In this document: positions 1-64,000 of the stretch, piece after piece | How positions within the stretch are numbered: the stretch's first letter is position 1 | How the letters are laid out: every line of letters starts with the position of its first letter | Notes under the pieces: model-generated | Databases searched by the model: none | What the model was told of the DNA's origin: nothing | Seen by the model: the letters and a program-made list of their open reading frames with translations, nothing else | Program-made: the position numbers and the translations under genes | Assembly: GCA_000004985.1 (NCBI GenBank) | Contig: GG738871.1 | Strand: one strand, 5' to 3' | Length of the DNA stretch: 64,000 bases | DNA from: Naegleria gruberi | Taxonomy: Eukaryota

Positions 1-1700
1 GCGGTCAATTCTGTGAAATTCCAAAATGTAATGGAACAATGCAAGGTGATAATTCAGTTTGCTCAGGACATGGTTCATGTGTTGGTGTTGACCTTTGTAA
101 TTGTAATTCAACTCACTGGGGAGGTAAATTCTGTGAAATTCCAAAATGTTTTGGAGTATTAGCCAATGAATCTAATGTTTGTTCAGGACATGGTTCGTGT
201 ATTGGTGCTGATTTGTGTTCCTGTAATTCCACATATTGGGGAGACGAGAACTGTCAAACAGCAAAATGTAATGGTATTTTAGCAACAGATGCAAGTGCTT
301 GTAATTATCAAGGAGTTTGTTCAGGAGCTGACTTGTGTGTTTGTAATTCAACATATGGCGGTCAATTTTGCCAAGTACCTAGATGCAATGGAACAATGCA
401 AGGTGATAATTCAGTATGTTCAGGACATGGTTCTTGTGTTGGTGTTGACAAATGTAATTGTAATTCAACATCACTGGGGAGGTCAATTCTGTGAAATTCC
501 AAAGTGTTTTGGAGTATTAGCCAATGAATCTAATGTTTGTTCAGGACATGGTTCGTGTATTGGTGCTGATTTGTGTTCCTGTAATTCCACATATTGGGGA
601 GATGAAAATTGTCAAACAGCAAAATGTAATGGTATTTTAGCTACTCAAACAAATAGTGTTTGTTATGGACATGGTTCTTGTGTAGATGCCGATGTTTGTA
701 ACTGTAATTCCACATATTGGGGTGGAGAATTCTGCAAATATCCAAAATGTTTTGGAATCTTATCCACAGAAGCAAATGCTTGTTCGGCACCAAACCAAGG
801 TTTATGTGTTGATGCAGACACTTGTGCTTGTAACTCAACTTATTGGGGAGATGAAAAGTGCCAAACATTCAAGTGTAACAATATTCTTTCCACGTCAGAC
901 TCTGTTTGTTATGGTCAAGGAGTGTGTGTAGCTGTAGATACTTGCGTTTGTAACTCAACATATGGAGGCCAATTTTGTCAAACACCAAAATGTAATGGTA
1001 CTTTGGCCGGGGATAACTTAGTATGTTCAGGACATGGTTCTTGTGATGGAGTTGACAAATGTAATTGTAATTCAACATATTGGGGAGGTCAATTCTGTGA
1101 AATTCCAAAATGTTTTGGAGTATTAGCCAATGAATCTAATGTTTGTTCAGGACATGGTTCATGTATTGGTGCTGATTTGTGTTCCTGTAATTCCACATAT
1201 TGGGGAGATGAAAATTGTCAAACAGCAAAATGTAATGGTATTCTGTCAACACAAACAAGTACTGTTTGCTACGGTCATGGTTCTTGTGTAGATGCCGATG
1301 TTTGTAATTGTAATTCCACATATTGGGGTGGAGAATTCTGCAAATATCCAAAATGTTTTGGAATCTTATCTACCGATTCTTCAACTTGTTCATTCCATGG
1401 CTTGTGTATTGATGCTGATTTGTGTTCATGTAACTCAACCCATTGGGGAGGTGAAAAGTGTGACATTCCAAAATGTAATGGAATTTTAGCAACAGATACA
1501 AATGTTTGTAATTATCAAGGAGTTTGTTCAGGAGCTGACTTGTGTGTTTGTAACTCAACATATGGAGGCCAATTTTGTCAAACACCAAAATGTAATGGTA
1601 CTTTAGCAGGTGATAGTTCAGTATGTTCAGGACATGGTTCATGTGACGGAGTTGACAAATGTACTTGCAACTCGACATATTGGGGAGGTCAATTCTGTCA
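1..1700 (+). repeat. Intragenic higher-order tandem repeat: a ~590-nt unit of six EGF modules, about 3 copies, near-identical at nucleotide level.
   Basis: Segments 110-270, 500-660 and 1090-1250 are almost identical (ggtcaattctgtgaaattccaaaatgttttggagtattagccaatgaatctaatgtttgttcaggacatggttc...). The block 1-360 recurs at 361-; protein blocks FCEIPKCFGVLANESNVCSGHGSCIGADLCSCNSTYWGDENCQTAKCNGIL recur three times. Confidence 0.7.
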
Positions 1701-4107
1701 AACTCCAAAATGTGATGGTATCTTAGCTTCCAATACTTCGACTTGTAATGGACAAGGTTCCTGTATCAATGCTGATGTTTGTATTTGTAATGATTACAAT
1801 CTTTGGGAAGGTAAATTCTGCCAAGTACCAATGTGTTACGGTAAACCACAAGGTGGATCTTCCACATGTAATAATGGAAATGGTACTTGTACATCTCCAA
1901 ATCACTGTTCCTGTAACTCTGGATATGTAGGCCCAGAATGTGAATATCCAGTTTGTTTCAATGTACCTAGCAATGACTCTTCAGTGTGTAACAATCGAAA
2001 CGGTACATGTATTTCACCTGATAAGTGTGCTTGTGAAAGTGGGTGGACTGGCGATAGTTGTCAAACACCAATCTGTTTCTCAATTTTGGGTAACTCTTCA
2101 GCTGTTTGTAGTCAAAGAGGTAGTTGTGTAGCTCCAAATTTTTGTGTTTGTAAGGATCATTATTATGGAGACGCATGTCAAAGAACTACTTGTTATGGTA
2201 TTGCTGATGATTCTAGTTCAACATGTTTTGGTCACGGTTCTTGTAGTGATTACAATACTTGTAATTGTTCATCAGGTTATGGTCCAGACAATTATTGTGA
2301 GCATCCAATATGTTATGGTTATTTAGCAAATGATACTAGAGTTTGTAACAATTCACGTGGTGTCTGTTTGAGTCCTGACGAATGTAGACCTTTGGACCCT
2401 GTATGTTTCGAAAAGGCAAAGAACGACAGTAATGTTTGCAGTGGTCATGGTAAATGTGTTGATTGGGATTATTGTGTTTGTAACACTTCAGATTATTATG
2501 GAGATCAATGTCAATATTGGAAATGTTTTACAAAGAATTACAACGCCTCAAATGTTTGTAATAACGGAAACGGTACCTGCTCATCTGTTAATAATTGTGT
2601 TTGCAACAGTGGATGGTATGGAAATGAATGTACAGTTCCAATGTGTAATGGAATTCTTGGTAATTCATCCCTCGTTTGTAACAATGGAAATGGTACCTGC
2701 TCCAAACCAGGTGCATGTCAATGTAATACTGGATATACAGGATCTGATTGTTCCATTCCAATTTGTTATGACAAATTAGCAAGTGACACAAGTAATGTTT
2801 GTTCAGGAAAGGGTTCTTGTGTTGCTAAGGATACTTGCTCTTGTCAAAACAAGTATACAGGTTATGAATGTCAATATGCCACATGTTATGGAGTTTCATC
2901 CAATTCTACAAGTGTCTGTAGTGGTAATGGTACATGTAACGGAGTTGATTCTTGTAATTGTTTATATGGTTATGGAGATTCTCAATGTAATGTTTTCAAA
3001 TGTTCCAATATTTTGGCTACTAGTAATAGCGTGTGTAGTGGAAGAGGTAAATGTTATGGAATTGATAAGTGTCAATGTGATACTGGTTACTATGGTCCTA
3101 ATTGTCAATATACCACTTGTAATGGTATTGCTGCTAACGACACTTCTGTATGTAATAGCAATGGTACCTGTACTGCTTATGAAACTTGTTCTTGCTCTGC
3201 TGATTGGTATGGCAAAAATTGTGACATTACTAAGTGTTACAATATCTTCTCAAATGATACAAGTGTTTGCAGTAGTAAGGGTAAATGTATCCTCAAGGAC
3301 AAGTGTGTCTGTACAGACATTAATTATGGTGGTTCTCAATGTGCCGATCCATACTGTTTTGGTTATTTGGCCGGAACTGTTGGAGTTTGTAGTGGAAATG
3401 GTCAATGTTTGGGAGTTAACTCTTGTAATTGTAATACTGGTTTCCTTGCCTCAAAGTGTCAATTCAAAACAATTAGTGGTATCTCTCTCACGTTCAATGC
3501 CTCTGCTGATTATGCCAATGAAACTCTCACCACCAAGGCAACTTTGTCAATTACTGACTCTTCATTCAGTACCTATTATGCTTCTACTAGCTTGAATGCT
3601 ACATTCTCATTTGTTTTCAATGGAGTTACATCAACATTCGACAAGATTCTCCCAGCCGGATCCAACAATGTTGAATTCATTCTTCCATTCTTCTACACTC
3701 AAAAAGGAACTGTTACCAGCTCTGTAACTCTCAAATTCACTGAAAGTACCACAACCATTACTGCAGGTCAAGCAACTGGTTCATCTTTAACCATTCAACA
3801 AAGAGTAATACCAACACCAACACCTACACCTATCAAATCATCACCAAAACCACAAGTTTCTCCAGCCAAATCCACCAACACTGTCAATCCAAAGGCCTCC
3901 ACTTCAACAACCACTAAGAGTGATTCCAATGTTGGAGGTGCCATTGCAGCTGGAGTCATTGTTCCATTAGTTGTAATTGGTGGAGGTGGTATCACTGCTG
4001 CCATCATTGCTGTTGTTGTCATTATGAAGAAGAAGGCCGCCACAGCAGCTGCCAGAGAACTTACCTATGCCACTCACTACGATGTTGAATTGGCTGAAGG
4101 TTACTGA
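1..4107 (+). CDS. EGF-like repeat type I membrane glycoprotein, family member C. 5-prime partial; enters the window in frame 3, shifts to frame 1 near 466-472, TGA stop at 4105-4107.
   Basis: About 35 tandem ~32-aa Cys-rich modules (CxxxGxCxxxDxCxCNSTYWGGxxCxxPKC, tenascin/EGF-like). They are followed by a ~170-aa Cys-free domain, a Thr/Pro-rich stalk, a hydrophobic helix GGAIAAGVIVPLVVIGGGGITAAIIAVVVI, and the tail KKKAATAAARELTYATHYDVELAEGY. The ORF 39..494 and the ORF 289..4107 are the same gene joined by a 1-nt insertion relative to sister repeat copies (compare 100-120 with 466-480). Confidence 0.75.
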
Positions 4108-4290
4108 TCGGATCTTTAGATTCCTTAATTCTGAAATAAAAAAATATTCTAACATTTCAAAAATATTGAATATTTGATAAACTGTGAACCTAAGAAATCT
4201 CAAATATGGCAATTAATTAAATTTCACCTTTTTAGTTTACTAATATTAAGACAATAAACGAAAACATTTAAAATAAATAATTGAATAAAA

Positions 4291-5856
4291 ATGCCAGAAG
4301 CTGCTGTCCTTTATCAATACCTCAAAAAGCATTCATCACTCTCCGTGTTGGTGGCCGTAGCATCACTCTCCTATTTGACCATTAGTGAAGTTTTAACCCG
4401 ATACTTTAACTTGTCTTCGATGACAAATTCATCTTCATGTCCAAATAATAGTATATTGGGTAATTCACTTTCCGAATATTTAAAACAAGATAAAGAACAT
4501 GTTCATATTGTAGGAGGAGGAATTTCTGGTTTATTGATGGGATTTATGTGTAAGGAATTGAAAATTCCCTTCACAATTTATGAAGCCAATGAAAATTCGT
4601 GTGGTGGCTTGTTGGGAAGTGAAAGAATTGCATTCAATCATGATGAAGAGTGGATGATTGCGGAGAAAGCAGCAAATGGTGTAATGTGGACTCCTCAAGT
4701 GGAATTGTTGTGTGAAAGGATTGGATTGATGGAAAGAGTTTTGTCAACCAAGAAGGAGGCGAAAGCAAGGTTTTTTGTTAGGAATGGAAAGTTGACTCAA
4801 TTTCCTATCAGTTATTTGTCAGTGTTTAATTTGTTGACTTGGAGAATGTGGAAATTGCCAGTGAATAGCTCATTCCAAAGTTTGGATGATTATTTTGGAT
4901 TTTATTTTGGTGAGGAAATTAAGAATCAATTTTTGGAACCTGCATTTGCTGGAATTTTTGGAACGACTCTGAATAATTTATCAGTTTTTGGCACAACTGA
5001 AATATTTCCAAAATTATTGAGTCAATCTTTGAGTTTTCCAATTTCGTTGGTGAAAAACGTAATTTCTGAAGTGTGGAATGGAATATTTGGAAGAAAACAA
5101 ATGAAATCTTCAAATAGGAGAGGTACGCACAGTTTCCAATGTGGTGTTCAAGATTTGATTGACCATTTAGTTCGCCACTTGGGTACAAACAATATCAAGT
5201 TTGGATGTGAAATTAAGGATTTATCTCATTTCCCAAGTGGTCAGAGAGTAATTTTAACAACGCCTGCCTATCAGACATTGAATATTCTTCAAAGTAATCT
5301 CTCTACCACTGAAAATGGTAGAGAATTGATTGAATTATTATCTAAAATTAGATATACTCCAATAGGTACATGTACTGTGATTGTGGAAAGAAGCAAGTGT
5401 CCAAAATTAGAGAAAGGGTTTGGCTGTCTCATTCCTAGAAATGAAGGAATGCACATTTTGGGAGTCCTTTTCAATTCATCTATTTTTGAGAATAGAGTTT
5501 CACATGATGAGAGATTTGCCAGTCTTACTTGTATCATGCAAGATAATGAAAAAAGTGGAAAACTCTCTGATGAAGAGTTATTGGAAAATATTGTTTCTAA
5601 AGAGTTGAGTTTATTATTCATGAACTCAAAGGAGGAAAACATTTCCATTGTAAAGAGCTCAATGAAGAGGTGGAAGTATGGAATTCCAGTTTATGACCAT
5701 CATCTTTACAAGTCTTGGAGCTCAATTCATTCCATCATGAAACAAGATTTACCTAATGTTAATTTATTTGGAAACTATACGGGACAGATTTCTATTCGTG
5801 GTATGATTGGACAAGCTGTTGAGCTTTTGACTAGTTTGGAAAATAGAAAGCATTAG
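4291..5856 (+). CDS. FAD-dependent protoporphyrinogen oxidase (HemY/PPOX)-like oxidoreductase with an N-terminal ~75-aa hydrophobic extension.
   Basis: Rossmann dinucleotide motif HVHIVGGGISGL is present. EPAFAGIFGTTLNNLSV resembles the PPOX GIYAGD region, and the C-terminal NLFGNYTGQISIRGMIGQA resembles the PPOX C-terminus. Single 521-aa ORF, TAG stop. Confidence 0.6.
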   Translation: MPEAAVLYQYLKKHSSLSVLVAVASLSYLTISEVLTRYFNLSSMTNSSSCPNNSILGNSLSEYLKQDKEHVHIVGGGISGLLMGFMCKELKIPFTIYEANENSCGGLLGSERIAFNHDEEWMIAEKAANGVMWTPQVELLCERIGLMERVLSTKKEAKARFFVRNGKLTQFPISYLSVFNLLTWRMWKLPVNSSFQSLDDYFGFYFGEEIKNQFLEPAFAGIFGTTLNNLSVFGTTEIFPKLLSQSLSFPISLVKNVISEVWNGIFGRKQMKSSNRRGTHSFQCGVQDLIDHLVRHLGTNNIKFGCEIKDLSHFPSGQRVILTTPAYQTLNILQSNLSTTENGRELIELLSKIRYTPIGTCTVIVERSKCPKLEKGFGCLIPRNEGMHILGVLFNSSIFENRVSHDERFASLTCIMQDNEKSGKLSDEELLENIVSKELSLLFMNSKEENISIVKSSMKRWKYGIPVYDHHLYKSWSSIHSIMKQDLPNVNLFGNYTGQISIRGMIGQAVELLTSLENRKH

Positions 5857-7430
5857 AGTTTTGGTGGAATACCTCTACTGGATTGTGGTCTTTGTCGGGA
5901 TGGTGTTGAGAGGGAGATGAGTTTTCTTGAGAGAAGTGGTGTTCTAGTTGGATCCATAGTATTGGATGGCAGTGTCTTGTTTTGCTTTTGTACACCTAAG
6001 GATGAGAGAGGTGGTGTTTCTGGCGTTGGTGCTGTTACTTTCCTCTTGAGGAGTGGTTTATCTTTGAGTTGTGACCTATTTGGGAGACCAAGATCGTTTG
6101 CTTGATTTTCAACAAATGCTGCTTCTGTATTGTTGGACGATTGTTGTACTTCACTTGTGGATGACCTAGAAGAGGATGGAAGAATACTTTTTGAATTTGT
6201 GAGCGAGTTAATAGAAGATTGTTTTGATCCTAGTTGAGGAGTTGCTCTAGGTTGAAGGACAGAACGATTGGTGGAATTATTACTTGGTTGAGGGGTCTTA
6301 TTTGGTAATATAGATTTACCCTTCATTGGTGTTTTTGGATCTATATTTTCATTCATTGATAATCTGGCATTGTTGGAAAGTCTCGTATTTGTCATGTCAG
6401 AAAAACCTGAAGGAGATGATGGTGCTTGGTTCATAATTATGGAGAGACTCTCATTGAGATTTTGATTTGGAGAAGCTCTGATTGGACTCACACTTGGCAG
6501 TTTCGGTGAGGCAGATCTTAATTTTTCTGCCATGTTAGATGATGAACGTCTACCTGAATTGAAATCTTCCTTTTGATGATAATTAGTTGAACTCATTCTG
6601 GAAGAACTCTTTGTAGAGAGAGGTGACATTGAAGCAGCCACATGCTGATAATCACCAGAACCACCAATACCATTACTCATTCTCTGTTGCTGCATTCTTG
6701 AATTCATCATTGAATTGCCATTTCCTCTATTATTATTATTTACATAGGGAGTCATTGGTACTTCTCCCATCACTATTGCATGTTGATGATAATTCAAGCC
6801 TTTGTTTTGATGATCTTCATAGACAGGCTCTGCTCCATTATATTGTTGCTGATTATTAAACTCTGGAATCATCATTGAATTGACCAAGCCTCCTTGATGA
6901 TGAAGATGAAATTGATTCGGAATTGGATAACTAGGAGTTGGATTCTTCTTTTGATTATTGAGCATTTGAATTGTTTCCTTAAGGCTTTGATTTTCACTTT
7001 TTAATTGTCTAATAACATGTTCATAGTGAGAGTGTTGGAATTTGATTATTTCCTCCATCTTTGCAAGAGGCTCTTGGAAAACATTTCGATATTTAGAACT
7101 GACAAATTCGTATATATTCTTTGGAATGTGCTAGATATATATTATCAATATTATCAATTAATAATGAATAACCAACTCATTGGTTGATTAATTACATACC
7201 GATGCATCCATCAACGAAATAGCCTTACATTGTGTACGACAAACTTGACACTGAACATTTGATTGAGGTAAGGAGGAGGATGCTAAATGTTGTTGTTGTT
7301 GTTGTAGAATACAAGCCTCACATATAAAGTGTCCACATTCGAGAAAGTAGAATCCAATCGATCCAGCATCCCTCAAACAACTCAAACACTTGGGGATAAA
7401 TCCTGCTGCTGATGGTGTTGAAGAAGACAT
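5853..7430 (-). CDS. RING-finger (C3HC4-like) protein with short coiled coil and Ser/Asn/Gln-rich tail. Two exons, 7200..7430 and 5853..7130; intron 7131..7199 (GTATGT...TAG).
   Basis: Exon 1 encodes CLSCx13CGHxxCxxC...CxxC (KCLSCLRDAGSIGFYFLECGHFICEACI...CQVCRTQC). It splices in frame into IPKNIYEFVSSKYRNVFQEPLAKMEEIIKFQHSHYEHVIRQLKSENQSLKETIQML, then a long S/N/Q-rich tail. The architecture is reminiscent of Zip3/RNF212-type RING proteins (tentative). Confidence 0.5.
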
Positions 7431-7575
7431 TTTTTTTTAGAGTTGTTGTTGTTTTGTGTTTTCCTTAGTAATAGCCTTGTTGATTATGCTCAATCTGAGA
7501 ATAGTTTAGTTTCCACATATTTTGATAGTAATCATTAGGAAAATTATATAGCTTTTATTCTATACAATCATGAAT

Positions 7576-8215
7576 TTAGTTTGACATCATTAATCTACAA
7601 AAGTCCTCTATTGAAATTGAATTTTTCCATTTCATCATCATTATCATCATTATAATTTTAAAATTCAAATCAACAATTTGTGATCGGAATAAAATTAATA
7701 TCACATCACAAAATAACATAATCAATAATCATCATAAACATTAAACACCAATTATTATTATTATAGTAATGATGATGATGAACAACAAACAACATACCAT
7801 ACTTAATTTGACCATCACCATTAGTATCAGCTTCTCTAATAAAATCTTCAGCTTCCTCCTCATTAAACTTTTCACCCATCGATGTGAGAATGTGTCTCAA
7901 TTCTGCAGCACTAATAATTCCATCATTGTCTCTGTCGAATACTTTGAAGGCTTCTTTAATTTCATCCTCAGAATCATTGTCAGTCATCTTCTTTTGCATT
8001 AAAACTAAAAATTCCTTGAAATCAATAGTACCATTATTGTTAGAATCAACTTGTTTGATCATGTCATCTAATTCACCTTGTGATGGATTGAGACCGAGGG
8101 CTCTCATGACTGTGCCAAGTTCTTTGGTCACGATGGTACCATCAGAGTCAGAATCAAAGAGAGAGAAAGCTTCCTTGTATTCTTGAATTTGTTCGTCAGT
8201 TAATCTATCAACCAT
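7576..8215 (-). CDS. Calmodulin-like four-EF-hand protein. Two exons, 7798..8215 and 7576..7607; intron GTATGT...AG of ~190 nt.
   Basis: [76 protein letters not shown]...[46 protein letters not shown], then after the intron [10 protein letters not shown] stop. This is collinear with calmodulin (EEFVQMMTAK end). Confidence 0.8.
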
Positions 8216-8432
8216 TTTTTTTTAAATTATACATTTTATATAATTGTTGACAAGTGACTGATGAGTAACTCACTTGCTATTGATGACATTTTAACTTGAA
8301 AAAAGATAATTGTCAATTTTACAACTTTATGCATTTTCTCAAAAATATCTGAGAATGATAATTCACATTTTCAGTTTAATTTTCAATACTAGTTTACAAA
8401 ATCAATTTCGAACTTGTTTAATTTTAAAAAAA

Positions 8433-9058
8433 ATGTCATTAAATCAAGCAGAAATTGCCATCATTTCACGAAGGGTTCGAGAGGCCATTGAATTGCTCTT
8501 CAGTGATTGCAGTCTTCCACGTGATACCTTTCTCAAAGAAAGAATTGCAGAAAACAAGGATGGTTGTAAGTTTCGTTTAGTTTCTCTCTCGGAAATTCTA
8601 AACTCTTTCCTGAAGATGTCGATCTCGAGACCATTACACAATTTAACAGAATTCAACAAATTACCACCGATATGAATTTGATAATCAAAGCTCTTTCCAA
8701 GAGTTTCATGTTACAATTCGATTCTCAAAATACCAAAATCAGAAGAAGAGTTGCCTTACCTCCCTCCATCCAAACCACGCACACAAGAACCTTATTTGTT
8801 AAGAGATTTCCCCTCAATGAATCAATAGTAACACCTGAAAAAATTAAGCAATGTTTCGATGCCTATGGGAAGGTCGTTTACGTTGGGCTGAACAGAGAAC
8901 AACACTCTGAAAAATTTACGGGAAGCGCGTTTGTTGAATTTGATTCGGAGGTGGTGGTTGAAAAGTTGACCTTAAAGAGTGTTGTGGTAAAGTATAGTAA
9001 GGATGATGAGGAGGGATTGTTATTGAGGAAGGGAAGTGAGAGTCAGCAGAGAAGATAG
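8433..9058 (+). CDS. La (SSB) autoantigen-like RNA-binding protein: La motif plus RRM. Exons 8433..8565 and 8616..9058; 50-nt intron GTAAGT...AG.
   Basis: REAIELLFSDCSLPRDTFLKERIAENKDG / YVDLETITQFNRIQQITTDMNLIIKALSKS...KIRRRVALP aligns with human La ([52 protein letters not shown]...KIRRSPSKPLP). This is followed by RRM1-like TLFVKRFPLNESIVTPEKIKQCFDAYGKVVYVGL...GSAFVEFDS. The intron restores the frame between ORFs 8310..8675 and 8672..9058. Confidence 0.8.
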
Positions 9059-9283
9059 TTGAATGTTGTAATAGAAAAAGAAAAAAATTAATTTTTTAAA
9101 TAGTATTTACAAAATATTAAATATTATTATTTAAATACGCCAATAATGGTTGGAAAAGTGAGGCAATGAATCAAAACACCAAATTCTGATCTTTGCAAGC
9201 CAAAAGAATCTTGAAAAAAATTACAACATTAATTCTTCCGCCATCACCTTCAAAATTTATTTATTAAAATTATAAACATCATC

Positions 9284-10411
9284 ATGATGAGAATATCAAT
9301 TATTAACAAACAGCAACAGCAACCCTACACCATCATCCTTCTCTGCTCAATTTTTATAATACTCTTCTCTTTTGCCAATTGTTCAAGAGATGAAAGTCTT
9401 GTTTCTTCTTCTTCGGAAGACAAGGTTGTTCATCCCTCACATTTAATGGCCCTTTCTTTTAGTTTAATAGCAGGAATATCGACTTTTATTGGAGGCTTTA
9501 TTATTATTTGCATGGGAAAACCATCGGATGGAAAGATTGGCTACATGATGGGATTTGCTAGTGGAGTCATGATGTTTGTGTCGTTTTTTCATCTCATTCC
9601 TGAGAGTATTGAGGATATTGGAGTGATACCTTCGATTATTTCATTCATTATTGGATCTGTCTTGTTTATTGGAATTAGTAAAGTGTTATTGGGTGATTCG
9701 GATCAAGAAGATTTCATATTGAAACATCATGAAGATGATAATTTGAATCAATCATCTTCAACACTTTCATTGGAAGCTAGAAAGGATTTGAAACAAAATG
9801 ATGGTAATAGTAGCAGAAGTAGTGGAGGAAATAGTAGCTCAGATGAGAGTGATTCTGATTCATTGAAAAAGAAGGAAGTAGTTGATGTGAAAAAACCAGC
9901 CAATGTTACAACCAATAGAAAGAGATTGTATCATACTGCTATTATTGTCACTTTGGGACTTTCATTACATAATCTTCCTGAAGGAATGGCTGTTTATACC
10001 AGTACTTTGACCACTTACAAATTAGGATTAATGATTGCTCTTGCTATTGGATTGCATAATGTTCCTGAAGGTATGGCAGTGGCTATTGCTGTCTATGCTG
10101 CAACCAATTCAATTTATCAATCACTCAAGTATAGTTTAATTTCTGGTTTGTGTGAACCACTTGGAGCTGCTCTCTTTGGTGCAATGATTTATCTTGGATT
10201 TTTACCTCATTACATTGTGTTTTACATGTTGGCTGGTTGTGGAGGTATTATGGTCATTATCTGTTTTACAGAGCTCATACCTACAAGTTTGGAATATTTG
10301 GAGAATGGTCATTCACACATGTCTTCTGTTTTGCATTGTATATTTGCAAATGCTTTGGGCATGCTTGTTATTTATTTGTGTAGCTTATTTATTGAACAAT
10401 ATGAACATTAA
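9284..10411 (+). CDS. ZIP-family (ZupT/SLC39-like) metal cation transporter.
   Basis: Multiple TM helices; duplicated HNLPEGMAV / HNVPEGMAVAIA motif characteristic of ZIP transporters; His/Ser/Asp-rich cytoplasmic loop. Single ORF, 375 aa. Confidence 0.75.
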   Translation: MMRISIINKQQQQPYTIILLCSIFIILFSFANCSRDESLVSSSSEDKVVHPSHLMALSFSLIAGISTFIGGFIIICMGKPSDGKIGYMMGFASGVMMFVSFFHLIPESIEDIGVIPSIISFIIGSVLFIGISKVLLGDSDQEDFILKHHEDDNLNQSSSTLSLEARKDLKQNDGNSSRSSGGNSSSDESDSDSLKKKEVVDVKKPANVTTNRKRLYHTAIIVTLGLSLHNLPEGMAVYTSTLTTYKLGLMIALAIGLHNVPEGMAVAIAVYAATNSIYQSLKYSLISGLCEPLGAALFGAMIYLGFLPHYIVFYMLAGCGGIMVIICFTELIPTSLEYLENGHSHMSSVLHCIFANALGMLVIYLCSLFIEQYEH

Positions 10412-10584
10412 TTTCAGAGATGGAATTGAAATTGGATAGGCAGATTCTTCTTATTAGGAGGTTATGGCATCTCTTCTTGGGAAATTATCTCTAGTATTAA
10501 ATAGTTCACAAATATCTCCACTTCTCAAACTAGTAGATTTGATTAACATAAACTTGTTACTGTACAATTTTTATCCTAGTGAAT

Positions 10585-11939
10585 TCAATCATCCAATTGT
10601 TGTTCTGTTTGTAGCTGGTGAGGTTGCATCTCAAAAACAGCAGAATTAGGTGTAGGTATTGATTCACCAACACTTGCAGTTTCAATTTCTAGCGTATTGA
10701 TGGAGTTGATAGTTGATGGAGAATTTGTTAAATTCTCTTTCATTGATAATCTCTTCTTAGTGGCCATTGGATTTTCTGCGTTGGAATTGACATTCTTCAT
10801 TACGTTCTTTACCATCTTTTTCATTTCACTCAATGGACCAAATAATATACACAACCCAACAACAAAACACCAAGTTGCCAGGGCTTTACCAATCAATGAA
10901 ATGACTTGGAAATAAACAGAAGTATTGGAAACTTCACCAACAAATGATACCAACTCCATAATACATAAAAAGACAGCAATCAATGCAACTAGTGTAACAA
11001 TGATAATAATTCTTCTAATGGCCTTATTGGTAGTTTTCTGAAGAAAATCACCTGAATTTTCAGAGCTAGATTTCAAATGTCTAACAAGTTGAACAGTTGT
11101 CCAAATCATGTAACCTAAAGATGACAAGACACAACCAATGAAAATAACAGTTTCAAGAGAATAGAAGAAAATAATAGCTGCCTGACTTGATGGATTTGCT
11201 GTTTCACTCTTTGTTATTTGATCTACCAAAACTGTCACACAATAGCCAACAATGACACTTCCCAAAATAATAGGTGTTGTAAAAATCAATCCCAACAATA
11301 TTTTGTACATTCTATTCGAAATGTATCTCAATTTCATACTTGTTTCCGCACTATGTGAAATAATTCACACAAACCATTCAACAACCAATGAACTACTTAC
11401 AATATATAACCCACAAACAGGAATTGAACAACCAGCCACCAATCATTCAATGCCCATCCACAATAAATCAGTGCATTGATCACTCTGACATGAAGTGGCT
11501 TTTGAGCACTCACAAATGTATCAACAGGAAATGCTGCCATGTTCAATATTCTCAATCCAAACACTATTATCAAAATAACAACACTAGGCAATAGAATGGA
11601 GAATAGAATAACCTTGTTTCTAGAATAGGGGCTCTTTTGATTATTATTATCTGTTAACTCTTGTTGATTCTTTGTGTCCATTGATGAAGCTCTGCTATGC
11701 TTTCCTCCTCTTTTCTGTCTTGTAAAGCAACACAACAAGATTAGGATAACTGGTAAAAGAACCACAAACGAAACCATCTGAATGGCAGTCACAGAAATCT
11801 CACCAATAACCTGTGCCTGTGGTACCGAAGATGATGTTGTAGAATTGGTCGAAACCACTGCTGAACCAAGCAAATTAACAATCTCGCGTAATACATCACC
11901 AGTTGCCACATGTTGAGGCATGTTAATATAATGGGCCAT
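10585..11939 (-). CDS. Seven-transmembrane membrane protein, possibly GPCR-like. Exons 11401..11939 and 10585..11350; 50-nt GTAAGT...TAG intron.
   Basis: Three hydrophobic helices in exon 1 and four in exon 2. N-terminal ~50 aa carries an NST sequon; the C-terminal tail is Ser/Thr-rich. Frame continuity across the intron was checked (…VGYI/FAETSMKLRYISNRMYKI…). Confidence 0.5.
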
Positions 11940-12417
11940 GATTACGACTGTTTTTTTATGAATGAACCAACATCAAATTTCATAACCACCATGAAAGAAA
12001 TTCTAAGAATCGAAGGGATTTTTAGGAGAAAATCTCAGCTGTCTGACAGCTACCACATACCCAATAGATCTTTCTCATTCTCTTTAGGCCAACTATGAAT
12101 GAATTTTGTTGGTGATGTTGTATTAAATATCTCCTGTTATTCAGTAATAATTTTAGCACCTTGCAAATTGGTAAGTGATTTGCCAGATTAAAGTGGGATG
12201 TATGTTAGTGTATGTATTGGTTGGTATGATGTCATTATAATTTGTCAATGCATGTCGTTAATTTGGTGTTTGTCATTCTGAGTTTGGTTTCGAATATAAA
12301 TATGTTATCGAGTCCACTACAGCTGTTTAGTTTACTACAACGTGAAGCTATCCTTGTTCTAATATGAGCACGATAATAATTCGTGAGAGTAATAATGGCC
12401 TAATACAGTTATTATAA

Positions 12418-13815
12418 TTAATCCATATAATCTGAACAATACGAAAGTACCATACTCTCTAGGGTGCCTCTATGTTTATCCTGGGGACTATGATTAGCAT
12501 GTTTTAAATAGTGTTTCAATGCTTTCCATTTCAAAACCAATTGAAAGAATGATTTTGCTTCCTTATCACTCCTTATTGGCTCCAAATATTCTAAATATGG
12601 TGTAATGTTTAACTCTGATTGAGCTCTCCAACTGTTCAATTGAGTATTGAAACTGAAACCCTTCTCTTGCTCGGTTGAGTTTGGCCAATAATAAACAACT
12701 ATTAGGAAATCATGTCGACCATACTGTTTGGTAAATTTTTCTAAGCATAACATTTCCCTCGATCCATTGGAGGTATATAAATTAATGAACATTACACATT
12801 GAGTATTCGATCCATGTTCTGGTTTGTAATCATCCATTGATATTCCAAAGTTTACCAAATATTTCGCATTATTCCTCTTGCATTTCACATTGATTGGTTT
12901 TCCTTCTGTGCCAAATAAGAGCTGTTTCACAACATTCTCATCATCTGGATTTTTAAAGTAAAAAAATGATTCTTCCTTTGGAATATTTGATGATGAATAA
13001 CTCTTTTCACAAACCTCAAAACATGAGTCAATTGACCTCCAAGTCTTGTTAAATATGAAAATCATTGCCATATCTCTCCAGTTCTTGGCATTGATAAATT
13101 CTAGTGAGAATGGTTGATACTTTTGTACATGCAGTACCAATCTCTTTGGTGACATTCGAAACCAAAACCAAGGATCTCCCAACCAATAATGATACACCAA
13201 TTTACAACTCGCTGAAAAATTACAACAATCACGAATGCTCAAAAAGGACAATATTATTGGAATGATATCAGAATTAATCAATCCCAATTCATGACTCAAT
13301 AGTGTTGAATGTGACTGATCAAATTGTTGTGCATATTCTTCATGTCTTTCATACCATCCTATTAAAATTCAATATTTGTTAATTATCATCAAAAGTTTCA
13401 TATATTTTCATATGTGTGCAATTGATAAATCAATCATGAAAAACAATTGATTAATAAACAAACCTCTCCTGTATTGAATAAATTCCATTGGGAGTGAAAA
13501 AACCCTCTCATCAATCTCCTCTTCTTCATCACTATCATCCGAATCATCATTTCTTTTTATTATTCTTTGTAAAATTGTTTTCCTTCTCGGAGGCTGTTGT
13601 TGATGATGATCACTACTACCAGAATAAGAGGCTGAATTAGAAGATGATGCAACGGCTCCTCTAGAAGATGAAGCTGTTGTTGTTGCTGATCGATTTCTTC
13701 TATTTATGAATGTTGAAAAGAGTGTTCTTCTGCGAAATGTTGGATTTTCATTGGTAGTGGAAGTACGACTGTTTGAATTTGAGGGTGGTGGAATGGAGCT
13801 AGGTTGTTGTCCCAT
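12418..13815 (-). CDS. N-myristoylation-motif (MGQQPSS) F-box-like protein. Exons 13464..13815 and 12418..13358; 105-nt GTTTGT...TAG intron.
   Basis: Ser-rich N-terminus with acidic stretch DDSDDSDEEEEIDE, then the F-box-like IIPIILSFLSIRDCCNFSASCKLVYHYW. The splice QYRRG/WYERHEEYAQQFDQSHSTLLSHELGLI is in frame. Confidence 0.55.
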
Positions 13816-14295
13816 TTTTTTTGATTCAGAGTTCTGGATAGTTCAGGTAGAATTTCGAAAAGTATTTCGAATAAGGAAATATTGTAATGCCACTACAAAT
13901 TCTAACAATTCTTGAAAATCGAATGCTAAAGAAAAATTGAACTTGTAAAGTTCGCAATGTTTTTGTCATTTAGATTTACAAAAATTATCTTCCTTTTGGT
14001 CCATCATATGCTTCTAATCAACAAAAGGACACCGCCACCATTTCGCTTAATCATTTTTATTATTAATTTTAATATTATTATTATTAATATTTTATTAAAA
14101 GAATCCATGCAGAATTGAATTGAATGACATTTACAGCGAATGTACGATCTTTGCAAAGATCGAATTTGGCGGGAGTGCTCCTTTTACATCTCATTACGTT
14201 CAGAGAGACAAGAAAATCATTCAAAAAAATTAAAAGTAACAACAACAGCAGTTTTACTGGTTTTCACTCAAAGTTGAAGAGAAACACACACAATA

Positions 14296-16971
14296 ATGGG
14301 TAATAAGGCTGTGAAACAATTAGGAGATGTTCCAAATGGTGATTTGGATTTGTTATCCTCCACATCTTTTAGAGAGGATTTATTTGATCAATTTCCGACT
14401 GTGATTAGCAAGTTGGAGCTTGGTGTGCAAGAATTTGAACAATTTATTAAATTGTGTGATGATACTGGATCTCTTTATAAATCAATTGCTAAAAAGTTTT
14501 CAGTGAATAAGAAAACAGAGGCGTATGTGTTTGTTCAATCTCATGTTTAAAGTTTTTAATAATTTAGAAGATTACCAACAAATGTTGTGGAAAAACTAAC
14601 TGCTGGTTTGGAATCAATTGCATCGGGATACTTGACTTCTATCAAGGAAATGGATAAATTGGAATTAGATGCTGATGAAGTAAAGAAGGAATTGAATAAT
14701 TATATTAGTATGGCAAAGAAGGAAGAGAAACTTCTCAGTTCTAAACTAGTTGCTGTACGAAAGGAAGAAGAAAAAATCAGAGATAAATTCTTTGATGAGA
14801 AATTGTTTATTCAAGAATCAAAATCAAATCTACTCATTAATTTAAAGGATTTAACTGAGAAAAAGATACTTGATATTAATAAGAAGATTCAAATATCTGA
14901 AGAAAATGTCATTAAACTTGAAAAGGAAGCTGATGTGATCAAGAGAAAGGTGAAGGAGGTTAGCAGTGAATACGATCTCAAACTCAGAAATATTCTTTCA
15001 CACTTGGAATTTATTGATAGAAAGAGATTTAGATACATGAAGGATTTAACAAAACGATTTTCACAAATTCAAACTAATACTGCCAAGATGGTTATTGAAC
15101 AACACGGAGTTGTTGATACAAAGATTGAACTTCTCAACGAAGAGAATGAATTTAACGAGTATATTACATCCGTAAAATCAATCAAACCAACATCCAACAT
15201 TATTTCAAAAGATTCTGAACAAAAATTACTTGTCAGAATTGCTTCTCAAAGTTGGGACTTTATGAAATCAGCATCAGGCACTGTAAAGAAGACCTTTGAA
15301 TCTGGAGAAAAGTTTACAGATTCTTTATTCCCTCCAAAAAACATCTCAATAGATCCAGAAATGGAAGATTCAGTTCTTTGGATGAGAGCTGTCGATTTAC
15401 TTGGCCCATTTAAAATCATTAGCCCTGAAACTGTTCTGGCCTATGATATCAAACCACAAAAATCAATTACTGGATATGAATGGTTGACAAGTGCTTTGGA
15501 ATTCATTGCATCCAAGCCAGCACTTATTGAAAGAATATTTGTTGTCAAGACTCCTAATGATTTGGGAATTTTAGAGCTAAATATGTGCATTGGAGGCGAA
15601 TTTTATAAGATTACCATTGATGATTTCTTCCCAGCAAGCAGAGATGGAAATCCATTGTACTCCTCAACAAAGAGCAAAGACCTTTGGGCTATGGCTATTG
15701 AAAAAGGAGTTGCTAAGGTTTGTGGAACATACAAGAGAATGGCATCATCTTCATTCACAATTGGTGATGCATTTGAATTATTGACAGGTTGTCCAAGCTT
15801 TTACCAACCAGTTGGTATTTCCAACACCAACCACTTGTGGAAGCCAATTTCTAACTTTACTCAAAGCAGAAATATTACTTGCTGTTTAACTCTTCCTTTT
15901 TCTGAAACTACAGCCACTTCAATTGGTTTACACCCAGTTTATCCATATTATTTAGTGGGATGCTTGGAAATGAACGGAAAGAAAATTGTTAAATTGAAAT
16001 GTACTAGAGGACCAGCAGAGTGGAAGGGTGATTATTCTGAATCAGATAGAGTCAACTGGACTCCAGAATACAGAAATGCACTCGGTGTGGATCAATCAGC
16101 ACAAGATGGATACTTCTTTATGCCATTCTCAGATTTTTGCAAGTATTTTGATAGTATGTCATCTTTCAAATATGATCCACTTTTAGCCAGATTCCAACAT
16201 AGAATTCCATACCCAAGCCCTTCTGATTCAAGCCCTCCAACCAATACAGTCACAGAAGTTTCCATTGAAACAGATCAAAAGGAAGTTTACTTTGGTCTCC
16301 ACCAAAAACATGACAGATTCAAGGGTTCTCCAGCTAGATCTGCCATGGGTTTCATTGTTGTTAGAAAGCAAGGTAGTAAGATTGTTGGTGCCGTTAGATT
16401 ATCCACAAATCCTTGTAATTATTCTGAAGGATTATCTTTAAGAGCTGGAGATTATCAAATTATTCCAATTGTTGCACAAAATGCTATTTCTGTAGATGTG
16501 TTTGGATCTGGAAATGCACCAAATCTTACAGTTGTTGTTCATGCTAGAGGTAATGTTAGAATGAAAACTGCTGAGAAGGTATCTATCAAGATGACTCCAA
16601 TTCAAAAATCAATGGTTGAGCAATTCTTGTCTGGAGTTATTCCAAAGAGTCCTTCCCTTATTATGGAAGAAGCTAAGTCTGCTCCACAATCTCCATCCGT
16701 TGTTGGTAACTTTACACCATTACAGGAAGAAATAACTGAAGCAGATAACTTTTTGAATCAAGAAATCACTCCAGAAGTTACTGCAACTCAAACAATTGAT
16801 GAATCACTCCAAGAAGAAGACTCAACACAAGTCATTGAGAAGGAAGAACTACAAGCTGAACAAACCGTAGAAGAACCACACGTAGAAGAAACAACCGATT
16901 TGGCTCAAGTAAAGGAAGACGATAATGTTATTCCCTCTGACGACCAAGAGCACTTTGAAGAATTTGAATAA
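14296..16971 (+). CDS. Calpain-like protein lacking the catalytic Cys (pseudoprotease), with N-terminal MGNKAV myristoylation motif and coiled coil. Probable 39-42-nt intron near 14529..14567.
   Basis: The C-terminal half aligns to the calpain protease core: ITGYEWLTSALEFIASKPALIERIFVV corresponds to QGxLGDCWLLAA (C to E, D to Y), and LWAMAIEKGVAKVCGTYKRMASSSFTIGDAFELLTGCP corresponds to LWvaLlEKAYAKlhGsYeaL.gG...eAledlTGg. ORFs 14296..14550 and 14587..16971 are in the same frame, separated by one stop that a GTTTGTT...TAG mini-intron removes. Confidence 0.65.
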
Positions 16972-17070
16972 ATAAACCAATATCTGATCTTTCTTTCAGT
17001 AACGAATCGTATGATGATTGGAACAATAACATAAGAGAGGATTAAATAATAAATAGTGGTGATTAATAAT

Positions 17071-20000
17071 TTATTTGAGGATAGTGTTGAGTTGCTCAGC
17101 AAGCTTTGAAGGGAAAAATCTCTTTGGTATTTCCAAAGAGTTGATCTTACCATGACCATCAAGCATATCAAATTCAAAAACATTAGCTTGGAGTGGCTTC
17201 TTGGATCCTAAATCAGTGAAATAGTTAAAGTCAACTAGAGGTTTGGATAAAACATTGTCCAGTGTTGGAATCTTCTTGCCAATGAGTTCTTCAATTTCGC
17301 GTTGAGAGAAGGTGGTATTTGAATACTCATCTGTTTCATAATTAGAATAGATATAGGCAATTTGTTGGACTGAAAGTTCTGGACAAATCTCTTGTCTTGT
17401 ACCTTCATCTTCAAGCAATTGCTTTTGAGCAATAACACAAATATCAGCTGCTTGTCTAGAAAGTGTAAAGTAAACTTGCAACTTTTCTTCATCAAAGTCC
17501 TCATTGTCATGGAATTGTTTTCTCAAAGATTGAACAACATTCTTAGAGTTGAACCAATTTTCAAGGAAGGCAACACTCATCTTAACTGAAAGACCCTTGG
17601 AGGCAGAAGCATCCTTGATAAAGTGATTGAATATAATTGAATCCAAACACATGGCAACATTTTCAAAAATGTGATTAACAACACGTTTGTCCAGCTTTTG
17701 TTGTTCAACACGTTGGTAGATTTCAGTAAGAAGTGAAATACACAATCTCATATCTGGACCACCATCTGTTGATTTGGATGAAGCTTGTTTTGGATTGAAC
17801 ACCGCCTTCACTAATCTGTCCTTCAAAAATTGGACAATCTTGGAACAGAGATTGAGATAGGCTCTAGCAAGAATATCAGTAAGAGCATCAGTAAATTCTT
17901 GCATGTCGGCAACATAAACTTCATCATCCTCAAGTACAGAGTATACTGGTGGTTCGGCCAAAATACGTTCTTCTTCCTTTGCCAAAATTGCTTGAACAGT
18001 GACACCTTCCATTGTTTCGAATGAGTGATGAACTTGATTTTCGTTTCCACTTGATTGATAGAGGTTCAAAAGTCTGTATAATACATTAACCCAATACATC
18101 ATCATCTCCTCATCTCTGGCATATCTATCTACAACGTAGGACAGAGCCTTGATAATATTTGTACAGAAGAATTTACTCGATTCTGGAGAGAACTTTAGAG
18201 TTGAGAGGAATAAAACCTTGGTTGGAGTTGGAACTTTAGAGCTTCCCAAATAGTCACTAGGTTGACTGTAGATGATTGCAGATTCAATAATGAACTTCTC
18301 TACATCAGAATTTTGCAATGATGATATTTGCTCTTTCAATTTCTTGGTTTCTTGTTCATTACCTGTCTTTGACTGTTTAAAATAATAATAATAAAAATAT
18401 TGGTTAGTAAGTTGAATAAAAATAAATAGAAAAGTGATAATTTGTTATCAGTTAGTTTTTAAGTTAGAAAAGTGTGAGTGTAAGTGTAAAAGTTAGAAAT
18501 GATATTTGCCTTTTGGTTTTCATCAAATTGTTTTTGAACTTTTTCAAGTCTTCTCTTGTCTTGCTCCAATTCATCAATTTGTTCTTCCAATTCGGTTATT
18601 CTGTTCTTTCCCTTCTTTAATTTGTTTTCCAATTCCGAGAATTTATCATCCATGTCCATAACTTTTTGGTTTAATTCCTCATTTTCTTCCTTCAACTTTT
18701 CAATTTCCTCCTCAAGTGCAAACTTTGACTTTTTATCCTCATTAACAGAATTCTATAATAATTAATAAGTTAGTACATAAAAATTCAAATTAAATAAAAA
18801 AACATAGTGAGAATTGTGGGTGATGTGTTAGTGTAAAAGTGTGTGTGATATTTGCCTTTTGTTGTTGTTCAATTTCTTCAATTCTTTCCTCAAGTTCTCT
18901 GATCAAAGTATCCTTCTCCTTGAGCTCATCTTCAGTATTCTTACTCTTTTCACTACTACCCTTCTTCAATTTTGCAATTTGATTACCAAGCTCATCAACT
19001 TCTTCTTGAAGTTGATTACGTTCTTTTTCTATCTTGGACAATTTAGAATCAACACTGTCTAGATCTTGTTCCAACTCTTCAATCTTTGAATCCTTTTGGC
19101 TATTGTCATCTTCCAACACTTGAAGTTGTCCAGAAAGCTTCTTGCATTCCATGGCTTGCTTTTTAGAATCTTCTTCAGCCTTTGCGACTTGTTGTCTGAG
19201 AGTTTCAAGTTCCTCAACCTTTGAATCAATAAGTTCATTCAATTTTATCACTTGGGTTTCACTCTCTGTAAGCTTCTTTTCTGTATCACCTAGTTTCTTT
19301 TCCGTTTCTCCAAGCTTCTTTTCGAGAGTTGTTTTTTGCTTCTTGACAATATCATCCATGGAAGCAGAATTCTTTGACAAACTTTCAATTTCTAAAATTT
19401 TTTCAGATAGGTCTTTTTCCTTTTCTTTGATCTTTTCTTCCAATTGCTGATTCTTGCTCTTGATAGTGGTAATCTCAATATCTAGATTCTTTCTCTCTTC
19501 TCTTAATGATTCGACAAGTTTGTTCAAATCCACTTCAGTTGACTATTTAAAGGTCATATGATATAAATTGTTAGTATGTTGTTTAAAATAAATGTGAAAA
19601 AAAAATGTGACATCACAGTTAGTACAAGTTAGTTCGCACCCAATAAAAAATCTAGCCTTTGGCTTTCATTCTTAAAGGGACAAATTGTTAGTTCTGGTTA
19701 GATACTTAAAGTTTTTGAAAAATATCCCGCACTCTTTGCAGAGATTGAGTGTGTAGTGTAAGATATGTACCTTTAGTTTTCTTGCCTCGGAATTAATATC
19801 AGAAACCTCATTAAATGTTTCTAAAACAGTAGAGAAGTGGCGACTAGCTTCTTGTTTCAGTTCCCCAATCGTGTTTTTCAAATGTGTAATTTCCTCAAGC
19901 AACAATTCTTCCACTTGCTTGCTAGCTTCTTTCAATTTCTTGCATTCTTCTTTCAAGTCTTCAACTTGTTGTTTGTAGCTCTCAATATCCTTATCTTTTT

Positions 20001-22958
20001 CTTCGCAGCTCTTCTCTATTTGTTTGGTTTCACTAATAGCAGCTTCTAGCTCTGAGGTAACATCTTCTACCTTCTTCTTATAAGATTCAAGGGATTGGTT
20101 GAGGTTCTCTAACTCTTGAGTAAGGTTTCTGTTCTTCTCTTCAACTTTTGAACATTTTTCTTGGTATTCTGAAAGCTTGTTTTCGATTTGAATAACAACT
20201 TCGTCAGTGTGTTGAGATGATTGCTTCTTGACATCTTCCACTCTTTCTTTAAGTTCAGAAATTTCTTTTTGGAGAGAATCTTGCATTTCTGCCTTGCTCT
20301 TTTCTGAGGATTGCCATTTTTGGGTGGCCTTTTCAACATCTTGTGAGTGTGCATTCTTTTCCTTCTTTAATTCATCCTTAAGACGTTCAACCTCATCAGT
20401 AACCTTCTTCAAATCTAATGCGAGTGCTTCCTTTCCTGATTTCAGCATTGACATCTTTGTTGAATATTCATTATCCTTGGAGAGGTATTCCTGTTTGAGG
20501 TTTTCCATTTGTTTCTTGAGAGATTCCTTTTCCTTGGTAGCAGCTTCCTCTTGTTTGTTGCGAGTTTCTATGGATTGTGTCAATTGAATGTTCAAAGCTG
20601 ATATCTTGGATGCCAAGTCATCTCTTTCCTTCTTGATATCTTGTAAATTTCTTTCCAATGATTCATTCTTTTCCTGTATCATAGTATTGGTATTTTGAAT
20701 TTGTACAATATTGGAGGTTAATACTTCGGATACAGCAGAAATCTCTTCCTTAACTTCATTTTCTAATGTTTGCTTAGCCTTCATAATACTCTCATCAGAA
20801 ATACCGTTTCTCATATTTTCAACAATATCAGAAAATGAGTCAGAGTGAGTAAGAATGCTTGAAAGCTCATCACTATTACCCAATTGGGTTGCTGTTTGAA
20901 GAAGGGTGTTTTGAATCTTAGTCTTGAGTGTTCTAAACTCCAAAAGACAAGAAAGAAGTAGCTCTCTATGCTTAGTTGCAGAAGATATTTCCTTACTTTG
21001 TTGAGAAACCAATTCAGCCAAACCCTTTCTTTCTTCCTTCAATCTATTAATGTCTGTTTCAAGTTCTTCAATTTCTACCTTTCTCTTTGTCTCTTTGGAA
21101 CTAAATTCTTTCTTTAGCTGATCAATCTCATTTTCATAACGAGTTTTGCTTTCTGACAAGTCTTTTTCATTGGTTACCTTAAATATATGAAGTTAGGAAT
21201 TATTCTATATCTCAATTATAAAAATGAACTTAACAGGGTGAGACTCTTTTCAGTTAGTTAGGTGTGAGTGTAATTAGTGTCAAGTGTACGTGTCGTGTGG
21301 GTTGATGTTTATACTTTACCTTTTGTGATTTCATATCTTCTTGAAGTTTTTCATTTTCTCTCTTCATTTTATCCATTTGCTTCTTGTCTGCAATGAGTTG
21401 TTCCTCATATTCCTTAGCTTGTTCTCTCATATTCTTGATTTCTTCTTCCAAATTTTGAACCTTTTCGTCATATTCGTATGAGAGGGATTGTTTTTGCTTT
21501 GAAGATGATGCACGACCATTTTCATTTTCTTCTTCAAGGTCCTTGATTCTATCCTTCAACTTTTTAATTTCTGTTTCATTCTTTTGAGCTTGCTTTTGCT
21601 TTAATTGAAGTTCAAAGAGCTTGCTATCAACTTCTTGTTGAGATTCCTGAGCCTTGTCTCTTTGTTTTATCAAATCTTCATTTTCTCTTTGGAGATTTTT
21701 AAGTTTTTCAACAGCTGAATCTCTTTCTTTTTGAACCTTTTTAAGCTATTAAATGTCAATATTCTCAATCTTTGTACACCAACTTACCAAATTAGTCTTG
21801 TCATTTTCTTTGAGAGTCTTGACTTGTTTCAAGAGCAATTTTACCTTTCTCTTGAGGTGATTAATTTGTCTTTCAAATTCAGCAGTATCTACATGTGATG
21901 AAACTTGAGCAGATTCATCAGTTTCAGTGTGCTGATTATTTTCTTCATCCTCATCTTCGGTTCCCTTTTCAACTTGTTCATCCTCTTCTTCTGGTTCTTC
22001 ATCGTGGTGTTCCTCAGGATGTTCTTCTTCGTCCTTTATTTGCTCTTCGATATCTCTTTCAATATCCTCTTCATTTACTTCAACTTCAGGTTCATGATGA
22101 TCCTCTTCGTCATAATTATGTTCCTCATGATCATTATAGTCGTGCTCTTCGTGTTCTTCCTCATCCTTATCCTCACCAATATCCTACAAATTGATTGTTA
22201 ACAATTACTACAATAATTAAACATACTTGATTTGTTCCTTCATCTTCATCGACTTCATCATTACCTCCAGTATAAGTACTAACAGCAGTAAAATCATCAT
22301 CACTTAATTTTGTTACAATCATACAAGTTCTAGTAGAATACTTACTTTGGATTTTGATCCTTTAAACATTTAGAATTGATAACAAGTTTCAATTTGGCCT
22401 TGCTACTATCCTTTGTTGGCATGTCTATTTCCTTTGTGGATGTCTTTTCAGAATCTTCATCTACAAACAATGCCAAATCCAAAGTTTCCTTCACAAGTGT
22501 ATTTGTTTTTCCATTCTTTCCTTTCTCTTCCAATGTGATTTGAAGATCTTTCTTTTGGAATTTACCCTTTTTAAAATAGAGAGTTCCATTGAATTTAAAT
22601 GTTCTATTCCAAATAATACGGGTACCTTCAATCTTGTTAAATTCGGTTTCACCCTTTCTCTTTTTTCCTCTTTTCCAAAATATCTATTATTGTGATTGTA
22701 TCATAAAACGTTGATGATATTATAATGATGATGACAGCGTTGTTGATGTTTGATAAGGAATTTAATGATGATGGGTATTATCATAGTGATGATATTTAAA
22801 TATTATGATGAAAATAATAAACATACAGCATAGGTACATTCATCCTTCTTCTTTTCCTTCACTTCGGTCAAGTGATCAATAGAAAGGTTAAATTGAAACT
22901 TGAAAGCCTCCCTATTCGTAACCTGTTGGGCTACTTTGCTTTGTAACTTTTTAAACAT
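17071..22958 (-). CDS. Large multi-exon gene: N-terminal NT-C2-like domain, acidic region, ~1000 aa coiled coil, and a C-terminal myosin-V-type DIL/globular-tail cargo-binding domain, with no motor domain. Proposed exons (minus strand): 22827..22958, 22346..22683, 22227..22302, 21788..22183, 21320..21745, 19771..21178, 18856..19542, 18510..18751, 17071..18372.
   Basis: Exons 1-2 read MFKKLQSKVAQQVTNREAFKFQFNLSIDHLTEVKEKKKDECTYA/IFWKRGKKRKGETEFNKIEGTRIIWNRTFKFNGTLYFKKGKFQKKDLQITLEEKGK... (NT-C2-like). The last exon reads ...LLTEIYQRVEQQKLDKRVVNHIFENVAMCLDSIIFNHFIKD... (DIL-like). All junctions were checked for frame continuity. Introns are 42-230 nt with GTAAGT/GTATGT/GTACAT donors, except two putative GC donors (AAG|GCAAAT) at 18504-18509 and 18850-18855. 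Confidence 0.5.
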
Positions 22959-23357
22959 GATTAAATACTACTAAACACTATGGAGCAAGGTAGATTTCAA
23001 TCTGATAATAAATTAATGAATGATGTACAGGAGAGATTGATAATCTTCTACTACCGTTGGTTGCTAATTAATTTTTTTTAAATATTTTTTAAAAATGCAA
23101 AATTATCCACCAAGAATAGCCAAGTGACCAATTGCTTCTGGTAGACAAAATGCAACGGTCATCATGCGTACTGTGAAATTTAAAAAATCAAGCGCCAAAT
23201 GATTCTCTTTGCCCAATTGACAGTTTACTTTTTTATTCTGTACAGTTATTTATTATGGATGTTGTGAGGTTTCATTAAGAATTAATACCGCTTTTTATCA
23301 TTTAAATTTGTAATGTTAATGATATCATTGAATATTCGTCTAGACTCTGTTATTGAG

Positions 23358-25070
23358 TTATTTTTCAACTAATGGTATTAAGAAATGGTTTGGTATTTTA
23401 CAATCGAAATAGGTTTCAGTCATTCTGATTTTTCTGAGTTTTTCAAACTTTTCTCGTTTAGGAAAAAAGCAAAATCCGTTCTGTTTAGCAGCAATTTCGC
23501 TTATTGTTTCATCTTTACGATGCAATGGAGCATGATATAATAAAAATCCATTCTTTTTAACCAATTCCATTACAATATTTCGATTTTTTAAAATTAAAAA
23601 ATTCATTTCTTCTCTTCCAATTTTCACATTTGGATTACGGACTTTCCATAGCCTTTCGTCATTGGTCAACCTATCTGAAGCTCCAAAAAAAGACCCTTTA
23701 TATTTGACTGCTGCCTCAACAACCTCAATATCGTTCTTTAGTTCGCTTGCCTCAATAAGAACACTTTTTAAAATTGAATCATTTTTCAATAATCGAATAA
23801 TGAATTGCTTGTCTCTCTTCAGAGTTGGATCTAAGAGTCTCATAAAATTCTGACAATTATTGTTATTTTCCAAAAGGGATTCAATAAATTCTTTGTCATG
23901 TTGTAACTCATTAGAGGCAAATAGGAAAGCCTTACACTCTTTCTTTACAGCATGTGTTACGATAGATTTGTCATTAATCAACACATCAGATGCAGCTTCC
24001 AAAGCTGAAGGAAAATTTGATATGGCTTCCCATACAATTTCATAATCATTTCTGTAAATATAGGGACAATAACAAAGCACGCCCCCTGATTTTCTCACAG
24101 TTTGCAAAACCAAATCTCTGTCAATACTATCCTCTTTCATCTTTGGAAAAATATACTCTATTCCATTGACGGCCAATTGTAACATCTCTCTAACAAATAG
24201 ATCATCATTCTTTAACTCTTCAGATGCATACATCATTGCACTTCCATGGATTAATATTGATCTTTTTACAATTTCTCTATGATTTCGGAATTCAGGTTTG
24301 ATAAATTCAATAATATTTGCAAATAAAGAACATTCCAAAATAAAGTCAACATCTTGCTTCAGATCATCGGTTGCATATTTAAATTGATATCGATTTTTTT
24401 TCACACAATTCAAAACCAATTCTCTATTGGATTTTAGCTCATCAGGGAATGATTCTAGACATGAGAAATGTTTCAAAATTTCAATGTCATTATGAAATTC
24501 TTTGGGTAAAAGGTGTTTTAGATCGGTCGAATTCATTCTTGCTATCATCTCTTTATGCGTGAAAAACAATCTATCACTTGCCAATTCATCTAAATAGGGT
24601 AGTAATGTCTCTCCGATTTTTACTTGGTAAGGCTCAATATTAGAAAGGACGAATTCTCTATTATTTCTCAATTCTTTTGACGCAAATTGAAACATGTTTG
24701 GAAAAATCATACAACAATCTTTCACAATTTGTGGATTGTTTTTAACATGAAAAGGTGAATCTTCACATAGCTGAAAATAATATTCCAATCTGAGGTTATA
24801 TTCTAAATACCAATAAAAAAACTTTTGTGCTATTGGATTTTTCTTGCCATTAGAAATTACAAACTCAAAAACTTCTTTATCATCAGTAAATTCGAGAGGC
24901 AAAAATTTGAATCTGTCTGGGTTCTCAAAATGTAAACGTCTGTTTTCGAGATAAAGAAGAAATCCTTTTTGTTGAGTTTGAAATTTTCGGATTAAAAGTT
25001 TGACTTGATGAGAAATGCAATGATCAAAATCTATCAGATAGAGAGTGGTGTGATGTGTGCTTCCAGACAT
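23358..25070 (-). CDS. DUF4116-repeat protein.
   Basis: About 12 degenerate ~35-aa repeats of the form ELKNNREFVLSNI / DELKSNRELVLNCVKKNRYQFKYATDDLKQDVDFIL / ELKNDIEVVEAAVKYKG. Single 570-aa ORF. Confidence 0.6.
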   Translation of the reverse strand: MSGSTHHTTLYLIDFDHCISHQVKLLIRKFQTQQKGFLLYLENRRLHFENPDRFKFLPLEFTDDKEVFEFVISNGKKNPIAQKFFYWYLEYNLRLEYYFQLCEDSPFHVKNNPQIVKDCCMIFPNMFQFASKELRNNREFVLSNIEPYQVKIGETLLPYLDELASDRLFFTHKEMIARMNSTDLKHLLPKEFHNDIEILKHFSCLESFPDELKSNRELVLNCVKKNRYQFKYATDDLKQDVDFILECSLFANIIEFIKPEFRNHREIVKRSILIHGSAMMYASEELKNDDLFVREMLQLAVNGIEYIFPKMKEDSIDRDLVLQTVRKSGGVLCYCPYIYRNDYEIVWEAISNFPSALEAASDVLINDKSIVTHAVKKECKAFLFASNELQHDKEFIESLLENNNNCQNFMRLLDPTLKRDKQFIIRLLKNDSILKSVLIEASELKNDIEVVEAAVKYKGSFFGASDRLTNDERLWKVRNPNVKIGREEMNFLILKNRNIVMELVKKNGFLLYHAPLHRKDETISEIAAKQNGFCFFPKREKFEKLRKIRMTETYFDCKIPNHFLIPLVEK

Positions 25071-25183
25071 TTTTTAGTGGTTGACTGTTCAGTTCGTGAA
25101 AGTTAAGTAACCTCCATTTACAGAGTATTATTCTAAACAAGATATTCAATAAATATTCACATCAAAAGTTACATTGTTGATAA

Positions 25184-26807
25184 TTAGTAAAAGGAAATAT
25201 TCATCTTGGCAAGTTGCCTTGGTGCAATATAGGAATAGTAAATCCACTTTTCTAAGAATTGAGGTTTTTTGTGTCTATACTTTACAATGAAAGGATGTTG
25301 GAGAAGACTTGTCGCACTTGGTCTTTCTTTTCTATTGACTCTTAATGTAGAATAAATAAAATCTTTGAACTCGTCAGATGCACCTTCGAGAGGGAATGGA
25401 GCATCAGTTGATTTTTCCAAAAAGTTTAACATGTCCCATATTGAGGCGTTAGCACTTAAAACAAATGGAAATACTCCTAGAAATGCTTCAGCAATAGTTA
25501 AACCAAATGACCAAATATCTGAATCGTAAGAATGTGGTTGACCTCTAATTCTCTCGATCGACATGTATGCATGGGTTCCACAGTATGTTTCAAATTTACA
25601 GGTTTGTTGGAGATTTTGCAAGTACTTTTGTGATCTTTCTAGACCAGCCATTCCAAAGTCTGCAATGCAAACCTCTCCTGTATTGTGGACCAAAACATTG
25701 GCAGGTTTCTTTTAACCATTATTAATCATCAAGATTCAATAAACTTACAATATCTCGATGAACAATTTTCTTTACAGTGTGCAAATATTCCAACCCTAAA
25801 AGCAATTGTTCACAAATCCTCGAAAGAATACTCTCTGGTATTCTGCCTGAAACAGCTAAAACATCTTCCAAAGATCCACAATCTTAAACAGTTACAAATA
25901 GAGCTAGTTCAATTACATACCCATAAATTTCAGTATCATTAAAATACAGCCTTGTCTATAATAGGCGTCATATAGAGTCATTACATAGGGACAGTCGCTG
26001 AAATAAACAAGTAAATGAATCATTGACATTTTCAAAAACTTACTTGTTATACAGTGCTTTAAATTCTGAGACAATTAACTTGGGTTTTTGATCGTTTAAA
26101 TCTACAGTAATTTTCTTCATTGCATAAATTTGTTTCGTCTTTTTATGCATTACTTTATAGACTGTTGAGGAGGCTCCCTTTCCTAATTTACAAACTTCCT
26201 CAAGATCCTCATAAATCATGTGTTCAGTATTTACAAAAGACATGGATGATGAAACGTTATTAGAAGGTGATGAAGAGGTAGAATAATCCATGCTAGTCCT
26301 AAATTGTTCTGATGCAATACTTCCACCACTCGATGGAGATGACTGCAAAAAGGGAGTATGCAATTTTGAAATGGTAGATTGATGAATACCATCTTGACCA
26401 ATCACAATTTGATCTCCAAATCTAAATGTTCCATCATTTCTATTAGTTTATAGTTTTTGATCCAATTCATGATGATATTGTGACGATTAAATAATAATAT
26501 TTAATAATTCAAAATACTATTATATACTGTACATTTTAACTGCTTCATCCACATATTTCTCCTCAGCAATTTTAATTATTTCCGTTGGAATAGTCGTATC
26601 TGGTTGTTCCGATGGTGTTGTTACATTTCCCAATATTAAATTTGTAGGTTTGTTTTTTCTAGGCTTTTTTGATTTGTTACTTGATGATGGTGAAGATGAA
26701 ATAGATGGTGAGGAAACATTCGATGAACTCGAGTAATCTTCATCATCCAAATTCATTCCACTCAATGAGGTTGTTATATTGGTGAGGTTGCAACCTTCTT
26801 CTCCCAT
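25184..26807 (-). CDS. MAP kinase kinase (STE7/MEK)-like Ser/Thr protein kinase. Five exons: 26533..26807, 26044..26439, 25921..25997, 25749..25882, 25184..25708.
   Basis: Kinase subdomains are reconstructed across four tiny introns of 93, 46, 38 and 40 nt: GKGASSTVYKVMHKKTKQIYAMKKI, ...KALYN/NDCPYVMTLYDAYYRQGCILMILKFM/DCGSLEDVLAVSGRIPESILSRICEQLLLGLEYLHTVKKIVHRDI/KPANVLVHNTGEVCIADFG...GTHAYMSIERI. The N-terminus has a MAPK-docking-like KKPRKNKPTNLIL motif. Confidence 0.7.
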
Positions 26808-27638
26808 TATTTCTTCTCAATTTTGTTGTTGTTGTTGTGGTGGAATTTGTTGTGGTTGTATTGCTGTTGGCTAAGAAGAGAAAAAAATTCGTGATAATGA
26901 TGACTACAGCAACCTCTTGATGGTGATCAAAGAACTAATTCAAGCAAAGAAGAAGTAGTGAAGAAAAATAGTAGTACTGCTCGGATGGAGAGAATGATGT
27001 GTTTCTGATTATCTCTATGGTGAGAATTTTTTTGATTTAAAGAAGAGACTTGATCTTTGTCAACTATCATCGGTTACATTCCGTTCTTTCCTTTCTATTG
27101 GTTGGCATTACGTTTTATTTTACTCTCAATTAATATTACAAATTTTAAATTTAATTATCATGTGATGAAATTTTCAGTGCATACAATCATGGTTGCATTT
27201 GGATTGATTTCAAGTCATTACGGTATTTAAAGCCTTAAATTTGAAAAATCGAAAAGTCCATGCAAGGTTTTAATGCTGAACTTGGAGGTTGCCATCTTTG
27301 AAGAAAAGTTGGAGAGACACTTTCACTTACAGCACTTTAATGATAAGACAATGTTTTGTAACAGCACTATATCAAGCCAAACAGGTAATAATGTCTATTT
27401 GGAATTGATTTTGTTGCATTTTACCGTTGACAGTTAGTTGATTGAATTTTGCATTGTTGTGTTCTTTGAACAAAACACCGTTCCCATCAATCACTTAATA
27501 GTACCAAAATTGACATTGATTTCACGATTGTGGAGCTACTAAGGTTTGACATGACGAGGGAATTGAACAGTTACCCGAACAGCATACAATTTCAGTGTCT
27601 GGCTTTTAACAAACACAAAAAACAAAAATCAAAAAAAC

Positions 27639-30600
27639 ATGGTTACTGGAGGCAATCTTTCAGTATCTTGCTTTAAACAAGATGTAAAATCAGTTAGAGG
27701 CCTCATTGTCCTTCTCTTGTTGATTCTCTGTTTGACAACAATTGAGAAATGTTGTGGATATTACTACACAATGAATACTGTTGGTACCTTCACTTCTGGA
27801 ACCACCTTGTATCAAATGGACAAGTCCAAATTCTTCGCTAACAGATTCTACGTAGCAACAAGTGGAGGTCTTCAGTATTTCACTGTATCAAGTGGTGTGG
27901 CAAATCCAAGTAATTCTTATGTGTATAGTGGTGGGTTTCAAACTACCAGTATGGCAAATGTTGTTGTCAGAAGTACATCATCAAGTAAAGATGATGTTTT
28001 TTCTGGTACCATTAACACCTCCACTTGGAGGTATGGTTCAATAGCCAGTTCAACCACTACTGGTAATTCACTCACCAGTTGTGGCGTTATTGTTGCTGGT
28101 GTAAAACTCGATGCAAGCTCTACAACTTTTTCTGTGATTGGCAATGGTGTTGTGGGTACATTAACAATGACAACAGGTGGTAGTGCATCTTGTTCTGCAG
28201 TTACCTCATTTACAGGAGTTTCTGGCACAAGTACCACGCCATCTACTGATGGCACAGGTAGCGCAGCTACTGTTTACTCTAGTGGTACTCATGACATTAC
28301 CAAAAATTCAACATCTGGTGTAAGTATGAGAAAATTCAATTAATTAGATCTAACAACTGGCAGGTTTATTATTTTACTGAGGATTCAAAGATTAGAAAGG
28401 TTGTTTCAACTACTATCACAACTCTGGTAGGAGGAACTACTGGTACAGTGACAGATGGTACTCTCTCCTCTGCTACAGTTAAAAATCCAAGTTTCATGTC
28501 CATCTTGGGTGCAGGTGTAAGTTTTATTGCATTGTTATGATATATTAAACTGTTAACAGCTTGTATTTTCGGATACTGGTAGTAATAGAATTAGAGTTTT
28601 GGATACAGCCAATGAAGAAGTTGTTACTATTGCTGGTGGTGGCTCAACTACCCCATCAGGTACTGCTTCACTATCTGGTGCAGCAACAGGTTTTTCTTTA
28701 ACTAGCCCAAGAGGCATTTATGTGGACACTGATGACAGTATTTATTTTGTTGAAGGAATTTATGTTAGAAAGCTTGTCTATTCTTGTGAAGCAAATGAAA
28801 TTTATCAAGCAGGCTCATTCCCACCATGTGCTTGTAATACTACTGCTGGTTATGTGAGATCTGGAACTTCTTGCGTACCTACCTGTTCCAATTGTAATGT
28901 CAATCAAACATGTACTGGTCCAGAAACTTGTTCTTGTAAGAGTGGATATTCAGGAACAGATTGTTCTGCTTTTACCTGTTTTGGTGTAGCTCAAGATTCT
29001 ACATCTGTTTGTAATTCTAAAGGATATTGTGTTGCACCTGACACGTGTATATGTAGTGATACCTCCACTTTCTTTGGGTCAAATTGTAATGTGACTTATT
29101 GTAATTCTATTCCATCAACGAGTGGTAGTGTTTGTTCAGGACATGGAAGTTGTACTGATTATAATACTTGTACTTGTAGTGATACCAATTCATGGACAGG
29201 ATCTGATTGTGGAACACCTGTATGTGCAGTTGTGAGTGGAGGTGTTTGTTCTGGAAGAGGTAGTTGTACAGCTCCAAATATTTGCACTTGTAATGAACCA
29301 TCAAAATATGGTGGATCTTCATGTGAAATTCCAAAATGTAATGGAACACTTCAAGGCAATTCTGGTGTTTGCAATGGAAGAGGTTCTTGTATTGATGTTG
29401 ATACTTGTCAATGCACTGTTCCAACCTCTTGGGGTGGTTCATTCTGTGAAAAACCATACTGCTCTGGAATTTTACAAGGTGCAGCTGGTGTTTGTTCAAA
29501 TAGAGGAGTTTGTTCATCTCCTGATTCTTGTGTTTGTAATGAACAAACAAAGTATGGTGGTTCAAATTGTCAACTTGTCAAATGTGGAGGTTATTTGGAA
29601 ACAGACTCTGCTGTTTGTAACAAGAATGGTTCATGTATTGCTGTTGATACTTGTTCCTGTAATTCAAATTATGGTGGTTCAGATTGTCAATATCCAAAGT
29701 GTAATGGCATTGCTTCGAATAGTGGTAGTGTTTGTAATTCACAAGGATCATGTGTTGCACCAAATGTTTGTGTCTGTAATTCAAATTATGCTGGACCATT
29801 ATGCGAATATCCAAAATGTAATGGCGTAGCTTCCAATGATGCAAGTGTTTGCAATTCGAATGGAACTTGTACTGGTGTTAATACTTGTGTTTGTAATGTT
29901 AACTATACAGGATCATATTGTCAATATCCAAAATGTAATGGAATATCTTCCAATGATGCAAGTGTTTGTAATAACAAAGGTGGTAATTGTATTGCACCAA
30001 ATGTTTGTTCATGTAATTCAAGTTATACTGGTCAATTCTGTCAATTCCCAAAGTGTAATGGTATTGGATCCAATGATGCAAGTGTTTGTAATGCAAATGG
30101 TACTTGTATTGGAATTAATGTTTGTTCATGCAATTCAAATTATGCTGGTCCATATTGTCAATATCCAAAATGTAATGGTATTGCTTCAAATAGTGGTAGT
30201 GTTTGTAATTCACAAGGATCATGTGTTGCACCAAATGTTTGCGCCTGTAATTCAAATTATGCTGGTACATATTGTGATAAACCAAGATGTGGAACCTTTT
30301 ATAAGGGAGATGCTTCTGTTTGTAATTCGAGAGGTAGTTGTGATGCTGTTGATAGTTGTACTTGTAGTGATACATCTTCTTGGGGTGGTAATTTGTGTCA
30401 ATATCCAAAATGTAATGGTGTTCTTTCAAATATTGGAACTGTTTGTAGCAGTAGAGGTACTTGTCAATCTCCAAACAATTGTTCATGCACTGATCCAAAT
30501 TCATATGGTGGTTCATATTGTGAAAAAGCAAAATGTTATGGAATTCTTCAAGGAGATTCAAATGTTTGCAGTGGACATGGTACTTGTAGTGGTGTGAATC

Positions 30601-32542
30601 AATGTTCATGCAGTGCTGGATATGGAGGTGAACAATGTCAATATCCAAAATGTTTCAATATTTTGAGTAATGAAACAACAGTTTGTAACAATAGAAACGG
30701 TACTTGTACTGCACCTGACACTTGTTCATGTAATAATGGATGGACTGGAAGCAAGTGTGATGTTGCCATTTGTTTTTCAATTCTCTCCAATTCAACAAGT
30801 GTTTGTTCAAACAAGAGAGGTAATTGTGTCACACCAGATAATTGTGTTTGTAAAAGTCAATATTCAGGTTCTCAATGTGAATATACCACTTGTTCTGGAA
30901 TAAGATCAGATCAACATCGACAGTATGTTATGGAAATGGTCAATGTATTGATTATTTACTTGTAATTGTACAACTGGTTATGGACCATCCAATGTATGTC
31001 AATATCCAATTTGTGGTGGTTATTTAGCAAATGATACCAGAGTTTGTAACAATTCAAGAGGTGTTTGTTCCAAACCAAATACATGTAGACCATTAGATCC
31101 CGTATGTTATGGTAAAGCTCAGAATAATTCAATGGTTTGCAGTGGAAATGGAGCATGTGTTGATTGGGATTATTGTGAATGTAAAACTGGTTTCAATGGA
31201 AATGAATGTCAAAATTGGGAATGTTATGGAAAGAATTATACCAACTCAAATGTTTGTAACAATAGAAATGGTACCTGTTCATCTGTGAATAATTGTGTTT
31301 GCAACAGTGGATGGTATGGAAATGAATGTACAGTTCCAATGTGTAATGGAATTCTTGCTAATTCATCTCTCATTTGTAACAATAGAAATGGTACCTGCTC
31401 CAAACCAGGTGCATGTCAATGTAATACTGGATACACAGGACCTGATTGCTCCATTCCAATTTGTTATGGAAAATTAGGCAAGTGACACAAGTAATGTTTG
31501 TTCAGGAAGAGCAGAATGTATTGGTTATAACAAGTGTAATTGTGACACTTCCAAGTATAGTGGTTCACAATGTGAATATTTCAAATGTTTTGGTATTCCA
31601 TCAAATGATGCTTCAGTTTGCAGCAGAAACGGAACATGCTCTGGAGTGAATCAATGTTCTTGTAATTATGGTTATGGTTCTTCAAATTGTGACATTTTCA
31701 CATGTTCAAACGTTCTTGCCACCGATTCGAGTGTTTGCACTGGAAAGGGTGTATGTTATGGAATTGACAAGTGTTCATGTGATTCAGGATATTTTGGATC
31801 AAATTGTGAAATTATCTCCTGTTATGGAATTCCAAAGTCCAACAATACTGTATGTGGAGGAGTTGGTGAATGTTCACAACTTGATACATGTGTTTGTGGA
31901 AGCAATTATAGAGGATCAATGTGTGAATTATCTTACACCTCTTCATCTCAAGCAACACTTCAATTCAATAATACGAATGAATATGTGAATGAACAATTCA
32001 CAAGCATGGCCACTTTGACAATTAATAATCCTCTCTTCGGTCAATATTATTTGAGAAGAAGTGTTCAAGTTGTTGTTTCATTTGAAATTAATTCACAATT
32101 CAGTTATTCTGAAACACTTTATATTGAAAATGGAGTTTCATCTGTTTCATTAATGGTGAAATCGTTGAGTCAAACTGGTACATTGAAAGCATCTGCTCAA
32201 TTAATTGATAATAGTACATTAATTTCCATTTCAGATAGCATTCAATCTTCAAATAGCATTACAATTCAAAATAGACCTATTGTTGTTCCATCCACAACGA
32301 CATCCACAATCAAACCAACAACCTCTGCACAAACAAGTAGAGCTGTTATCGATACAGGAAGTAATGGTGGAGCCATTGCAGCTGGTATCATTGTTCCAGT
32401 GGCAGTTATTGGAATTGGAGGTGGTGTCACTGCAGCCATTGTCACAGCAGTTGTTTTGTTAAAGAAGAAGGCTGCTGCAGCTGCTGCCAAAGAAATTACA
32501 CATGCTCAACACGTCAATGTTGAACTAGCTGAAGGTTTCTAA
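27639..32542 (+). pseudogene. NHL-propeller/EGF-repeat membrane protein paralog A. Exons 27639..28319, 28364..28516 and 28560..32542; three frameshifting indels near 30913, 30956 and 31480 relative to paralog B.
   Basis: Same architecture as B (44914..49716). 28860-32542 is ~98% identical to 46030-49716 at nucleotide level, but reading requires frames 0, 1 and 2 (ORFs 28599..30965, 31132..31485, 31646..32542). Could be a recent pseudogene or assembly indels. Confidence 0.55.
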
Positions 32543-32791
32543 TCTTGTTGATAAAAATTCATTACTGCTTTCTCCAAAATATTTTCAATGAAGTCATAAA
32601 GTTGATTTCCAAAACCAATAACTTACATCTTGTATTAAACCTTTATCTTGTTAGAGTTGGCAACATAATGATTTTTCATATTTATTTGGATGTTGTTTTG
32701 TAAACACACTTGTCGAATCAATCCATTGATTTTTGACAAGATCAACACAGTAGTAGCCCGATTAGTCCCTCCATTTTCCATTATAAAAAAA

Positions 32792-34560
32792 ATGCAACAA
32801 CAACAACCTCGCTCAATGATGACATTCATCTTCCATTTCATAATGACAATATGTGTCGTCGTCGTATCATTGATGTTGAATCAAAGTGGTGGTGTAAACG
32901 GAGCAGTGTATCAAGTGAGTGATGCGGTTACTTTGTGGAATACCTTTTCTAAACTACAGGCTGGTATGTACAAGACTCATGACCTATTACATATTATTTA
33001 ACATGGAATGTGCTTGATGATCGGTTATTATTATGGTTGGTGTTGTTTCACATATTGTGTGTGTGGCGCTTGTAATCTTTGTTACTTACATGATTTGCAT
33101 GCTTTTCATAATATCCATGATTGTGTATTTTAAATTTGACTGTGCTCCATATGTTTGGCCAACTTGACAATACTTTTGTGTGAAATTGTGTGTGTGAAAT
33201 GGATGGGTTGTTTGGTGTTTTGATGCTTTTGGTGTTGGTTTTTTTTGCAGGTGATGAAATGGTTATTAGACAAGGAACTTATTCTACATCAACTGGTGGA
33301 TCCTATTATAGACAATTTACATTGAAAGGAACTGAAAGTCAACCAATTAGAGTTTATGCTTTGAAAAACGAAACTGTGGAAATTAAGGGAGATGCAGCTG
33401 GTAGTCAAAATATTCTCAATTTTGATGTTGAATATTTTGTGATGGATAATATTGGGTTCTCACAAGGTAGTCGTGGATTGAGATTTTTAAATTCGAAACA
33501 TTCAGTTTATTCTAATTTGAGAGTTAAAAACACAGGAGATGTTGGTATTGCCATGAATGACGGAAATGCTATTTATCAAAACAATACTTTAAGATATAAT
33601 GAAGTTTCGTATACTGGAGGAACTGGTGAATGTTTCTATTTGGGTTGTAACAATGCTGATTGCAAATTCATTTTCAATTTATTGGAAAATAACTATTGCC
33701 ACCACACATCTACCACCTCCCAAGGAGATGGTATTGAAATCAAAGCTGGAAGTTATGGAAATCTTGTCAGAAACAATGTCATTCATGATGGAAAGTATCC
33801 AGGCATTACCTTGTACAGCACTTATGTGTCTGGTGGTGATGCAGCTGTTGGTATTGCTAATCCAAATATTATTGAAGGAAATATCATTTGGACAGTCGTT
33901 GATAATGGTATACAAGTGACAGGTAATGCAATTATTAGAAATAACATTATTTATAATGCAGGTGCTAGTGGAATTGCCATTCAAGTCAATCAAGGAACTG
34001 TCGAAAATGTCAAAGTATTGCACAATACAGTTGTCAAAGCAGGTGCTGCTTGTATTAGAGTGACAAATTCAGGACCAGGAATTGTCATTGCTAATAATGC
34101 TGCCTATTGTGAAGCTACCAATTCAATTTATATTGCTGCTGCATTGCCTGCTGATGGTGTCATTTCAAGAAATGTCATTCAGGGATCGACTAATGTTCAA
34201 GTTGCGAATGGAACTCTCAATATTGGTAAATTCACAACTGATTTCCAAAGTACTAGCGCCTTGCCATATAATGTTTTCCCAGTTACTTCCAGTAATGTGC
34301 TTGGAAAGGCAGATTCAAAGTATGCAACCACTTATGATTTCAATTTTAATACTAGAAATGGACCAACTTATGACTGTGGTGCTTATCAAGCTAATGGAGC
34401 TACTTCAAATCCTGGTTGGATTCCAAAAGCTGGATTCAAGACAACCACAGCTCCTACACCTAATACATCTACTAAGACTAATGGTGCTGCTGTTGGAAGC
34501 TTTGTGTCAACTCTTGCACTTGTTTTCGTTGCACTTGTGGTAATGTTTACTTTGAATTAA
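32792..34560 (+). CDS. Secreted right-handed parallel beta-helix (pectin-lyase-fold, PbH1-repeat) protein with C-terminal hydrophobic GPI-signal-like tail. Exons 32792..32963 and 33251..34560; intron GTATGT...TTTTTTGCAG.
   Basis: Signal peptide MMTFIFHFIMTICVVVVSLML. Beta-helix rungs NNVIHDG, GNIIWTVVDNGIQVTGNAIIRNNIIYNAGASGIAIQVNQGTVENVKVLHNTVVKAGAACIRV, IANNAAY. Thr/Pro stalk, then terminal VSTLALVFVALVVMFTLN. Confidence 0.6.
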
Positions 34561-34798
34561 TTGAATAAAAATGTTTAAACAAATCTGTTTCTGTTCTTTT
34601 TATCTTTTATTTCTTTTTACATTAAATTTTCAACACCACACCGATTTAAACACTGTTGAAAGGCCAAAGTCCTTCTCTGATATTATCCAGTACCATTGTT
34701 ATTTTAATGGTTGAGGGCATTACAACAATAACATATATATAAGAACTTGTGGTTCATTATGTAATTCGGAATTTAAATAGTTTACTGTATTTACAAAT

Positions 34799-36712
34799 CT
34801 AATGTTGCAGGTAATCATGATGAACACGACCAGCAGGCATGATCATGTCAACCTTAAAGTTAAAGGCACCAACAACTTGCTTGACAGGGAGATCACTAAT
34901 TGGAGCGTTAACGTGAGGAATGAGTGCAAGCTTAGCATCTCCCTTATAGGCACTAGTTACATTTAGGTTGGCATGTTCCATTCTAACCAATTGAACAATA
35001 GCTGGATCACCACGAACGTCAGGAATATGCTTTAAGAATAATTGAGGAGTGGACAAGTAGGAAACGACATCTTCGAAAGCCATTCTTTCATACTTGTAGG
35101 ACATTGTACCAGTTGCAACTCTGCAACCATTGCAATCCAATGTACCCTTCAAAGTATCTTGAGTTGGAGCGAATGTAATACCATCACAGAACTTTTGAGG
35201 TAAACCAAGACATTCTCTACCATATGTAATTGGAGATGAAGAATCCAAGAAACTCATAGTGTTAAAGTGGATAGAGTTACCTTCGTTATCAGTACATGGA
35301 ACAATCAAGTCAACCTTGTAATAACTACCAATACCAGTACCATGAGTATTGACGAATTGAAGAATTACAATATTGTCTTCATTTGGAGTGAGTTGATCTG
35401 GAATCTTTTCCAACAAAGATTCTCTATCTGTTACATATTTGATAACCATGTATTCTCTGTCTTGGAGCTTTGAAGCAGATGGCTTATAGGATGGACATGT
35501 TACTGGCATTGCCAATGACTCTTCTGTAATTTTCTTTTCGGTAAAGATTGATCTGTATTGACCTGGTTGGACAAACATTTGGTGGAATTTTTGAGAAACA
35601 GCCTTATTTTCTTCAGTTGGTTCGAGATAATCATGCAAAACATTACCGTATGGCAACAAGATATCAGCCATCATGTGTTTACCTTGAATAACCTTCTTGA
35701 CAGGCAAATCAGCAACTGGTGCATTAACATTTTCAACCAAGTGCAATCTAGCTGGACCTTCAAAGGCAAAATGCAACTTTTTAACTTGCAAGTTATATGA
35801 AACAATTTGGGCAATCTTTGGCTTGAAATCAACATCAGGAATAATCTTCAAATTAATATTGGTCTTTCCCATTGATTTCAAAACAGTATCATGATCAAGT
35901 TCAGTGTGTTTGTAAGCCATTGTACCTTGAGCAACAGTTTCTCCCTTATATTTCATAACACCAACAACTGTATCTTGAATACATTTCATGGATGGGTGAG
36001 CATGTTTTTTCTAATTATATGACACAATTAATATTTCCATTTTGCTTCCGAGATTTAAAACTTACAGGAAAACCCCAAATTTCACGACCTTAATATTTAC
36101 AAGTTATTGACACAAATTAGATAATTGTTGAAATACTACTTACCAGCAGCAATTGGTGGTTCAATATCCAAATACATTTGGAGAGTAAGATTAACTGATT
36201 CTCCATTATAAGTGCAAGGAATGACAATACCTGATTCGGAATACTAACAATTAATTCATCATATATATTAAATTCTCAAAATCATTAATATCACTTACAG
36301 ATCCGAAACCAGAAGAGTCTGGCATGTTAATCCTTTAAAGAAGTTAATATCATTTCTGTAATTAAAAACACATACCATTCATACAATACATGACTATTTT
36401 CATTAGGGACAAGTGGTTCTGGAACCAAAGCACGAAGAGCTTCGGCATCAGTTTCATACGTAACAATAAAGTATTCTCTGTTCTTGAAAAAGTATGGTCC
36501 TAATATCAATATTATTGTAACCGATGAAAATATATGAAATAACAATGATGAATGATAACAAAGATGACAAACTTACCTCTCGGATAAGAAGGAGACATAA
36601 TAGGAGTAGAAGGTAATCCCAAAATCATATCCTTGGTAAATTTACCCTTCTCTTTACCTGGTTTAATAATTGATTTGAATGCTCTAGCAAAAACTGAAGG
36701 TGAAACTCTCAT
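34799..36712 (-). CDS. Tandem double acetoacetate decarboxylase-like (ADC/MppR family) protein. Five exons: 36577..36712, 36376..36499, 36300..36333, 36144..36243, 34799..36010. The start may instead be the upstream ATG at 36772.
   Basis: Domain 1 ([96 protein letters not shown]...DLPVKKV...DYL) aligns along its length with Clostridium ADC ([36 protein letters not shown]...NEPAIAVGRE...DLPVKEI). Domain 2 ([39 protein letters not shown]...DLPVKQV...DYLQH) is a second complete copy. Confidence 0.7.
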
Positions 36713-37173
36713 TGTGTTTACTTGTTCGTTTTTTTTTTCAGTGTGTTGGAAATTAAGAAAACTAGTCCTCACTTAGTTTTTGATCTCGGAGGTTGCAGCC
36801 TGGTGGTGAGGTGGTTAAATGATTCGTTGTTATTATTGCAAGAGTTGGATATTATGCACTGCAGTAGAATTTGCCTGATAAGGAACAGTGGAAACATTTG
36901 AAAAAAAGCGAGAATTTTTCGCGTTTTTTTGTGATTCTCGCCATTTACAGTAGAACTTACTAAGAGGGTGTTGAATAATTCAATGTTCGTTGTAATTGTT
37001 ATGGTGATTGACCTCCATTAATTCAATATCATCTTTCAGATAGACTCTCACATTTTATTTTACGTATCCACTCTGGTTGGCTTAAAGAAGAATCTAACCA
37101 TCTATTATAAAATTCATTAATGTCAAATTTTAAAAACACATTAAGCTAACTTAAAATAACACAATTTAAAACG

Positions 37174-37215
37174 AATGGGGACCAGTGGGAATCATACCAC
37201 TAGACCATGGTCCCT
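37174..37215. other. tRNA-like hairpin fragment (possible tRNA-derived relic), not a complete tRNA.
   Basis: Minus strand reads GGGACCATGGTCTAGTGGTATGATTCCCACTGGTCCC. The TGGTCTAGTGGTATGATTC part matches the D-arm region of tRNA-Glu/Gly, but the anticodon and T arms are absent. Perfect 7-bp and 4-bp stems. Confidence 0.2.
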
Positions 37216-37517
37216 TACATCAATAATGTGACTGTAAGACATGTAATCTGTTTCCATTTTTGTTTGAAACAAACAAGGGTGTTGTGGGGTTAATTAATTT
37301 TTTGGCTGGCAAGTTGATGTACAATCATGTTGACATTTTGTTATGAAATTGAAAAGCTTAAATAAAATTTGTTGTTTGTTGCAGATGGGATTCATTGAAG
37401 AATGGATTTTTTGCTGTTTTTTTAACTTATTGGAAGAGGTTGAACATTTAATGATACAATGATTGAGTTTATTATTCACATTTGTTTTAATATAAATAGA
37501 GATACAATGATATATAA

Positions 37518-39612
37518 TTAGTGTTCATATAAAGTGGCGAGATTAGAAATAACTTGTTGCTTAACTTGTTCACTTTCAACTGCGAGGACAATCTTTCTAA
37601 AGACCTTCTTTTTCTTCTTCTTTTGATTGTTGAGGGATTTCAAATTTTCTTCAACTGAAACTTCTTCATCTTCTGTTGGAGCTGATGAAGCAGCTTGTTG
37701 ACGAGTCTTTTCAGTTTCGGCCAAATACTTGGTGAGAGCTTTACCAAAAGCAACACCCAATTTAGAGGAGGAAACTTCATCGTCCTTCTTTAACTTTTTA
37801 AAGAATAATTCTTCACACAATGGAAGACCTAGACTACCAACAGTATCTTGTTTCAAAGCTTGAATCAATGCAGAAACATAGGTTTCAACCAATGAATCCA
37901 AACTAGCATCAATACCTTCTTCTTCCTTATAGGCAACAGCAGTAGCATTGAAGAGATATCTATCAAATTCAGGATCAGCCTTTTCTTCTTCAGTCAATTC
38001 AACTGTAGAGACAGAGTGTTGAAGAGCTCCCTTTCCTTGATTGGCTTGTTGGAGTTTCTTTTCAGTGGACTTTTCAGGTTCCTTGACTTCAATACGTGGT
38101 CTTTCAGCAGATTGCAATCCTTCAAATTTACGAAGAGTAATCAATACATCGAGAATGGCATCAACAAAGAGGCCCTTAACACCTTGTGGATTAACAACAA
38201 TGTTAACCAACTTCTTTTCTTCAATGTGCTTAGTGGAACATAATCCTAAATATTGGAAGAATTCCTTAGCAATTTCCAAGTTTGCCTTTGGATTGGCTCC
38301 ATCAGAAAGAATGTGAGCAATCTTGAACTTGTCACCAACAACTTCCAATTCACCAACATAGAGCAATTTCTTGCCCTCTTTTTGAACAATAAAGTATTGA
38401 CCTCTATCATTATAGAATCCATAAACTGAATCAGTATCAAAAGAGAAGCTATGTTTCATCAATTCTTCATAGGATAACATGAGTAAATTTTCTGGAACTA
38501 CTTGCCAAGCACCTTGTTCCATTTCTTCCTTTCTCTTTTGTAACTTTTTAAATCTGGAATATCTTTCCAAATCAGCTTCTCTTTCTTCCTTTGTCTTTTT
38601 ACCTCTTGAACGAACATCAAGTTTAAGCTTTTTCAAATCATTAGCTTTGAGGAATTGTTCATCATCTTCAGTCAATTCTTTTGGCTTTCTTCTAACCTTA
38701 ATTTGTCTAACATTAGACAATTTTGAAACCAATTCCTTCTCCGATTCCAAACTAGCAACTTGCTTATTTTGATTTGGAGTCAATTGTTTAATATGTTCCC
38801 AAACCTTCTCAATCACAATGGTTTGTTTGTACAATTTTCTACAATCAATACCACGAGATTTGAACAAGACTTTTTCAGAGGCTGTTGTTGGTTGATCTTC
38901 TTCATTATTGGCGCCAGAATTTGATGCCTGTTGATTGAGTGCGTAGGTAGCTGAATTGGCTCCGTGTGTAGAGGCATCGTGACGAGCGTACAATTGATTC
39001 AACAAGGCTTCCCATACCACTTCGTGATGGACAATGGTAGAGATACGGAATCGACGACATGTAAGTTCAATGCTCAGGGCAATGTCACGTGCTGAGAGGA
39101 AGGAGAAGATGTTGGCGAGAACGTGATCATTGGATCCACTTTCTGTGATTGGACTTTAAAAGTTGGATCGAATTGAATAATCAATATAATTATTTTGTTG
39201 TTTATATATTATTATTATTATTATCATCATCATCATTAAACAATTAATAATAATAACAAATAAAAATTATATTATTAATATTAATTAGTTAATTAGTTAA
39301 TGATTATTATAAAACTCACGTAAAAACACCCAAATCTTTAGGTTTCGAAACTTTAAACTTTTCTTCACCTGCATCTCTTTCAATGACCATAGTAATGGTT
39401 TGATTATTCTTTACTGATAAATCCCACAAGGAAATCTCATTGGATGTTAATTCTACATTGTTAAAATAACAAATCACTTTATCTGTTGGTGTCAAGTTGG
39501 TATGTTGATGGACAAGACGTTTAATGTCAGCGATTGAGGTTGAGTTTTCAACATCATCAAATTTTAGTGAATCTGCAATGTTGGCACCTAAGAGTCTGAT
39601 GAAGAGTCTCAT
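37518..39612 (-). CDS. Ubiquitin-like-domain plus F-box protein with a large C-terminal domain of unknown function and Lys-rich C-terminus. Exons 39320..39612 and 37518..39153; 166-nt AT-rich intron GTGAGT...AAAG.
   Basis: Exon 1 reads MRLFIRLLGANIADSLKFDDVENSTSIADIKRLVHQHTNLTPTDKVICYFNNVELTSNEISLWDLSVKNNQTITMVIERDAG (beta-grasp-like). Exon 2 starts PITESGSNDHVLANIFSFLSARDIALSIELTCRRFRISTIVHHEVVWEALL (F-box). Confidence 0.5.
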
Positions 39613-40022
39613 TTTGTGTGGAGTATATTGCAGGTTGTTGTTGTGGATTTTTTTTTTGTGTAAAGTCGTTACAGTTTGTCGAGTTGAAAGATGACAGCGA
39701 AATGATGGTTGTCAAAAGAGGAATTTTTTGATTACAGAAGAACTTTTTGATGCTTGAAGAACCTGAATGGCAACACCTCATTTGACTCTCAATTTTTATG
39801 TATTTAATATTAATAGGTGATTATTCTAAATGTTTATTCGAAAGTGGGTGTGAAAACTATGAGAGAAAGGTCAATAACAATTTCTGATTCCAACAATCAA
39901 GTTTCACATATATTCCAAGTTCTTTCGATTACTTTATTCGAAACCAATCAACAAACAAGCTCAACTGGAAGATTTTGAAATTCAACTTTCCGCTGCTTTC
40001 ACCCATCACCACTCAACAAAAA

Positions 40023-41446
40023 ATGACTCGATTCAAAAGATTTTCAATCTTTGGCTCAGGATCAAAGAGAAACACAACCCGAGGTTCGTATATCACTAAT
40101 TTCCATTCGCTCATGACGAATTAATTGCTTCATCTCTATTCATCATCATTAATTTCTCAACAATATTTCATTCCGATGATGATAATATATTTTTTATGAT
40201 GAAATAATATTTTGCTGATTCTGATTTTTTTAATGATGATGAATAATATTAATAATAATAATTAATTACAGATTTGTTGTCGGATGAAGAAAGATGGGCA
40301 CAAGAAGAGGAAGAAAAGAAGAAACTCCTTCAAGTATCATTAATACAAAACGAAGAGATGAAGAAGGATGTTGAAACATTGTTGGACAACAAGATGAGAA
40401 ATTGGGTGAATGCAACTGAAAAGAATAGATTGTATCAATCGATAGTGGTCGATAGTTTGAGTGAGGAAGAAAAGAATCATGTCAATTATTGTCGATCCAA
40501 GTATTTGAAATTGAAAAATCAGATACAAATTGGAAATGAAACAATTACAATACTGACACAGAATAGGACTGTGAGTGAGAGATTTTTCTACATGTTTTTC
40601 AATCCAAGTATTTTAGAGATACCTGTAGATTGGAAGGTTGGATTAAAACCATTCATGAAGATTAGATTATTGTTCACACCAGTTCAGGTTGGAGAGGTGA
40701 CTAATTTTCATGCCTTGCTGTTGGTTGGATGTTGGTGTTTGGAGTGGGATAAATCATCTTCTCTGGTGATTGTTAAACAGTTGGATATTACTAGAGTGTA
40801 TTTTGCTATTGATTTGGAGAGATTGACAAGTGAACAAGCTATTCATGAGTGCTTTAATAAGATTTCACAAGAGTGTTGTTTGTGGAATGGATCTAAGGAG
40901 TTCAATGCTAAATCTTGTAATAATCAACATTGTAAGTATATTGTGATGAACTTGTTTTAAAATGAATGAATATCTAATATGAATATATTCATAGTCATTC
41001 TTGCCTTGTTGGATAAATTGAAAATTTCACACAACTTGAAAGGATTATCAAAGATTTATTTTGACACATTGCTGGAAAATGGATCAAGTGCAATGACATT
41101 GAAATTATCGGATGAACTGAAAGAACTACTCAAGATTGATTCAATTACATTTAATACACATCAAGAATTGGACCAATTTACAAAAACAATACACGATTCG
41201 AATCCGTACTATTTTTCACAATACATTTCTGATGAATTGTTGTTGAAATGCTTTGATGAACAATTTTGGTATCTGAGAGATGCCAATGCCAACAATACAA
41301 ATGCTCCACTGATGGAAAATGAAGAATGTCAATGCTACTTTAACAAGAATCAAACTAATTATAACGAGTATGTCAATAAGGGAAAGACTGTAAATAATGT
41401 CTTTTGTTCAAGAAGTTTAATTCCACCAATGCCACTCAGATTTTAA
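40023..41446 (+). CDS. Protein of unknown function. Exons 40023..40083, 40272..40931 and 40995..41446.
   Basis: MTRFKRFSIFGSGSKRNTTR/DLLSDEERWAQEEEEKKKLL...SCNNQH/FILALLDKLKISHNLKGL... The splice sites (GTTCGT...CAG, GTAAGT...ATAG) restore a single frame across ORFs 40274..40960 and 40979..41446. No recognisable domain. Confidence 0.45.
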
Positions 41447-41574
41447 TAAATTATTATTATTAACTAAAACATTCTTTGTGATAGAGATCAATAAATATAT
41501 TGAGAAATATTCATCATAACAGACTCACAAGTTTTATTTCATTGACAAAATTGGTTTCAAAATTGTTCCTTCAC

Positions 41575-42765
41575 TTATTGCTTGTAGGTATCAACTGGCT
41601 TCTTATAGGTATCGACTGGCTTCTTGTAAGTGTCAACCTTCTTTGGTGGCTTATAAGTATCGGTCTTCTTTGGTGGCTTGTAGGTATCAACCTTAGTACA
41701 AACTCTCTTCTTCTTAGCACAGACACTCTTATCAGCGTGCTTTCTACAGACTCTCTTACCTCCAACAAAGTTGTACTTGACACAGATCTTTTGACCTGGT
41801 GACTTCTTGACACAATGCTTCTTGAATGATCTCTTAATACATCTTGGCTTCAATGTCTTGTATTGAGTACAATATGGCTTGGCAACATAGTCACAACAGA
41901 ACTTATCTTCTTTGTAAGCCTTACAAACTCTAACCTTTTCTTTGAGATCACAGAATTTGCTTGGAGTCCACTTGGTACAGAACTTGGTCTTTTGCTTGGC
42001 AACGCAATACTTTCTTTGGACAACCTTAACACATTTCTTTTCATAACCAATCTTCTTGGCAAACTTGACGTTTTCATATTTGGTACAGGTCTTCTTCTTG
42101 GCATATTCAACACAAATGGTACGATGCTTCTTTTCCAAAACTTGCTTATAGTAATGATCGATCCAACCCTTGTAATGTTTCTTACTGACTGGAACCCATT
42201 TAGCAACAGTTCTTGAGAGTTTCTTATATTTGGCACAATATTGATGAACAGAGTATTTGGCACATCTCTTCTTATGGAAATACTTAATCTTTGGAACGTA
42301 GGTTTCAGCAGCACATCTTGATGACTTGTCATACTTGGTACAAATGAAATGATAAGCATATTCATCACAAGCATTATTCTTTCCGTGGTGTTTGCACAAT
42401 TCCTTCCATTCATATTTGGCACAAATCTTGTGCTTAGTAACCTTTGAACAGAATTGCTTATAACCGTGACCCAAACAAATCTTTTCAGCTTTGCTGTACT
42501 TGTCACACTTGTGAGTCTTCTTATATTCCAAACATTTACCCTTTCCAACAGTCTTCCAATCGCAGCACTCTTTCTTGGTACCAACCCATTCATAATCAAC
42601 ACATTTACCTTGGATAGTCTTGTAGTGAGTACACTTGTTGTAGCAATACTCTTGATGATCAGAATAGGTATCAACCTTCTTGGAAGGAGCAGGAGCTGGG
42701 TTTGCAAGAACCATACTTGCTGCCAATACACTCAAAACGATTGCAATGATTATACTTGTTTTCAT
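41575..42765 (-). CDS. Secreted, highly basic Lys/Cys/Tyr-rich repeat protein with C-terminal KPPKK(T/V)DTY / KKPVDTY repeats.
   Basis: Signal peptide MKTSIIIAIVLSVLAASMVLA. More than 20 Cys in recurring (K/H)xC(x)KY motifs (CDKY, CAKY, CTKY, CVEY, CTQY). Tail is VDTYKPPKKTDTYKPPKKVDTYKKPVDTYKKPVDTYKQ. Single 396-aa ORF. Confidence 0.6.
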   Translation of the reverse strand: MKTSIIIAIVLSVLAASMVLANPAPAPSKKVDTYSDHQEYCYNKCTHYKTIQGKCVDYEWVGTKKECCDWKTVGKGKCLEYKKTHKCDKYSKAEKICLGHGYKQFCSKVTKHKICAKYEWKELCKHHGKNNACDEYAYHFICTKYDKSSRCAAETYVPKIKYFHKKRCAKYSVHQYCAKYKKLSRTVAKWVPVSKKHYKGWIDHYYKQVLEKKHRTICVEYAKKKTCTKYENVKFAKKIGYEKKCVKVVQRKYCVAKQKTKFCTKWTPSKFCDLKEKVRVCKAYKEDKFCCDYVAKPYCTQYKTLKPRCIKRSFKKHCVKKSPGQKICVKYNFVGGKRVCRKHADKSVCAKKKRVCTKVDTYKPPKKTDTYKPPKKVDTYKKPVDTYKKPVDTYKQ

Positions 42766-43146
42766 TTTGTTTTTTTGATGTTTGTTCTGGATGAGTTGGT
42801 GTTTGACTTTTTATACGAAATTCAATGAAAGAATGAAGAAGCAAACAAGTGTCGACTATCAATACAAATACGTGTTTTGTGAAATTATGCTATTGATTCA
42901 TATTTGTAACTTTTCGTGAATGTTTGAGTTATTCCCTAAAATGGTTAGAAAGGTGAAGTACAATATTAAAATATTAATTTTCTAAAAATTTCTAAAATCC
43001 TCCATAATTCGTTTGAACCGTTTCCTCCAATCATTCCCATCATTAAATTACAAAATCTACTCTCAATAATCTTAATAAATAGATGAACTTTAAATTTCTA
43101 ATATGGCCATATTAATTGTCAATAAAAACGAAATAGAAATTACCTA

Positions 43147-44483
43147 CTATTCAAAGTTTTTTCTATCACAGTGTACCAACTTTTCCACAGCATCGGGTCT
43201 TTCTCTACAGTAGAGTCCTAACTTGAAAATTTCATTAGAGGCTCTTAATAAACCATCTGAGTGAAATTGATCTCTAGTTAAAGTATTTCGTTCCATTACA
43301 TAATTCTTCATTGGCTTGTAATATTCGAGCTTGTGTACTTGGAGTCTACAAATTGGACAAGAATTATTTACAAGAATCTTATCAAATGAGAAAATTTCAG
43401 GTTTTTGAGTGAAAAATCCAGAGTCATCCTCATCTCCAATCATCTCTTCGTCTTCCATCTTCTCTGCAAATTCTGAAACACAACCAGAACAAAAGCAGAC
43501 GTGATGACAAGGAATACATCTGTATTCACATGGATTATCTCTACAAATGACACAATTTTCACTAGCAAGATTGAAATCATCCTCTAAAATGGTCACTGCT
43601 CTAGTACTGCTATCATTTTCAACTTGTGAATTATTTCCTTGATTCGTTAATGAGGGTAATAGCTATGGTTGAATTGTTCCAATTATTATTTGATATTTCA
43701 TTTCAAAATCATTCCAAAACATACATTTACAACTTTTGCCAATTCATTTTCCAAATATTCCTTATACTTTTTCAATTGTGAAAGATTCATTCGTGATATA
43801 TTATTGGCCACTCGTGTGATCCTCTGATTTCCCAATGTAGTAATTAATAGTTCAATACTATTCATTGTTCTCCTCTCTCTATCAATCTGATCCAATGTCT
43901 TGTACAAATGAATTAGGTGATATCTAACCTGATAGCAAGAGACAATCATCAGAATGGCATACAGAGTATTTCGGAGGGAATCTTCAAAATAAATTCCATT
44001 AATTGCAATATAATACACAATAAACCAAGTATGTGGAACCACAAAGTACAAGCAACAGGCAGTCAGTGGCGTAATCAATTTATAAAAGGCCATTCCCACA
44101 TATCCCATCAATCCATAAATTACAACTCTATCCAATGCAACTTCCGATAATCTCTTACCCATTTGCTCACTCATAAACAGAACATTAGCACCACCATTAA
44201 TTGATTGATAATTATCATCAGCAGCAGCACCACTACTACCACTACTACTATTACCAACACTACCATTCATCATTAAATTATTTTCCAATGATGTCGACGG
44301 TGGTGAGGATGATGTAAGAAAAAGCGAGGGAACATTAAAAAAATATACAGCAATCATGTAGAACAAGATGGAACGCACTACTGGATTGGTGAGGAAGGTT
44401 ATTGTGGGGATTGCTACTCGAAGTATACTTCTAGAAGATTCCGATCGATTTGATGCAACTATGCGTCCTAATAATTGATCCAT
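43147..44483 (-). CDS. Membrane-anchored RING-finger (C3HC4) E3 ubiquitin ligase-like protein. Exons 43725..44483 and 43147..43662; 62-nt GTATGT...ATAG intron.
   Basis: N-terminal exon has several hydrophobic helices (FLTNPVVRSILFYMIAVYFFNVPSLFL, VIYGLMGYVGMAFYKLITPL, FVVPHTWFIVYYIAINGIY). It splices in frame into ...NDSSTRAVTILEDDFNLASENCVICRDNPCEYRCIPCHHVCFCSGCVSEF...CPICR. Confidence 0.6.
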
Positions 44484-44913
44484 TTTTTAATTAGATAATA
44501 TATTATTGTGCTGAAATAATTGAATTATATATTATTATTAATTTATTATATTTAATATGCTATATAATTGAGTTTAGTTCGAATAATTTATTGCTCAGTT
44601 ATAATTTGCTGTGAATCCAATAATCAAAATTTTTATGGTATGACTTCTTCATAAGGAGTTTGTGTTAAATCATAATAACACATGATGATTGTAAAATTCA
44701 TCTTTCCAAAAGATCAATTTTTAACTGAAGGATCTCCAAATCCTCCATGACTGGAGTACATGCGCATTTTCAAGAGTGACACTTGTCATGCACTAAAAAC
44801 CAAGAGGAAAAACCCTTTCTTTATTGAGAATGCTAAGGTGTTAGTGCATTTAACCAGAGCAATAGGGCAAAGAAAGAAACGGTTCATAGGATAAGCACAC
44901 AAAAAAAAACAAT

Positions 44914-47900
44914 ATGAAACTAGTGAGCTTTCCCTATCATTTGTTGATTGCTGCTTGTGTAGTGTTACTTCTTGGCAAAGTTAGTGCATGGAGATATTCT
45001 GTGAAAACTCTTGCTACAGGTCTAGGCAGTATTTCTCAAATTGTTGGCTCTCCAAAATATATTTATGTTACACTTGGCTCCAGTTCAAAGAAGATTTATG
45101 CCTACGATAGACAATTATTGGCCACTCAGTCTGTACAAACATTGCAACAAGTCCACGATATAACAGCATCATCAAACAATATTGGTTATATTGCTTATCA
45201 TGGCAATGATTCGAATGACGCTGAAGTGATATCAGTAGCTGGCAATAATTTTCCAAACAATGTGGGTTTGTACTGGTTTACATGCTCATCAACCTGTTCC
45301 ACTCCAACACCCTTCTCTTATAATATAAGGGTCTCAGGAATTAGATCCCTAGGAATTGAGAACTCAACTCCCAAACTTTACATAACAAGACAAACAGCAA
45401 TTTACACTGGCACTCCTTCAGCAAATGCTATTGTATCAACAACTGGAACAATCAATTTTAAAGCTTTCAATGATGTTGATTATATTGGCAATACAGTAAG
45501 TTTTAATTATTTTGCAAATAGGTAACATTGGTTTAGGTTTATTTTACTGACTCAGGTGGAAACCTAAAAATTGCAACAAGTTCAACACCATTAATCAGTG
45601 TAGGCACATTTAGTGATGGTGCCAGTGGTACTGCTCGTTTATCTTCAGGCACAACATTCATCTCTGCACAGTTCAATAAGGTATGTAGTTATGAACAATA
45701 TGTTGTTGGAATAATTTTAAAAGATTTTTATCTCAGACACTGGAAACAGTAGAATTAGACTTTATGATATTGCTACAGGAATTACAACTACAATAGCTGG
45801 TGATCCTTCTAAATCAACAGCTGGAACAACAACTTTCAGTTTATCCGACGTACCAACTAATTACAAATTCACACCAACAGGTATTTGGATTGATAACTCT
45901 AATGGTATCATTTATTTTGCAGACACCAGTACCTTGAGAGCTTTAGTTCCAACTTGTAACAGTACTACAGAAGATCAATCTTCAACTTACCCTTTCTGTA
46001 CTTGTAAAACTGGATATTCATTGGTAAATGGAGATTGTGTTGCATCCACTAGTTGTTCTCCAGGATTGTGTAATGACAATCAAACATGTACTGGCCCAGA
46101 AACTTGTTCTTGTAAGAGTGGATATTATGGAACAAATTGTGATAATTATGACTGTTATGGAACTCAGAAGGATAATCTTTCTGTATGTAATGGAAAAGGT
46201 GTTTGCGTTTCTCCAAACACGTGTATTTGCACCAATGCAAACTATGATGGCTTTAATTGTAATATTACAACTTGTAATTCTATTCCATCAACGAGTGGTA
46301 GTGTTTGTTCTGGACATGGAAGTTGTACTGATTATAATACTTGTGCTTGTAGTGATACCAATTCATGGACAGGATCTGATTGTGGAACACCTGTATGTGC
46401 AGCTGTGAGTGGAGGTGTTTGTTCTGGAAGAGGTAGTTGTACAGCTCCAAATATTTGTACTTGTAATGAACCATCAAAATATGGTGGATCTTCATGTGAA
46501 ATTCCAAAATGTAATGGAACACTTCAAGGCAATTCTGGTGTTTGCAATGGAAGAGGTTCTTGTATTGATGTTGATACTTGTCAATGCACTGTTCCAACCT
46601 CTTGGGGTGGTTCATTCTGTGAAAAACCATACTGCTCTGGAATTTTACAAGGTGCAGCTGGTGTTTGTTCAAATAGAGGTGTTTGTTCATCTCCTGATTC
46701 TTGTGTTTGTAATGAACAAACAAAGTATGGTGGTTCAAATTGTCAACTTGTTAAATGTGGAGGTTATTTAGAAACAGACTCTGCTGTTTGTAACAAGAAT
46801 GGTTCATGTATTGCTGTTGATACTTGTTCCTGTAATTCAAATTATGATGGCCAATTTTGTCAATATCCAAAATGTAATGGCATTGCTTCAAATAGTGGTA
46901 GTGTTTGTAATTCACAAGGATCATGTGTTGCACCAAATGTCTGCTCTTGTTTCACAAATTATGCTGGACCATTATGCGAATATCCAAAATGTAATGGCGT
47001 AGCTTCCAATGATGCAAGTGTTTGTAGCTCGAATGGTACCTGTACTGGTGTTAATACTTGTGTTTGTAATGTTAACTATACAGGATCATATTGTCAATAT
47101 CCAAAATGTAATGGAATATCTTCAAACGATGCAAGTGTCTGTAATAACAAAGGTGGTAATTGTATTGCACCAAATGTTTGTTCATGTAATTCAAGTTATA
47201 CTGGTCAATTCTGTCAATTCCCAAAGTGTAATGGTATTGGATCCAATGATGCAAGTGTTTGTAGTGCAAATGGTACTTGTATTGGAATTAATATTTGTTC
47301 ATGCAATTCAAATTATGCTGGTCCATATTGTCAGTATCCAAAATGTAATGGCATTGCTTCAAATAGTGGTAGTGTTTGTAATTCACAAGGATCATGTGTT
47401 GCACCAAATGTTTGCGCCTGTAATTCAAATTATGGTGGTACATATTGTGATAAACCAAGATGTGGAACCTTTTACAAGGGAGATGCTTCTGTTTGTAATT
47501 CGAGAGGTAGTTGTGATGCTGTTGATAGTTGTACTTGTAGTGATACTTCTTCTTGGGGTGGCAATTTGTGTCAATATCCAAAATGTAATGGTGTTCTTTC
47601 AAATATTGGAACTGTTTGTAGCAGTAGAGGTACTTGTCAATCTCCAAACAATTGTTCATGCACTGATCCAAATTCATATGGTGGTTCATATTGTGAAAAA
47701 GCAAAATGTTATGGAATTCTTCAAGGAGATTCAAATGTTTGTAGTGGACATGGTACTTGTAGTGGTGTGAATCAATGTTCATGTAGTGCTGGATATGGAG
47801 GTGAACAATGTCAATATCCAAAATGTTTCAATATTTTGAGTAATGAAACAACAGTTTGTAACAATAGAAACGGTACTTGTACTGCTCCTGACACTTGTTC

Positions 47901-49716
47901 ATGTAAAAATGGATGGACTGGAAGCAAGTGTGATGTTGCCATTTGTTATTCAATTCTCTCCAATTCAACAAGTGTTTGTTCAAACAAGAGAGGTAATTGT
48001 GTCACACCAGATAATTGTGTTTGTAAAAGTCAATATTCAGGTTCTCAATGTGAATATACCACTTGTTCTGGAATAAGATCAGATCAAACATCGACAGTAT
48101 GTTATGGAAATGGTCAATGTATTGATTATAATACTTGTAATTGTACAACTGGTTATGGACCATCCAATGTATGTCAATATCCAATTTGTGGTGGTTATTT
48201 AGCAAATGATGCCAGAGTTTGTAACAATTCAAGAGGTGTTTGTTCCAAACCAAATACATGTAGACCATTAGATCCCGTATGTTATGGTAAAGCTCAGAAT
48301 AATTCAATGGTTTGCAGTGGAAATGGAGCATGCGTTGATTGGGATTATTGTGAATGTAAAACTGGTTTCAATGGAAATGAATGTCAAAATTGGGAATGTT
48401 ATGGAAAGAATTATACCAACTCAAATGTCTGTAACAATGGAAATGGTACCTGTTCATCTGTGAATAATTGTGTTTGTAACAGTGGATGGTATGGAAACGA
48501 ATGTACAGTTCCAATGTGTAATGGAATTCTTGGCAATTCATCTCTCGTTTGTAACAATAGAAATGGTACCTGCTCCAAACCAGGTGCATGTCAATGTAAT
48601 ACTGGATACACAGGACCTGATTGCTCCATTCCAATTTGTTATGGAAAATTAGGCACTGATACAAGTAATGTTTGTTCAGGAAGAGCAGAATGTATTGGTT
48701 ATAACAAGTGTAATTGTGACACTTCCAAGTATAGTGGTTCACAATGTGAATATTTCAAATGTTTTGGTATTCCATCAAATGATGCTTCAGTTTGCAGCAG
48801 AAACGGAACATGCTCTGGAGTGAATCAATGTTCTTGTAATTATGGTTATGGTTCTTCAAATTGTGACACTTTCACATGTTCAAATGTTCTTGCCACCAAT
48901 TCAAGTGTTTGCAGTGGAAAGGGTGTATGTTATGGAATTGACAAGTGTTCATGTGATTCAGGATATTTCAGTACCAATTGCGAGCTATTTTCTTGTTATG
49001 GAATTCCAAAGTCCAACAATACTGTATGTGGAGGAGTTGGTGAATGTTCACAACTTGATACATGTGTTTGTGGAAGCAATTATAGAGGATCAATGTGTGA
49101 ATTATCTTACACCTCTTCATCTCAAGCAACACTTCAATTCAATAATACGAATGAATATGTGAATGAACAATTCACAAGCATGGCCACTTTGACAATTAAT
49201 AATCCTCTCTTCGGTCAATATTATTTGAGAAGAAGTGTTCAAGTTGTTGTTTCATTCCAAATTAATTCACAATTCAGTTATTCTGAAACACTTTATATTG
49301 AAAATGGAGTTTCATCTGTTTCATTAATGGTGAAATCATTGAGTCAAACTGGTACATTGAAAGCATCTGCTCAATTAATTGATAATAGTACATTGATTTC
49401 CATTTCAGATAGTATTCAATCTTCAAATAGCATTACAATTCAAAATAGACCTATTGTTGTTCCATCCACAAAGACATCCACAACCAAACCAACAACCTCT
49501 GCACAAACAAGTAGAGCTGTTATCGATACAGGAAGTAATGGTGGAGCCATTGCAGCTGGTATCATTGTTCCAGTGGCAGTTATTGGAATTGGAGGTGGTG
49601 TCACTGCAGCCATTGTCACAGCAGTTGTTTTATTAAAGAAGAAGGCTGCTGCAGCTGCTGCCAAAGAAATTGCACATGCCCAACACGTCAATGTTGAACT
49701 AGCTGAAGGTTTCTAA
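44914..49716 (+). CDS. NHL-propeller/EGF-repeat type I membrane glycoprotein, paralog B (intact). Exons 44914..45495, 45546..45680 and 45724..49716.
   Basis: Signal peptide MKLVSFPYHLLIAACVVLLLGKVSA. NHL-like blades (VYFTDSGGNLKIA; IFISDTGNSRIRLYDIATGITTTIAG; GIWIDNSNGIIYFADTSTL). About 35 EGF/tenascin-like Cys modules, a Cys-free ~170-aa domain, Ser/Thr stalk, helix GGAIAAGIIVPVAVIGIGGGVTAAIVTAVVLL, and tail KKKAAAAAAKEIAHAQHVNVELAEGF. Introns GTAAGT...TTTAG and GTATGT...AAAAG. Confidence 0.8.
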
Positions 49717-49863
49717 TTGTTCATTATGATAGTTTGTCAATAATAAACTTTAAATTTTGATGTTTAGTGAAATGATGCTCAATTATTTAAATGGTTCGTA
49801 ATTGTCTCTCCTAACAAAATAGAAACTACAACCAAATCACAGGGCATCACAACACAAAATAAA

Positions 49864-52411
49864 ATGCAAGATGATAACATTGAGGGCTTTACTCTAGATT
49901 CGTCCCTCATCGACGATTCTCCTCTCATTGAAGAATACCTTTCAAACTTTAGTTCAACAACCATCGTTTCAGAAGAAGATCACTCTCCACCTACATTATC
50001 TTATTATTCCTCCTTCCAGAAACAAACACCTTCACCTGCTCTGATAACAGCAACCAATATTCCAACAACCAATACTACAATAAGCTCTTCAACCGATCCA
50101 ACTTCTCCAAAGAGGATTCCCTCACTCCGAGAAAAACTTCAAGTACTCGTCGATAAGGCTCATGAAAAGAAAAAGTCGAGCAACAATCTTCTCGAAGAAG
50201 AAGATGGTGCCATCCCCTCCTCTCCTCCATCACAGATGATTTCAACAGTTCCTTCTAAAGTTGAGCCATTAATTGTTGCCTCGAATTTATCAATTGAAAA
50301 AACAACCGACACTATCATTGAGGCTAATAATATTGAGAGGGAAAATGATTTGATGGCTGAACAAGTTGAAGACCCAACAACTGCAAACACTAAGCAAGAT
50401 AATACTCAAAAGCCTCTGTATAATAGAAAAAGCAACAAACAAGACTATGAGCTGCAACAAGCCATTCAGAAGGAACTAGCCACATCAGCAGCAAAAATGG
50501 CGGCAAACCTCCCTCCAAAATCAAAGCCTGAATTAAATAGAGCAAAAGAATTGAAAAAAATGGATGAACAATATCACTTTGAAGGATACAAAAATATTGA
50601 GGAATCACAACACTATCATAATGATGATGATGAGGAGGAACAAGAAGATTTAAATGATAGCATCCATAGGGATGAAGATGAGGAGTTTCATAATCAATTA
50701 AATGCTGATATTTCCCTTATTGAGGAAGATAAGAAGGACGATACACAATATAATTCATTTACTGTAGAAGAGGAAAAGCTTGAATTGAGCGATGAAGAAG
50801 GGGATTTAACAGGAAGAGCAATGGAAGACTTGACAGTCTCGAAATTAGAAGCCTCCACAACTTCGGTCGATCAATCTCTCACCTTATCCTCCTTAACAAC
50901 ACCAGTAAGAACATCTTCTCCACTAAACCAAAGAGCCCGACCAAATTCTTCAATGAGAAGCAGTACTCCTAGTTATATGAACTCCACAAGAGCTTCAATC
51001 TCTAAGGAGATTTCGAGAGCATCAGTAGATTTGAGATGTAAGTAGTGTTGACCATTCATTAACAATGTTCTTCTTTCTAAATAGCCTCGGCATCAGACAT
51101 GAGGATGAGATTCGGAATGATTAACTATCAACAAAGACCACCACCAGCCAACAGATCACCTTCTCCAAATATTGTGCAAAAGAGAAGAGTTACACCAAGA
51201 AAAGAAAGAATTTATAATATAGTACCAGCATTACATTTTGAAGACATTTCGGTAACAACAGGTTTGGGAGTAAGTACATGAATTCTTTGAAAATGATAAT
51301 TATCATTTAGACAATATCTGTTCCGAACTATAGACTCACCTCTCTTAAAGGCTTGGGAGTTAAAAGAGATTTGAAAATCTTGTACCTTCAAAACAATTAC
51401 CTTGCCTCATTCAATCACCTCGAAACTCAACCTAATTTAGAAGTACTTTATGTGGCAAACAATTGTATTAGCTCTTTCTTTGGATTCAAAACTCAACCAA
51501 AATTGACCTTAATCAGTCTCGAAGGAAATCCTATTACCAAACACCCTCATTACAGACTGATGACTTTAATTGTTTGTGGAAGCCAATTAAAAAAGATCGA
51601 TGGTGAAATGGTTCAATACAAAGAAAGAGAATTCGTGAAACACTATCTTTCAGCTAATGAAAGGGCTGTAGAAGCCATACGTTCTGGATGGCTAATGGAT
51701 CCAAAACCAAGAACAAACGAAGAATTCCAAGATATAATCCGAGGTCTCTTACTTCAAAACTTTGATGACAGAGAAAGCATCAGAAACACTCAATCATTTA
51801 AAGATTTAGTAAGTGGAGCACTAGCAAAAACTACACCAGCTGTAGATTTGAACGATTTTGAAGAGAAGAAAAAGATTCAACACAAAGAAGAAATCCAATC
51901 ACCAGATTTATCCCATGGAAGTAGTGGAGGATTCAATTCAGCTTTCCTAACAAATTATATCAACGAAATTAAGCAACTTAAAGGACAACTGGAGAAGAAG
52001 GCAGAGGAATTGAAAGAAGAGAAACAAAAATATAAGGACTTGAAAGAGAGCAGCATAGGAATTGATGAATTGAATCTCCTAGACAAAACAATCATATCAA
52101 ATATCGCAGTCTCTCTCAATTCGACAGAAGAAATTGTGGAAAATGTGACCATTGCTTTCACCTTGGATACAATGGAAATTTCAACAACTGAGGAAATTTT
52201 GAGAGATATTGAGTACGAGGCAGTTACACGAACAAGCTTATTGGTTGATGAACAAAAGCTTTTCAGAGTACACATCAGAATGAACACCAGTGAATTGTTG
52301 GATATCATAACATCAGATAAGAAACAATCACTCTCGATATACAAGATACTTCACATGAAAGTTGCTCATGCCAATAAGCAAAAGAAGCTGAGACAACAGG
52401 CAAACAAATAA
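49864..52411 (+). CDS. Leucine-rich-repeat (SDS22-like LRR plus LRRcap) protein with long acidic/Ser-rich N-terminal region. Exons 49864..51037, 51085..51269 and 51311..52411.
   Basis: LKILYLQNNYLASFNHLETQPNLEVLYVANNCISSFFGFKTQPKLTLISLEGNPITKHPHYRLMTLIVCGSQLKKIDG. Two short introns (47 and 41 nt, GTAAGT donors) join three ORFs lying in different frames. Confidence 0.55.
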
Positions 52412-52420
52412 ATATTCAAG

Positions 52421-54299
52421 CTACTGCTGTTTATCTGTAATGACAATATTCTCAGAAACTCTCAAAATCGATTTGGCTATTTCAATAGCATTCTCTAAAA
52501 TGGCCATTTTGGTGAAAACAGAATCAAATATTCCAAGTTTTAGCATATCATCTTCGTCAGGATTGTTGTTAGAAATTAAATCCTCGAAATCTTCCAAACT
52601 AATGACTTGTCTTGCTGGAATACCAATATGAGGAGATTTTGTGTTCCTTTGCTTTTTGGTGATAAGCTGTAGAGTTTTTTCAATTGGTAAATTTGAATTC
52701 AAGCACAAAGTTTCTGGAACTATCCTCAAAGCCTTTATAAAGGCATCCACTCCAGAGTGGTTCAAACTAACATTGAGAAACTCTTTAGAATAGAGTTCTT
52801 CGAGTTTCCACATTGTGTAAATTTCAAACGATCCTCCACCAGTTAGAAAGATTGGATCATCCTTCAAATCCTTTGCTCTCAACTCCTCAAATGTTACCAT
52901 TGCTGTGAATAGGGCATCTTGGGCATGTCTGACAAACTCCTCACACTGCTCACTCGTACTTGCCCTTATAATAGCTGTGCAGGTTGTTTGCATGTTGGTA
53001 AAGAATTCCTCACTTGCCTTTATCATTGTACATTTGGAATAAGAAGAGTTCACACCACCACTAATATGAAAAGTATTCACACTCTCAATCATACCCAGAT
53101 AAAGTTTCTCGTCCAATTTAAAATATTCAAAATCACTCTGCAATTCCTCAATAGATTGTAAATACCGAATGTTAAATGTTTTACAAGCAAAATCACAAAC
53201 TTCATGTCCTGAATTTGCCAAGCATAAAATTCCAAAATTTTGCAAGTAATGCGAAACTAAATCGTGCACATGGCCCGAGCATAGAACTATATTAGCACCA
53301 AAATTTTTAATGCATTCTGCCATACTTTTGAATACCATTTCTTCATCAATCTGTGGTGCTCAATAATTCCATATTGTCCAATTAACATACCTTCCAATTT
53401 TCCAATGCCTCAATTGTATCCAAAATAGCATAATGCTTTGTTTTAGTCCTTTGCCTTTGCAGTGAATTTTTAATAACCAGTAATTTGTAAGGTGTATCTT
53501 TTTTCAATTCCTCTATATTTGTAGTCGAAACTTGTGAAAGAATCAAAGTTTTGGGCAGATATTCCACTTTTCCAAATAATCCAGGAATTTGTATTAATTT
53601 AATATCATCCATATTGAAAAGATAATTATCTTTCATGACACTATCAAAATTTCAAAAACATCCACAATCAAAAAACACTAACCTCTTGATAGATCCTGTC
53701 AATAAATCTGACAAGTAATGTCCATTAATATGTACCGATGTTTTTGAAGATAAAGCACAATTCACAACACTCTTCACCAACATTTCCTGTTCATTTTCCA
53801 ATTTTACTAAGGCTTCCTTCATTATCACAGATTTAATAATTTCCAAACATGTATCGTATCCATCCAATATATTTCCAATCGGAAAGCCTTCCTTAACATG
53901 TTTCATATATCCATTCTCACTATGAACATTAATATTCTAATTATATTCTTCTCCTTACATTAATGAACATGCAATCAAGGCTGTTGAAGTTGTTCCATCT
54001 CCAATCAAGCGATCCAAAGATAGTACCGATTCAACAAGTAATTTAGCAGCAGGCTGTTGAACACTCAATTGTTTTAATATAAAAGCTCCATCCTGACTCA
54101 CAACCACTCTAAAAAATCATCATCATCGGAATCATCAATAATTATTCGGAATTTAAATTTTACCTTTTTTGTGGAGTGACTATCAACTTGGATCTTGCGT
54201 TAGGTCCTAGTGATGATGTAAGAATGTCCTTCAGGGCTACAATGGCCATCACATTTTCATGGAGAGATGAAATTTCTCTTCCCAGTTGTCGATTCATTT
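52421..54299 (-). CDS. Divergent TCP-1/Cpn60-family (group II chaperonin-like) protein. Five exons: 54164..54299, 53959..54108, 53683..53919, 53391..53640, 52421..53350.
   Basis: N-terminus reads MNRQLGREISSLHENVMAIVALKDILTSSLGPNARSKLIVTPQKR/VVVSQDGAFILKQLSVQQPAAKLLVESVLSLDRLIGDGTTSTALIAC (GDGTT ATP motif). The apical TGGGSFEI and C-terminal MLKLGIFDSVFTKMAILENAIEIAKSILRV signatures are present. Canonical CCT motifs are degenerate (GPNARSK for GPKGMDK; SQDGAFIL for TNDGATIL). Introns of 55, 39, 42 and 40 nt. Confidence 0.6.
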
Positions 54300-54404
54300 T
54301 TTTTTTAAATGTTTTTTACAAAAAGTTGTTTATTATTATGATTAAGTTTAGAATTGAAAATTTAAATATATTTGAATGGAATGCAGAAGAAATATGTGGA
54401 TAAA

Positions 54405-55544
54405 TTAATATTCATCATCTTCGTTTTGAGTTGATTTGTGAATATTTAAATTTCCATTTCTGCTGAATGTGAAATTTTGTTGTTCTCCTCTTATGGTAGG
54501 TTTGGAATGTGTTTCCAACAAAATGTCATCTGATTTAATTTCATTTTTTGATTCTTCCTGTTCTTTTTGTAATTTTTCTAAGAATTCCAAATGTTTTCTT
54601 TGTCTTGGATTAAGTGGGAGGGGTCTTGAGATTCGTTCAACTTTTCTTTCCTCATTCGAAAGGTCATTTCTTCTACTTTTCTTTGAAACGAGCCCTTCAC
54701 CATCACTCTCTGAAAAGTGTTCATTCGAAACAACTTCTTCTTCGTTTCTTTCCTCTGTTTCGTCCTCTTTCTCTTTCGATTCGTCTTCATCACTGGAAAA
54801 GAATGGAGCTCCTTCCAATGCCTTCTTCTTTTCCTTCAATTTCTTCAATCGTTTGCTTCTCTCCTTCTCCACCTTCTTCTCATACAATTTCATAAAATGT
54901 TTATCTTTCAACATTTCCTCTTCCAGAACTGAAATTTCAGTTTTGGAAATTTTAATCTTGTAACAATCAATGAAAAGTCCAACAATGGTCGATACGAAAA
55001 ATAAAACCATCGAAACAATCAGTACAATACTAGTAATGTCCTTCTTGAATACCAAATCAGTATAATTCTCAAAGAAAGAGCTCGATCTCTCAAATCTCCA
55101 CTGATTTCCCAGACAAATCATTCCATTCGAAAAGTTTCTGCTCCCCTCTTCGCATTGATAACAGTGGTGATGAATGCACTCCAGGTCTCCTTCCAGCCAC
55201 AGGGAATTACCCAAATCACTGGTTGTTTCCATTGTTTCCTCATTGGAATTATCGGCACAGACCCATTTAGAGAGGAGAATATTTCTGGAACAGTTGGCAG
55301 CCCATTTTGGATGCTCTGTGATGAGAACACATTGTTTCAAACTCTCGGAGCAATACTCACCCACAGAGCAATCGGGATGAATTGGAAAATTTGGATATTG
55401 ATGTGGAGGAATCGAACGACATGAAGAAGAGCTTGCTAATGTTGGTGTGAATGAATTTACAATTGTGATGAAGAAGAAAATAATGATGTATAAGAGGGGT
55501 GATGATTGGTTGGTTTTCCGTACGGAATTATCTGTTGAAAACAT
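54405..55544 (-). CDS. Type I membrane protein with Cys-rich ectodomain and highly charged Lys/Glu-rich cytoplasmic tail.
   Basis: Probable start MFSTDNSVRKTNQSSPLLYIIIFFFITIVNSFTPTLA (signal). About 14 Cys ectodomain, TM ITSIVLIVSMVLFFVSTIVGLFI, then KEKKKALEG...DEDESKEKEDETEERNEEE tail. The upstream part of ORF 54405..55649 overlaps the neighbouring gene's 3-prime end, so the start was set at 55544. Confidence 0.45.
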   Translation of the reverse strand: MFSTDNSVRKTNQSSPLLYIIIFFFITIVNSFTPTLASSSSCRSIPPHQYPNFPIHPDCSVGEYCSESLKQCVLITEHPKWAANCSRNILLSKWVCADNSNEETMETTSDLGNSLWLEGDLECIHHHCYQCEEGSRNFSNGMICLGNQWRFERSSSFFENYTDLVFKKDITSIVLIVSMVLFFVSTIVGLFIDCYKIKISKTEISVLEEEMLKDKHFMKLYEKKVEKERSKRLKKLKEKKKALEGAPFFSSDEDESKEKEDETEERNEEEVVSNEHFSESDGEGLVSKKSRRNDLSNEERKVERISRPLPLNPRQRKHLEFLEKLQKEQEESKNEIKSDDILLETHSKPTIRGEQQNFTFSRNGNLNIHKSTQNEDDEY

Positions 55545-55635
55545 GGTTGATACTATGGAATGATTAAGGTACAATTTTTTTTTAAGGAAATTTCCTATTT
55601 TGTAAATTTTTAGTTTACAAATAAATGAATGTATT

Positions 55636-57103
55636 TTATAGAAAATCATTTTCCTCTAAGGCACAAGGTGCTGCGTCTTCGGCAATGTGAATATGAGACT
55701 TTCCTCCAGGTCCATTCAGTTGCATCTTATTTCCACAAATTGTTGATGTCTTGGTTGATTCCAAAACAATGGCATTTCTGGTGTGTCCACTAAAGACACT
55801 TCTCTCAATTCTCATAGAGGCCTCACCTTTGCAGAGAATGGCATTTCCATCATTCTTTTGAAAGAGACTTTTGGTTACTTCACACAGAGTGTCATCTTCG
55901 AGTCGCATTCCATGAAGTTTGTTAAATTCCACGTGGCACTCGGTCATGATTAATTTGGGAGGATCACAAATTGGTTTCTTACTACCAGTCGATGGCAGTG
56001 GCGGTGGAGGTGGTTGAGTGTTTGATTCAATTGATGCTGTCGAAGGAGTTGTAGAAACTGCTGCATCAGTTGTGTTTTTCACAGGTGGAATGTATAATCT
56101 ATTCTTTACAGTAACACCAACTCCATAACTTGCTCTCAAATGGACATGTTGCAGAGTGCATGATCCTGAAACAATTTCCAAACACGACGCCGATTCATAA
56201 AATAAAATACTATCCCTAGCAGCATTCTGTGTGAGTGTGACATGTTCAAATTTGACACTTCCCCCACCATCCAATAAACGTTGTTTTTCCAATTGTTGAA
56301 TTGTTAAATTCTCATTAAAAGAGTCCACTCTCAAAATTGATTTTGAGCTATCCGAAGAGGCAATATGTACAAGTGATGAATCTGGATAAACTCCACGAAT
56401 GGTGAGTGGTTTCTTAATGACAACTGTTTCAGGAACTTTGTAAATTCCACTTCTCAAAACAACATGGTCTCCCTCCTTTGCAAAATCAACAGCTCTCTGT
56501 ATATCATGAAAAGTACAATCTTCACTAAAATCTGGATCAACTACATGAAGTCTGTAATCTGAATTCCTAACAGATGAATCATTAATTTCCTTTATCCAAT
56601 TGCTTTGGTCATTTTCATCCTCACAAGCAAGATAATAAGTACGATGAGGTGAAATGATTTTAATACCAAATTTCTTTTTGTAATTCAATTCGGCTGCTTG
56701 ACAAGTTAATCCCTGAACATTAATCATTCCTTTGGGTTTGGTATCTTTCTGTGATACATAGTAATATAATTTTCCTCTATTTTTTAAATTATTAATAAGT
56801 ATTGTAGGTTAAAGATGAGAATATAGTATTCGAAACACATACTGATGCAAAATACATAATCTCTCGTGCCATGTTTTAATGGAACCTCCTCGTTTGGTCT
56901 ATTCATTTCAAATATATTATGAAAATGTATAACGGTTATTATTATTGAAATTGTTCCGAATACAAATTGTTTCGAATAAAACCTACCAGTGTTCCTACAA
57001 AGTCGTGGTCTCTCATCAATTCAGAAGCAGATACTTTGGGTGGTTCCTCCACTATCTCCTTCCACTTCTTACCAGCCTTCTTTACTTTATCTTGTGATGA
57101 CAT
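55636..57103 (-). CDS. PH-domain protein with C-terminal right-handed beta-helix (PbH1/CASH-like) domain. Exons 56987..57103, 56843..56898 and 55636..56776.
   Basis: MSSQDKVKKAGKKWKEIVEEPPKVSASELMRDHDFVGTL/TKRGGSIKTWHERLCILHQ/GKLYYVSQKDTKPKGMINVQGLTCQAAELNYKKKFGIKIISPHRTYYLACEDENDQSNWIKEIN is a complete PH domain split by two introns (88 and 66 nt). Then repetitive beta-helix rungs and a Pro-rich linker PPPPPLP. Confidence 0.65.
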
Positions 57104-57673
57104 TTTTTTATTGTTATAACTTTGATGGATGACATTTGCAAAAAGATTGCTAAACAAGTAAACAAGTTGATGAATTAGGTTGTATTATGTTCTGTAGATT
57201 TTTAATTCGTTTACTCTGAACTCAAATTTAACTGTAAAAATTCAATCAAACTTTTGTTTTTAAAAAGACTTTGTTGTGGAGACAATTTTTTTACTTTGGT
57301 GCGCTCAAAGTGTTCGTTACATTTATATAAAATATTCAAAAAAAATTCATCAAAACAAATGGGAGTATTATATGTAAAATTAATTAAACCTGCTTTTTAA
57401 TCCCCAGGATTGTAATAGCATATGAAGATGAATACTGGTACCAGGACGATGGGTAACTTAAATGCCATCTAAGTTGAAAGTATCCACGGAACTCTTTTCA
57501 TATCCATGACCACACAAGAAATCTCGATGAAAGATCTCTTCACATTTTCCGAACAAATTATTCACCCTCTAGAATCAATAATTTTCTGTTTAGCATTATG
57601 TAATTTTACAAAGAATTAAATACAAATAAGTGAAAGGAAGGAATGGAAGAAACTTGGATCCCCTCAAAAATAT

Positions 57674-58146
57674 GTGGATCGAGTTGATTGTTTGAAAATT
57701 AGAAATTGTTTGTTGAGTTATCAAATTTTTGAGAAGCAATTTCATAATTTGAGAGAATTGGATATTGGAGCTCAATATATTGGAGAGGGAAATGATTCGA
57801 TAATACTTGGAAATGTTATTAAGTATATTGGAACGATTGAAAATTTGACAAGTTTGAATATTTCAAGAGTTGATTTAGGGAGTAGAAGTGTGACTTTTTT
57901 AAAATGTTTGAGAAAATTGACTAGTTTGAATGTAAATAGTTGTAATTTGTCATATCGAATGGCTTAGTAGGTTGCCAAATTTGAGACATCTAGACTTGAG
58001 TTATAATAACGAGCTGACCGATGATTGTATTCAACACTTGTTGAGCATGAAACAATTGAAATATTTGTCATTAACAGCGAATGAAATTTCAGATAAGAAA
58101 ATCAAACAAATGGAGAAACATCTCAAACAACTTTCACAAAATTGAC
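57674..58146 (+). pseudogene. LRR (F-box/LRR-type) protein fragment with a +1 frameshift near 57945-57950. 5-prime end not resolved.
   Basis: ...LRELDIGAQ...LTSLNISRVDLGSRSVTFLKCLRKLTSLNVNSCNL then (shifted) HIEWLSRLPNLRHLDLSYNNELTDDCIQHLLSMKQLKYLSLTANEISDKKIKQ. Both parts are LRRs of one protein, in different frames. Confidence 0.4.
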
Positions 58147-58168
58147 AGACACAGATACAATTAGTAGT

Positions 58169-59831
58169 TTAATGGTGAGTGGTACGTGCTGTTCTACACA
58201 TTTCATGATAATAAAGAAATTTCATCGTATTCACATTACCTTCCTTTTCAAAGTTAAAAGCGATGGCCTTTCCTGAGTTATTGGATGAAGGAGAGTTGCC
58301 AATCATGTATGATTGTTGATTATTCACTGATACTGGACTATTTACAATAACATCCTTGAAGAAGACATGATTGAGAGCTTGTGAGAAGGAAATTCTCTTC
58401 TCTGGATTCCACTGTAAAAATTGATGCAGTAAATCCAGAGCTTCCTTACTTGCTGATGGGAAGACTAAATCGAATGAAATTCCCTCCTCGGCATGATCTA
58501 TGAATTGTTGAGCGTACCAATCTCTGCATCCATCTGATCCCATAATATCCTCTGGTTTGGCCTTTCCTAGTAAGCTAGTGATGAGATTCAAGTGTTCACT
58601 AATTCCACTAATCTCTCTTCCTGTAGAGTTGACTGCAAACAATGGTCTTCTCATTGGTTTAGGTGGTAACATGTACAATAATTCTGCCATGATACATCCC
58701 AATCCCCACGAGTCAATACTCGATGATTGAACATTGTATTGCAATATTACTTCTGGAGGTCTGTAATATCTAGTTATTACATATAAAGATTTTGAATTCT
58801 TTCCCGGATTATCACTCTCAATATTCGACAAACCAAAATCTGAAATTCTGACATTGACATTATCTCCCTGATAGCTCAATAAAACATTTGCTGGTTTCAT
58901 ATCCCTGTGCAAAACTCCAAATGATTGCATATATTGCATTCCATTCAATAATTGATACATGATTGTTTTTACAAAATCCAAATTAATGGCCTTCTTCTTT
59001 TTGTGTAAACTATTCAAAAAAACTTTCAAATCTCCATCTTGCATTAATCCCATTACAATATACAATTCTTTAAAATTATTTAAACAATATTCTCTTTCTC
59101 CAGTTCCAACAAACACATCAATCAACTCTACTATATTTGGATGAGGTCTCAGAAATCTCATAATTTTAATTTCTCTCAACATTCTGTATGGAGCTCCATT
59201 ATTAAAGACATTCTTGATCATTTTAATGGCAACCATCTTGTTTAATTCTTTATCATGACATGCCTTGATAAATTCCAATTAAAAAAACATCAATTAACAA
59301 ATTAAATATTCGAAACTATTCGAAACTACGTACCACCACAACTCCATATCCACCCTGACCCAAAATCCTCACACATCCAGTCAACTCATCAATTGCTGGT
59401 TCATACCTCGTTGGCAGTGTCATTTCAAACTCCAAATCTCCACTTGCCGATTTAATTACATGTCTTGCCACATGTCTGTGATGTTCCGATGGATAATCGA
59501 GAATTTTAAAAGGATCTGGTACTGCATTGGAAGATGATATATCAACATCACCTTCATCATCATCAAAATTAAAAACAAATGAATCATCTTCTTCATCTTG
59601 CATCATCATACTTTCGTATATGTTTTTTTGAGTGGCATGAGATGATTGTTGTTGTTCATTGACAGAAAGTGAAAGAGGAGGTTGTGGAAAATGATTTTGA
59701 TGTTGGTTTTGGTTTTGGTTTTGTTGATTGTCTTGCATTTTGGTTGTTTGTTGTTTTTGTGTATTTTCTTTTGGTTGTGTAAATGATGGAAAGGGAGAAG
59801 GAGATGGATGGGAACAGAAAATTCGTTTCAT
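58169..59831 (-). CDS. CMGC-group Ser/Thr protein kinase (MAPK/CDK-like) with Gln/His-rich N-terminal extension. Exons 59334..59831 and 58169..59264; 69-nt GTACGT...CAAG intron.
   Basis: The splice joins ILGQGGYGVVV to ACHDKELNKMVAIKMI, giving a canonical GxGxxGxV...AxK. Then HRDMKPANVLL, DFGLS and YVITRYYRPPEVIL (CMGC APE region). Confidence 0.7.
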
Positions 59832-60108
59832 TTTTTTTTGAACTTGGAAATTGGCTTATTGATGGGGAAAGTTTTAATTTTTGGAAAGATCTATTTTTGA
59901 GAATATAATTTATTTTGGATTTTTTTATTCGAAACTTGGTCGAAACTGTGAACTAGAGTGTACTAGTTCTGTAAATTGGATTGAGGGTTTTCTTCTCTGA
60001 TATTTTGAAAATTATTTGAATTAAAAAAAAATAAAGGGATGTATTTATTAAATTAGAAAGACTATTCCGATTTAGTAAATTTGTAATTACTCTTGTTCTA
60101 TCGCACAG

Positions 60109-60540
60109 TTAGTCAGATAGGTTTGAATTGTTTTCTGTGTTTGGGGATAGAGAAGAGCTTGCAGGCTGAGTGGAGACATTGCTCAAGTCCCAAGCTGTAG
60201 AAAATTTGGCAGTCTTGGGCTTGATCATATATCCTCTTTTGTTTCTTAATTGGGAGCAACTATTCCACGTGCTGTTTTTATAGCAGCTTCCAACATATGA
60301 GGCAAAAGCACAATATATATCAGTGCTCCATTCAGTCAAGAGTTTGTTGAATTGAAAGTTTGGGTTGTTATGGATTACTCCATTCCAATCCATGTTGATC
60401 GTGAGTGGAGAGTGGTCAGGTGGGAGTTTGACTTCAGCAGTGTTGTGTTTGGCGGATGATTCGTTCCATTTCTTGTACAAGAGGGAGAGTTCAGATTTGC
60501 ACATTATGCATTCGGAGAAGACATGTTCCCATTTGAATTA
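60109..60540 (-). CDS. Small protein of unknown function. ORF extends upstream of the annotated Met; 5-prime end unresolved.
   Basis: FKWEHVFSECIMCKSELSLLYKKWNESSAKHNTAEVKLPPDHSPLTINMDWNGVIHNNPNFQFNKLLTEWSTDIYCAFASYVGSCYKNSTWNSC... Open frame with coding-like composition; no recognised domain. Confidence 0.3.
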
Positions 60541-60689
60541 AAAAAAAATGATTCATTCGAAACTATTCGAAACAAGTGTCACCCTCATTCTCGATCAACA
60601 AAATATCGGAAACACTTTATTAAAACAAAAATACCAATTTACAAAATTCAAAAAACTCCAAGAAAACTACATTCCAATAGAATTTCACA

Positions 60690-61860
60690 ATGATCGAGAG
60701 TTTATTACAATTTGCATCAGAGAATTGCAGAAATGACAAACAAATTGTCTTGACAGCTGTCAAACAAGATTGTTCCACTTACAAATTCGCTTCTCCTAAA
60801 TTAAAACTGGATTTTGAGATTTTACTTTCATATCTTGAGAAAAATAGACATTCATTTAAGATGATTGTACCAAATTCAAATAGATGACAAGGAATTTATA
60901 ATGTCAGCAATCAAAATGGGATTTTCTTTGAAATATGCTTCTGATAGATTGAGGGATGATAAAGAGGTGGTTATGGAAGCAGTTTCGAATGGATATGAAT
61001 TGTTTAATGTATCTGATAGGTTGAAATCTGACAAGGATGTCGTGTTAAAAGCACAACAAACTTTTGAAAAGGCATATTTGTTAGCACCACAACATTTAAA
61101 ATATGACTTTGATATTAAGGCAGCAAGATATGAATTTAACACAAGAGGAATTGCCAAATGTCATGACAGAAATCAAATTTTAAGATTAATTGAAACAAAA
61201 GGATATTTATTTAGTTATGCCAAACCGAAATTCAAAAATGATAAGGAAATTATTTTAAAATTCATTGAAATTAATGCGTGGCAAGCTGTAGAAAATGCAT
61301 CACCTCAATTAAAAGATGATTCGGATATAATTAGGAAATCAGTGGAGAACTGTGGATTAACTATTCGATTGGCATCCGAAAGATTGAAAAATAATAAGGA
61401 AATTGCACTCATAGCAATGAAGACGAGTGCTTGTAAGGCAATAATGGATATTTCTGATAATCTTAGACAAGACAGAGAGTTTTTAATAGAGGTTGTTTCG
61501 TATGGATCTATTCTAAATGAACATTCCTCAATCGAGTTGAAAAGTGACAGGGAATTAAGGAATCGGTAAAATATAGAGGAGTTGATATACAGTTTGCATC
61601 CAATGAGTTGAAAAATGATAAGGAGCTAATATTACTTGCTGTCAAAACTCATGCATATGTTGTCAGTTTCATTTCCCGTAATTTCCTCTTTAATTCGGAT
61701 TTTCTATTGGAATTATTGAAGCTTAATCCAAATATTGTGAAATTCTTGGATGGCCACCATCGAGATTCAGAATTTGTACATTTAGCTACGAAAGGAGATT
61801 CTCTAATTTATGCCTCGAATAGATTGAGAAATTTAAAGGAATTTGTTTTCGAATGAATGG
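60690..61860 (+). pseudogene. Second DUF4116-repeat gene, read through two frameshifts (near 60870-60890 and 61565-61585).
   Basis: Repeats LQFASENCRNDKQIVLTAVKQD, DKEFIMSAIKMGFSLKYASDRLRDDKEVVMEAVSNGYELFNVSDRLKSDKDVVLKA, NDKEIILKFIE, NNKEIALIAMK, QDREFLIEVVS, then (frame shift) KYRGVDIQFASNELKNDKELILLAVKTHAYVV. The repeat phase is preserved only if 1-nt indels are assumed. Confidence 0.45.
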
Positions 61861-62085
61861 TTGTGCACTGAAAGGAATAGGAAGTACCTTGGAGAATGAT
61901 TCAGAACTTGTCATTGAGGCAGTCAAGCAAAATGGATATTTCACAAACTTTAATTTGTTCAGCTTAAGAATGGAATTGGAATATCCAGAATTACAAAACA
62001 TTACAAAGTTTTAATTGCCTATTGTTTCAAAATCTTTTTAAATTAAATTGTTAGTGCTGTGTTTCATCTTTGTATTTTGATGATT

Positions 62086-62601
62086 TTAAATTTGATTTTT
62101 TAATATTATTTTTAAATGCTCGTTCATTTGATTGATTCTTAATTGAGCTTTTGGATAAGAAACATAATGATCAGATATTTGAATTCTTTGAACACTATCC
62201 AAATTCGCAAGAATGTTAATAAATATTTTACCAGATGGCACTCCATTAACCTTAGTTGAACAATCCAATTCACATTCGAAAGATCGAATATCTCTATAAT
62301 GAAACGTACTATTCGAAATAAGTTTTCCATTAATTGCTCTCTTTGTTCTCACCACAAATATGCGACTGTTGTCATTGAAAATAAAATCCGTACTTTTCTG
62401 TAAAAATCCAAATATAGGAAATAAAGAAAAGAATGCTATCAGGGCAATTAATATTCCAATTGAAAATTCCTGTTGTTCCCCAGATATAAAGATAAACAGC
62501 AATACTCCAATAAATAACGATCCAACGAATATAAATATGAGAGGAAATGTTAAATCATCATCTTTGATCATGTAAATTCCCGGCACTTTATCAACTCTCA
62601 T
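62086..62601 (-). CDS. Small two-TM membrane protein of unknown function.
   Basis: 171-aa ORF; helices LTFPLIFIFVGSLFIGVLLFIFI and FSIGILIALIAFFSLFPIFGFL; coding-like codon usage. Confidence 0.35.
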   Translation of the reverse strand: MRVDKVPGIYMIKDDDLTFPLIFIFVGSLFIGVLLFIFISGEQQEFSIGILIALIAFFSLFPIFGFLQKSTDFIFNDNSRIFVVRTKRAINGKLISNSTFHYRDIRSFECELDCSTKVNGVPSGKIFINILANLDSVQRIQISDHYVSYPKAQLRINQMNEHLKIILKNQI

Positions 62602-62747
62602 CCATGTAGGGTGGAATGGGTGCTGCTTGCGACATTTTTTTTATATTTTGAAATTGAAAAAACACGTGTTTAAAATTCTTAAATATTGTAAACAAGTTCA
62701 TTATTTAAATTTTACAATGAAATTTCTAATATAATACAGTTGATTGG

Positions 62748-64000
62748 TTATACAGTTTCATAAAAAGTTTCAATGTTGGTGAGTGGAATGAATTCAATGG
62801 TTGGAAATTGAGAAAATATTTCCATAAATTCAGGACATGAATCTGGATTATAGTAGAACTTTTCCAAACTTGGAGGGAATGAAAATCCACCATAATCTCT
62901 ATAACAACTCATGAAATAGTCAGTAAAGGAATATGCAATTGTCAAAGCCTTCAAGTTTGGGAATTTAACAAAGGAAGAAGGAATAGAATACTCAAAACAT
63001 GCTGTTTCGTCATCTCTGAGAACGAGATCTTTCAAGTCTGGACTAATACCTGAAAGGATATCAAAGCAATTTGCATAGGTTTGAGCATTCATGTCTACAT
63101 ATACCAAATCTTTCATAAATGGAAAGCAAATCTCATTTGCATAGAATGATTTGTAATAGTTTTCATAAATGATTGGAATGATAACTCTCTTTTCCTTCTT
63201 TTCAATATAGTACTTGAAGAAGGATGATTTCAACACGTCTTCCATGAAATTCATTGTGGTTTTTGCTTCTTGGACAGGTAGGAATATTTTCTCTCTTAAA
63301 GATCTCATTTCCAATTTCTTTTTTTGATTGGCCAAATTATTGACAAGATTTCTTATCGACATTTCAAATATTGGATCATCGAGAACACTTCTCATGAGTA
63401 ACTCTCTCCAATATTTGTTGGTAGAGGAGATATTAACACGAGTGTAAGTCGGCAAGTAGGAGAATACCAGCTTAGTACAATCTTCATTCAAAAGTCTGTA
63501 ATTGAATGCTGTAATTAACTTGGTTTTAGGGTCTAACTCTGTAGCTTTTTTGAGGTATTCTTGTTTTAGCTCAAGTTCACCTTTTCTTCCATAGGTTTGA
63601 GAGATCATTTGAGCAGTCTCGGCATTTTCTTCCAACTTCATTGCTTGTGAGAAAGCTTCAAGAGCTTCATCAAGCTCGTGGTTGTAGAAGTAGCATAATC
63701 CCTTATTGTAAATGTAGTGTCTGAGATTTGGTGAATCTTTTCCATACTGAGCAGCTGTTTCAAAATTCTTTATAGCATCATGATAACAAGCTGCAAAGTA
63801 GTATGAACAACCAGCTCTATAATTCAATTCTTCCAATGAAATCAATGAAACTGTTGTCTTTTCTTCCTTTTGAGCAGCCAAATCAACCTTTTCCCCTTTC
63901 AGCAAGGACTTGAAATTATTGAAATAAGTTTTGGTATTCTCTGAAAATTCGGTAAATTGTTCCTTCACTTTTTCATGGGAGTGTTTCATTTCAAAATTAA
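62748..64000 (-). CDS. TPR-repeat plus F-box-like plus LRR-like protein. ORF remains open at the window edge, so the 5-prime end may lie beyond 64000.
   Basis: TPR-like YYFAACYHDAIKNFETAAQYGKDSPNLRHYIYNKGLCYFYNHELDEALEAFSQAMKLEENAETAQ...KATELDP. F-box-like LVFSYLPTYTRVNISSTNKYWRELL. C-terminal part has ILSGISPDLKDLVLRD...FPNLKALTIAYS. Confidence 0.5.
   Translation of the reverse strand, partial: NFEMKHSHEKVKEQFTEFSENTKTYFNNFKSLLKGEKVDLAAQKEEKTTVSLISLEELNYRAGCSYYFAACYHDAIKNFETAAQYGKDSPNLRHYIYNKGLCYFYNHELDEALEAFSQAMKLEENAETAQMISQTYGRKGELELKQEYLKKATELDPKTKLITAFNYRLLNEDCTKLVFSYLPTYTRVNISSTNKYWRELLMRSVLDDPIFEMSIRNLVNNLANQKKKLEMRSLREKIFLPVQEAKTTMNFMEDVLKSSFFKYYIEKKEKRVIIPIIYENYYKSFYANEICFPFMKDLVYVDMNAQTYANCFDILSGISPDLKDLVLRDDETACFEYSIPSSFVKFPNLKALTIAYSFTDYFMSCYRDYGGFSFPPSLEKFYYNPDSCPEFMEIFSQFPTIEFIPLTNIETFYETV

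What the first reader, a model, noticed from the sequence alone, without database searches (positions are those of the whole stretch)
1..1700. Near-perfect ~590-nt higher-order tandem repeat inside an EGF-repeat coding region
Three copies of a six-EGF-module unit are almost identical at the DNA level, while modules within a unit differ from one another. This pattern indicates very recent unequal crossing-over or intragenic gene conversion, so the repeat array of this surface protein is a rapidly expanding and contracting locus.
Basis: seen in the sequence. Interest (0 to 1): 0.6.

Follow-up and report, generated by a model that had tools for sequence, protein, structure and literature searches.

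The report
Mosaic five-module EGF repeat array
Part of the EGF-repeat region of a Naegleria gruberi surface-protein gene is built from a duplicated block of five EGF modules whose copies are patchily alike (70-99%), an ordinary sign of unequal crossing-over and gene conversion and not a near-perfect, freshly made repeat.

Summary
The window is Naegleria gruberi. Positions 1-4107 (+) are the 3' part of an unannotated gene for a type I membrane protein: 28 EGF modules, a non-EGF domain, a Ser/Thr/Pro stalk, a transmembrane helix and a short tail.

A higher-order repeat exists at nucleotide level, but not as described.
- **Unit size:** five modules (600-606 nt), not six.
- **Layout:** A B C | A B D E C' | A B D E' C | A. 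That is two full units, one three-module unit and a lone A. The array runs off the window start.
- **Identity:** about 80% overall (TRF, 2.8 copies). By module type it is B 97-99%, A 79-92%, D 91%, C 90% and E 70%.
- **Synonymous divergence:** between units 2 and 3, dS ranges from 0.04 (B) to 1.4 (E). One recent duplication cannot explain that spread.

Identical tracts cross module borders, which points to an older block duplication followed by patchy gene conversion. The closest homologue (N. lovaniensis, 49% identical) has only seven such modules, none above 74% alike, so the expansion is lineage-specific.

A 1-nt insertion near 471 breaks the reading frame. Copy-number instability could not be tested. 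This is a real but ordinary feature.

The parts
1..26 (+). Tail (GGQFCEIPK) of an EGF module that starts upstream of the window. It is A-type, with 1 mismatch to 1085-1110.
   Evidence: read directly from the sequence
27..383 (+). Short unit U1 of three modules: A1 27-146, B1 147-266, C1 267-383. Reading frame 3.
384..990 (+). Full unit U2 of five modules: A2 384-504 (121 nt, carries a 1-nt insertion), B2 505-624, D1 625-747, E1 748-873, C'1 874-990.
468..494 (+). Frameshift site and its consequence. AACATCACTGG has one base more than the AACTCACTGG / AACATATTGG of the other A modules. The upstream frame (frame 3) then ends at the TAA at 492-494, and the coding sense continues in frame 1.
991..1590 (+). 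Full unit U3 of five modules: A3 991-1110, B3 1111-1230, D2 1231-1353, E2 1354-1473, C2 1474-1590.
1591..1710 (+). Fourth A module (A4), the last member of the homogenised array.
1711..3468 (+). Fourteen further EGF modules (15-28) that are not homogenised (48-64% nt identity to each other). They are collinear with modules L11-L24 of the N. lovaniensis homologue. A degenerate stretch lies at 2311-2403.
2570..2810 (+). Patch about 95% identical to the paralogue at about 48440-48680, against a 65-75% background. It looks like an interlocus gene-conversion tract.
3469..3810 (+). Non-EGF extracellular domain with no Pfam match. It is shared with the N. lovaniensis homologue and with the paralogue at 45721-49713.
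3811..3933 (+). Pro/Ser/Thr-rich stalk.
   Evidence: read from the translation
3934..4026 (+). Hydrophobic 31-residue stretch (GGAIAAGVIVPLVVIGGGGITAAIIAVVVIM), taken to be the transmembrane helix.
   Evidence: read from the translation; inferred from hydrophobicity
4027..4107 (+). Short cytoplasmic tail KKKAATAAARELTYATHYDVELAEGY plus the TGA stop. The motif is conserved in the paralogue and in N. lovaniensis.

Best explanation
The region is the membrane-distal part of the EGF stalk of a Naegleria gruberi type I membrane protein. The family has an N-terminal NHL beta-propeller in its relatives, followed by a long EGF array, a small non-EGF domain, a transmembrane helix and a short tail.

Proposed history:
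1. In the N. gruberi lineage, a block of five already-diverged 'xWGGxFC'-type EGF modules (A-B-D-E-C, about 600 nt) was duplicated in tandem by unequal crossing-over.
2. The duplication created long stretches of identity in the 600-nt register. These then served as substrates for further unequal exchange. One product is the three-module unit A-B-C, which lacks D-E.
3. Short-tract gene conversion (about 100-250 nt) then re-homogenised some patches (A core, B, D core, C tail) and left others (E, and the Cys1-Cys2 loops of A and D) at their older divergence.

The result is a mosaic higher-order repeat of the kind seen in other tandem arrays under concerted evolution.

Shown here: the module layout, the uneven synonymous divergence, tracts that cross module borders, and the absence of such a repeat in the closest homologue.

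Inferred: the order of events, the crossover that removed D-E, and any present-day instability.
For: - **Layout and identities:**
- **Uneven dS inside one unit pair:** B 1 of 25.3 synonymous sites changed (dS 0.04), E 15.75 of 24.8 (dS 1.4), and A, D, C' in between at 0.41-0.63. B copies encode identical protein and differ by only 1-4 synonymous changes. Collinear modules in the N. lovaniensis homologue are saturated (pooled pS 0.74), so codon bias does not keep synonymous sites identical.
- **Clustered changes:** identical tracts run across module borders, from the A core through all of B into the head of D, from the D core into the head of E, and from the C tail into the head of the next A (permutation p = 0.001).
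- **Lineage specificity:** 11 of 14 array modules best match the single N. lovaniensis module L7, the three B copies match L16 (51% against 50% for L7/L10) and E1 matches L10. Modules 15-28 lie collinear with L11-L24. The corresponding N. lovaniensis modules L4-L10 are only 59-74% identical to each other.
- **Conversion elsewhere in the family:** a patch of about 240 nt at about 95% identity sits in a 65-75% background between this gene and a paralogue 46 kb away.
- **The D-E gap:** the C1 head (TGTAATGGTATTTTAGC) carries the GGT of the D heads that follow B, not the GGA of C2. This fits a D/C crossover that removed D-E, but it rests on a single marker base and is weak.
Against: - Each module has only about 25 synonymous sites, so individual dS values are noisy.
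- Differences pile up in the Cys1-Cys2 loops, so part of the mosaic could reflect relaxed or diversifying selection there. However, synonymous changes are also concentrated in those loops.
- The N. lovaniensis gene is not syntenic with the window, so it may be a paralogue and not the orthologue.
- The array is cut by the window edge.
- No reads, second allele or second strain were available.
- The frameshift at about 471 raises the possibility of a consensus error in a repeat that is hard to assemble.
Confidence: 0.72

Rival explanations
1. A single recent tandem duplication of the five-module block with no later conversion. The uneven identity would then come from different selective pressures on the modules.
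For: The 600-606-nt register is clean, and identical protein in the three B copies shows strong constraint on B.
Against: Synonymous divergence should be about equal across one duplicated block, but it ranges from 0.04 to 1.4. Module E has dN/dS of about 0.18, which is not positive selection. Synonymous changes cluster together with the non-synonymous ones. The A modules show conflicting relationships: in the loop A2 groups with A1, while its core is no closer to A1 (7 changed codons) than to A3 (4).
Confidence: 0.1
2. An assembly artefact. The repeat number, order or some bases would be products of collapsing or mis-joining reads or haplotypes in a repetitive gene.
For: There is a 1-nt frameshift at a site where A-type modules differ. 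No public protein model covers this gene. A neighbouring paralogue carries three frameshifting indels.
Against: Every copy has its own private substitutions. All module borders stay in register and, apart from one base, in frame. The longest exact run between units is 98 nt, which by general knowledge is shorter than a Sanger read, so the copies should have been separable. Downstream of the frameshift, 1211 codons stay open.
Confidence: 0.08
3. Nucleotide-level conservation of the B module comes from an overlapping functional element (an RNA, an antisense gene or extreme codon preference) and not from recombination.
For: B copies are 97-99% identical, including at synonymous sites.
Against: There is no Rfam match on either strand. 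The antisense ORF 1370-1708 does not coincide with any B copy. Other modules of the same gene, and modules compared between species, are saturated at synonymous sites, so codon preference is not limiting. The identical tracts extend beyond B into A and D.
Confidence: 0.03
4. The gene is a recently inactivated pseudogene, and the repeat pattern is a relic with no present function. This is compatible with the main explanation for how the repeat arose.
For: The frameshift at about 471 gives a stop at 492-494. A paralogue in the same window has three frameshifts. The gene is absent from public protein sets.
Against: There is only one disabling change in more than 4.1 kb. The 3.6 kb downstream stays open and all six-cysteine patterns are intact. 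The extra base could be a sequencing error or belong to one haplotype only.
Confidence: 0.3

Closest known systems
Higher-order repeats maintained by unequal crossing-over and gene conversion (concerted evolution of tandem arrays, e.g. alpha-satellite HORs). From general knowledge.
   Same: Units are more alike than the monomers inside a unit: 80% against 64% by TRF, and 85% against 66% by module. Identity is mosaic and tracts ignore monomer borders.
   Different: This array is coding, in frame and very short (2.8 units visible). Identity between units is modest (about 80%) compared with the 95-100% typical of young satellite HORs.
Intragenic domain-repeat arrays with variable copy number in surface or secreted proteins (LPA kringle IV-2, yeast FLO/ALS adhesin repeats, central repeats of Paramecium surface antigens). 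From general knowledge.
   Same: A tandem, in-frame repeat of cysteine-rich extracellular modules in a membrane protein. Some copies are almost identical at synonymous sites. Unit size varies within the array, three versus five modules.
   Different: Copy-number polymorphism, the hallmark of those loci, was not shown here. Most of this repeat is far from identical. No role in antigenic or adhesive variation is known.
Naegleria / Heterolobosea NHL-EGF membrane proteins (e.g. N. lovaniensis C9374_014632, annotated only as hypothetical EGF-like domain-containing protein).
   Same: 49% identity across the query (residues 690-1878 of the 1879-aa protein). Modules 15-28 are collinear with L11-L24, and the non-EGF domain, transmembrane helix and tail motif (DVELA-x-G) are shared.
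   Different: The homologue has only seven WGG-type modules and no nucleotide-level repeat (maximum 74%). Its flanks are not syntenic with the window. The NHL part of the N. gruberi gene lies outside the window and was not seen.
Teneurin and tenascin EGF arrays of animals.
   Same: The Pfam profiles EGF_TEN (172 bits, cutoff 65), EGF_Teneurin and EGF_2 match. The homologue also matches TEN_NHL.
   Different: The membrane orientation is the opposite of teneurins: type I, with a C-terminal transmembrane helix. The NHL domain lies N-terminal to the EGF array. No YD shell or toxin domain, no FN3 and no fibrinogen globe is present. The resemblance is at domain level only.

Membership tests
EGF-like domain repeats (Pfam EGF_2 / EGF_TEN) | Six-cysteine module C-x-C-x-C-x-C-x-C-x-C of about 30-40 residues that scores above the curated threshold. 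| tested here: met
   28 modules fit the six-Cys pattern. EGF_2 scores 176 bits (cutoff 22.1) and EGF_TEN 172 bits (cutoff 65).
Higher-order tandem repeat | Identity between multi-monomer units exceeds identity between adjacent monomers, at nucleotide level. | tested here: met
   Period 606 gives 80% matches and score 2008. Period 120 gives 64% and score 767. Same-type modules average 85.5% against 66% for different types.
   U2 against U3 is 84%. blastn gives 79% over 1152 nt. Module E is 70%.
Concerted evolution by gene conversion or unequal crossing-over | Repeats within a species are more alike than they are to their counterparts in a related species. | tested here: met
   11 of 14 array modules best match the single N. 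lovaniensis module L7, the three B copies match L16 (51% against 50% for L7/L10) and E1 matches L10. N. lovaniensis L4-L10 are 59-74% alike. Caveat: orthology is not backed by synteny.
Concerted evolution by gene conversion or unequal crossing-over | Mosaic tracts, meaning significant clustering of differences and unequal synonymous divergence along one duplicated block. | tested here: met
   dS ranges from 0.04 to 1.4 within U2/U3. The longest identical-codon run is 27 of 200, p = 0.001.
Copy-number-variable (contingency-like) surface-protein repeat | Different repeat numbers among alleles or strains. | not testable with these tools
   No N. gruberi DNA beyond the window could be fetched. Metagenome scans found no relatives.
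Teneurin | Type II membrane topology with an N-terminal cytoplasmic domain, followed by EGF, NHL, a YD shell and a toxin-like C-terminus. | tested here: not met
   The transmembrane helix is 27 residues from the C-terminus. The homologue has an N-terminal signal-like sequence with NHL before EGF, and no YD or Tox-GHH match.
Tenascin | EGF array followed by FN3 repeats and a fibrinogen globe. | tested here: not met
   No FN3 or fibrinogen match in the window gene or in P0001.
Naegleria NHL-EGF type I membrane protein family | An N-terminal NHL beta-propeller upstream of the EGF array. | not testable with these tools
   The 5' part of the gene lies outside the window. NHL is present in P0001, and an NHL-like sequence precedes the EGF array of the paralogue at 45721.
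Naegleria NHL-EGF type I membrane protein family | A shared C-terminal non-EGF domain, transmembrane helix and conserved tail. | tested here: met
   P0001 aligns through to its last residues (690-1878 against 475-4101). The tail motifs are compared.

The most novel reading that the evidence does not exclude
The EGF arrays of this Naegleria NHL-EGF gene family may act as a recombination-driven variation system. Short conversion tracts would move between modules within a gene and between paralogues tens of kilobases apart, and module blocks would be gained and lost. Strains or even clonal lineages would then display different surface stalks, analogous to variable adhesins or surface antigens of other protists.
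Probability: 0.1. Interest if true: 0.45.

Novelty: new member of a known kind. Interest (0 to 1): 0.2.

Why it matters
It adds one more worked example of concerted evolution inside a coding domain array, here in a free-living heterolobosean amoeba. It also flags a family of large NHL-EGF membrane-protein genes that seems to be missing from the public N. gruberi protein set. If the array proved to vary among strains, it could serve as a strain marker and hint at variable surface properties. Nothing here challenges current understanding.

Tried and rejected
- **Fetching DNA upstream of the window.** Exact look-ups of the N. gruberi proteins P0121 and P0004 found no contig on record, so the rest of the array could not be read.
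- **Looking for an annotated N. gruberi model of this gene.** Searches with 475-4104, 3-491 and 3355-4104 returned none. The best hits were 49% (N. lovaniensis) and 72% (a 174-aa environmental fragment).
- **Exact-sequence look-up of ten window ORFs.** Only 23361-25070 is in the collection. That ORF identified the organism.
- **Looking for alleles, strains or relatives in JGI metagenomes.** I scanned with a degenerate B-module DNA pattern and with the unit protein. Neither gave a usable hit.
- **Synteny with the N. lovaniensis locus.** tblastx found none.
- **Literature.** Two full-text searches on Naegleria EGF/NHL repeats found nothing relevant.
- **Rfam scan of 1-4300 on both strands.** No match.
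- **An intron as an explanation for the frame change.** Rejected, because module homology continues base for base across the site and module 4 is simply 121 nt instead of 120.
- **The 'six-module, about 590-nt, three-copy, near-perfect' description.** Rejected.

Full report
**Where the window comes from**

The ORF at 23361-25070 (-) is identical to Naegleria gruberi XP_002676626 (NAEGRDRAFT_68205), on a 417,575-bp scaffold. The window has 31-38% G+C. It carries eukaryotic genes such as a calpain, a ZIP transporter and a DUF4116 protein.

**The gene**

Positions 1-4107 (+) are the 3' part of one gene that starts upstream of the window.
- Translation gives 28 six-cysteine EGF modules of 114-126 nt.
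- These are followed by a non-EGF domain of about 110 residues, a Pro/Ser/Thr-rich stalk, a 31-residue hydrophobic helix (3934-4026), a 26-residue tail and a TGA stop.
- Pfam confirms EGF_2, EGF_TEN and EGF_Teneurin above threshold.
- The closest protein in 5.8 billion is N. lovaniensis C9374_014632 (P0001, 1879 aa, 49% identity). Its residues 690-1878 align to 475-4101.
- P0001 has an N-terminal signal-like sequence and about 690 residues of NHL repeats before its EGF array.

So the family is a type I membrane protein with an NHL propeller on an EGF stalk. It resembles teneurins only at domain level. The topology is reversed and there is no YD shell.

No public protein matches this N. gruberi gene itself, so it appears to be unannotated.

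**Checking the observation**

The standard TRF run saw only the 120-nt module period (64% matches), because its longest period was 500.
- Rerun with a 2000-nt limit, TRF reports 57-1713, period 606, 2.8 copies, 80% matches and score 2008.
- Offset scans show local identity of at least 85% at offsets 357/358, 600, 606/607, 964 and 1207.
- Self-blastn aligns 57-1191 with 658-1791 at 79%.

Module-by-module nucleotide identities define five types:

| Type | Modules | nt identity between copies |
|---|---|---|
| A | 1, 4, 9, 14 | 79-92% |
| B | 2, 5, 10 | 97-99% |
| C | 3, 13 (module 8 is a diverged C') | 90% (C' 67-75%) |
| D | 6, 11 | 91% |
| E | 7, 12 | 70% |

The order is [tail] A B C | A B D E C' | A B D E' C | A. 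Different types inside the array are 57-75% alike, and the remaining 14 modules are 48-64% alike.

The higher-order repeat is therefore real at the DNA level. Its unit is five modules (600-606 nt), not six. The copies are two full units, one three-module unit and one lone A. 'Near-perfect' applies only to B and its surroundings. Units 2 and 3 are 84% identical, with a longest exact run of 81 nt.

**How it arose**

*Synonymous divergence.* If one block had been duplicated once, synonymous divergence should be similar along it. Between units 2 and 3 it is not:

| Module | dS, unit 2 vs unit 3 |
|---|---|
| B | 0.04 |
| D | 0.41 |
| A | 0.47 |
| C'/C | 0.63 |
| E | 1.4 |

The three B copies encode identical protein and differ by 1-4 synonymous changes. 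Collinear modules of the N. lovaniensis homologue are saturated (pooled pS 0.74, pN 0.31). Codon preference therefore does not freeze silent sites.

*Codon map.* Identical stretches cross module borders:
- from the A core through all of B into the first codons of D;
- from the D core into the first codons of E;
- from the last 15 codons of C into the next A.

Synonymous and non-synonymous changes cluster together. The longest identical run is 27 of 200 codons, permutation p = 0.001.

*Conflicting relationships.* In the Cys1-Cys2 loop, A2 groups with A1. Its core is at least as close to A3, with 4 changed codons against 7 to A1.

*Conclusion.* These features fit an older block duplication followed by patchy short-tract conversion and further unequal exchange. 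The three-module unit is most simply a unit that lost D-E. The head of C1 carries the GGT seen in D heads, not the GGA of C2. That fits a D/C crossover, but it rests on one base.

*Lineage specificity.* Modules 15-28 lie collinear with L11-L24 of the homologue. Of the 14 array modules, 11 best match the single module L7. The three B copies score marginally higher against L16 (51% against 50% for L7/L10), and E1 best matches L10. N. lovaniensis has only seven modules of this type, and they are 59-74% alike at DNA level. The N. lovaniensis locus is not syntenic with the window, so orthology is likely but not proven.

*Conversion elsewhere in the family.* Gene 1 at 2570-2810 is about 95% identical to the paralogue at about 48440-48680, inside a 65-75% background. 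This tract is about the same size as those inside the array.

**The frameshift**

Module 4 is 121 nt. AACATCACTGG at 468-478 has one base more than the equivalent site in the other A modules. The upstream frame therefore stops at 492-494, and the sense continues in frame 1. Homology runs straight across the site, so this is not an intron. Downstream, 1211 codons remain open.

The extra base is either a sequencing or consensus error, a single-haplotype variant, or a very recent inactivating mutation. A neighbouring paralogue (28557-32539) has three frameshifting indels relative to its 96%-identical intact copy. Real pseudogenes therefore seem to occur in this family.

**What could not be tested**

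I could not test copy-number variation between alleles or strains, the part of the array upstream of the window, or read-level support for the assembly. No known RNA family overlaps the region.

**Verdict**

It is an ordinary, lineage-specific, mosaic higher-order repeat in an EGF stalk. It is explained by unequal crossing-over plus gene conversion, in a gene that may be broken as assembled.

Noticed in passing
window 468-494: A 1-nt insertion in EGF module 4 (AACATCACTGG) shifts the gene from frame 3 to frame 1 and creates a stop at 492-494. The 3.6 kb downstream stays open. It may be a sequencing error, a single-haplotype variant or a very recent pseudogenisation.
   Followed up: partly
window 28893-32543 and 46069-49717: A 3.65-kb segmental duplication at 96% identity carries two further NHL-EGF membrane-protein genes. 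The copy at 45721-49713 is open for 1331 codons. The copy at 28557-32539 has 1-nt indels at 30913, 30956 and 31480 that break its frame, so it looks like a pseudogene.
   Followed up: partly
window 2570-2810 vs about 48440-48680: A patch of about 240 nt (EGF modules 21-22 of gene 1) is about 95% identical to the paralogue 46 kb away, while flanking modules are 65-75% identical. It looks like an interlocus gene-conversion tract.
   Followed up: partly
window 1-4107, 28557-32539, 45721-49713: For gene 1, three protein searches found no N. gruberi model, although the neighbouring ORF 23361-25070 is present as XP_002676626. The top N. gruberi hit tested against the window (P0004) matches the other two genes at only 37-44%. 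The family may have been missed by the genome annotation.
   Followed up: partly
window 4027-4104; 49630-49713; L001 gene C-terminus: The cytoplasmic tail is short and conserved across paralogues and species: KKKA...(Y/V/L)(D/N)VELA(E/N)G(Y/F/C). It may be a sorting or signalling motif.
   Followed up: no
window 3469-3810: A membrane-proximal non-EGF domain of about 110 residues has no Pfam match. It is shared with the N. lovaniensis homologue, the window paralogue and two environmental proteins (P0122 at 72% identity, P0123 at 41%).
   Followed up: no
window 23358-25070 (-): A 570-aa protein made of eight DUF4116 repeats (NAEGRDRAFT_68205). It was used only to identify the organism.
   Followed up: no

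What the first reader, a model, noticed from the sequence alone, without database searches (positions are those of the whole stretch)
3430..4107. Family-defining C-terminal module with conserved cytoplasmic tail ending VELAEG[FY]
Genes C, A and B (3430-4107; 31930-32542; 49100-49716) all end with the same elements. First a Cys-free beta-rich domain (…TLxIxxSxxxxxYxxxxSxxxxxSFxxNxxxS…). Then a Thr/Pro stalk and a helix starting GGAIAAGxIVP. Then the tail KKKAAxAAAxExxxAxHxxVELAEG[FY] immediately before the stop. Conservation of a short cytoplasmic tail across otherwise divergent paralogs suggests a sorting, adaptor or PDZ-like binding motif.
Basis: seen in the sequence. Interest (0 to 1): 0.55.

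Follow-up and report, generated by a model that had tools for sequence, protein, structure and literature searches.

The report
Conserved membrane anchor of amoeba EGF-proteins
Three giant EGF-repeat surface-protein genes of a Naegleria-like amoeba end in the same anchoring module (an Ig-like domain, a mucin-like stalk, one membrane helix and a 26-residue cytoplasmic tail), and the tail is conserved across species, so it most likely carries a trafficking signal; this is real but fairly ordinary.

Summary
All three + strand genes (C 3430-4107, A 31930-32542, B 49100-49716) end with the same five elements:
- a Cys-free domain, which AlphaFold2 models as an Ig-like beta-sandwich (pLDDT above 90);
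- a Ser/Thr/Pro stalk;
- a membrane helix starting GGAIAAGxIVP;
- a KKK stop-transfer;
- a 26-residue tail ending VELAEG[FY] directly before the stop.

A and B are 96% identical in DNA, so they count as one data point. C is old (28% identity in the Ig-like domain, dS about 1), yet its helix and tail are 65-68% identical to A/B (dN about 0.2).

A full HMMER scan of 1.84 billion proteins found the module only in Naegleria lovaniensis, N. gruberi and a few metagenome fragments, always behind EGF arrays. It has no Pfam family.

The exact VELAEG[FY] ending belongs to one sub-clade. The family-wide core is KKK, then 15-18 residues, then [D/N/Q]-x-[E/D]-[L/M], placed 1-5 residues from the C-terminus (VELA, VELIY, FELAQGF, FEMK, MEMRE). 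This argues against a PDZ ligand.

The core fits a VSV-G-like di-acidic (DxE) ER-export or sorting signal. That reading is inferred, not shown. An adaptor or rhomboid-shedding role is not excluded.

Overall this is an undescribed, lineage-specific module of modest interest.

The parts
3430..3462 (+). Gene C: end of the last EGF-like repeat (CNTGFLASKCQ), immediately upstream of the module
   Evidence: EGF_2 and teneurin-type EGF Pfam hits across the upstream array
3463..3804 (+). Gene C: Cys-free membrane-proximal Ig-like beta-sandwich domain (114 aa)
3805..3933 (+). Gene C: Ser/Thr/Pro-rich stalk (43 aa, 58% S/T/P), about 15 aa longer than in A/B
   Evidence: Predicted disordered, pLDDT below 50.
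3934..4026 (+). Gene C: transmembrane helix GGAIAAGVIVPLVVIGGGGITAAIIAVVVIM (rich in small residues, with one Pro and a Gly cluster)
   Evidence: 68% identical to B with dN 0.21 and dS 1.07. Helix in the model.
4027..4104 (+). Gene C: 26-residue cytoplasmic tail KKKAATAAARELTYATHYDVELAEGY; stop codon at 4105-4107
   Evidence: Invariant or near-invariant positions in the sub-clade: K1-3, A9, A15, D19, E21, L22, G25.
4081..4092 (+). Gene C: core motif D-V-E-L, the family-wide [D/N/Q]-x-[E/D]-[L/M], with 4 residues between it and the C-terminus
31928..32275 (+). Gene A: Ig-like domain (116 aa)
32276..32365 (+). Gene A: Ser/Thr/Pro stalk
32366..32461 (+). Gene A: transmembrane helix GGAIAAGIIVPVAVIGIGGGVTAAIVTAVVLL
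32462..32539 (+). Gene A: tail KKKAAAAAAKEITHAQHVNVELAEGF (core NVEL at 32516-32527); stop at 32540-32542. Upstream, the gene is broken by 1-nt indels at 30913, 30956 and 31480.
49102..49449 (+). Gene B: Ig-like domain (116 aa)
49450..49539 (+). Gene B: Ser/Thr/Pro stalk
49540..49635 (+). Gene B: transmembrane helix
49636..49713 (+). Gene B: tail KKKAAAAAAKEIAHAQHVNVELAEGF (core NVEL at 49690-49701); stop at 49714-49716
44914..45525 (+). Probable first exon of gene B with a signal peptide (MKLVSFPYHLLIAACVVLLLGKVSA). It supports a type I topology, with the ectodomain outside and the tail in the cytosol.
   Evidence: The full-length N. gruberi homologue P0024 also starts with a signal peptide, followed by NHL-type repeats. 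Assigning this exon to gene B is an inference.

Best explanation
The three segments are the C-terminal anchoring module of a family of giant type I surface proteins. The family is restricted to heteroloboseans (Naegleria-type amoebae).

Architecture of the family, from N to C: signal peptide, an NHL-like N-terminal region, about 30-35 teneurin-type EGF repeats, then the module. The module consists of:
- a membrane-proximal Ig-like beta-sandwich;
- a mucin-like Ser/Thr/Pro stalk;
- one transmembrane helix;
- a 26-residue cytosolic tail.

The tail begins with a KKK stop-transfer and an Ala-rich stretch. It ends with [D/N]-Phi-[E/D]-L followed by 1-5 residues. It is kept by purifying selection.

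Most likely mechanism (inferred, not shown): the tail is a linear trafficking signal of the di-acidic DxE class, as in VSV-G YTDIEM. Sec24 of the COPII coat would read it to export these very large, disulfide-rich cargoes from the ER toward the cell surface. The free C-terminal hydrophobic residue of the sub-clade (G-F/Y/L) may add a PhiC-like contact at the same Sec24 B site.
For: Anatomy:
- ORFs and alignment.
- Pfam finds only EGF families upstream and nothing for the module or for TM plus tail.
- AlphaFold2 gives a confident beta-sandwich, a disordered stalk and a helix.

Family and taxon:
- The HMMER scan of 1.84e9 representatives gave 22 hits. Those carrying the Ig-like domain are N. lovaniensis, N. 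gruberi or metagenome fragments, and all sit behind EGF arrays.
- L004 holds a complete 1181-aa ORF of the same architecture.

Selection:
- C against B, TM plus tail: 67% identity, dN 0.22, dS 0.79. Ig-like domain: 28% identity, dN 0.89, dS 1.36.
- The tail is the most conserved region family-wide.

Motif:
- In the 13 aligned tails, the acidic residue followed by L/M is invariant (12 E, 1 D).
- The residue two positions before it is D in 9 tails, N in 3 and Q in 1.
- The motif lies 13-18 residues after the basic stop-transfer and 1-5 residues from the end.

Literature:
- DxE, LxxLE and PhiC signals all bind the Sec24 B site through a carboxylate: PMC5464768.
- VSV-G uses YTDIEM: PMC3779271.
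- Sec24 was found in all eukaryotes sampled, and N. gruberi served as a query genome in that survey: PMC4419792.
Against: - No functional data exist for any member.
- [DE]x[DE] is a low-information motif. Genes A and B themselves have N-V-E, so strictly only one acidic residue.
- Conservation extends well beyond four residues (KKK, A9, K10-E11-I12, A15, H17, G25). A minimal DxE signal does not explain this, and it suggests a longer interface.
- The conserved positions do not fall on one helical face (conservation moment 0.12-0.15), so no helix-docking model is supported either.
- PMC3779271 reports that tail secondary structure alone can speed ER exit, so any effect need not depend on the motif.
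- The strongly conserved TM helix is not explained by an ER-export signal.
Confidence: 0.45

Rival explanations
1. Adhesin-type anchor. The tail binds a cytosolic adaptor that couples the EGF ectodomain to the actin cortex during amoeboid crawling or phagocytosis. The helix, rich in small residues and containing a Pro (GGAIAAGxIVP...GGGG), serves either for helix-helix packing or as a rhomboid-type intramembrane cleavage site that sheds the ectodomain. This would be analogous to apicomplexan TRAP/MIC2.
For: - The TM helix is as conserved as the tail (68% against 28% for the ectodomain domain). Its exoplasmic third is made of Gly/Ala, followed by a family-wide V-P.
- TRAP's canonical rhomboid motif is AGGIIGG in the TM helix, and its cleavage is needed for motility (PMC3406075).
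- Tail conservation spreads over about 15 positions, more than a minimal sorting motif needs.
- The tail is acidic near its end, and the sub-clade has a terminal aromatic residue.
Against: - No homology to TRAP/MIC2, integrin-beta or Sib tails. There is no NPxY and no subterminal Trp.
- The GGAIAAGxxVP helix start also occurs in unrelated Ser/Thr-rich type I proteins of other eukaryotes (P0013-P0022; L003; more than 600 pattern matches). It may be a generic helix design.
- No adaptor candidate was identified.
Confidence: 0.25
2. PDZ-type (class III, [D/E]-x-Phi-COOH) or other ligand that reads the free C-terminus.
For: C, A, B, P0001, P0003 and P0008 end E-G-[F/Y/L], which fits [D/E]-x-Phi-COOH.
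Against: - Other family members keep the upstream core but differ at the end. Examples are ...DVELA (N. gruberi P0024, a full-length model)...DVELIY (P0002, stop confirmed in DNA)...ANGC...AQGF...FEMK...MEMRE.
- Positions -2 and 0, and the register to the carboxylate, are therefore not conserved.
- Whether Naegleria has suitable PDZ proteins was not tested.
Confidence: 0.07
3. No specific function. The similarity only reflects recent duplication or gene conversion among clustered paralogues, plus generic constraints (positive-inside KKK, helical Ala-rich juxtamembrane segment).
For: - A and B are 96% identical. The identity stops 1-3 nt after the stop codon and starts inside the EGF array, with unrelated flanks. 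This is a gene-conversion signature.
- dS in the tail between C and B is lower (0.49, only 26 codons) than in neighbouring regions (1.07-1.36).
Against: - The tail is conserved between species and between deep paralogues whose ectodomains are 16-32% identical.
- dN/dS is about 0.28 in TM plus tail.
- The acidic-then-L/M core (E in 12, D in 1) is invariant in 13 of 13 tails.
Confidence: 0.05

Closest known systems
Uncharacterised Naegleria 'EGF-like domain-containing' or 'Teneurin NHL domain-containing' proteins (N. lovaniensis C9374_014632 / XP_044553224.1 and C9374_010972; N. gruberi NAEGRDRAFT_59108, NAEGRDRAFT_70644)
   Same: Same architecture and a homologous C-terminal module: Ig-like domain, stalk, TM helix with V-P, KKK, then ...D-V/F-E-L... 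(E-values 2e-44 to 1e-12).
   Different: - Only 25-38% identical to gene C in the module.
- The endings differ (VELANGC, FELAQGF, VELA, FEMK).
- None has been studied, and the module has no Pfam or published description that I could find.
VSV-G cytoplasmic tail and other di-acidic (DxE) ER-export signals (Sys1 DLE and Gap1 DID recalled from memory; VSV-G YTDIEM from PMC3779271 and PMC5464768)
   Same: - A short tail on a type I membrane protein.
- D-Phi-E-[L/M] about 18-20 residues from the membrane, followed by a few residues.
- P0009 reads DMEM and P0012 reads QIEM, against VSV-G DIEM.
   Different: - No homology, only a motif-level resemblance.
- A and B have N in place of the first acidic residue.
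- There is no Tyr upstream in most members.
- Binding to Sec24 is untested.
Apicomplexan TRAP/MIC2-family adhesins
   Same: - A type I adhesive ectodomain on a motile protist.
- A TM helix whose exoplasmic end is Gly/Ala-rich (AGGIIGG against GGAIAAG).
- A short acidic tail with an aromatic residue at or near the end.
   Different: - Different ectodomain domains (TSR/vWA against EGF/NHL/Ig-like).
- No subterminal Trp.
- Not homologous.
- Cleavage and an actin link are untested here.
Giardia VSP/HCMP cysteine-rich surface protein families with a conserved TM helix and CRGKA tail (bioRxiv 10.1101/2022.03.07.483299, listed; tail sequence recalled from memory)
   Same: A protist-specific, multi-copy, Cys-rich type I surface family whose most conserved part is the C-terminal TM helix plus a short cytoplasmic tail.
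   Different: - Unrelated sequences (CXXC motifs, 5-residue tail).
- A different phylum.
- No evidence here of antigenic variation.
Metazoan teneurins
   Same: Pfam's teneurin-type EGF and NHL models match the ectodomain.
   Different: Teneurins are type II proteins with an N-terminal cytoplasmic domain and a YD-shell/Tox-GHH C-terminus. These proteins are type I with a C-terminal anchor. They are not members.

Membership tests
Naegleria-type EGF-array surface proteins carrying this C-terminal module (unnamed family) | The Cys-free Ig-like domain directly follows the last EGF repeat and is detectable by profile HMM | tested here: met
   The A2 profile hits P0004 (2e-44), P0005, P0006, P0009-P0012, P0014 and P0024 across the domain. 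AlphaFold2 gives a beta-sandwich with pLDDT above 90.
Naegleria-type EGF-array surface proteins carrying this C-terminal module (unnamed family) | A single TM helix with the conserved ...A-I-A-x-G/A-x-x-V-P start, followed by a basic stop-transfer | tested here: met
   Present in C, A, B and in 11 of 13 external members. P0011 (GPI-like end) and P0014 (truncated model) lack it.
Naegleria-type EGF-array surface proteins carrying this C-terminal module (unnamed family) | A cytoplasmic tail with [D/N/Q]-x-[E/D]-[L/M] 1-5 residues from the C-terminus | tested here: met
   13 of 13 tails.
Di-acidic (DxE) COPII ER-export signals | A [D/E]-x-[D/E] sequence in a cytosolic segment of a membrane cargo | tested here: inconclusive
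   Met in gene C (DVE) and in 9 of 13 family tails. Genes A and B have NVE, P0005 has NFE and P0012 has QIE.
Di-acidic (DxE) COPII ER-export signals | Binds the Sec24 B site, and mutation slows ER exit | not testable with these tools
   Needs peptide binding or a trafficking assay.
PhiC (C-terminal hydrophobic) ER-export signals | Two terminal hydrophobic residues, or a terminal Val | tested here: not met
   C, A and B end G-Y or G-F. Only P0002 (IY), P0010 (VL), P0012 (GV) and P0024 (LA) come close. The definition is from PMC5464768.
PDZ class III ligands | [D/E]-x-Phi at the free C-terminus, conserved in register | tested here: not met
   Met in the sub-clade (E-G-F/Y/L). Across the family the register and residues are not conserved: VELA, VELIY, ANGC, AQGF, FEMK, MEMRE.
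Teneurins | Type II topology with an N-terminal intracellular domain, a YD-repeat shell and a toxin-like C-terminus | tested here: not met
   The TM helix is C-terminal with KKK on its C-terminal side, and there are N-terminal signal peptides. Pfam matches only EGF and NHL models.
Rhomboid substrates (TRAP/MIC2/Spitz type) | Helix-relaxing small residues in the exoplasmic part of the TM helix | tested here: inconclusive
   GGAIAAG plus Pro and a GGGG cluster are present. The same helix start is common in unrelated proteins.
Rhomboid substrates (TRAP/MIC2/Spitz type) | Actual intramembrane cleavage by a rhomboid protease | not testable with these tools
   Requires biochemistry.
Tyrosine (YxxPhi / NPxY) or dileucine ([DE]xxxL[LI]) endocytic signals | The motif is present and conserved in the tail | tested here: not met
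   No NPxY. No conserved Tyr (A and B have none). No LL/LI pair after an acidic residue.

The most novel reading that the evidence does not exclude
The module is the anchor of a heterolobosean adhesin system that works like apicomplexan TRAP/MIC2. The conserved tail would couple the EGF ectodomain to the actin cortex through an unknown adaptor. The Gly/Ala/Pro-rich helix would be cut by a rhomboid protease to release adhesion sites during fast amoeboid crawling. This would be an independent origin of the 'adhesin, actin link, intramembrane shedding' logic in a free-living relative of the brain-eating amoeba.
Probability: 0.1. Interest if true: 0.6.

Novelty: new member of a known kind. Interest (0 to 1): 0.3.

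Why it matters
Naegleria-type amoebae encode many giant EGF-repeat surface proteins that nobody has studied. This analysis shows two things:
- A subset shares a specific anchoring module.
- The 26-residue cytoplasmic tail and the membrane helix evolve much more slowly than the ectodomain.

That gives a short, concrete handle for asking how these proteins are trafficked, anchored or shed. The handle is KKK, then 15-18 residues, then D-Phi-E-L near the C-terminus. It could also serve as a portable surface-targeting tag for Naegleria cell biology.

It changes no general concept. Type I proteins with conserved tail motifs are commonplace.

Tried and rejected
**Searches that added little**
- Word-index protein searches returned only 1-3 metagenome fragments. 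They missed even the Naegleria sequences included in the query alignment. Low-complexity words (KKKAA, TTT, AAAA) swamp candidate selection. The census rests on the exhaustive HMMER scan.
- The JGI metagenome scan gave one locus, L003. It matches only the GGAIAAG helix start and is not a family member.
- An exact look-up of a neighbouring window protein found nothing. The genome of the window is not in the collection, so the species could not be named. N. gruberi, N. lovaniensis and (by inference) N. fowleri are excluded by divergence.
- The afdb50 fold library was unavailable.
- Rfam found nothing in the window.
- Pfam at E up to 5 on TM plus tail gave only noise: CEND1 and DUF6353.
- Literature searches for the Naegleria family found nothing specific.

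**Ideas tested and dropped**
- A helical-wheel test asked whether conserved tail positions form one face. They do not (moment 0.12-0.15), so I dropped an amphipathic-helix docking model.
- I considered that P0002's odd ending (VELIY) was a frameshift of VELAEGF. The DNA gives no simple frameshift that restores it.
- I considered operon-like functional linkage with neighbours (calpain, ZIP transporter, myosin-V tail, DUF4116). I rejected it because this is a eukaryotic locus with unrelated genes.
Full report
**1. What is in the sequence**

The window is eukaryote-like. GC is 31-38%, and the neighbouring genes are calmodulin, calpain, a ZIP transporter, a myosin-V-type DIL tail and DUF4116.

Three long + strand ORFs encode arrays of about 30-35 EGF-like repeats:
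- gene C, 289..4107;
- gene A, 28599..32542, in three frames;
- gene B, 45934..49716.

Pfam matches them to EGF_2, EGF_TEN and EGF_Teneurin with E-values of 1e-36 to 1e-60.

After the last EGF repeat come:
- a Cys-free domain of 114-116 residues;
- a stalk that is 53-58% Ser/Thr/Pro;
- a hydrophobic helix beginning GGAIAAG[VI]IVP;
- KKK;
- a 26-residue tail ending VELAEG[YF], immediately before the stop.

A six-frame pattern scan finds these elements nowhere else in the 64 kb.

**2. How independent the three copies are**

A and B are 96% identical in DNA from 28893/46069 to 1-3 nt past the stop codon. Their 3' flanks and N-terminal exons are unrelated. This pattern fits gene conversion better than a plain recent segmental duplication.

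Either way, A and B count as one observation. A also carries three 1-nt indels relative to B, and C carries one near position 472. These are either pseudogenes or assembly errors in repeats. The C-terminal modules themselves are intact.

Gene C is an old paralogue. Comparing C with B by region (Nei-Gojobori):

| Region | Identity | dN | dS |
|---|---|---|---|
| Ig-like domain | 28% | 0.89 | 1.36 |
| TM helix | 68% | 0.21 | 1.07 |
| Tail | 65% | 0.22 | 0.49 |

The regions are small, so the errors are large. Even so, synonymous divergence is substantial. The helix and tail are therefore held by purifying selection rather than by recency alone.

**3. Structure**

I modelled gene C's module with a 16-sequence alignment in AlphaFold2.
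- Residues 1-120 form a confident beta-sandwich (block pLDDT 90-97).
- Residues 136-176 form a disordered stalk (pLDDT below 50).
- Residues 177-212 form one continuous helix covering the TM segment and tail (pLDDT 50-73).

**4. Who else has it**

Word-index searches were nearly blind for this family. An exhaustive HMMER scan of 1.84 billion cluster representatives with a 6-sequence profile gave 22 hits.

The hits that cover the Ig-like domain all sit behind EGF arrays. They come from Naegleria lovaniensis, N. gruberi or ENA metagenome fragments.
- N. lovaniensis: P0004, P0006, P0009, P0012, P0014.
- N. gruberi: P0005, P0011, P0024.

One metagenome contig (L004) holds a complete 1181-residue ORF with the same architecture. 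The remaining hits (P0013-P0022) and a JGI contig (L003) share only the GGAIAAGxxVP helix start. They are unrelated Ser/Thr-rich type I proteins.

The window's own genome is not in the collection. Its closest relatives are metagenomic; P0001 is 72-77% identical to gene C's module. The organism is probably a heterolobosean amoeba outside the sequenced Naegleria species. That is an inference.

Full-length N. gruberi P0024 has a signal peptide and NHL-type repeats ahead of the EGF array. The putative first exons of A and B have signal peptides too. Together with KKK on the C-terminal side of the helix, this supports a type I topology with the tail in the cytosol.

**5. What is conserved in the tail**

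Tails across the family:

| Member | Ending |
|---|---|
| C | ...HYDVELAEGY |
| A, B | ...HVNVELAEGF |
| P0001 | ...YDVELAEGF |
| P0003 | ...VDIDLVEGF |
| P0008 | ...VDVELVEGL |
| P0002 | ...VDVELIY (stop checked in DNA) |
| P0004 | ...LDVELANGC |
| P0006 | ...EDFELAQGF |
| P0024 | ...TDVELA |
| P0005 | ...NNFEMK |
| P0009 | ...NDMEMRE |
| P0010 | ...DDREMVVL |
| P0012 | ...NQIEMTGV |

VELAEG[FY] is the sub-clade version. The family-wide invariant has three parts:
- a basic stop-transfer;
- 13-18 residues after it, [D/N/Q]-x-[E/D]-[L/M];
- 1-5 residues between that core and the C-terminus.

Within the sub-clade, K1-3, A9, A15, L22 and G25 are invariant. D19, E21, A4, A5, I/L12 and H17 are nearly so.

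Family-wide, the tail is the most conserved region. Mean pairwise identity is 0.42 for the tail, 0.36 for the TM helix and 0.28 for the Ig-like domain.

One member, P0011, keeps the Ig-like domain but ends in a GPI-signal-like hydrophobic stretch. The tail is therefore typical of the family but not universal.

**6. Mechanism**

Shown:
- the anatomy;
- the phyletic restriction;
- purifying selection on the helix and tail.

Inferred: what the tail does. I weighed the options as follows.

- **PDZ-type or other carboxylate-reading ligand.** This is disfavoured. The terminal residues, and the register to the carboxylate, vary while the upstream core stays fixed.
- **Tyrosine, NPxY and dileucine signals.** These are absent.
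- **Di-acidic DxE ER-export signal.** This is the only established motif class that fits the core.
  - D-V-E, D-I-D, D-F-E, D-M-E and D-R-E occur in 9 of 13 tails, each followed by L or M. VSV-G's YTDIEM has the same form (PMC3779271).
  - The motif lies at a similar distance from the membrane as in VSV-G. That comparison rests on the VSV-G tail sequence from memory.
  - DxE, LxxLE and C-terminal hydrophobic (PhiC) signals all dock through a carboxylate at the Sec24 B site (PMC5464768).
  - Sec24 was found in every eukaryote sampled (PMC4419792).
  - Efficient ER export is a plausible need for cargoes with about 200 disulfide-forming cysteines.

Three points weigh against the di-acidic reading:
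- A and B have N at the first position.
- The motif has low information content.
- Conservation covers about 15 positions plus the whole helix, more than a minimal export code requires.

The main rival is an adhesin-style anchor. In this reading the tail binds a cortical adaptor. The Gly/Ala/Pro-rich helix (GGAIAAGxIVP...GGGG) mediates packing or rhomboid-type shedding, as with the AGGIIGG motif of TRAP (PMC3406075).

Against this rival, the helix start is common in unrelated proteins, and conserved tail positions do not form one helical face.

I put about 0.45 on the combined statement (anchoring module with a di-acidic-type trafficking tail). The anatomy and family part alone is about 0.9. 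The adaptor/shedding reading gets 0.25, PDZ 0.07 and 'no specific function' 0.05.

**7. Comparison with known families, and novelty**

The genes are members of an existing but uncharacterised set of Naegleria 'EGF-like domain-containing' proteins.
- They are not teneurins. The topology is wrong and there is no YD shell.
- They are not TRAP/MIC2 homologues.
- They are only analogous to Giardia VSP/HCMP families, which also keep a conserved TM helix plus short tail.

I found no Pfam model and no paper describing the module. I rate it a new member of a known kind: a lineage-specific type I surface family with a conserved tail motif.

Interest is modest (0.3). It is useful to Naegleria cell biologists as a defined candidate sorting or anchoring signal, but it is not surprising in principle.

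Noticed in passing
window 28893-32543 vs 46069-49717: Genes A and B are 96% identical in DNA only from inside the first EGF repeats to 1-3 nt past the stop codon. Their 3' flanks and N-terminal exons (27639-28343 vs 44914-45525) are unrelated. This looks like gene conversion or concerted evolution between clustered paralogues rather than a simple segmental duplication.
   Followed up: partly
window 30913, 30956, 31480 (gene A) and about 471-474 (gene C): Single-base indels break gene A into three reading frames relative to gene B. A further indel shifts gene C's frame inside an EGF repeat (AACATCACTGG against the paralogous AACAT-ATTGG near 1069). These are either young pseudogenes or assembly/polishing errors in repetitive DNA.
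   Followed up: partly
window 1-1800 (gene C): Gene C contains near-identical internal tandem blocks of several EGF repeats. For example, ...GQFCEIPKCFGVLANESNVCSGHGSCIGADLCSCNSTYWGDENCQTAKCNGIL... recurs three times, and the DNA copies are 94% identical. This indicates recent intragenic repeat expansion.
   Followed up: no
P0013-P0022; L003 1797-2030: The helix start [SN]GGAIAAG[IV]x[VI]P, directly after a Ser/Thr/Pro-rich stalk, recurs in unrelated small type I proteins from other eukaryotes. It also recurs in more than 600 JGI metagenome stretches. It appears to be a widespread, possibly convergent, TM-entry design.
   Followed up: partly
P0011 (N. gruberi NAEGRDRAFT_49505), C-terminus: This family member has the Ig-like domain but no KKK tail. 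It ends ...SSAISLFSNVALISTVLVVGVVFY, which looks like a GPI-anchor signal. The family may use two anchoring modes.
   Followed up: no
L004 301-3846 and 3894-6250: This metagenome contig (ERZ27315067) carries a complete 1181-aa homologue ending ...HVDIDLVEGF. Two tandem actin genes follow it directly.
   Followed up: partly
window 33190-34560 (+): A right-handed beta-helix (pectate-lyase-like) protein with a Thr/Pro-rich stretch and a C-terminal hydrophobic end (...AAVGSFVSTLALVFVALVVMFTLN). It is probably another surface protein, GPI-anchored or tail-less, lying just downstream of gene A.
   Followed up: no
window 23358-25070 (-) and 5853-7058 (-): One protein has eight DUF4116 repeats, and another ORF is rich in Asn/Gln/Ser low-complexity sequence. 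Both are typical of amoeba-like genomes. They were noted only as context for the taxonomic guess.
   Followed up: no

What the first reader, a model, noticed from the sequence alone, without database searches (positions are those of the whole stretch)
14296..16971. N-myristoylation-motif calpain-like pseudoprotease (catalytic Cys replaced by Glu)
The calpain core is recognisable, but the GDCW catalytic motif reads GYEW. The protein starts MGNKAV (Gly2, Lys5: a myristoylation consensus) and has a coiled-coil N-terminal half. Acylated, catalytically dead calpain-like proteins are a hallmark of kinetoplastid cytoskeleton and flagellum proteins. Finding the same arrangement here is notable and may hint at phylogenetic affinity or convergent scaffold use.
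Basis: partly seen in the sequence, partly recalled or inferred. Interest (0 to 1): 0.6.

Follow-up and report, generated by a model that had tools for sequence, protein, structure and literature searches.

The report
Membrane-anchored F-BAR dead calpain, Naegleria
This Naegleria gruberi gene encodes a calpain-family protein that has lost all three catalytic residues and carries an unrecognised membrane-curvature (F-BAR) domain behind a conserved Met-Gly lipidation-type start, so it is most likely a membrane-attached scaffold and not a protease.

Summary
Window 14296-16971 (+) is a two-exon gene with a 45-nt intron, identical to Naegleria gruberi NAEGRDRAFT_79947 / D2VGX6. Residues 325-606 match Peptidase_C2 (E 5.8e-38). 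All three catalytic positions are replaced: Cys to Glu380, His to Tyr534, Asn to Cys554. A 2012 survey already listed this protein as "CysPc only, active-site residues: None", so the dead-calpain status is known.

The new part is the N-terminus. The "coiled-coil half" is a divergent F-BAR domain. A family profile hits FBP17 at E 3.5e-17, and the AlphaFold model (pLDDT 87.7) matches Imp2, Hof1 and FBP17 at TM 0.75-0.79. Pfam misses it, and two calpain-architecture surveys do not list it.

The Met-Gly start is conserved in every full-length calpain-type and stand-alone member seen. N. gruberi has Val at position 6, which is off the NMT consensus; its orthologues (MGNKATK) fit fully.

Named members of the family are all Heterolobosea. 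The family includes an active-triad paralogue, a second independently inactivated paralogue, and small F-BAR-only proteins.

There is no DUF1935 domain and no palmitoylation Cys. It is therefore not a kinetoplastid-type CALP, and I read the resemblance as convergent.

Verdict: a new variant of a known kind, of moderate interest.

The parts
14296..14522 (+). Exon 1 (aa 1-75 plus 2 nt): the Met-Gly start and F-BAR helix 1
   Evidence: First ATG after an in-frame TGA at 14275. The N-terminus is shared with the N. lovaniensis and N. fowleri orthologues and with JGI model D2VGX6.
14296..14316 (+). MGNKAVK, candidate N-myristoylation heptapeptide
   Evidence: Fits MG[^DEFRWY]X[^DEKR][ACGST][KR] except for Val at position 6 (motif as quoted in PMC9018777). 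Orthologues read MGNKATK. Paralogues and stand-alone relatives read MGAVMAK, MGGIVAS, MGGIVSK, MGNSKSQ and MGNTSSE.
14523..14567 (+). 45-nt intron (GTATGT...TTTAG) with in-frame stops; alternative acceptor 3 nt downstream (TAGAAG)
   Evidence: Using the proximal AG keeps Arg77, which is invariant in orthologues. The JGI model uses the distal AG. A third paralogue has a 48-nt intron at the same place.
14568..16971 (+). Exon 2 including the stop codon
   Evidence: 100% identical to P0001 except for one residue.
14368..15180 (+). Divergent F-BAR domain (aa ~25-280, spans the intron)
   Evidence: The orthologue profile finds heterolobosean F-BAR-like+2xSH3 proteins at E 1e-27 to 1e-9. The family profile hits FBP17 2EFL at 3.5e-17 over its full length, plus GAS7, syndapin, PSTPIP1, Cdc15, Imp2, CIP4, PACSIN and FCHo2. 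The AF2 model has pLDDT 87.7. All top Foldseek PDB hits are F-BAR domains, with Imp2 at TM 0.79 and rmsd 2.5 A. Coordinates.
15181..15312 (+). Basic linker (aa 281-324)
   Evidence: Low conservation, 32-36% identity to orthologues, and pI 9.6.
15313..16158 (+). Calpain CysPc (Peptidase_C2) domain without a catalytic triad
   Evidence: Pfam E 5.8e-38. PDB calpain cores match at 5e-14 and weaker. 51-52% identity to Naegleria orthologues.
15478..15480 (+). GAA = Glu380 at the catalytic Cys position
   Evidence: Orthologues have Ala, Ala and Asp here.
15940..15942 (+). TAT = Tyr534 at the catalytic His position
   Evidence: Orthologues have Gln.
16000..16002 (+). TGT = Cys554 at the catalytic Asn position (NPWG reads CTRG)
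   Evidence: Orthologues have Ala, Ser and Thr.
16159..16635 (+). All-beta C-terminal domain, probably a divergent calpain domain III (C2L/CBSW)
   Evidence: Shared with active paralogues. hhalign against Calpain_III-positive domains gives probability 84%, E 7e-6. There is no direct Pfam or PDB sequence hit.
16636..16968 (+). Acidic, poorly conserved tail (aa 766-876), predicted disordered
   Evidence: pI 4.05, 31 D+E against 4 K+R, 19-27% identity to orthologues. pLDDT below 30 and no secondary structure in the full-length model.

Best explanation
The gene is Naegleria gruberi NAEGRDRAFT_79947. It encodes a modular, non-proteolytic member of the calpain superfamily with this order of parts:
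- a flexible Met-Gly N-terminus, which is a candidate N-myristoylation site
- a divergent F-BAR domain
- a basic linker
- a calpain CysPc domain with all three catalytic residues replaced and the loop before the nucleophile position lengthened
- a C2L-like beta domain
- an acidic disordered tail

Shown here: the domain identities, the loss of the triad, conservation of the dead domain well above that of the linker and tail, and the existence of a family, all of whose named members are heterolobosean, with active, dead and F-BAR-only members.

Inferred mechanism: the F-BAR domain dimerises and binds anionic or curved membrane. A myristate on Gly2 probably helps; this is more certain in N. fowleri and N. 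lovaniensis than in N. gruberi. This places the inert CysPc-C2L unit at the cell cortex or on an endomembrane. There it acts as a binding or scaffolding module for proteins that an active calpain would cut, or for cortical cytoskeleton. It does not cleave them.
For: Identity of the gene:
- A neighbouring window ORF is an exact match to N. gruberi XP_002676626.
- The gene sits in the same 90% identity cluster as XP_002676539 / D2VGX6.

CysPc domain and triad:
- Peptidase_C2 matches at E 5.8e-38.
- The triad positions read E/Y/C in the window, A/Q/A, A/Q/S and D/Q/T in orthologues, and C/H/N in paralogues.
- Zhao et al. 2012 Table S1 independently lists D2VGX6 as 'None' for active-site residues.

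F-BAR domain.

Purifying selection on the dead domain: N. gruberi against N. fowleri identity is F-BAR 63%, CysPc 51%, C2L 45%, linker 36% and tail 19%.

Met-Gly start: it is present in every calpain-type and stand-alone family member with a complete N-terminus, and absent from the SH3-type members.

C2L-like domain: hhalign probability 84%.

Precedent: dead calpains are used as structural proteins, for example kinetoplastid CAP5.5 (PMC4181241) and calpamodulin and other non-peptidase homologues (PMC4631099).
Against: - No localisation, lipidation, dimerisation, membrane-binding or expression data exist for this protein. No paper in the library names it.
- Val6 departs from the NMT position-6 consensus, and S6V was a poor substrate in G-alpha-o Nt7.
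- The orthologue-only N-terminal profile does not reach solved F-BAR domains directly. The link is transitive, through heterolobosean SH3-type relatives and a structure model built on that family alignment.
- The F-BAR region has no net positive charge (48 K+R against 48 D+E). Membrane affinity is therefore assumed from the fold and not demonstrated.
- The full-length structure model was poor (pLDDT 42), so the state of the substrate cleft is unknown.
Confidence: 0.6

Rival explanations
1. It is a heterolobosean orthologue or relative of the kinetoplastid acylated calpain-like proteins (CAP5.5/CALPs/SKCRPs), inherited from a common discoban ancestor. It would then be a cytoskeleton or flagellum protein of the same family.
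For: Both lineages are in Discoba. Both have Met-Gly starts, degenerate triads and small N-terminal-domain-only relatives.
Against: There is no DUF1935 / domain I-K match even at E<=1. The N-terminal module is an all-helical F-BAR domain. There is no Cys next to Gly2 for palmitoylation. The CysPc clusters at 0.995 support with Naegleria paralogues that keep C/H/N, and the triad was lost twice inside that clade. The nearest named non-Naegleria CysPc hits are a ciliate protein and proteins labelled calpain-15, with no kinetoplastid name among them, although few of the hits carry any name. No kinetoplastid sequence could be put in the tree.
Confidence: 0.05
2. It has the same architecture, but the N. 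gruberi protein is not myristoylated. The Met-Gly start is a relic in this species, and any membrane targeting is done by the F-BAR domain alone, or the protein acts on the cytoskeleton away from membranes.
For: Val6 is outside [ACGST], and S6V gave cytosolic/nuclear G-alpha-o Nt7. There is no polybasic stretch or Cys after the motif.
Against: The Gly2, Asn3, Ala5 and Lys7 positions all fit the motif. Orthologues have the isosteric Thr6. Four paralogous lineages at about 25-30% identity all keep MG plus a small residue at position 3. Naegleria NMT specificity is untested.
Confidence: 0.3
3. It is still a peptidase that uses unconventional residues, for example Cys554 or Glu380 as the nucleophile or base.
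For: Some calpain homologues with altered triads keep activity (PMC7912814). Asn-to-Asp variants can be active (PMC4631099). N. gruberi happens to have a Cys at the Asn position.
Against: None of the three replacement residues is conserved among orthologues: E/A/A/D, Y/Q/Q/Q and C/A/S/T. The NPWG Trp is also lost, and the loop before the nucleophile position carries an insertion.
Confidence: 0.03
4. It is a decaying pseudogene or a gene-model artefact.
For: There is an in-frame stop inside the finding's coordinates if the sequence is read unspliced.
Against: The stop lies in a canonical 45-nt GT-AG intron whose position is shared with a paralogue. An intact full-length ORF exists in N. gruberi, N. 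fowleri and N. lovaniensis, plus a start-truncated copy on an environmental contig. Domain-wise conservation is 45-63% against 19% in the tail.
Confidence: 0.02

Closest known systems
Kinetoplastid calpain-like proteins (T. brucei CAP5.5/CAP5.5V, CALPs) and SKCRPs
   Same: N-terminal Met-Gly acylation-type start. CysPc with a degenerate triad, used non-proteolytically. Accompanied by small proteins that consist only of the N-terminal domain with the acylation motif (PMC4181241, compared).
   Different: The kinetoplastid N-terminal module is DUF1935 / domain I-K, whereas here it is an F-BAR domain. Kinetoplastid proteins are often dually acylated (Gly2 plus Cys), and here there is no Cys. Triad loss here arose within a Naegleria paralogue family.
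N. gruberi NAEGRDRAFT_67588 (D2VFD5), the active-triad paralogue
   Same: Same order of parts: MGAVMAK start, F-BAR, CysPc, C2L-like domain. 31% identity in the F-BAR and 41% in the CysPc.
   Different: It keeps Cys/His/Asn and NPWG, lacks the acidic tail, and is presumably a real membrane-targeted protease.
F-BAR proteins (FBP17/CIP4, Imp2/Cdc15/Hof1, PSTPIP1, PACSIN, FCHo2, GAS7)
   Same: Fold and profile-level sequence similarity across the whole ~270-residue domain.
   Different: In the solved examples hit here the F-BAR domain belongs to proteins named as formin-binding, Cdc42-interacting, phosphatase-interacting, RhoGAP, kinase or cytokinesis proteins, and from general knowledge their partner domains are SH3, RhoGAP, kinase or muHD. 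I found no F-BAR fused to a calpain domain, or preceded by a Met-Gly lipidation motif, in the two calpain surveys or in the literature search. Pfam FCH does not detect this domain.
Animal non-peptidase calpains (calpamodulin/CAPN6, Drosophila calpain C, androglobin)
   Same: CysPc fold retained with the nucleophile, and often the His, replaced. Presumed protein-binding roles (PMC4631099).
   Different: They have different accessory domains and no F-BAR. The losses are independent and occur in a distant lineage.

Membership tests
Calpain superfamily (MEROPS C2 / Pfam Peptidase_C2) | Significant full-length match to the CysPc profile | tested here: met
   E 5.8e-38, profile positions 1-293 of 297. 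PDB calpain cores match at 5e-14 and weaker.
Calpain superfamily (active peptidases) | Cys/His/Asn catalytic triad | tested here: not met
   Glu380, Tyr534 and Cys554. The literature lists 'None'. It is therefore a non-peptidase homologue.
Calpain superfamily (classical) | Ca2+-binding residues of the protease core (rat calpain-2 D96, E175, E292, D299, E323; PMC4631099) | tested here: inconclusive
   From my manual reading of the alignments, the D96, E175 and E292 equivalents are kept (D369, D447, E560), D299 is Glu, and the E323 equivalent is Tyr591. The E323 equivalent is also lost in the active paralogues.
Calpain superfamily (classical) | Domain III (C2L/CBSW) after CysPc, and a PEF domain IV | tested here: inconclusive
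   There is no Calpain_III or EF-hand Pfam hit and no PDB hit. hhalign to Calpain_III-positive domains gives 84%, E 7e-6. The PEF domain is absent.
Kinetoplastid CALP/SKCRP family | Kinetoplastid-specific N-terminal domain I-K (Pfam DUF1935) | tested here: not met
   Only Peptidase_C2 is reported at E<=1. The N-terminus is F-BAR.
Kinetoplastid CALP/SKCRP family | N-terminal dual acylation motif (Gly2 plus a nearby Cys) | tested here: not met
   MGNKAVK has Gly2 but no Cys in the first 50 residues.
F-BAR (FCH-BAR/EFC) domain proteins | Sequence-profile similarity to known F-BAR domains over the whole domain | tested here: met
   The family profile A3 hits FBP17 at 3.5e-17 plus about 20 other F-BAR structures. 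The link is indirect: the orthologue-only profile finds none but joins the family at E down to 1e-27.
F-BAR (FCH-BAR/EFC) domain proteins | F-BAR fold (long three-helix antiparallel bundle, ~270 residues) | tested here: met
   AF2 model pLDDT 87.7 and pTM 0.74. The 25 best Foldseek PDB hits are all F-BAR or FCH-type domains. Imp2 TM 0.79, Hof1 0.75, FBP17 0.76.
F-BAR (FCH-BAR/EFC) domain proteins | Crescent homodimer that binds or shapes anionic membranes | not testable with these tools
   A monomer model only, with no biochemical data.
N-myristoyltransferase substrates | MG[^DEFRWY]X[^DEKR][ACGST][KR] (Castrec 2018, as quoted in PMC9018777) | tested here: inconclusive
   Positions 2, 3, 5 and 7 fit. 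Position 6 is Val, which is off consensus and was a poor substrate in one test. The N. fowleri and N. lovaniensis orthologues (MGNKATK) fit fully.
N-myristoyltransferase substrates | Myristate demonstrated on Gly2 | not testable with these tools
   Needs labelling or mass spectrometry.

The most novel reading that the evidence does not exclude
Heterolobosea have built their own lipid-anchored calpain system on an F-BAR chassis. One active F-BAR-calpain delivers proteolysis to curved membranes such as phagocytic or endocytic cups, the contractile vacuole or the cleavage furrow. Two independently inactivated F-BAR-pseudocalpains and the Met-Gly F-BAR-only proteins tune it. They could do so by co-assembling on the same membrane patches or by forming F-BAR heterodimers. 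This would be a functional convergence with the kinetoplastid CALP/SKCRP system, using an unrelated membrane module.
Probability: 0.15. Interest if true: 0.7.

Novelty: new variant of a known kind. Interest (0 to 1): 0.5.

Why it matters
Dead calpains are common, and this one was already catalogued as lacking the triad. The domain context is what changes the picture.

A calpain core fused to an F-BAR domain behind a conserved Met-Gly start is an architecture that neither of the two broad calpain-domain surveys lists. It gives a concrete, testable idea of where this protein family works, namely on membranes.

The family also offers a natural experiment in one tractable amoeba. N. gruberi has an active copy, two independently inactivated copies and F-BAR-only derivatives. 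That lets one ask what a protease fold does after it stops cutting.

It is also a second discoban case of "acylated dead calpain plus small N-terminal-only relatives", built from a different N-terminal domain. This bears on how the kinetoplastid CALP/SKCRP system should be interpreted. The dead copy is conserved in the pathogen N. fowleri (FDP41_013378).

Tried and rejected
- **Full-length AlphaFold model from three orthologues.** pLDDT was 42, so it was unusable for fold search.
- **Orthologue-only N-terminal profile against PDB.** No F-BAR hit. The link needed the wider family.
- **C-terminal domain profile against PDB.** Nothing at E<=10. Single-sequence Pfam scans hit Calpain_III only for the two ciliate-type members.
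- **Word-indexed homologue searches.** The full-length protein and the family alignment returned only 7 and 5 proteins, perhaps because the low-complexity tail took up the candidate list. They could not show the distribution outside Naegleria.
- **Literature search by locus tags and accessions.** No paper found. Two Naegleria papers had no held supplements for expression look-up.
- **Exact look-up of P0034 for genomic context.** It failed. The near-identical P0015 worked.
- **Kinetoplastid sequences in the tree.** I could not obtain any, so independence from kinetoplastid CALPs rests on domain architecture and on within-Naegleria paralogy. The tree itself is a quick NJ tree with few outgroups.
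- **Pseudogene and residual-activity readings.** Considered and rejected; see the rival explanations.
Full report
**What is at the coordinates**

The window is eukaryotic DNA of about 33% G+C. One 570-aa ORF elsewhere in the window (23361-25070, minus strand) is identical, residue for residue, to Naegleria gruberi XP_002676626.

The finding's gene falls in the same 90% identity cluster as N. gruberi XP_002676539 / EFC43795 / UniProt D2VGX6, locus NAEGRDRAFT_79947. That entry is annotated "predicted protein", is 875 aa, and lies on the same 417,575-bp scaffold. N. gruberi is a heterolobosean, placed within Discoba.

**Gene model**

- Read straight through, 14296-16971 contains in-frame stops.
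- They lie in a 45-nt intron, GTATGT...TTTAG, at 14523-14567.
- Splicing gives an 876-aa protein.
- The ATG at 14296 has an in-frame TGA 21 nt upstream.
- The acceptor is a TAGAAG tandem. The JGI model uses the distal AG and so lacks Arg77.
- Arg77 is invariant in the orthologues, which favours the proximal AG.

**Calpain domain and catalytic residues**

Pfam finds a single family, Peptidase_C2, at residues 325-606. The match is E 5.8e-38 and covers 1-293 of 297 profile positions. Nineteen solved calpain sequences match at E<=0.01, the best being calpain-8 (2NQA) at 4.9e-14.

In those alignments, and in alignments with much closer paralogues, the active site reads as follows.

| Catalytic position | Window protein | Local motif change |
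|---|---|---|
| Cys | Glu380 | GDCW becomes GYEW |
| His | Tyr534 | |
| Asn | Cys554 | NPWG becomes CTRG |

The loop just before the nucleophile position carries a two-residue insertion.

Orthologues carry different residues at the same three positions.

| Orthologue | Residues at Cys / His / Asn positions |
|---|---|
| N. lovaniensis C9374_012892 | A / Q / A |
| N. fowleri FDP41_013378 | A / Q / S |
| Environmental relative P0003 | D / Q / T |

No alternative catalytic residue is conserved, so the loss predates the divergence of these species. This part is not new. Zhao et al. 2012 (PMC3563603), Additional file 1, lists "XP_002676539 D2VGX6 CysPc 875 None".

The dead domain is nevertheless under constraint. 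Identity between the N. gruberi and N. fowleri proteins, by region, is as follows.

| Region | Identity |
|---|---|
| F-BAR region | 63% |
| CysPc | 51% |
| C-terminal beta domain | 45% |
| Linker | 36% |
| Acidic tail | 19% |

**The N-terminal half is an F-BAR domain**

1. A profile of the three orthologous N-termini was searched with HMMER against 1.84 billion representative proteins. It found only 23 proteins at E<=0.001.
2. Every hit that carries a name is heterolobosean: N. gruberi, N. fowleri, N. lovaniensis, Acrasis kona or Pharyngomonas kirbyi.
3. Several hits are "helical domain plus two SH3 domains" proteins with sub-threshold FCH matches.
4. A 16-sequence family profile hits the solved F-BAR/EFC domain of FBP17 (2EFL) at E 3.5e-17 across the whole domain. 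GAS7, syndapin, PSTPIP1, Cdc15, Imp2, CIP4, Rgd1, PACSIN1-3, FCHo2, Hof1 and Syp1 follow.
5. An AlphaFold2 model of window residues 1-290, built with that alignment, has mean pLDDT 87.7 and pTM 0.74. Its long helices span residues 30-70, 82-166 and 173-263.
6. The best Foldseek hits for this model in the PDB are all F-BAR domains. Imp2 gives TM 0.79 and rmsd 2.5 A over 267 columns. Hof1, FBP17 and CIP4 give TM about 0.75-0.76.

There is a caveat. The orthologue-only profile does not reach solved F-BARs by itself, and Pfam FCH gives no hit for this protein even at E<=1. That probably explains why both calpain-architecture surveys list this protein's family as "CysPc" only. Neither includes FCH/F-BAR among the partner domains. 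An automated UniProt name, "BAR domain-containing protein", does exist for one stand-alone N. fowleri relative.

**C-terminal parts**

Residues 607-765 are shared with the active paralogues. They contain an L-x-L-R-A-G-x-Y-x-I-I-P motif. Direct Pfam and PDB searches find nothing. A profile-profile comparison with Calpain_III-positive domains gives 84% probability, E 7e-6. I call this "probably a divergent C2L/domain III".

Residues 766-876 are acidic (pI 4.05), poorly conserved and without predicted secondary structure.

**The Met-Gly start**

MGNKAVK has Gly2, Asn3, Ala5 and Lys7. These fit the current NMT recognition motif M-G-[^DEFRWY]-X-[^DEKR]-[ACGST]-[KR]. Val6 does not fit. In G-alpha-o Nt7 an S6V change gave a largely cytosolic, poorly myristoylated construct (PMC9018777).

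On the other side, every calpain-type or stand-alone family member with a complete N-terminus starts Met-Gly.

| Protein | N-terminus |
|---|---|
| N. fowleri and N. lovaniensis orthologues | MGNKATK (full fit) |
| Active paralogue NAEGRDRAFT_67588 | MGAVMAK |
| Third paralogue | MGGIVAS |
| F-BAR-only, N. gruberi 79910 and N. fowleri 013293 | MGGIVSK |
| F-BAR-only, N. lovaniensis 014250 | MGNSKSQ |
| F-BAR-only, N. fowleri 010694 | MGNTSSE |

None of the SH3-type F-BAR relatives with a complete N-terminus starts with Met-Gly. Retention of this start across paralogues that are only about 25-30% identical argues that it is functional. For the N. gruberi copy specifically I rate myristoylation at roughly 50-65%.

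**The family**

N. gruberi has at least three F-BAR-calpains.

- **The window gene.** No triad residue is left.
- **NAEGRDRAFT_67588 / D2VFD5.** Cys/His/Asn and NPWG are intact.
- **A third copy.** I assembled it from a near-identical environmental contig, L003: 761 aa, triad positions Ser/Ala/Asn. It matches the "N only" entry D2VGR9 of Zhao et al.. It has a 48-nt intron at the same position as the window gene's intron.

In an NJ tree of the CysPc domain the results were as follows.

- The F-BAR-calpains form a clade in 99.5% of bootstraps.
- The fully dead orthologue group has 100% support.
- The third copy groups with the active paralogues at 78%.

The triad was therefore lost at least twice. 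The tree has few outgroups and contains no kinetoplastid sequences.

In L003 the third copy lies head-to-head with the F-BAR-only gene, with 180 bp between the two start codons (3503 and 3684). Their N-termini are nearly the same, MGGIVASKP against MGGIVSKQAP. This suggests that the small protein arose by inverted duplication of its neighbour's 5' end.

**Relation to kinetoplastids**

[quoted passage not shown] Many have dual acylation motifs and degenerate triads. SKCRPs consist of domain I-K alone (PMC4181241; PMC7912814; PMC3563603 Table S1).

- The window protein has no DUF1935 match and no Cys near Gly2.
- Its N-terminal module has a different, all-helical fold.
- Its closest relatives are Naegleria paralogues with an intact triad.
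- Only Naegleria-type proteins cover both the F-BAR and CysPc parts. These hits came from a search with the active paralogue. In that search, the nearest named CysPc domains outside Naegleria are a ciliate protein and proteins labelled calpain-15.

It is therefore not a member of the kinetoplastid family. The parallel is still real: a Met-Gly start, dead CysPc copies, and small N-terminal-only derivatives. I read it as convergence within Discoba.

**How it most likely works**

Shown here: the architecture, the catalytic inactivation, the constraint on the dead domain, and the family context.

Inferred: the F-BAR domain dimerises and binds membrane, possibly reinforced by myristate on Gly2. The inert CysPc-C2L unit then serves as a binding or scaffold module at that membrane. 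The acidic tail may be regulatory.

I did not find an orthologue of the active paralogue in N. fowleri or N. lovaniensis, but the search tools were limited. The idea that the dead copy regulates the active one is therefore only a possibility.

**Verdict**

- The pseudoprotease status was already published in a supplementary table.
- The F-BAR identity, the conserved lipidation-type start and the structure of the family appear to be undescribed. No paper in the library names the gene or links F-BAR with a calpain domain in Naegleria.
- This is a new variant of a known kind, and I score interest at 0.5.

Noticed in passing
window 14563-14571: The intron acceptor is a tandem TAGAAG (NAGNAG). The proximal AG keeps Arg77, which is invariant in orthologues. 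The JGI/RefSeq model D2VGX6 uses the distal AG and is one residue shorter.
   Followed up: partly
L003 1170-4562 (N. gruberi-like contig from sample ERR1078381): A third F-BAR-calpain paralogue lies on the minus strand: MGGIVAS start, triad positions Ser/Ala/Asn, and a 48-nt intron at the same site as the window gene. It sits head-to-head, 180 bp between start codons, with the 292-aa F-BAR-only gene that starts MGGIVSK. The layout looks like an inverted duplication of the 5' end and a possible bidirectional promoter pair.
   Followed up: partly
window 13408-13815 (-) and 12418-13299 (-): The upstream neighbour on the opposite strand begins MGQQPSS, which has Gly2 and Ser6 and so also looks like a myristoylation-type start. 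It is followed by low-complexity Ser/Thr/Asn sequence. The next ORF downstream on that strand may be a further exon of the same gene. Neither ORF has a Pfam hit.
   Followed up: no
window 17071-21159 (-): A convergent neighbour has its stop codon 100 nt from the calpain gene's stop. It has a DIL (dilute, myosin-V cargo-binding type) domain, preceded by long coiled-coil ORFs. No myosin head was seen in the ORFs examined.
   Followed up: no
P0046 (N. fowleri FDP41_011068) and P0067 (N. gruberi): Another Naegleria calpain group shares the CysPc plus C2L-like core, with GDCW intact. It carries a different N-terminal region of about 450 residues with no recorded Pfam family. Naegleria therefore combines one calpain core with several N-terminal modules (F-BAR, this unknown one, and TPR).
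   Followed up: no
L001/L002/L003/L004 (ENA ERZ929261, run ERR1078381, PRJEB11402): A sample labelled as a metagenome contains contigs nearly identical to N. gruberi NEG-M genes. The copy of this gene differs by one residue in 794 aa. Its prokaryote-style gene calls cut off the first exon.
   Followed up: no
window 23361-25070 (-): NAEGRDRAFT_68205 is a 570-aa protein built from eight DUF4116 repeats (E 3.7e-67). It gave the exact match used to identify the organism.
   Followed up: partly
window 9284-10408 (+) and 4291-5853 (+): These are ordinary neighbours: a ZIP zinc transporter and a flavin amine-oxidase-like protein. There is no obvious functional link to the calpain gene.
   Followed up: no

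What the first reader, a model, noticed from the sequence alone, without database searches (positions are those of the whole stretch)
17071..22958. Motor-less NT-C2 / coiled-coil / DIL protein: unusual cargo-adaptor-like architecture
The C-terminal ~420 aa resemble the myosin-V/afadin DIL cargo-binding tail. The N-terminus resembles the NT-C2 membrane-binding domain, and ~1000 aa of heptad-rich coiled coil lie between. No myosin head, RA or PDZ domain is present in the window. This would be a long rod linking membrane to cargo, an arrangement I cannot match to a described family.
Basis: partly seen in the sequence, partly recalled or inferred. Interest (0 to 1): 0.55.

Follow-up and report, generated by a model that had tools for sequence, protein, structure and literature searches.

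The report
Motor-less NT-C2–coiled-coil–myosin-V-tail protein
A heterolobosean amoeba (Naegleria/Willaertia-like) gene encodes a 1668-residue protein with a lipid-binding-type C2 domain, a ~970-residue coiled-coil rod and a complete myosin-V-type cargo-binding tail but no motor; it belongs to a widespread, catalogued but unstudied protist family and probably acts as a passive membrane-to-vesicle tether.

Summary
Nine minus-strand exons (22958→17071) splice into one 1668-aa ORF. [quoted passage not shown] The modelled tail matches the whole myosin V/XI globular tail domain.

No myosin head, RA, PDZ or CH domain is present. Upstream is a separate DUF4116 gene and downstream a convergent calpain gene.

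A metagenome orthologue has all eight introns at the same positions, including two GC-AG introns, and also gives one ORF. Willaertia magna has a 1730-aa orthologue.

The architecture is not unique. NT-C2 + coiled coil + DIL tail recurs in Heterolobosea, Euglena, Carpediemonas and three amoebozoans, several as complete transcripts. None of 40 tail relatives scanned has a motor. I found no paper describing the family.

Best reading (inferred): a dimeric, motor-less tether or adaptor. Paired NT-C2 domains would sit on acidic membranes and paired tails would bind Rab or adaptor-marked cargo, up to ~140 nm away. This resembles EHBP1 and EEA1 in logic.

It is a real gene of moderate interest and a long-rod variant of a known but uncharacterised kind.

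The parts
17071..22958 (-). Whole gene: 9 exons at 22958-22827, 22683-22346, 22302-22227, 22183-21788, 21745-21320, 21177-19771, 19542-18856, 18752-18510 and 18372-17071 (stop included). The product is 1668 aa.
   Evidence: In-frame splicing gives no internal stop. The L001 orthologue has the same 8 intron positions and also yields one ORF, of 1638 aa. The Willaertia KAL9645710.1 orthologue is 1730 aa.
22357..22913 (-). NT-C2 domain, aa 16-153; the span includes intron 1 (22684-22826).
   Evidence: Pfam PF10358, E=7e-18, 65 bits against a cut-off of 25.2. The AF2 model of the 70%-identical Willaertia domain is an 8-strand sandwich, and Foldseek matches it to C2 domains with TM 0.65-0.75.
22654..22677 (-). 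WKRGKKRK basic motif (aa 47-54), with K3, K4 and K8 at the extreme N-terminus. These are the candidate lipid-binding patches.
   Evidence: R49 and G50 are invariant, and WKRGKK is the consensus across 15 NT-C2 domains of this family. In EHBP-1, basic patches at the N-terminus and on strand 2 are needed for PI(4,5)P2 membrane binding (PMC4894640).
21875..22292 (-). Acidic, His-rich low-complexity linker, aa 161-285 (32% E, 15% D, 8.8% H, no Leu).
   Evidence: Composition. Linkers of the same acidic, His-rich character occur in the L001 and Willaertia orthologues, with only 28-52% identity.
18313..21874 (-). Coiled-coil rod, aa 286-1255 (970 aa). A less heptad-like, conserved segment lies around aa 520-600.
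   Evidence: 0 Pro, 1.3% Gly, E 17.5%, K 16%, L 11%, with a raised a/d-position hydrophobic score. Weak Pfam matches are to coiled-coil families only. The central part, aa 640-920, is only 20-30% identical to the orthologues, as expected of a spacer.
21488..21745 (-). Conserved proximal rod module, aa 315-400, containing KLFELQLK. It is a candidate partner-binding site.
   Evidence: 75-78% identical to L001 and 45-65% to Willaertia, against 20-30% for the mid-rod. The motif KLFE[IL]QLK occurs only in the long-rod subfamily (P0002, P0004).
17074..18312 (-). Complete myosin V/XI-type globular tail domain (GTD), aa ~1256-1668.
   Evidence: phmmer against PDB matches the MyoVc GTD at E=3e-8 over ~280 residues. 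The family profile matches the MyoXI-K GTD at E=6e-45 (residues 4-375 of 395) and MyoVb/Va/Vc at about 1e-43 to 1e-40. The AF2 model has pLDDT 78.9 and pTM 0.76. The top 39 Foldseek PDB hits are all MyoV/XI/Myo2/Myo4 GTDs; those to the MyoV and MyoXI tails have TM 0.57-0.68 over ~350-420 columns, Myo2/Myo4 lower.
17329..17670 (-). Pfam DIL core, aa 1470-1583.
   Evidence: PF01843, E=6e-14, 52 bits against a cut-off of 24.
18753..18855 (-). Intron 7, GC-AG (AAG|GCAAATATCA ... TACTAAC ... TAG).
   Evidence: No in-phase GT donor reaches the acceptor (reading of the sequence). The same GC donor lies at the same position in L001.
18373..18509 (-). Intron 8, GC-AG (AAG|GCAAATATCA ... CTTACTAAC ... 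CAG).
   Evidence: The junction agrees with the Willaertia protein, with no indel.
22959..23357 (-). 5' intergenic region, presumably holding the promoter, between the stop of the DUF4116 gene and the ATG.
   Evidence: One search lists no ORF of 50 aa or more on the gene's strand, and only short open stretches (26-48 aa). The upstream ORF is a separate protein with eight DUF4116 repeats.

Best explanation
The gene encodes a motor-less, probably homodimeric rod protein. It belongs to an old protist family that joins an N-terminal NT-C2 domain to a C-terminal myosin-V/XI-type globular tail domain (GTD).

Shown: the two end domains, the proline-free rod between them, the absence of any motor, and conservation of the whole gene in related species.

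Inferred mechanism: the rod forms a parallel two-stranded coiled coil. This presents two NT-C2 domains at one end, which dock by their basic patches (KK at 3-4; WKRGKKRK at 47-54) onto acidic phosphoinositide-rich membrane. At the other end, up to about 140 nm away (970 aa x 0.15 nm), two GTDs capture a Rab-GTP or adaptor-marked vesicle or organelle.

The protein would thus tether or position cargo passively. In logic it resembles EHBP1 (NT-C2 membrane anchor plus Rab-binding C-terminus) and long coiled-coil tethers such as EEA1. The acidic, His-rich linker next to the basic NT-C2, and the conserved proximal rod module (aa 315-400), are candidate regulatory or partner-binding elements.
For: Gene model and domains.

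Full GTD.

C2 fold of the orthologous N-terminus. Conserved basic motif. In EHBP-1 the equivalent patches are required for PI(4,5)P2 membrane binding (PMC4894640).

Rod composition.

One gene: the L001 orthologue has identical intron positions and phases and an unbroken ORF. There is a Willaertia 1730-aa orthologue. Complete transcripts carrying both domains exist in Heterolobosea sp. BB2, Percolomonas and Euglena.

No motor: no Myosin_head hit in this protein or in any of the 40 tail relatives scanned. The flanking genes are a DUF4116-repeat gene and a calpain gene.

Selection pattern: the ends and a proximal module are conserved (50-85%), while the mid-rod is free to drift (20-30%), as expected of a spacer between two functional heads.

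GTDs of motor myosins bind Rabs and the exocyst (PDB entries listed; paper titles and abstracts).
Against: There is no experimental or transcript evidence for this locus. Dimerisation, strand orientation, lipid binding and cargo identity are all inferred.

NT-C2 is not always the localising element: in Lotus RPG, the coiled coil rather than the NT-C2 domain sufficed for localisation and function (PMC9931111).

The tail is only ~15-18% identical to solved GTDs, so the Rab and adaptor sites need not be conserved. Tail residues 373-415 are modelled at low confidence.

Confidence: 0.5

Rival explanations
1. It is an actin-linked adaptor rather than a free tether. The GTD or the rod would recruit a separate myosin or an actin-binding partner, so that the protein couples membranes to the actomyosin system indirectly. 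This would be an EHBP1-like role split over two polypeptides.
For: The same lineages have paralogues in which the same kind of tail is joined to an actin-binding CH domain instead of NT-C2: Willaertia P0014, N. fowleri P0021 and locus L002. EHBP1 combines NT-C2 with CH. The conserved proximal rod module could be a docking site.
Against: No actin- or myosin-binding domain is detectable in this protein. GTDs are known as cargo-binding modules, not motor-binding modules.
Confidence: 0.2
2. It is a regulator or decoy. The motor-less GTD would compete with motor-borne GTDs for Rabs or adaptors, or fold back on the NT-C2 or acidic linker as an autoinhibited switch. It would then control cargo availability rather than bridge two membranes.
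For: Expressed headless tails act as dominant negatives in plants, and headless myosin XI genes exist. The strongly acidic linker next to a strongly basic NT-C2 suggests intramolecular masking.
Against: A conserved ~970-aa rod is an expensive spacer for a decoy. The tail is far diverged from motor GTDs. It is not established that heteroloboseans have a DIL-bearing myosin to compete with.
Confidence: 0.12
3. The locus is mis-modelled. It would be two or more genes (an NT-C2 gene, a coiled-coil gene and a DIL gene), or a myosin whose head exons lie elsewhere.
For: There are no transcript data for this locus. Two junctions depend on non-canonical GC donors.
Against: All eight intron positions and phases, including both GC donors, are conserved in a 51%-identical orthologue that also yields one ORF. 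The Willaertia annotation gives one protein. Transcript-derived paralogues carry both domains. The protein starts with an N-terminal-type domain directly after a 400-bp intergenic region, with an unrelated gene upstream.
Confidence: 0.04

Closest known systems
Uncharacterised protist NT-C2 / coiled-coil / DIL-tail proteins. Examples: Willaertia magna KAL9645710.1 (1730 aa), N. fowleri XP_044569341.1 (834 aa), Acrasis kona KAL0488697.1, Carpediemonas KAG9396312.1, Euglena EG_transcript_2686, and transcripts from Cavostelium, Luapelamoeba and Soliformovum.
   Same: They share the same three-part architecture and homologous end domains. Willaertia and locus L001 are true orthologues, 40-51% identical overall with the same start, and L001 has the same introns.
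   Different: Most members are 575-1000 aa with a short coiled coil. The window protein, L001, Willaertia and P0004 form a long-rod subfamily with an acidic linker and a KLFE[IL]QLK module. None has a studied function.
Class V / XI myosin globular tail domain (MyoVa/b/c, Myo2p, Arabidopsis XI-K)
   Same: The whole two-subdomain GTD fold and the DIL signature are shared. The presumed role is the same: binding Rabs, adaptors or the exocyst on cargo.
   Different: The window protein has no motor, no IQ neck and only ~15-18% identity. Its N-terminus is a C2-type domain instead.
EHBP1 / EHBP-1 (NT-C2 + CH + Rab-binding bMERB coiled coil)
   Same: Both have an N-terminal NT-C2 with basic patches and a C-terminal module that, in EHBP1, binds Rab8/10. 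Both therefore follow a logic of membrane anchor plus Rab effector.
   Different: The window protein has no CH domain and no bMERB. Its C-terminal module is a GTD, and the spacer is a ~970-aa rod.
Plant RPG (NT-C2 + four long coiled coils, 1176 aa) and PMI1
   Same: Both combine NT-C2 with a long coiled coil and show punctate, vesicle-associated biology (PMC9931111).
   Different: RPG has no GTD. Its NT-C2 was dispensable for localisation and function.
Motor-less DIL proteins of animals (afadin, RADIL, RASIP1) and headless myosin XI of plants
   Same: In both groups a DIL or GTD module is used without a motor.
   Different: Afadin, RADIL and RASIP1 carry RA, FHA and PDZ domains, none of which is found here. 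Plant headless myosins are recent truncated copies of myosin XI and have no NT-C2.
Long coiled-coil tethers (EEA1, golgins); functional analogy only, from general knowledge
   Same: Both have a lipid or membrane anchor at one end, a Rab or cargo-binding module at the other, and a coiled coil of 100 nm or more between them.
   Different: The end domains are unrelated (FYVE, zinc finger, GRIP). There is no homology.

Membership tests
NT-C2 domain family (PF10358) | Profile match above the curated threshold | tested here: met
   65.1 bits against a cut-off of 25.2, covering aa 16-153 and profile positions 2-139 of 143.
NT-C2 domain family (PF10358) | [quoted passage not shown] | tested here: met
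   The domain starts at aa 16 of an ORF whose ATG follows a 400-bp intergenic region. The orthologues begin with the same MFKKLQ.
NT-C2 domain family (PF10358) | C2-type beta-sandwich fold | tested here: met
   The AF2 model of the 70%-identical Willaertia domain has pLDDT 85.5 and 8 strands. Foldseek matches it to C2 domains at E about 1e-7 with TM 0.65-0.75. The window's own spliced sequence could not be submitted.
NT-C2 domain family (PF10358) | Binding of acidic phospholipid through basic patches | not testable with these tools
   The basic patches are present and conserved: K3, K4, K8 and WKRGKKRK, with R49 and G50 invariant. Binding itself needs liposome assays.
Myosin V/XI globular tail domain (DIL, PF01843) | DIL profile match above threshold | tested here: met
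   52.4 bits against a cut-off of 24, at aa 1470-1583.
Myosin V/XI globular tail domain (DIL, PF01843) | Complete two-subdomain helical GTD fold | tested here: met
   The family profile covers residues 4-375 of the 395-residue MyoXI-K GTD (E=6e-45). The AF2 model aligns over ~410 columns with MyoV GTDs at TM 0.59-0.68.
Class V / XI myosins (as a myosin) | Myosin motor head and IQ neck N-terminal to the coiled coil | tested here: not met
   No Myosin_head or IQ hit at E<=1. The N-terminus is an NT-C2 domain, and the neighbouring genes are DUF4116 and calpain.
Afadin / RADIL / RASIP1 | RA, FHA and (in afadin) PDZ domains accompanying DIL | tested here: not met
   None is reported by Pfam at E<=1.
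EHBP1 family | CH domain and C-terminal bMERB (DUF3585) after the NT-C2 | tested here: not met
   Neither is reported by Pfam. A GTD takes the C-terminal position instead.
Protist NT-C2 / coiled-coil / GTD family (unnamed) | NT-C2 at the N-terminus and a GTD at the C-terminus on one polypeptide, with homology of both ends to other members | tested here: met
   15 of the tail homologues carry a homologous NT-C2. Pfam confirms both domains. The members come from Heterolobosea, Euglena, Carpediemonas and Amoebozoa.
Plant-type headless myosin | Recent truncated duplicate of a motor myosin, with the tail closely similar to the parent | tested here: not met
   The tail is 12-18% identical to motor GTDs. 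All of its nearest relatives are motor-less.
Coiled-coil membrane tethers (functional class) | Parallel dimeric rod that bridges two membranes | not testable with these tools
   Only composition and heptad-like spacing are shown. Oligomeric state and bridging need biochemistry, EM or imaging.

The most novel reading that the evidence does not exclude
Motor-less GTD proteins anchored by NT-C2 (or, in paralogues, by CH, cNMP-binding/ion-channel or RasGAP modules) would form an ancient, pan-protist, motor-independent cargo-capture system. The myosin-V-type tail would work in it as a general Rab or adaptor receptor on static tethers. If Carpediemonas, which has such a protein, lacks myosins as Trichomonas and Giardia do, or if heteroloboseans lack DIL-bearing myosins, the GTD would be shown to have a life independent of myosin. 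The tail may even have been recruited to myosin V/XI from such tethers.
Probability: 0.15. Interest if true: 0.6.

Novelty: new variant of a known kind. Interest (0 to 1): 0.35.

Why it matters
Cargo recognition by the myosin V/XI tail has been studied almost only with the motor attached. This family shows the same domain wired to a membrane anchor instead, across at least three eukaryotic supergroups, and nobody appears to have studied it.

If it is a passive tether, it adds a new class to the short list of long coiled-coil tethers. It would also give a simple system, in Naegleria, for asking what a GTD recognises when no motor is involved. And it bears on whether the LECA myosin-V-like tail was originally a motor appendage or a free adaptor.

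In practical terms, the gene is a well-supported model for annotation. Profile scans can miss the domains in such rod-rich proteins: Pfam reported nothing for the Willaertia orthologue.

Tried and rejected
1. Source genome. Exact-sequence look-ups of three window ORFs found nothing. The organism is therefore inferred only from homologues and from the DUF4116 neighbour to be a Naegleria/Willaertia-like heterolobosean. The full spliced protein could not be looked up.

2. Word-indexed protein search. It returned very little for the tail, the NT-C2 domain or the tail profile: 1, 2 and 2 hits. The exhaustive representative search was what revealed the family.

3. Metagenome locus scans. The single-protein query found nothing, the wide alignment had no usable pattern, and the four-sequence alignment found only one CH-type paralogue fragment, L002.

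4. AFDB Foldseek was unavailable.

5. Zhang & Aravind 2010 (PMC2965036) could not be read. I therefore cannot say whether it already depicts NT-C2+DIL. My unverified recollection is that it discusses NT-C2 as a link between membranes and actin-associated adaptors.

6. Rfam and tRNA scans of the locus and the whole window gave nothing significant. This rejects the idea of an intron-hosted snoRNA in intron 6.

7. Internal repeats in the rod: self-BLAST gives only the identity hit.

8. Rejected readings. A headless recent myosin derivative, because the tail is too diverged and the N-terminus is NT-C2. An afadin-like protein, because there is no RA, FHA or PDZ domain. An EHBP1 orthologue, because there is no CH or bMERB domain.

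9. I did not map Rab11-contact residues of MyoVb onto the tail. At 15-18% identity, either outcome would be weak evidence.

Full report
**Observation**

The region 17071-22958 lies in AT-rich (about 33-35% GC), intron-bearing eukaryotic DNA. On the minus strand, nine open segments join through eight short introns (42-228 nt) into a 5007-nt CDS encoding 1668 aa with no internal stop. Six introns are GT-AG. Introns 7 and 8 both begin AAG|GCAAATATCA and carry TACTAAC-type branch sites, so they are GC-AG. Reading the sequence, no in-phase GT donor can reach either acceptor.

**Domains**

Pfam finds two domains well above their curated cut-offs:
- NT-C2 at aa 16-153 (E=7e-18, 65 bits against 25.2).
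- DIL at aa 1470-1583 (E=6e-14, 52 bits against 24).

Nothing else appears except weak coiled-coil families. There is no Myosin_head, IQ, RA, FHA, PDZ, CH or bMERB domain.

The protein has four parts:
- A Lys-rich NT-C2 domain (aa 1-160).
- A linker at aa 161-285 with 47% D+E, 8.8% His and no Leu.
- A rod at aa 286-1255 with 0 Pro, 1.3% Gly and a composition rich in E, K, Q and L.
- A globular tail (aa 1256-1668).

The tail is more than the 105-residue DIL core. Several results show this:
- phmmer aligns about 280 residues to the MyoVc GTD (E=3e-8).
- A 25-sequence family profile covers essentially the whole MyoXI-K GTD (E=6e-45) and the MyoVb, Va and Vc GTDs (about 1e-43 to 1e-40).
- An AlphaFold2 model has pLDDT 78.9 and pTM 0.76. 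Its top 39 Foldseek PDB hits are exclusively myosin V, XI, Myo2p and Myo4p tails; the MyoV and MyoXI hits have TM 0.57-0.68 over ~350-420 columns and the yeast Myo2/Myo4 hits are lower.

I therefore modelled the 70%-identical Willaertia domain instead. The model has pLDDT 85.5 and is an eight-strand sandwish-type fold (an eight-strand beta-sandwich) that matches solved C2 domains at TM 0.65-0.75.

**One gene, no motor**

A 6.3-kb metagenome contig (L001) is colinear with the whole protein. Using splice sites at the same eight positions and phases, including both GC donors, it gives one 1638-aa ORF that is 51% identical overall.

Willaertia magna KAL9645710.1 (1730 aa) is a full-length orthologue with the same MFKKLQ start and no indels at the GC-intron junctions.

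Upstream on the same strand, 400 bp away, a separate ORF with eight DUF4116 repeats ends. Downstream, a calpain gene converges, with 99 bp between the stop codons. There is therefore neither room nor need for head exons.

**Conservation**

Conservation is bipartite:
- NT-C2 is 65-85% identical to the orthologues and the tail 50-75%.
- A proximal rod module (aa 315-400, containing KLFELQLK) is 75-78% identical to L001.
- The mid-rod (aa 640-920) is only 20-30% identical.

This is the pattern expected of a spacer between two functional ends.

**Relatives**

An exhaustive search with the tail found 65 relatives. All 40 that I scanned with Pfam lack a myosin head. Fifteen carry a homologous NT-C2 at their N-terminus, and Pfam confirmed both domains. 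They come from these taxa:
- Naegleria fowleri and N. lovaniensis
- Willaertia
- Acrasis
- Heterolobosea sp. BB2
- Percolomonas
- Euglena gracilis
- Carpediemonas membranifera
- the amoebozoans Cavostelium, Luapelamoeba and Soliformovum

Several are complete transcript-derived ORFs. These show directly that the two domains are co-transcribed in this family.

Most members are 575-1000 aa. The window protein, L001, Willaertia and P0004 form a long-rod subfamily with the acidic linker and the KLFE[IL]QLK module.

Other tail relatives carry different N-terminal modules:
- a CH domain (Willaertia, N. fowleri, L002)
- cNMP-binding, with or without ion-transport domains
- RasGAP

The GTD is therefore a promiscuous, motor-independent module in these lineages.

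**Mechanism (inferred)**

In EHBP-1, the NT-C2 domain binds PI(4,5)P2-rich endosomes through basic patches at the extreme N-terminus and on strand 2 (PMC4894640). Here the corresponding K3, K4, K8 and WKRGKKRK are present, and R49 and G50 are invariant across the family.

GTDs of myosins V and XI bind Rab GTPases, adaptors and the exocyst (PDB entries; papers listed).

A 970-residue proline-free heptad-rich rod most simply forms a parallel dimer about 140 nm long. I therefore favour a dimeric passive tether or adaptor (about 0.5). It would be membrane-anchored at the NT-C2 end and capture Rab- or adaptor-marked cargo at the GTD end. In logic it is comparable with EHBP1 and EEA1.

The rivals are:
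- an indirect actin or myosin coupler (0.2)
- a decoy or autoinhibited regulator (0.12)
- a mis-modelled locus (0.04)

One caveat: in Lotus RPG, which has NT-C2 plus a long coiled coil, the NT-C2 domain was dispensable (PMC9931111).

**Comparison and novelty**

The protein is a member of the NT-C2 family and its tail is a member of the GTD/DIL family. It is not a myosin, not afadin/RADIL/RASIP1, not EHBP1, and not a plant-type headless myosin.

Full-text searches found no paper that mentions NT-C2 together with DIL, or NT-C2 together with Naegleria. The paper that defined NT-C2 (Zhang & Aravind 2010) is not held and may already show the architecture.

I rate the finding as a new, long-rod variant of a known but uncharacterised kind. 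The gene is real, its model is well supported, and its interest is moderate.

Noticed in passing
window 18753-18855 and 18373-18509 (minus strand); L001 4183-4294 and ~4538-4678: Two consecutive GC-AG introns both start AAG|GCAAATATCA and share ACAC-rich 5' parts. Both GC donors are conserved in the orthologue from another species. The two introns look paralogous, which suggests an old exon-plus-intron duplication.
   Followed up: partly
window 19543-19770 (intron 6) against L001 3303-3516: The first ~85 nt of intron 6 are noticeably conserved between species (GTACATATC, TGCAAAGA-TGC, TCTAAC), as is a GATGTCACA element further on. There is no Rfam match and no explanation.
   Followed up: partly
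window 21875-22292 (aa 161-285): The acidic, His-rich linker (EEHEEHDYNDHEEHNYDEEDHH...) keeps its character but not its sequence in L001 and Willaertia. It could bind metal ions or Ca2+, or mask the basic NT-C2 electrostatically.
   Followed up: no
window ~20975-21216 (aa ~520-600): A conserved, less heptad-like segment sits within the rod (SCLLEFRTLKTKIQN...SDSFSDIVENM...). It may be a hinge or a small helical insertion.
   Followed up: no
proteins P0014, P0021; locus L002 445-741 and 2929-3216: Naegleria, Willaertia and a metagenome contig hold a paralogous motor-less family of CH domain + coiled coil + GTD-like tail. Other tail relatives carry cNMP-binding with or without ion-transport domains (P0029, P0058) or RasGAP (P0035 and others).
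   Followed up: partly
proteins P0002 and P0004: Pfam hmmscan reported no family at E<=1e-4 for the Willaertia orthologue and for P0004, although both clearly contain the tail and P0002 the NT-C2 domain. This is probably the effect of HMMER's bias filter on rod-rich proteins. It may explain why they are annotated as 'hypothetical protein'.
   Followed up: no
window 23358-25070 (-): A 570-aa single-exon ORF made of eight DUF4116 repeats (222 bits). By my recollection this repeat family is abundant in Naegleria, which supports the taxonomic guess.
   Followed up: partly
window 14587-16971 (+): A calpain-family cysteine protease (Peptidase_C2, E=1e-37) has a coiled-coil-like N-terminal region and an acidic C-terminus. 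It converges on the gene, with only 99 bp between the stop codons.
   Followed up: no
window 289-4107 (+) and 28599-30965 (+): Two large proteins rich in EGF or teneurin-type EGF repeats lie in the same window.
   Followed up: no
window 25184-25693 (-): This ORF encodes the C-terminal half of a protein kinase domain. It is probably one exon of a spliced kinase gene upstream of the DUF4116 gene.
   Followed up: no
whole window: No exact match was found for three window ORFs in the public gene-position collection. The nearest sequence found is P0073, a 129-aa metagenome fragment 88% identical to the NT-C2 domain. The source genome is apparently not in the searchable collections.
   Followed up: partly

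Follow-up and report, generated by a model that had tools for sequence, protein, structure and literature searches.

Interlocus gene conversion very probably homogenized the 3′ part of two old EGF-repeat paralogs in Naegleria gruberi

Concerted evolution via interlocus gene conversion is a textbook process, known from the human fetal globin genes HBG1/HBG2 and from hsp70 and tubulin duplicates. Teneurins, which combine EGF modules with an NHL domain, are type II proteins in which the EGFs precede the NHL domain and which also have a YD-repeat shell and a toxin-like domain at the C terminus. In N. gruberi itself, the flagellar alpha-tubulin family described in PMC2115128 is similar along the entire coding regions of a housekeeping gene, and the term ‘gene conversion’ appears in that paper in the reference list only. 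In surface-antigen families with segmental gene conversion from pseudogene donors, such as the VSG of Trypanosoma brucei (PMC3170485), RAD51-type homologous recombination moves parts of surface-protein genes between family members, and in VSG switching the variable part is copied into an expression site in a somatic, programmed process.

Here we describe two paralogs, A and B, in a 64,000-nucleotide stretch of N. gruberi contig GG738871.1 (hereafter the window; Table 1). The pair resembles textbook concerted evolution in that a near-identical segment lies within diverged paralogs, the step in divergence is also present at synonymous sites, the flanks are unhomogenized, and the gene tree of the shared tract follows species rather than orthology. 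It differs from the textbook cases in that the tract is confined to the 3′ 72% of the 4.8-kb gene, the loci lie 17 kb apart, and one partner is frameshifted. Whereas whole coding regions are similar in the alpha-tubulin family of the same organism, homogenization in A and B is partial and mosaic and concerns a modular surface protein. As in the VSG family, RAD51-type homologous recombination would have moved gene parts between members, variable N-terminal parts are joined to a conserved C-terminal part, and the family includes broken copies; in A and B, however, the constant part would have been homogenized in the germline with the heads untouched, and neither an expression site nor switching is in evidence for the pair. 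A and B share with teneurins and with the Naegleria NHL+EGF receptor kinases (P0012, P0015 and P0020) an ectodomain of teneurin-type EGF modules (PF07974, PF25024, PF23106) and NHL-type blades (PF25021, PF01436), but they are type I, with the head N-terminal to the EGFs, no YD shell, no kinase and a cytoplasmic tail of ~26 aa. We rejected their assignment as teneurins, given the N-terminal signal peptide, the head before the EGFs and the C-terminal transmembrane (TM) segment; no YD or toxin domains were detected. The A/B pair is a clean, ordinary case of concerted evolution, a well-known process with no new mechanism.

Table 1 Coordinates of the family genes, their parts, the putative conversion tracts and the frameshifts in the window.
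Feature	Position	Strand	Remarks
Gene A	27639-32542	+	Paralog of gene B
Gene A exon 1	27639..28319	+	ATG ORF, then GTAAGT donor; signal peptide and divergent head
Gene A exon 2, NHL-like blade	28364..28516	+	44-nt and 43-nt introns on either side; GT..AG borders restore the frame
Gene A exon 3	28560..32542	+	NHL-like blade, ~27 EGF modules, stalk, TM, tail; three 1-bp indels break the frame
Gene B	44914-49716	+	Paralog of gene A
Gene B exon 1	44914..45495	+	Signal peptide and divergent head
Gene B exon 2, NHL-like blade	45537..45680	+	
Gene B exon 3	45724..49716	+	Intact; completes the 1,572-aa product
Gene B exon 3, EGF region	45997-49098		
Gene B exon 3, stalk	49099-49449		
Gene B exon 3, TM	49546-49635		
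Gene B exon 3, cytoplasmic tail	49636-49713		
Gene C, third paralog	1..4107	+	5′ end beyond window edge; EGF modules, stalk, TM and ‘...ELAEGY’ tail
Main tract, A copy	29099..32544	+	3,446 nt, 97.3% identical to B
Main tract, B copy	46272..49718	+	3,447 nt; ends 2 nt past TAA stop
Short separate A/B tract	28910..28949 (B 46086-46125)	+	40 nt within the diverged zone
Short tract of C with A/B	2565..2812 (A 31263-31510, B 48438-48684)	+	~250 nt, older
Largest multi-nucleotide patch in tract	31795..31819	+	12 differences within 25 nt, most of them derived in B when polarized with C and X
Similar multi-base patches	29674-29683, 29768-29781, 29852-29867	+	
Frameshift 1, A	30912..30913	+	One A missing, CAAAC to CAAC
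Frameshift 2, A	30955..30956	+	1-bp deletion with adjoining substitution; makes stop 30963-30965
Frameshift 3, A	31478..31486	+	Extra base at 31480, where B-like sequence turns C-like
Gene C frameshift	near 470-472	+	One +1 frameshift

Genes C, A and B form a three-gene cluster with all members on the plus strand, and a tblastn search of the window for more family fragments returned these three only. About six unrelated genes separate A from B, and each of the two has an unrelated neighbor within 150-250 bp on its 3′ side. A neighboring ORF is 100% identical to an N. gruberi protein. The first-pass annotation of this stretch had overlooked gene C and the frameshifts in A. None of the family genes was found in the protein collection searched, exact look-ups of window ORFs and of the N. 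gruberi neighbor protein in other assemblies returned no independent assembly of the loci, and a literature search for this EGF-repeat family or for conversion within it yielded nothing. The C/A/B family is apparently unannotated so far.

In the products of A and B, a signal peptide and an NHL-like head precede ~27 EGF modules, which are followed by a stalk, a TM segment and a short, conserved tail. EGF_2 (PF07974) scored 43.3 bits in B and 22.9 bits in the A fragment, both above the cut-off of 22.1, and a regular expression recovered 24-25 six-cysteine modules of ~39 aa each. TEN_NHL (PF25021) reached 24.7 bits in A, below its cut-off of 27.1, and had no match in B; in BLAST, the A and B heads (aa ~170-345) both matched NHL-annotated proteins over several of their blades, at 1e-7 to 4e-9. 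The exon-1 heads, that of gene A included, had no Pfam match, and Pfam was uninformative on the weak HMMER matches, of which that to P0172, an LRR/NACHT protein, is probably spurious. Exon 1 of A and exon 1 of B share 22% aa identity (dS about 2), and that of B is 57% identical to P0171 of a related Naegleria. The signal peptide, EGF_2 matches, TM segment and short tail agree with the earlier designation of a surface-protein family, and by their predicted topology A and B are type I membrane proteins. The same protein architecture is found in N. lovaniensis P0001. Both P0001 and the ENA homolog P0169 are single copies, with no second mosaic pair; they share synteny (p450, 2-oxoacid dehydrogenase E2) at a locus different from that of A and B.

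Self-BLAST of the window gave a single long same-strand match between the two genes (A 28893-32543 vs B 46069-49717; 96.0% over 3,657 columns, E = 0), in agreement with their earlier description as same-strand paralogs. Divergence along the pair is not uniform. A sliding profile of the global alignment in 100-column windows shows an abrupt step, with 31-57% matching upstream of ~28850/46017 (noise level), 63-75% from 28850 to 29140, and 87-100%, mostly 96-100%, after 29140 to 32544/49718; just past the TAA stop, identity falls to ~40%. The first-pass annotation had placed ~98% identity over ~3.4 kb from 29090/46260 to the stop codons, which proved essentially correct: the measured value is 97.3% over 3,446 nt, and the start is refined to A 29099/B 46272, the outgroup-based switch point lying between A 29098 and 29102 (B 46271-46275). 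This 5′ end coincides with an EGF-module boundary. Between 29095 and 32544, 92 alignment columns differ, three of them 1-bp indels. The claimed divergence of the proximal parts stands, with dS of 1.0-2.0 there, but not the claim that the first ~10 modules are different, since no more than the Cys-rich linker and 2-3 initial EGF modules precede the tract, which takes in ~24 of the ~27 modules. No match with E<0.01 was obtained between A and B in the 1 kb upstream or downstream (BLAST, word size 7), and the intron sequences do not align, although their positions match.

The step is equally marked at synonymous sites. Between A and B, dS is 2.0 in exon 1, 1.6 in the NHL part, 1.0 in the pre-tract EGFs and 0.069 in the tract, where dN is 0.014 and omega 0.20. 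As an outgroup, we used X, a B-ortholog fragment of a related Naegleria (Logan contig L002) that extends through the head and 735 nt into the tract and has a homologous upstream neighbor. The test thus rests on one fragment of B type; a metagenome scan for an A-type head found none. Two introns occupy identical positions in A, B and X, so the whole-gene paralogy is old. At the protein level, B and X are 53-76% identical in the head, compared with 23-35% for A-B; in the tract, A and B reach 96%, compared with 71-72% for B-X and A-X. Informative sites follow the same switch: the head has 106 A=B, 106 A=X and 328 B=X sites, giving ((B,X),A), and the tract has 160, 11 and 8, giving ((A,B),X) (Fisher P=4e-62 for the difference), and third codon positions alone reproduce the change. 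A head tree that groups B with X and a tract tree that groups A with B indicate an old duplication whose tail was homogenized later.

The gene conversion proposed earlier thus gains four independent lines of support: the dS jump, the lack of flank and intron homology, the old shared introns and the conflicting trees. We consider it very likely, on this comparative evidence, that A and B are old paralogs whose 3′ 3.45 kb was later homogenized by interlocus gene conversion. Long after the duplication, non-reciprocal homologous recombination would have copied this segment of one gene over the other. The tract would end at the stop codon because recognizable homology between the loci ends there, and its 5′ limit may reflect either upstream sequences too diverged for heteroduplex or selection keeping the heads different. 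The donor was probably the B-type tail, since the tract B-X dS of 0.64 is near that of adjacent orthologous B-X sequence (0.82-1.05) and far below that of the A-B and A-X heads, although the direction would be undeterminable if the tails of species X were likewise homogenized. GC3 is lower in the tract (0.145-0.149) than in the heads (0.23), so no signature of GC-biased conversion is seen.

Shorter exchanges accompany the main tract. At the 40-nt A/B tract, 19 sites support A=B, one A=X and none B=X, in surroundings dominated by B=X; the block around it (~28899-28970, 72 nt) is 93% identical. Gene C shares with A and B a short tract of 92-96% identity vs 60-80% in its flanks, with B-C dS of 0.28 vs 0.87 and 1.45. 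Within the main tract, A/B differences are clustered, with up to 15 per 100 nt, a density reached in 0 of 5,000 simulations; no donors of the multi-base patches were found within the window. The additional short tracts and multi-base patches point to recurrent conversion in this family, in which exchanges of these sizes, between A and B and of both with C, may take place repeatedly. That the short tracts differ in age supports the earlier description of the conversion as ongoing. The outcome would be receptors or adhesins with differing heads on a common stalk, anchor and tail.

Gene A has no intact ORF; its literal product ends at 30965 after 1,079 aa and lacks a TM segment, and the frame is open throughout once the indels are repaired. 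All three frameshifts are derived in A; the first is assigned to A because B and C agree there. Among the frameshifts in A and C, two coincide with a change from one repeat variant to another. The tract omega of 0.20 is the same on either side of the first frameshift of A, and the value downstream of the frameshifts is 0.21; changes on the A lineage number 7 S to 8 N overall and 0 S to 4 N in the 570-nt shifted stretch. We regard a real, very recent inactivation and a consensus or sequencing error as about equally probable. The frameshifts in A and C could represent a chimeric consensus in repeats. If those in A are real, A would be a very recently broken or truncated secreted copy.

A different origin of the mosaic would be one recent structural event, a copy-paste partial duplication or an unequal crossover, that created a chimeric gene without homologous replacement. 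The single long, fairly uniform tract with its ~1.5% background divergence agrees with such an event. However, an unequal crossover would bring the downstream flank of the donor, whereas similarity ends 2 nt past the stop, and none of the genes in the interval from A to B is duplicated. The segment also occupies, in frame, its homologous place in a gene whose upstream part is already paralogous, and the 64% nucleotide identity in the pre-tract EGFs, the shared introns and the separate 40-nt tract all indicate homologous replacement. Since homologous sequence was replaced in frame and no flank was carried along, we consider a structural event unlikely, and the recent partial duplication offered earlier as an alternative is disfavored.

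An assembly artifact, in which one tail would derive from the other by misplacement or duplication (for instance an allelic haplotype, or a collapsed repeat attached to the wrong head), appears very unlikely. Such an error would suit a region made repetitive by 117-nt modules, the missing proteins and the frameshifts of A and C, of which two lie at switch points. Against this, the 92 differences show no error pattern but a synonymous excess and derived changes shared evenly between the A and B lineages when polarized; the window contains no Ns, and each tail runs into unique sequence on both sides. The artifact would also require one misjoin precisely at a stop codon and a second one in frame at a module boundary. 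We give practically no credence to a pair of one age throughout, with the tail kept similar by purifying selection and a fast-evolving or positively selected head, which the low tract omega would suit but which dS and the outgroup test refute: the step extends to synonymous sites (0.069 vs 1.0-2.0), third-position informative sites change topology, and X is far more distant from both tails than these are from each other.

Gene conversion between old paralogs is thus the reading we prefer. A more far-reaching proposal, which we regard as very doubtful, is that C, A and B constitute a repertoire of receptors whose heads vary on a constant stalk; the broken A and C would serve as sequence reservoirs, and frequent short-patch conversion, its imprecise junctions at times producing frameshifts, would assemble mosaic EGF stalks or heads. 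If true, it would be a free-living-amoeba counterpart of the pseudogene-templated diversification of VSG and avian immunoglobulin genes, with a possible role in prey, mate or kin recognition. In practical terms, three genes, each 1,300-1,600 codons long, seem to be lacking from the reference protein set, and the tail sequences of the C/A/B family are unusable for inferring orthology. With tract boundaries at base-pair level and an outgroup test, the A/B pair offers a worked example and a marker of ectopic recombination activity in Naegleria, and it would indicate that homologous recombination shapes a large surface-protein family in a free-living heterolobosean.

The EGF-repeat paralogs A and B, which lie on the same strand, share a near-identical 3′ segment (hereafter the tract). 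In the window self-comparison, A 28893-32543 against B 46069-49717 is the dominant same-strand repeat (96.0% over 3,657 columns). When matching columns of a global alignment were scored per 100-column window, the profile showed an abrupt step, from 31-57% matching columns, the noise level, upstream of ~28850/46017, through 63-75% at 28850-29140 (A coordinates), to 87-100%, mostly 96-100%, from 29140 to 32544/49718; directly after the TAA stop, it drops to ~40%. Since this profile and the 92 differing columns within A 29095-32544 (97.3% identity) agree with the first-pass annotation, its tract coordinates and near-identity are correct. Its description of the first ~10 modules as diverged is wrong, since ~24 of the ~27 EGF modules fall inside the tract and only the first 2-3 precede it. 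A duplicated or collapsed tail arising in assembly is an unlikely source of this pattern, as it requires two misjoins, one exactly at the stop codon and the other in-frame at a module boundary; moreover, the 92 differences are enriched in synonymous changes (omega 0.20), and each tail copy runs into unique sequence on either side.

A and B each comprise three exons, and their two short GT-AG introns occupy homologous positions. The B product (1,572 aa) begins with a signal peptide, a ~300-aa head and ~27 six-cysteine EGF modules of ~39 aa, followed by a ~120-aa stalk, a Ser/Thr-rich linker, a TM segment and a 26-aa tail with a final ELAEGF. EGF_2 scores 43 bits in B (cut-off 22.1), and TEN_NHL in the A head scores 24.7 bits, under its cut-off of 27.1. 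The heads match NHL-annotated proteins in BLAST at 1e-7 to 4e-9, and the C-terminal third of the head resembles NHL blades.

Coordinates of the EGF-repeat genes and neighbouring features in the window
Feature	Position	Strand	Remark
Gene A, exons 1-3	27639-28319, 28364-28516, 28560-32542	same as B and C	
Gene B, exons 1-3	44914-45495, 45537-45680, 45724-49716	same as A and C	
Gene C	1-4107	same as A and B	third paralog
Tract	A 29099-32544; B 46272-49718		
Right-handed beta-helix (PF13229) protein	33190-34560	+	immediately downstream of gene A
ORF	34799-35989	-	100% identical to Naegleria gruberi predicted protein, identifying the window as N. gruberi
Lys/Cys-rich secreted protein	41575-42765	-	396 aa; C-terminal DTYK(P)PKK repeats
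Right-handed beta-helix (PF13229) protein	55636-56727	-	carries PH-domain fragment

The A-B dS decreases along the gene, from 2.0 (exon 1) through 1.6 (NHL part) and 1.0 (pre-tract EGF modules) to 0.069 in the 1,149-codon tract, a step that cannot be attributed to selection on the protein. B exon 1, used as the query of an exhaustive HMMER search, yielded P0171 (57% identity), encoded on Logan contig SRR25266747_33735 (L002). Its gene, X, is a B-ortholog from a related Naegleria, with both introns at the A/B positions and an upstream neighbour homologous to that of B. Amino acid identity in the heads is 53-76% for B-X, 23-35% for A-B and 21-32% for A-X. Where X covers the tract, A and B are 96% identical (264 codons), whereas B-X and A-X identities are 71-72% (248 codons). 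Informative sites supporting AB, AX and BX number 106, 106 and 328 upstream of the tract and 160, 11 and 8 within it (Fisher P = 4e-62), with an unchanged pattern at third codon positions alone, and the outgroup comparison places the topology switch between A 29098 and 29102. Since B groups with X in the head and with A in the tract, the A/B duplication is older than the split from X, the tails coalescing long afterwards. Unequal crossover or copy-paste duplication of the tail is disfavoured, as either would bring flanking sequence along, whereas outside the coding sequence A and B do not align, either in the two introns or in the 1 kb on each side, and the tract replaces homologous sequence, in frame, within a gene already paralogous upstream. 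Thus, of the two origins first proposed, gene conversion is supported by the dS step, the unaligned flanks and the incongruence with X, and recent partial duplication is not supported.

An unrelated neighbour gene follows each of A and B within ~150-250 bp, and we infer that the loss of homology between the loci beyond the stop codon sets the 3′ limit of the tract. The 5′ limit is an EGF-module boundary where divergence climbs steeply. Since B and X differ at a dS of 0.64 in the tract, near that of the adjacent orthologous parts (0.82-1.05), the A tail seems to have been overwritten by a B-type tail, provided that species X does not homogenise its own tails.

Conversion, which had been suggested to be ongoing, shows evidence of repeated events. 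A second A/B tract lies within the diverged zone, with a 40-nt core (A 28910-28949) containing 19 A=B sites and no B=X site. A segment of ~250 nt (C 2565-2812, A 31263-31510) is common to C and A/B: its identity is 92-96%, versus 60-80% in the flanks, and its B-C dS is 0.28, versus 0.87 and 1.45. This segment is interpreted as an older exchange. Within the main tract, A/B differences are clustered at up to 15 per 100 nt, a density reached in 0 of 5,000 simulations, and include multi-base patches (for example, 12 changes in 25 nt at 31795-31819), for which no donors were found within the window.

Gene A is not intact as read in the window. Comparison with B and C shows three single-base indels, each derived in A: deletions after 30912 and 30955 and an insertion at 31480. 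Read literally, the gene stops at 30965 and encodes 1,079 aa without the TM segment. Long-standing decay is argued against by omega (0.21 downstream of the first frameshift, 0.197 upstream), by the frame, which is open to the normal stop once the indels are repaired, and by the roughly even split of derived substitutions between A and B. In the 570-nt shifted stretch, all 4 substitutions on the A lineage are nonsynonymous, versus 4 nonsynonymous and 7 synonymous elsewhere (hypergeometric P ~0.05). Gene C has a +1 frameshift near 470 (window 462-480). Two of the four shifts in A and C lie at switch points between repeat variants, and these could be imprecise conversion junctions or chimeric consensus; the genome is an approximately 8x Sanger draft. 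C also contains a higher-order repeat at 3-1727, whose ~600-bp copies (five EGF modules, 81-93% identity) suggest recent intragenic duplication or homogenisation. The sequence at its frameshift, ACATCACTGG, is hybrid-like between two repeat variants, ACTCACTGG at 105 and ACATATTGG at 1069.

The ~12 kb between A and B holds unrelated genes, namely those for a beta-helix protein, probably with a signal-peptide exon at ~32780-33000, an acetoacetate-decarboxylase-like protein, the Lys/Cys-rich protein, a RING finger and a TM protein. The Lys/Cys-rich protein has no Pfam match, and its gene is 92% conserved in a related Naegleria fragment, far above its neighbours. This fragment (L002 1-319 against window 41933-42087 and 44320-44491, inverted) directly adjoins the homolog of B's upstream neighbour, reflecting either a rearrangement between species or a chimeric Logan contig.

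Since A, B and C have no near-identical entry in a 5.8-billion-protein collection or a 50% representative library, unlike a gene neighbouring the cluster, they appear unannotated, and the reference annotation probably lacks them. C9374_011222 of N. lovaniensis (P0001) has the same architecture as B and is single-copy, at another locus. Its p450/2-oxoacid dehydrogenase E2 neighbourhood is conserved around an ENA metagenome homolog, P0169 (contigs L001/L003), and is unlike that of the C-A-B cluster in N. gruberi; at least one stable single-copy locus of the family thus exists elsewhere.

The A/B proteins are not teneurins, although they are built with teneurin-like EGF and NHL modules, and Naegleria receptor kinases carry related ectodomains. 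Our literature search found no paper on the A/B/C family or conversion within it. Known examples of interlocus gene conversion include globin, tubulin and hsp70 duplicates and many surface-protein families. The N. gruberi alpha-tubulin family offers a precedent for dispersed near-identical copies (PMC2115128). With the frameshifts and patch donors as its only loose ends, the A/B case is well documented and not surprising, a standard instance of concerted evolution through interlocus gene conversion.
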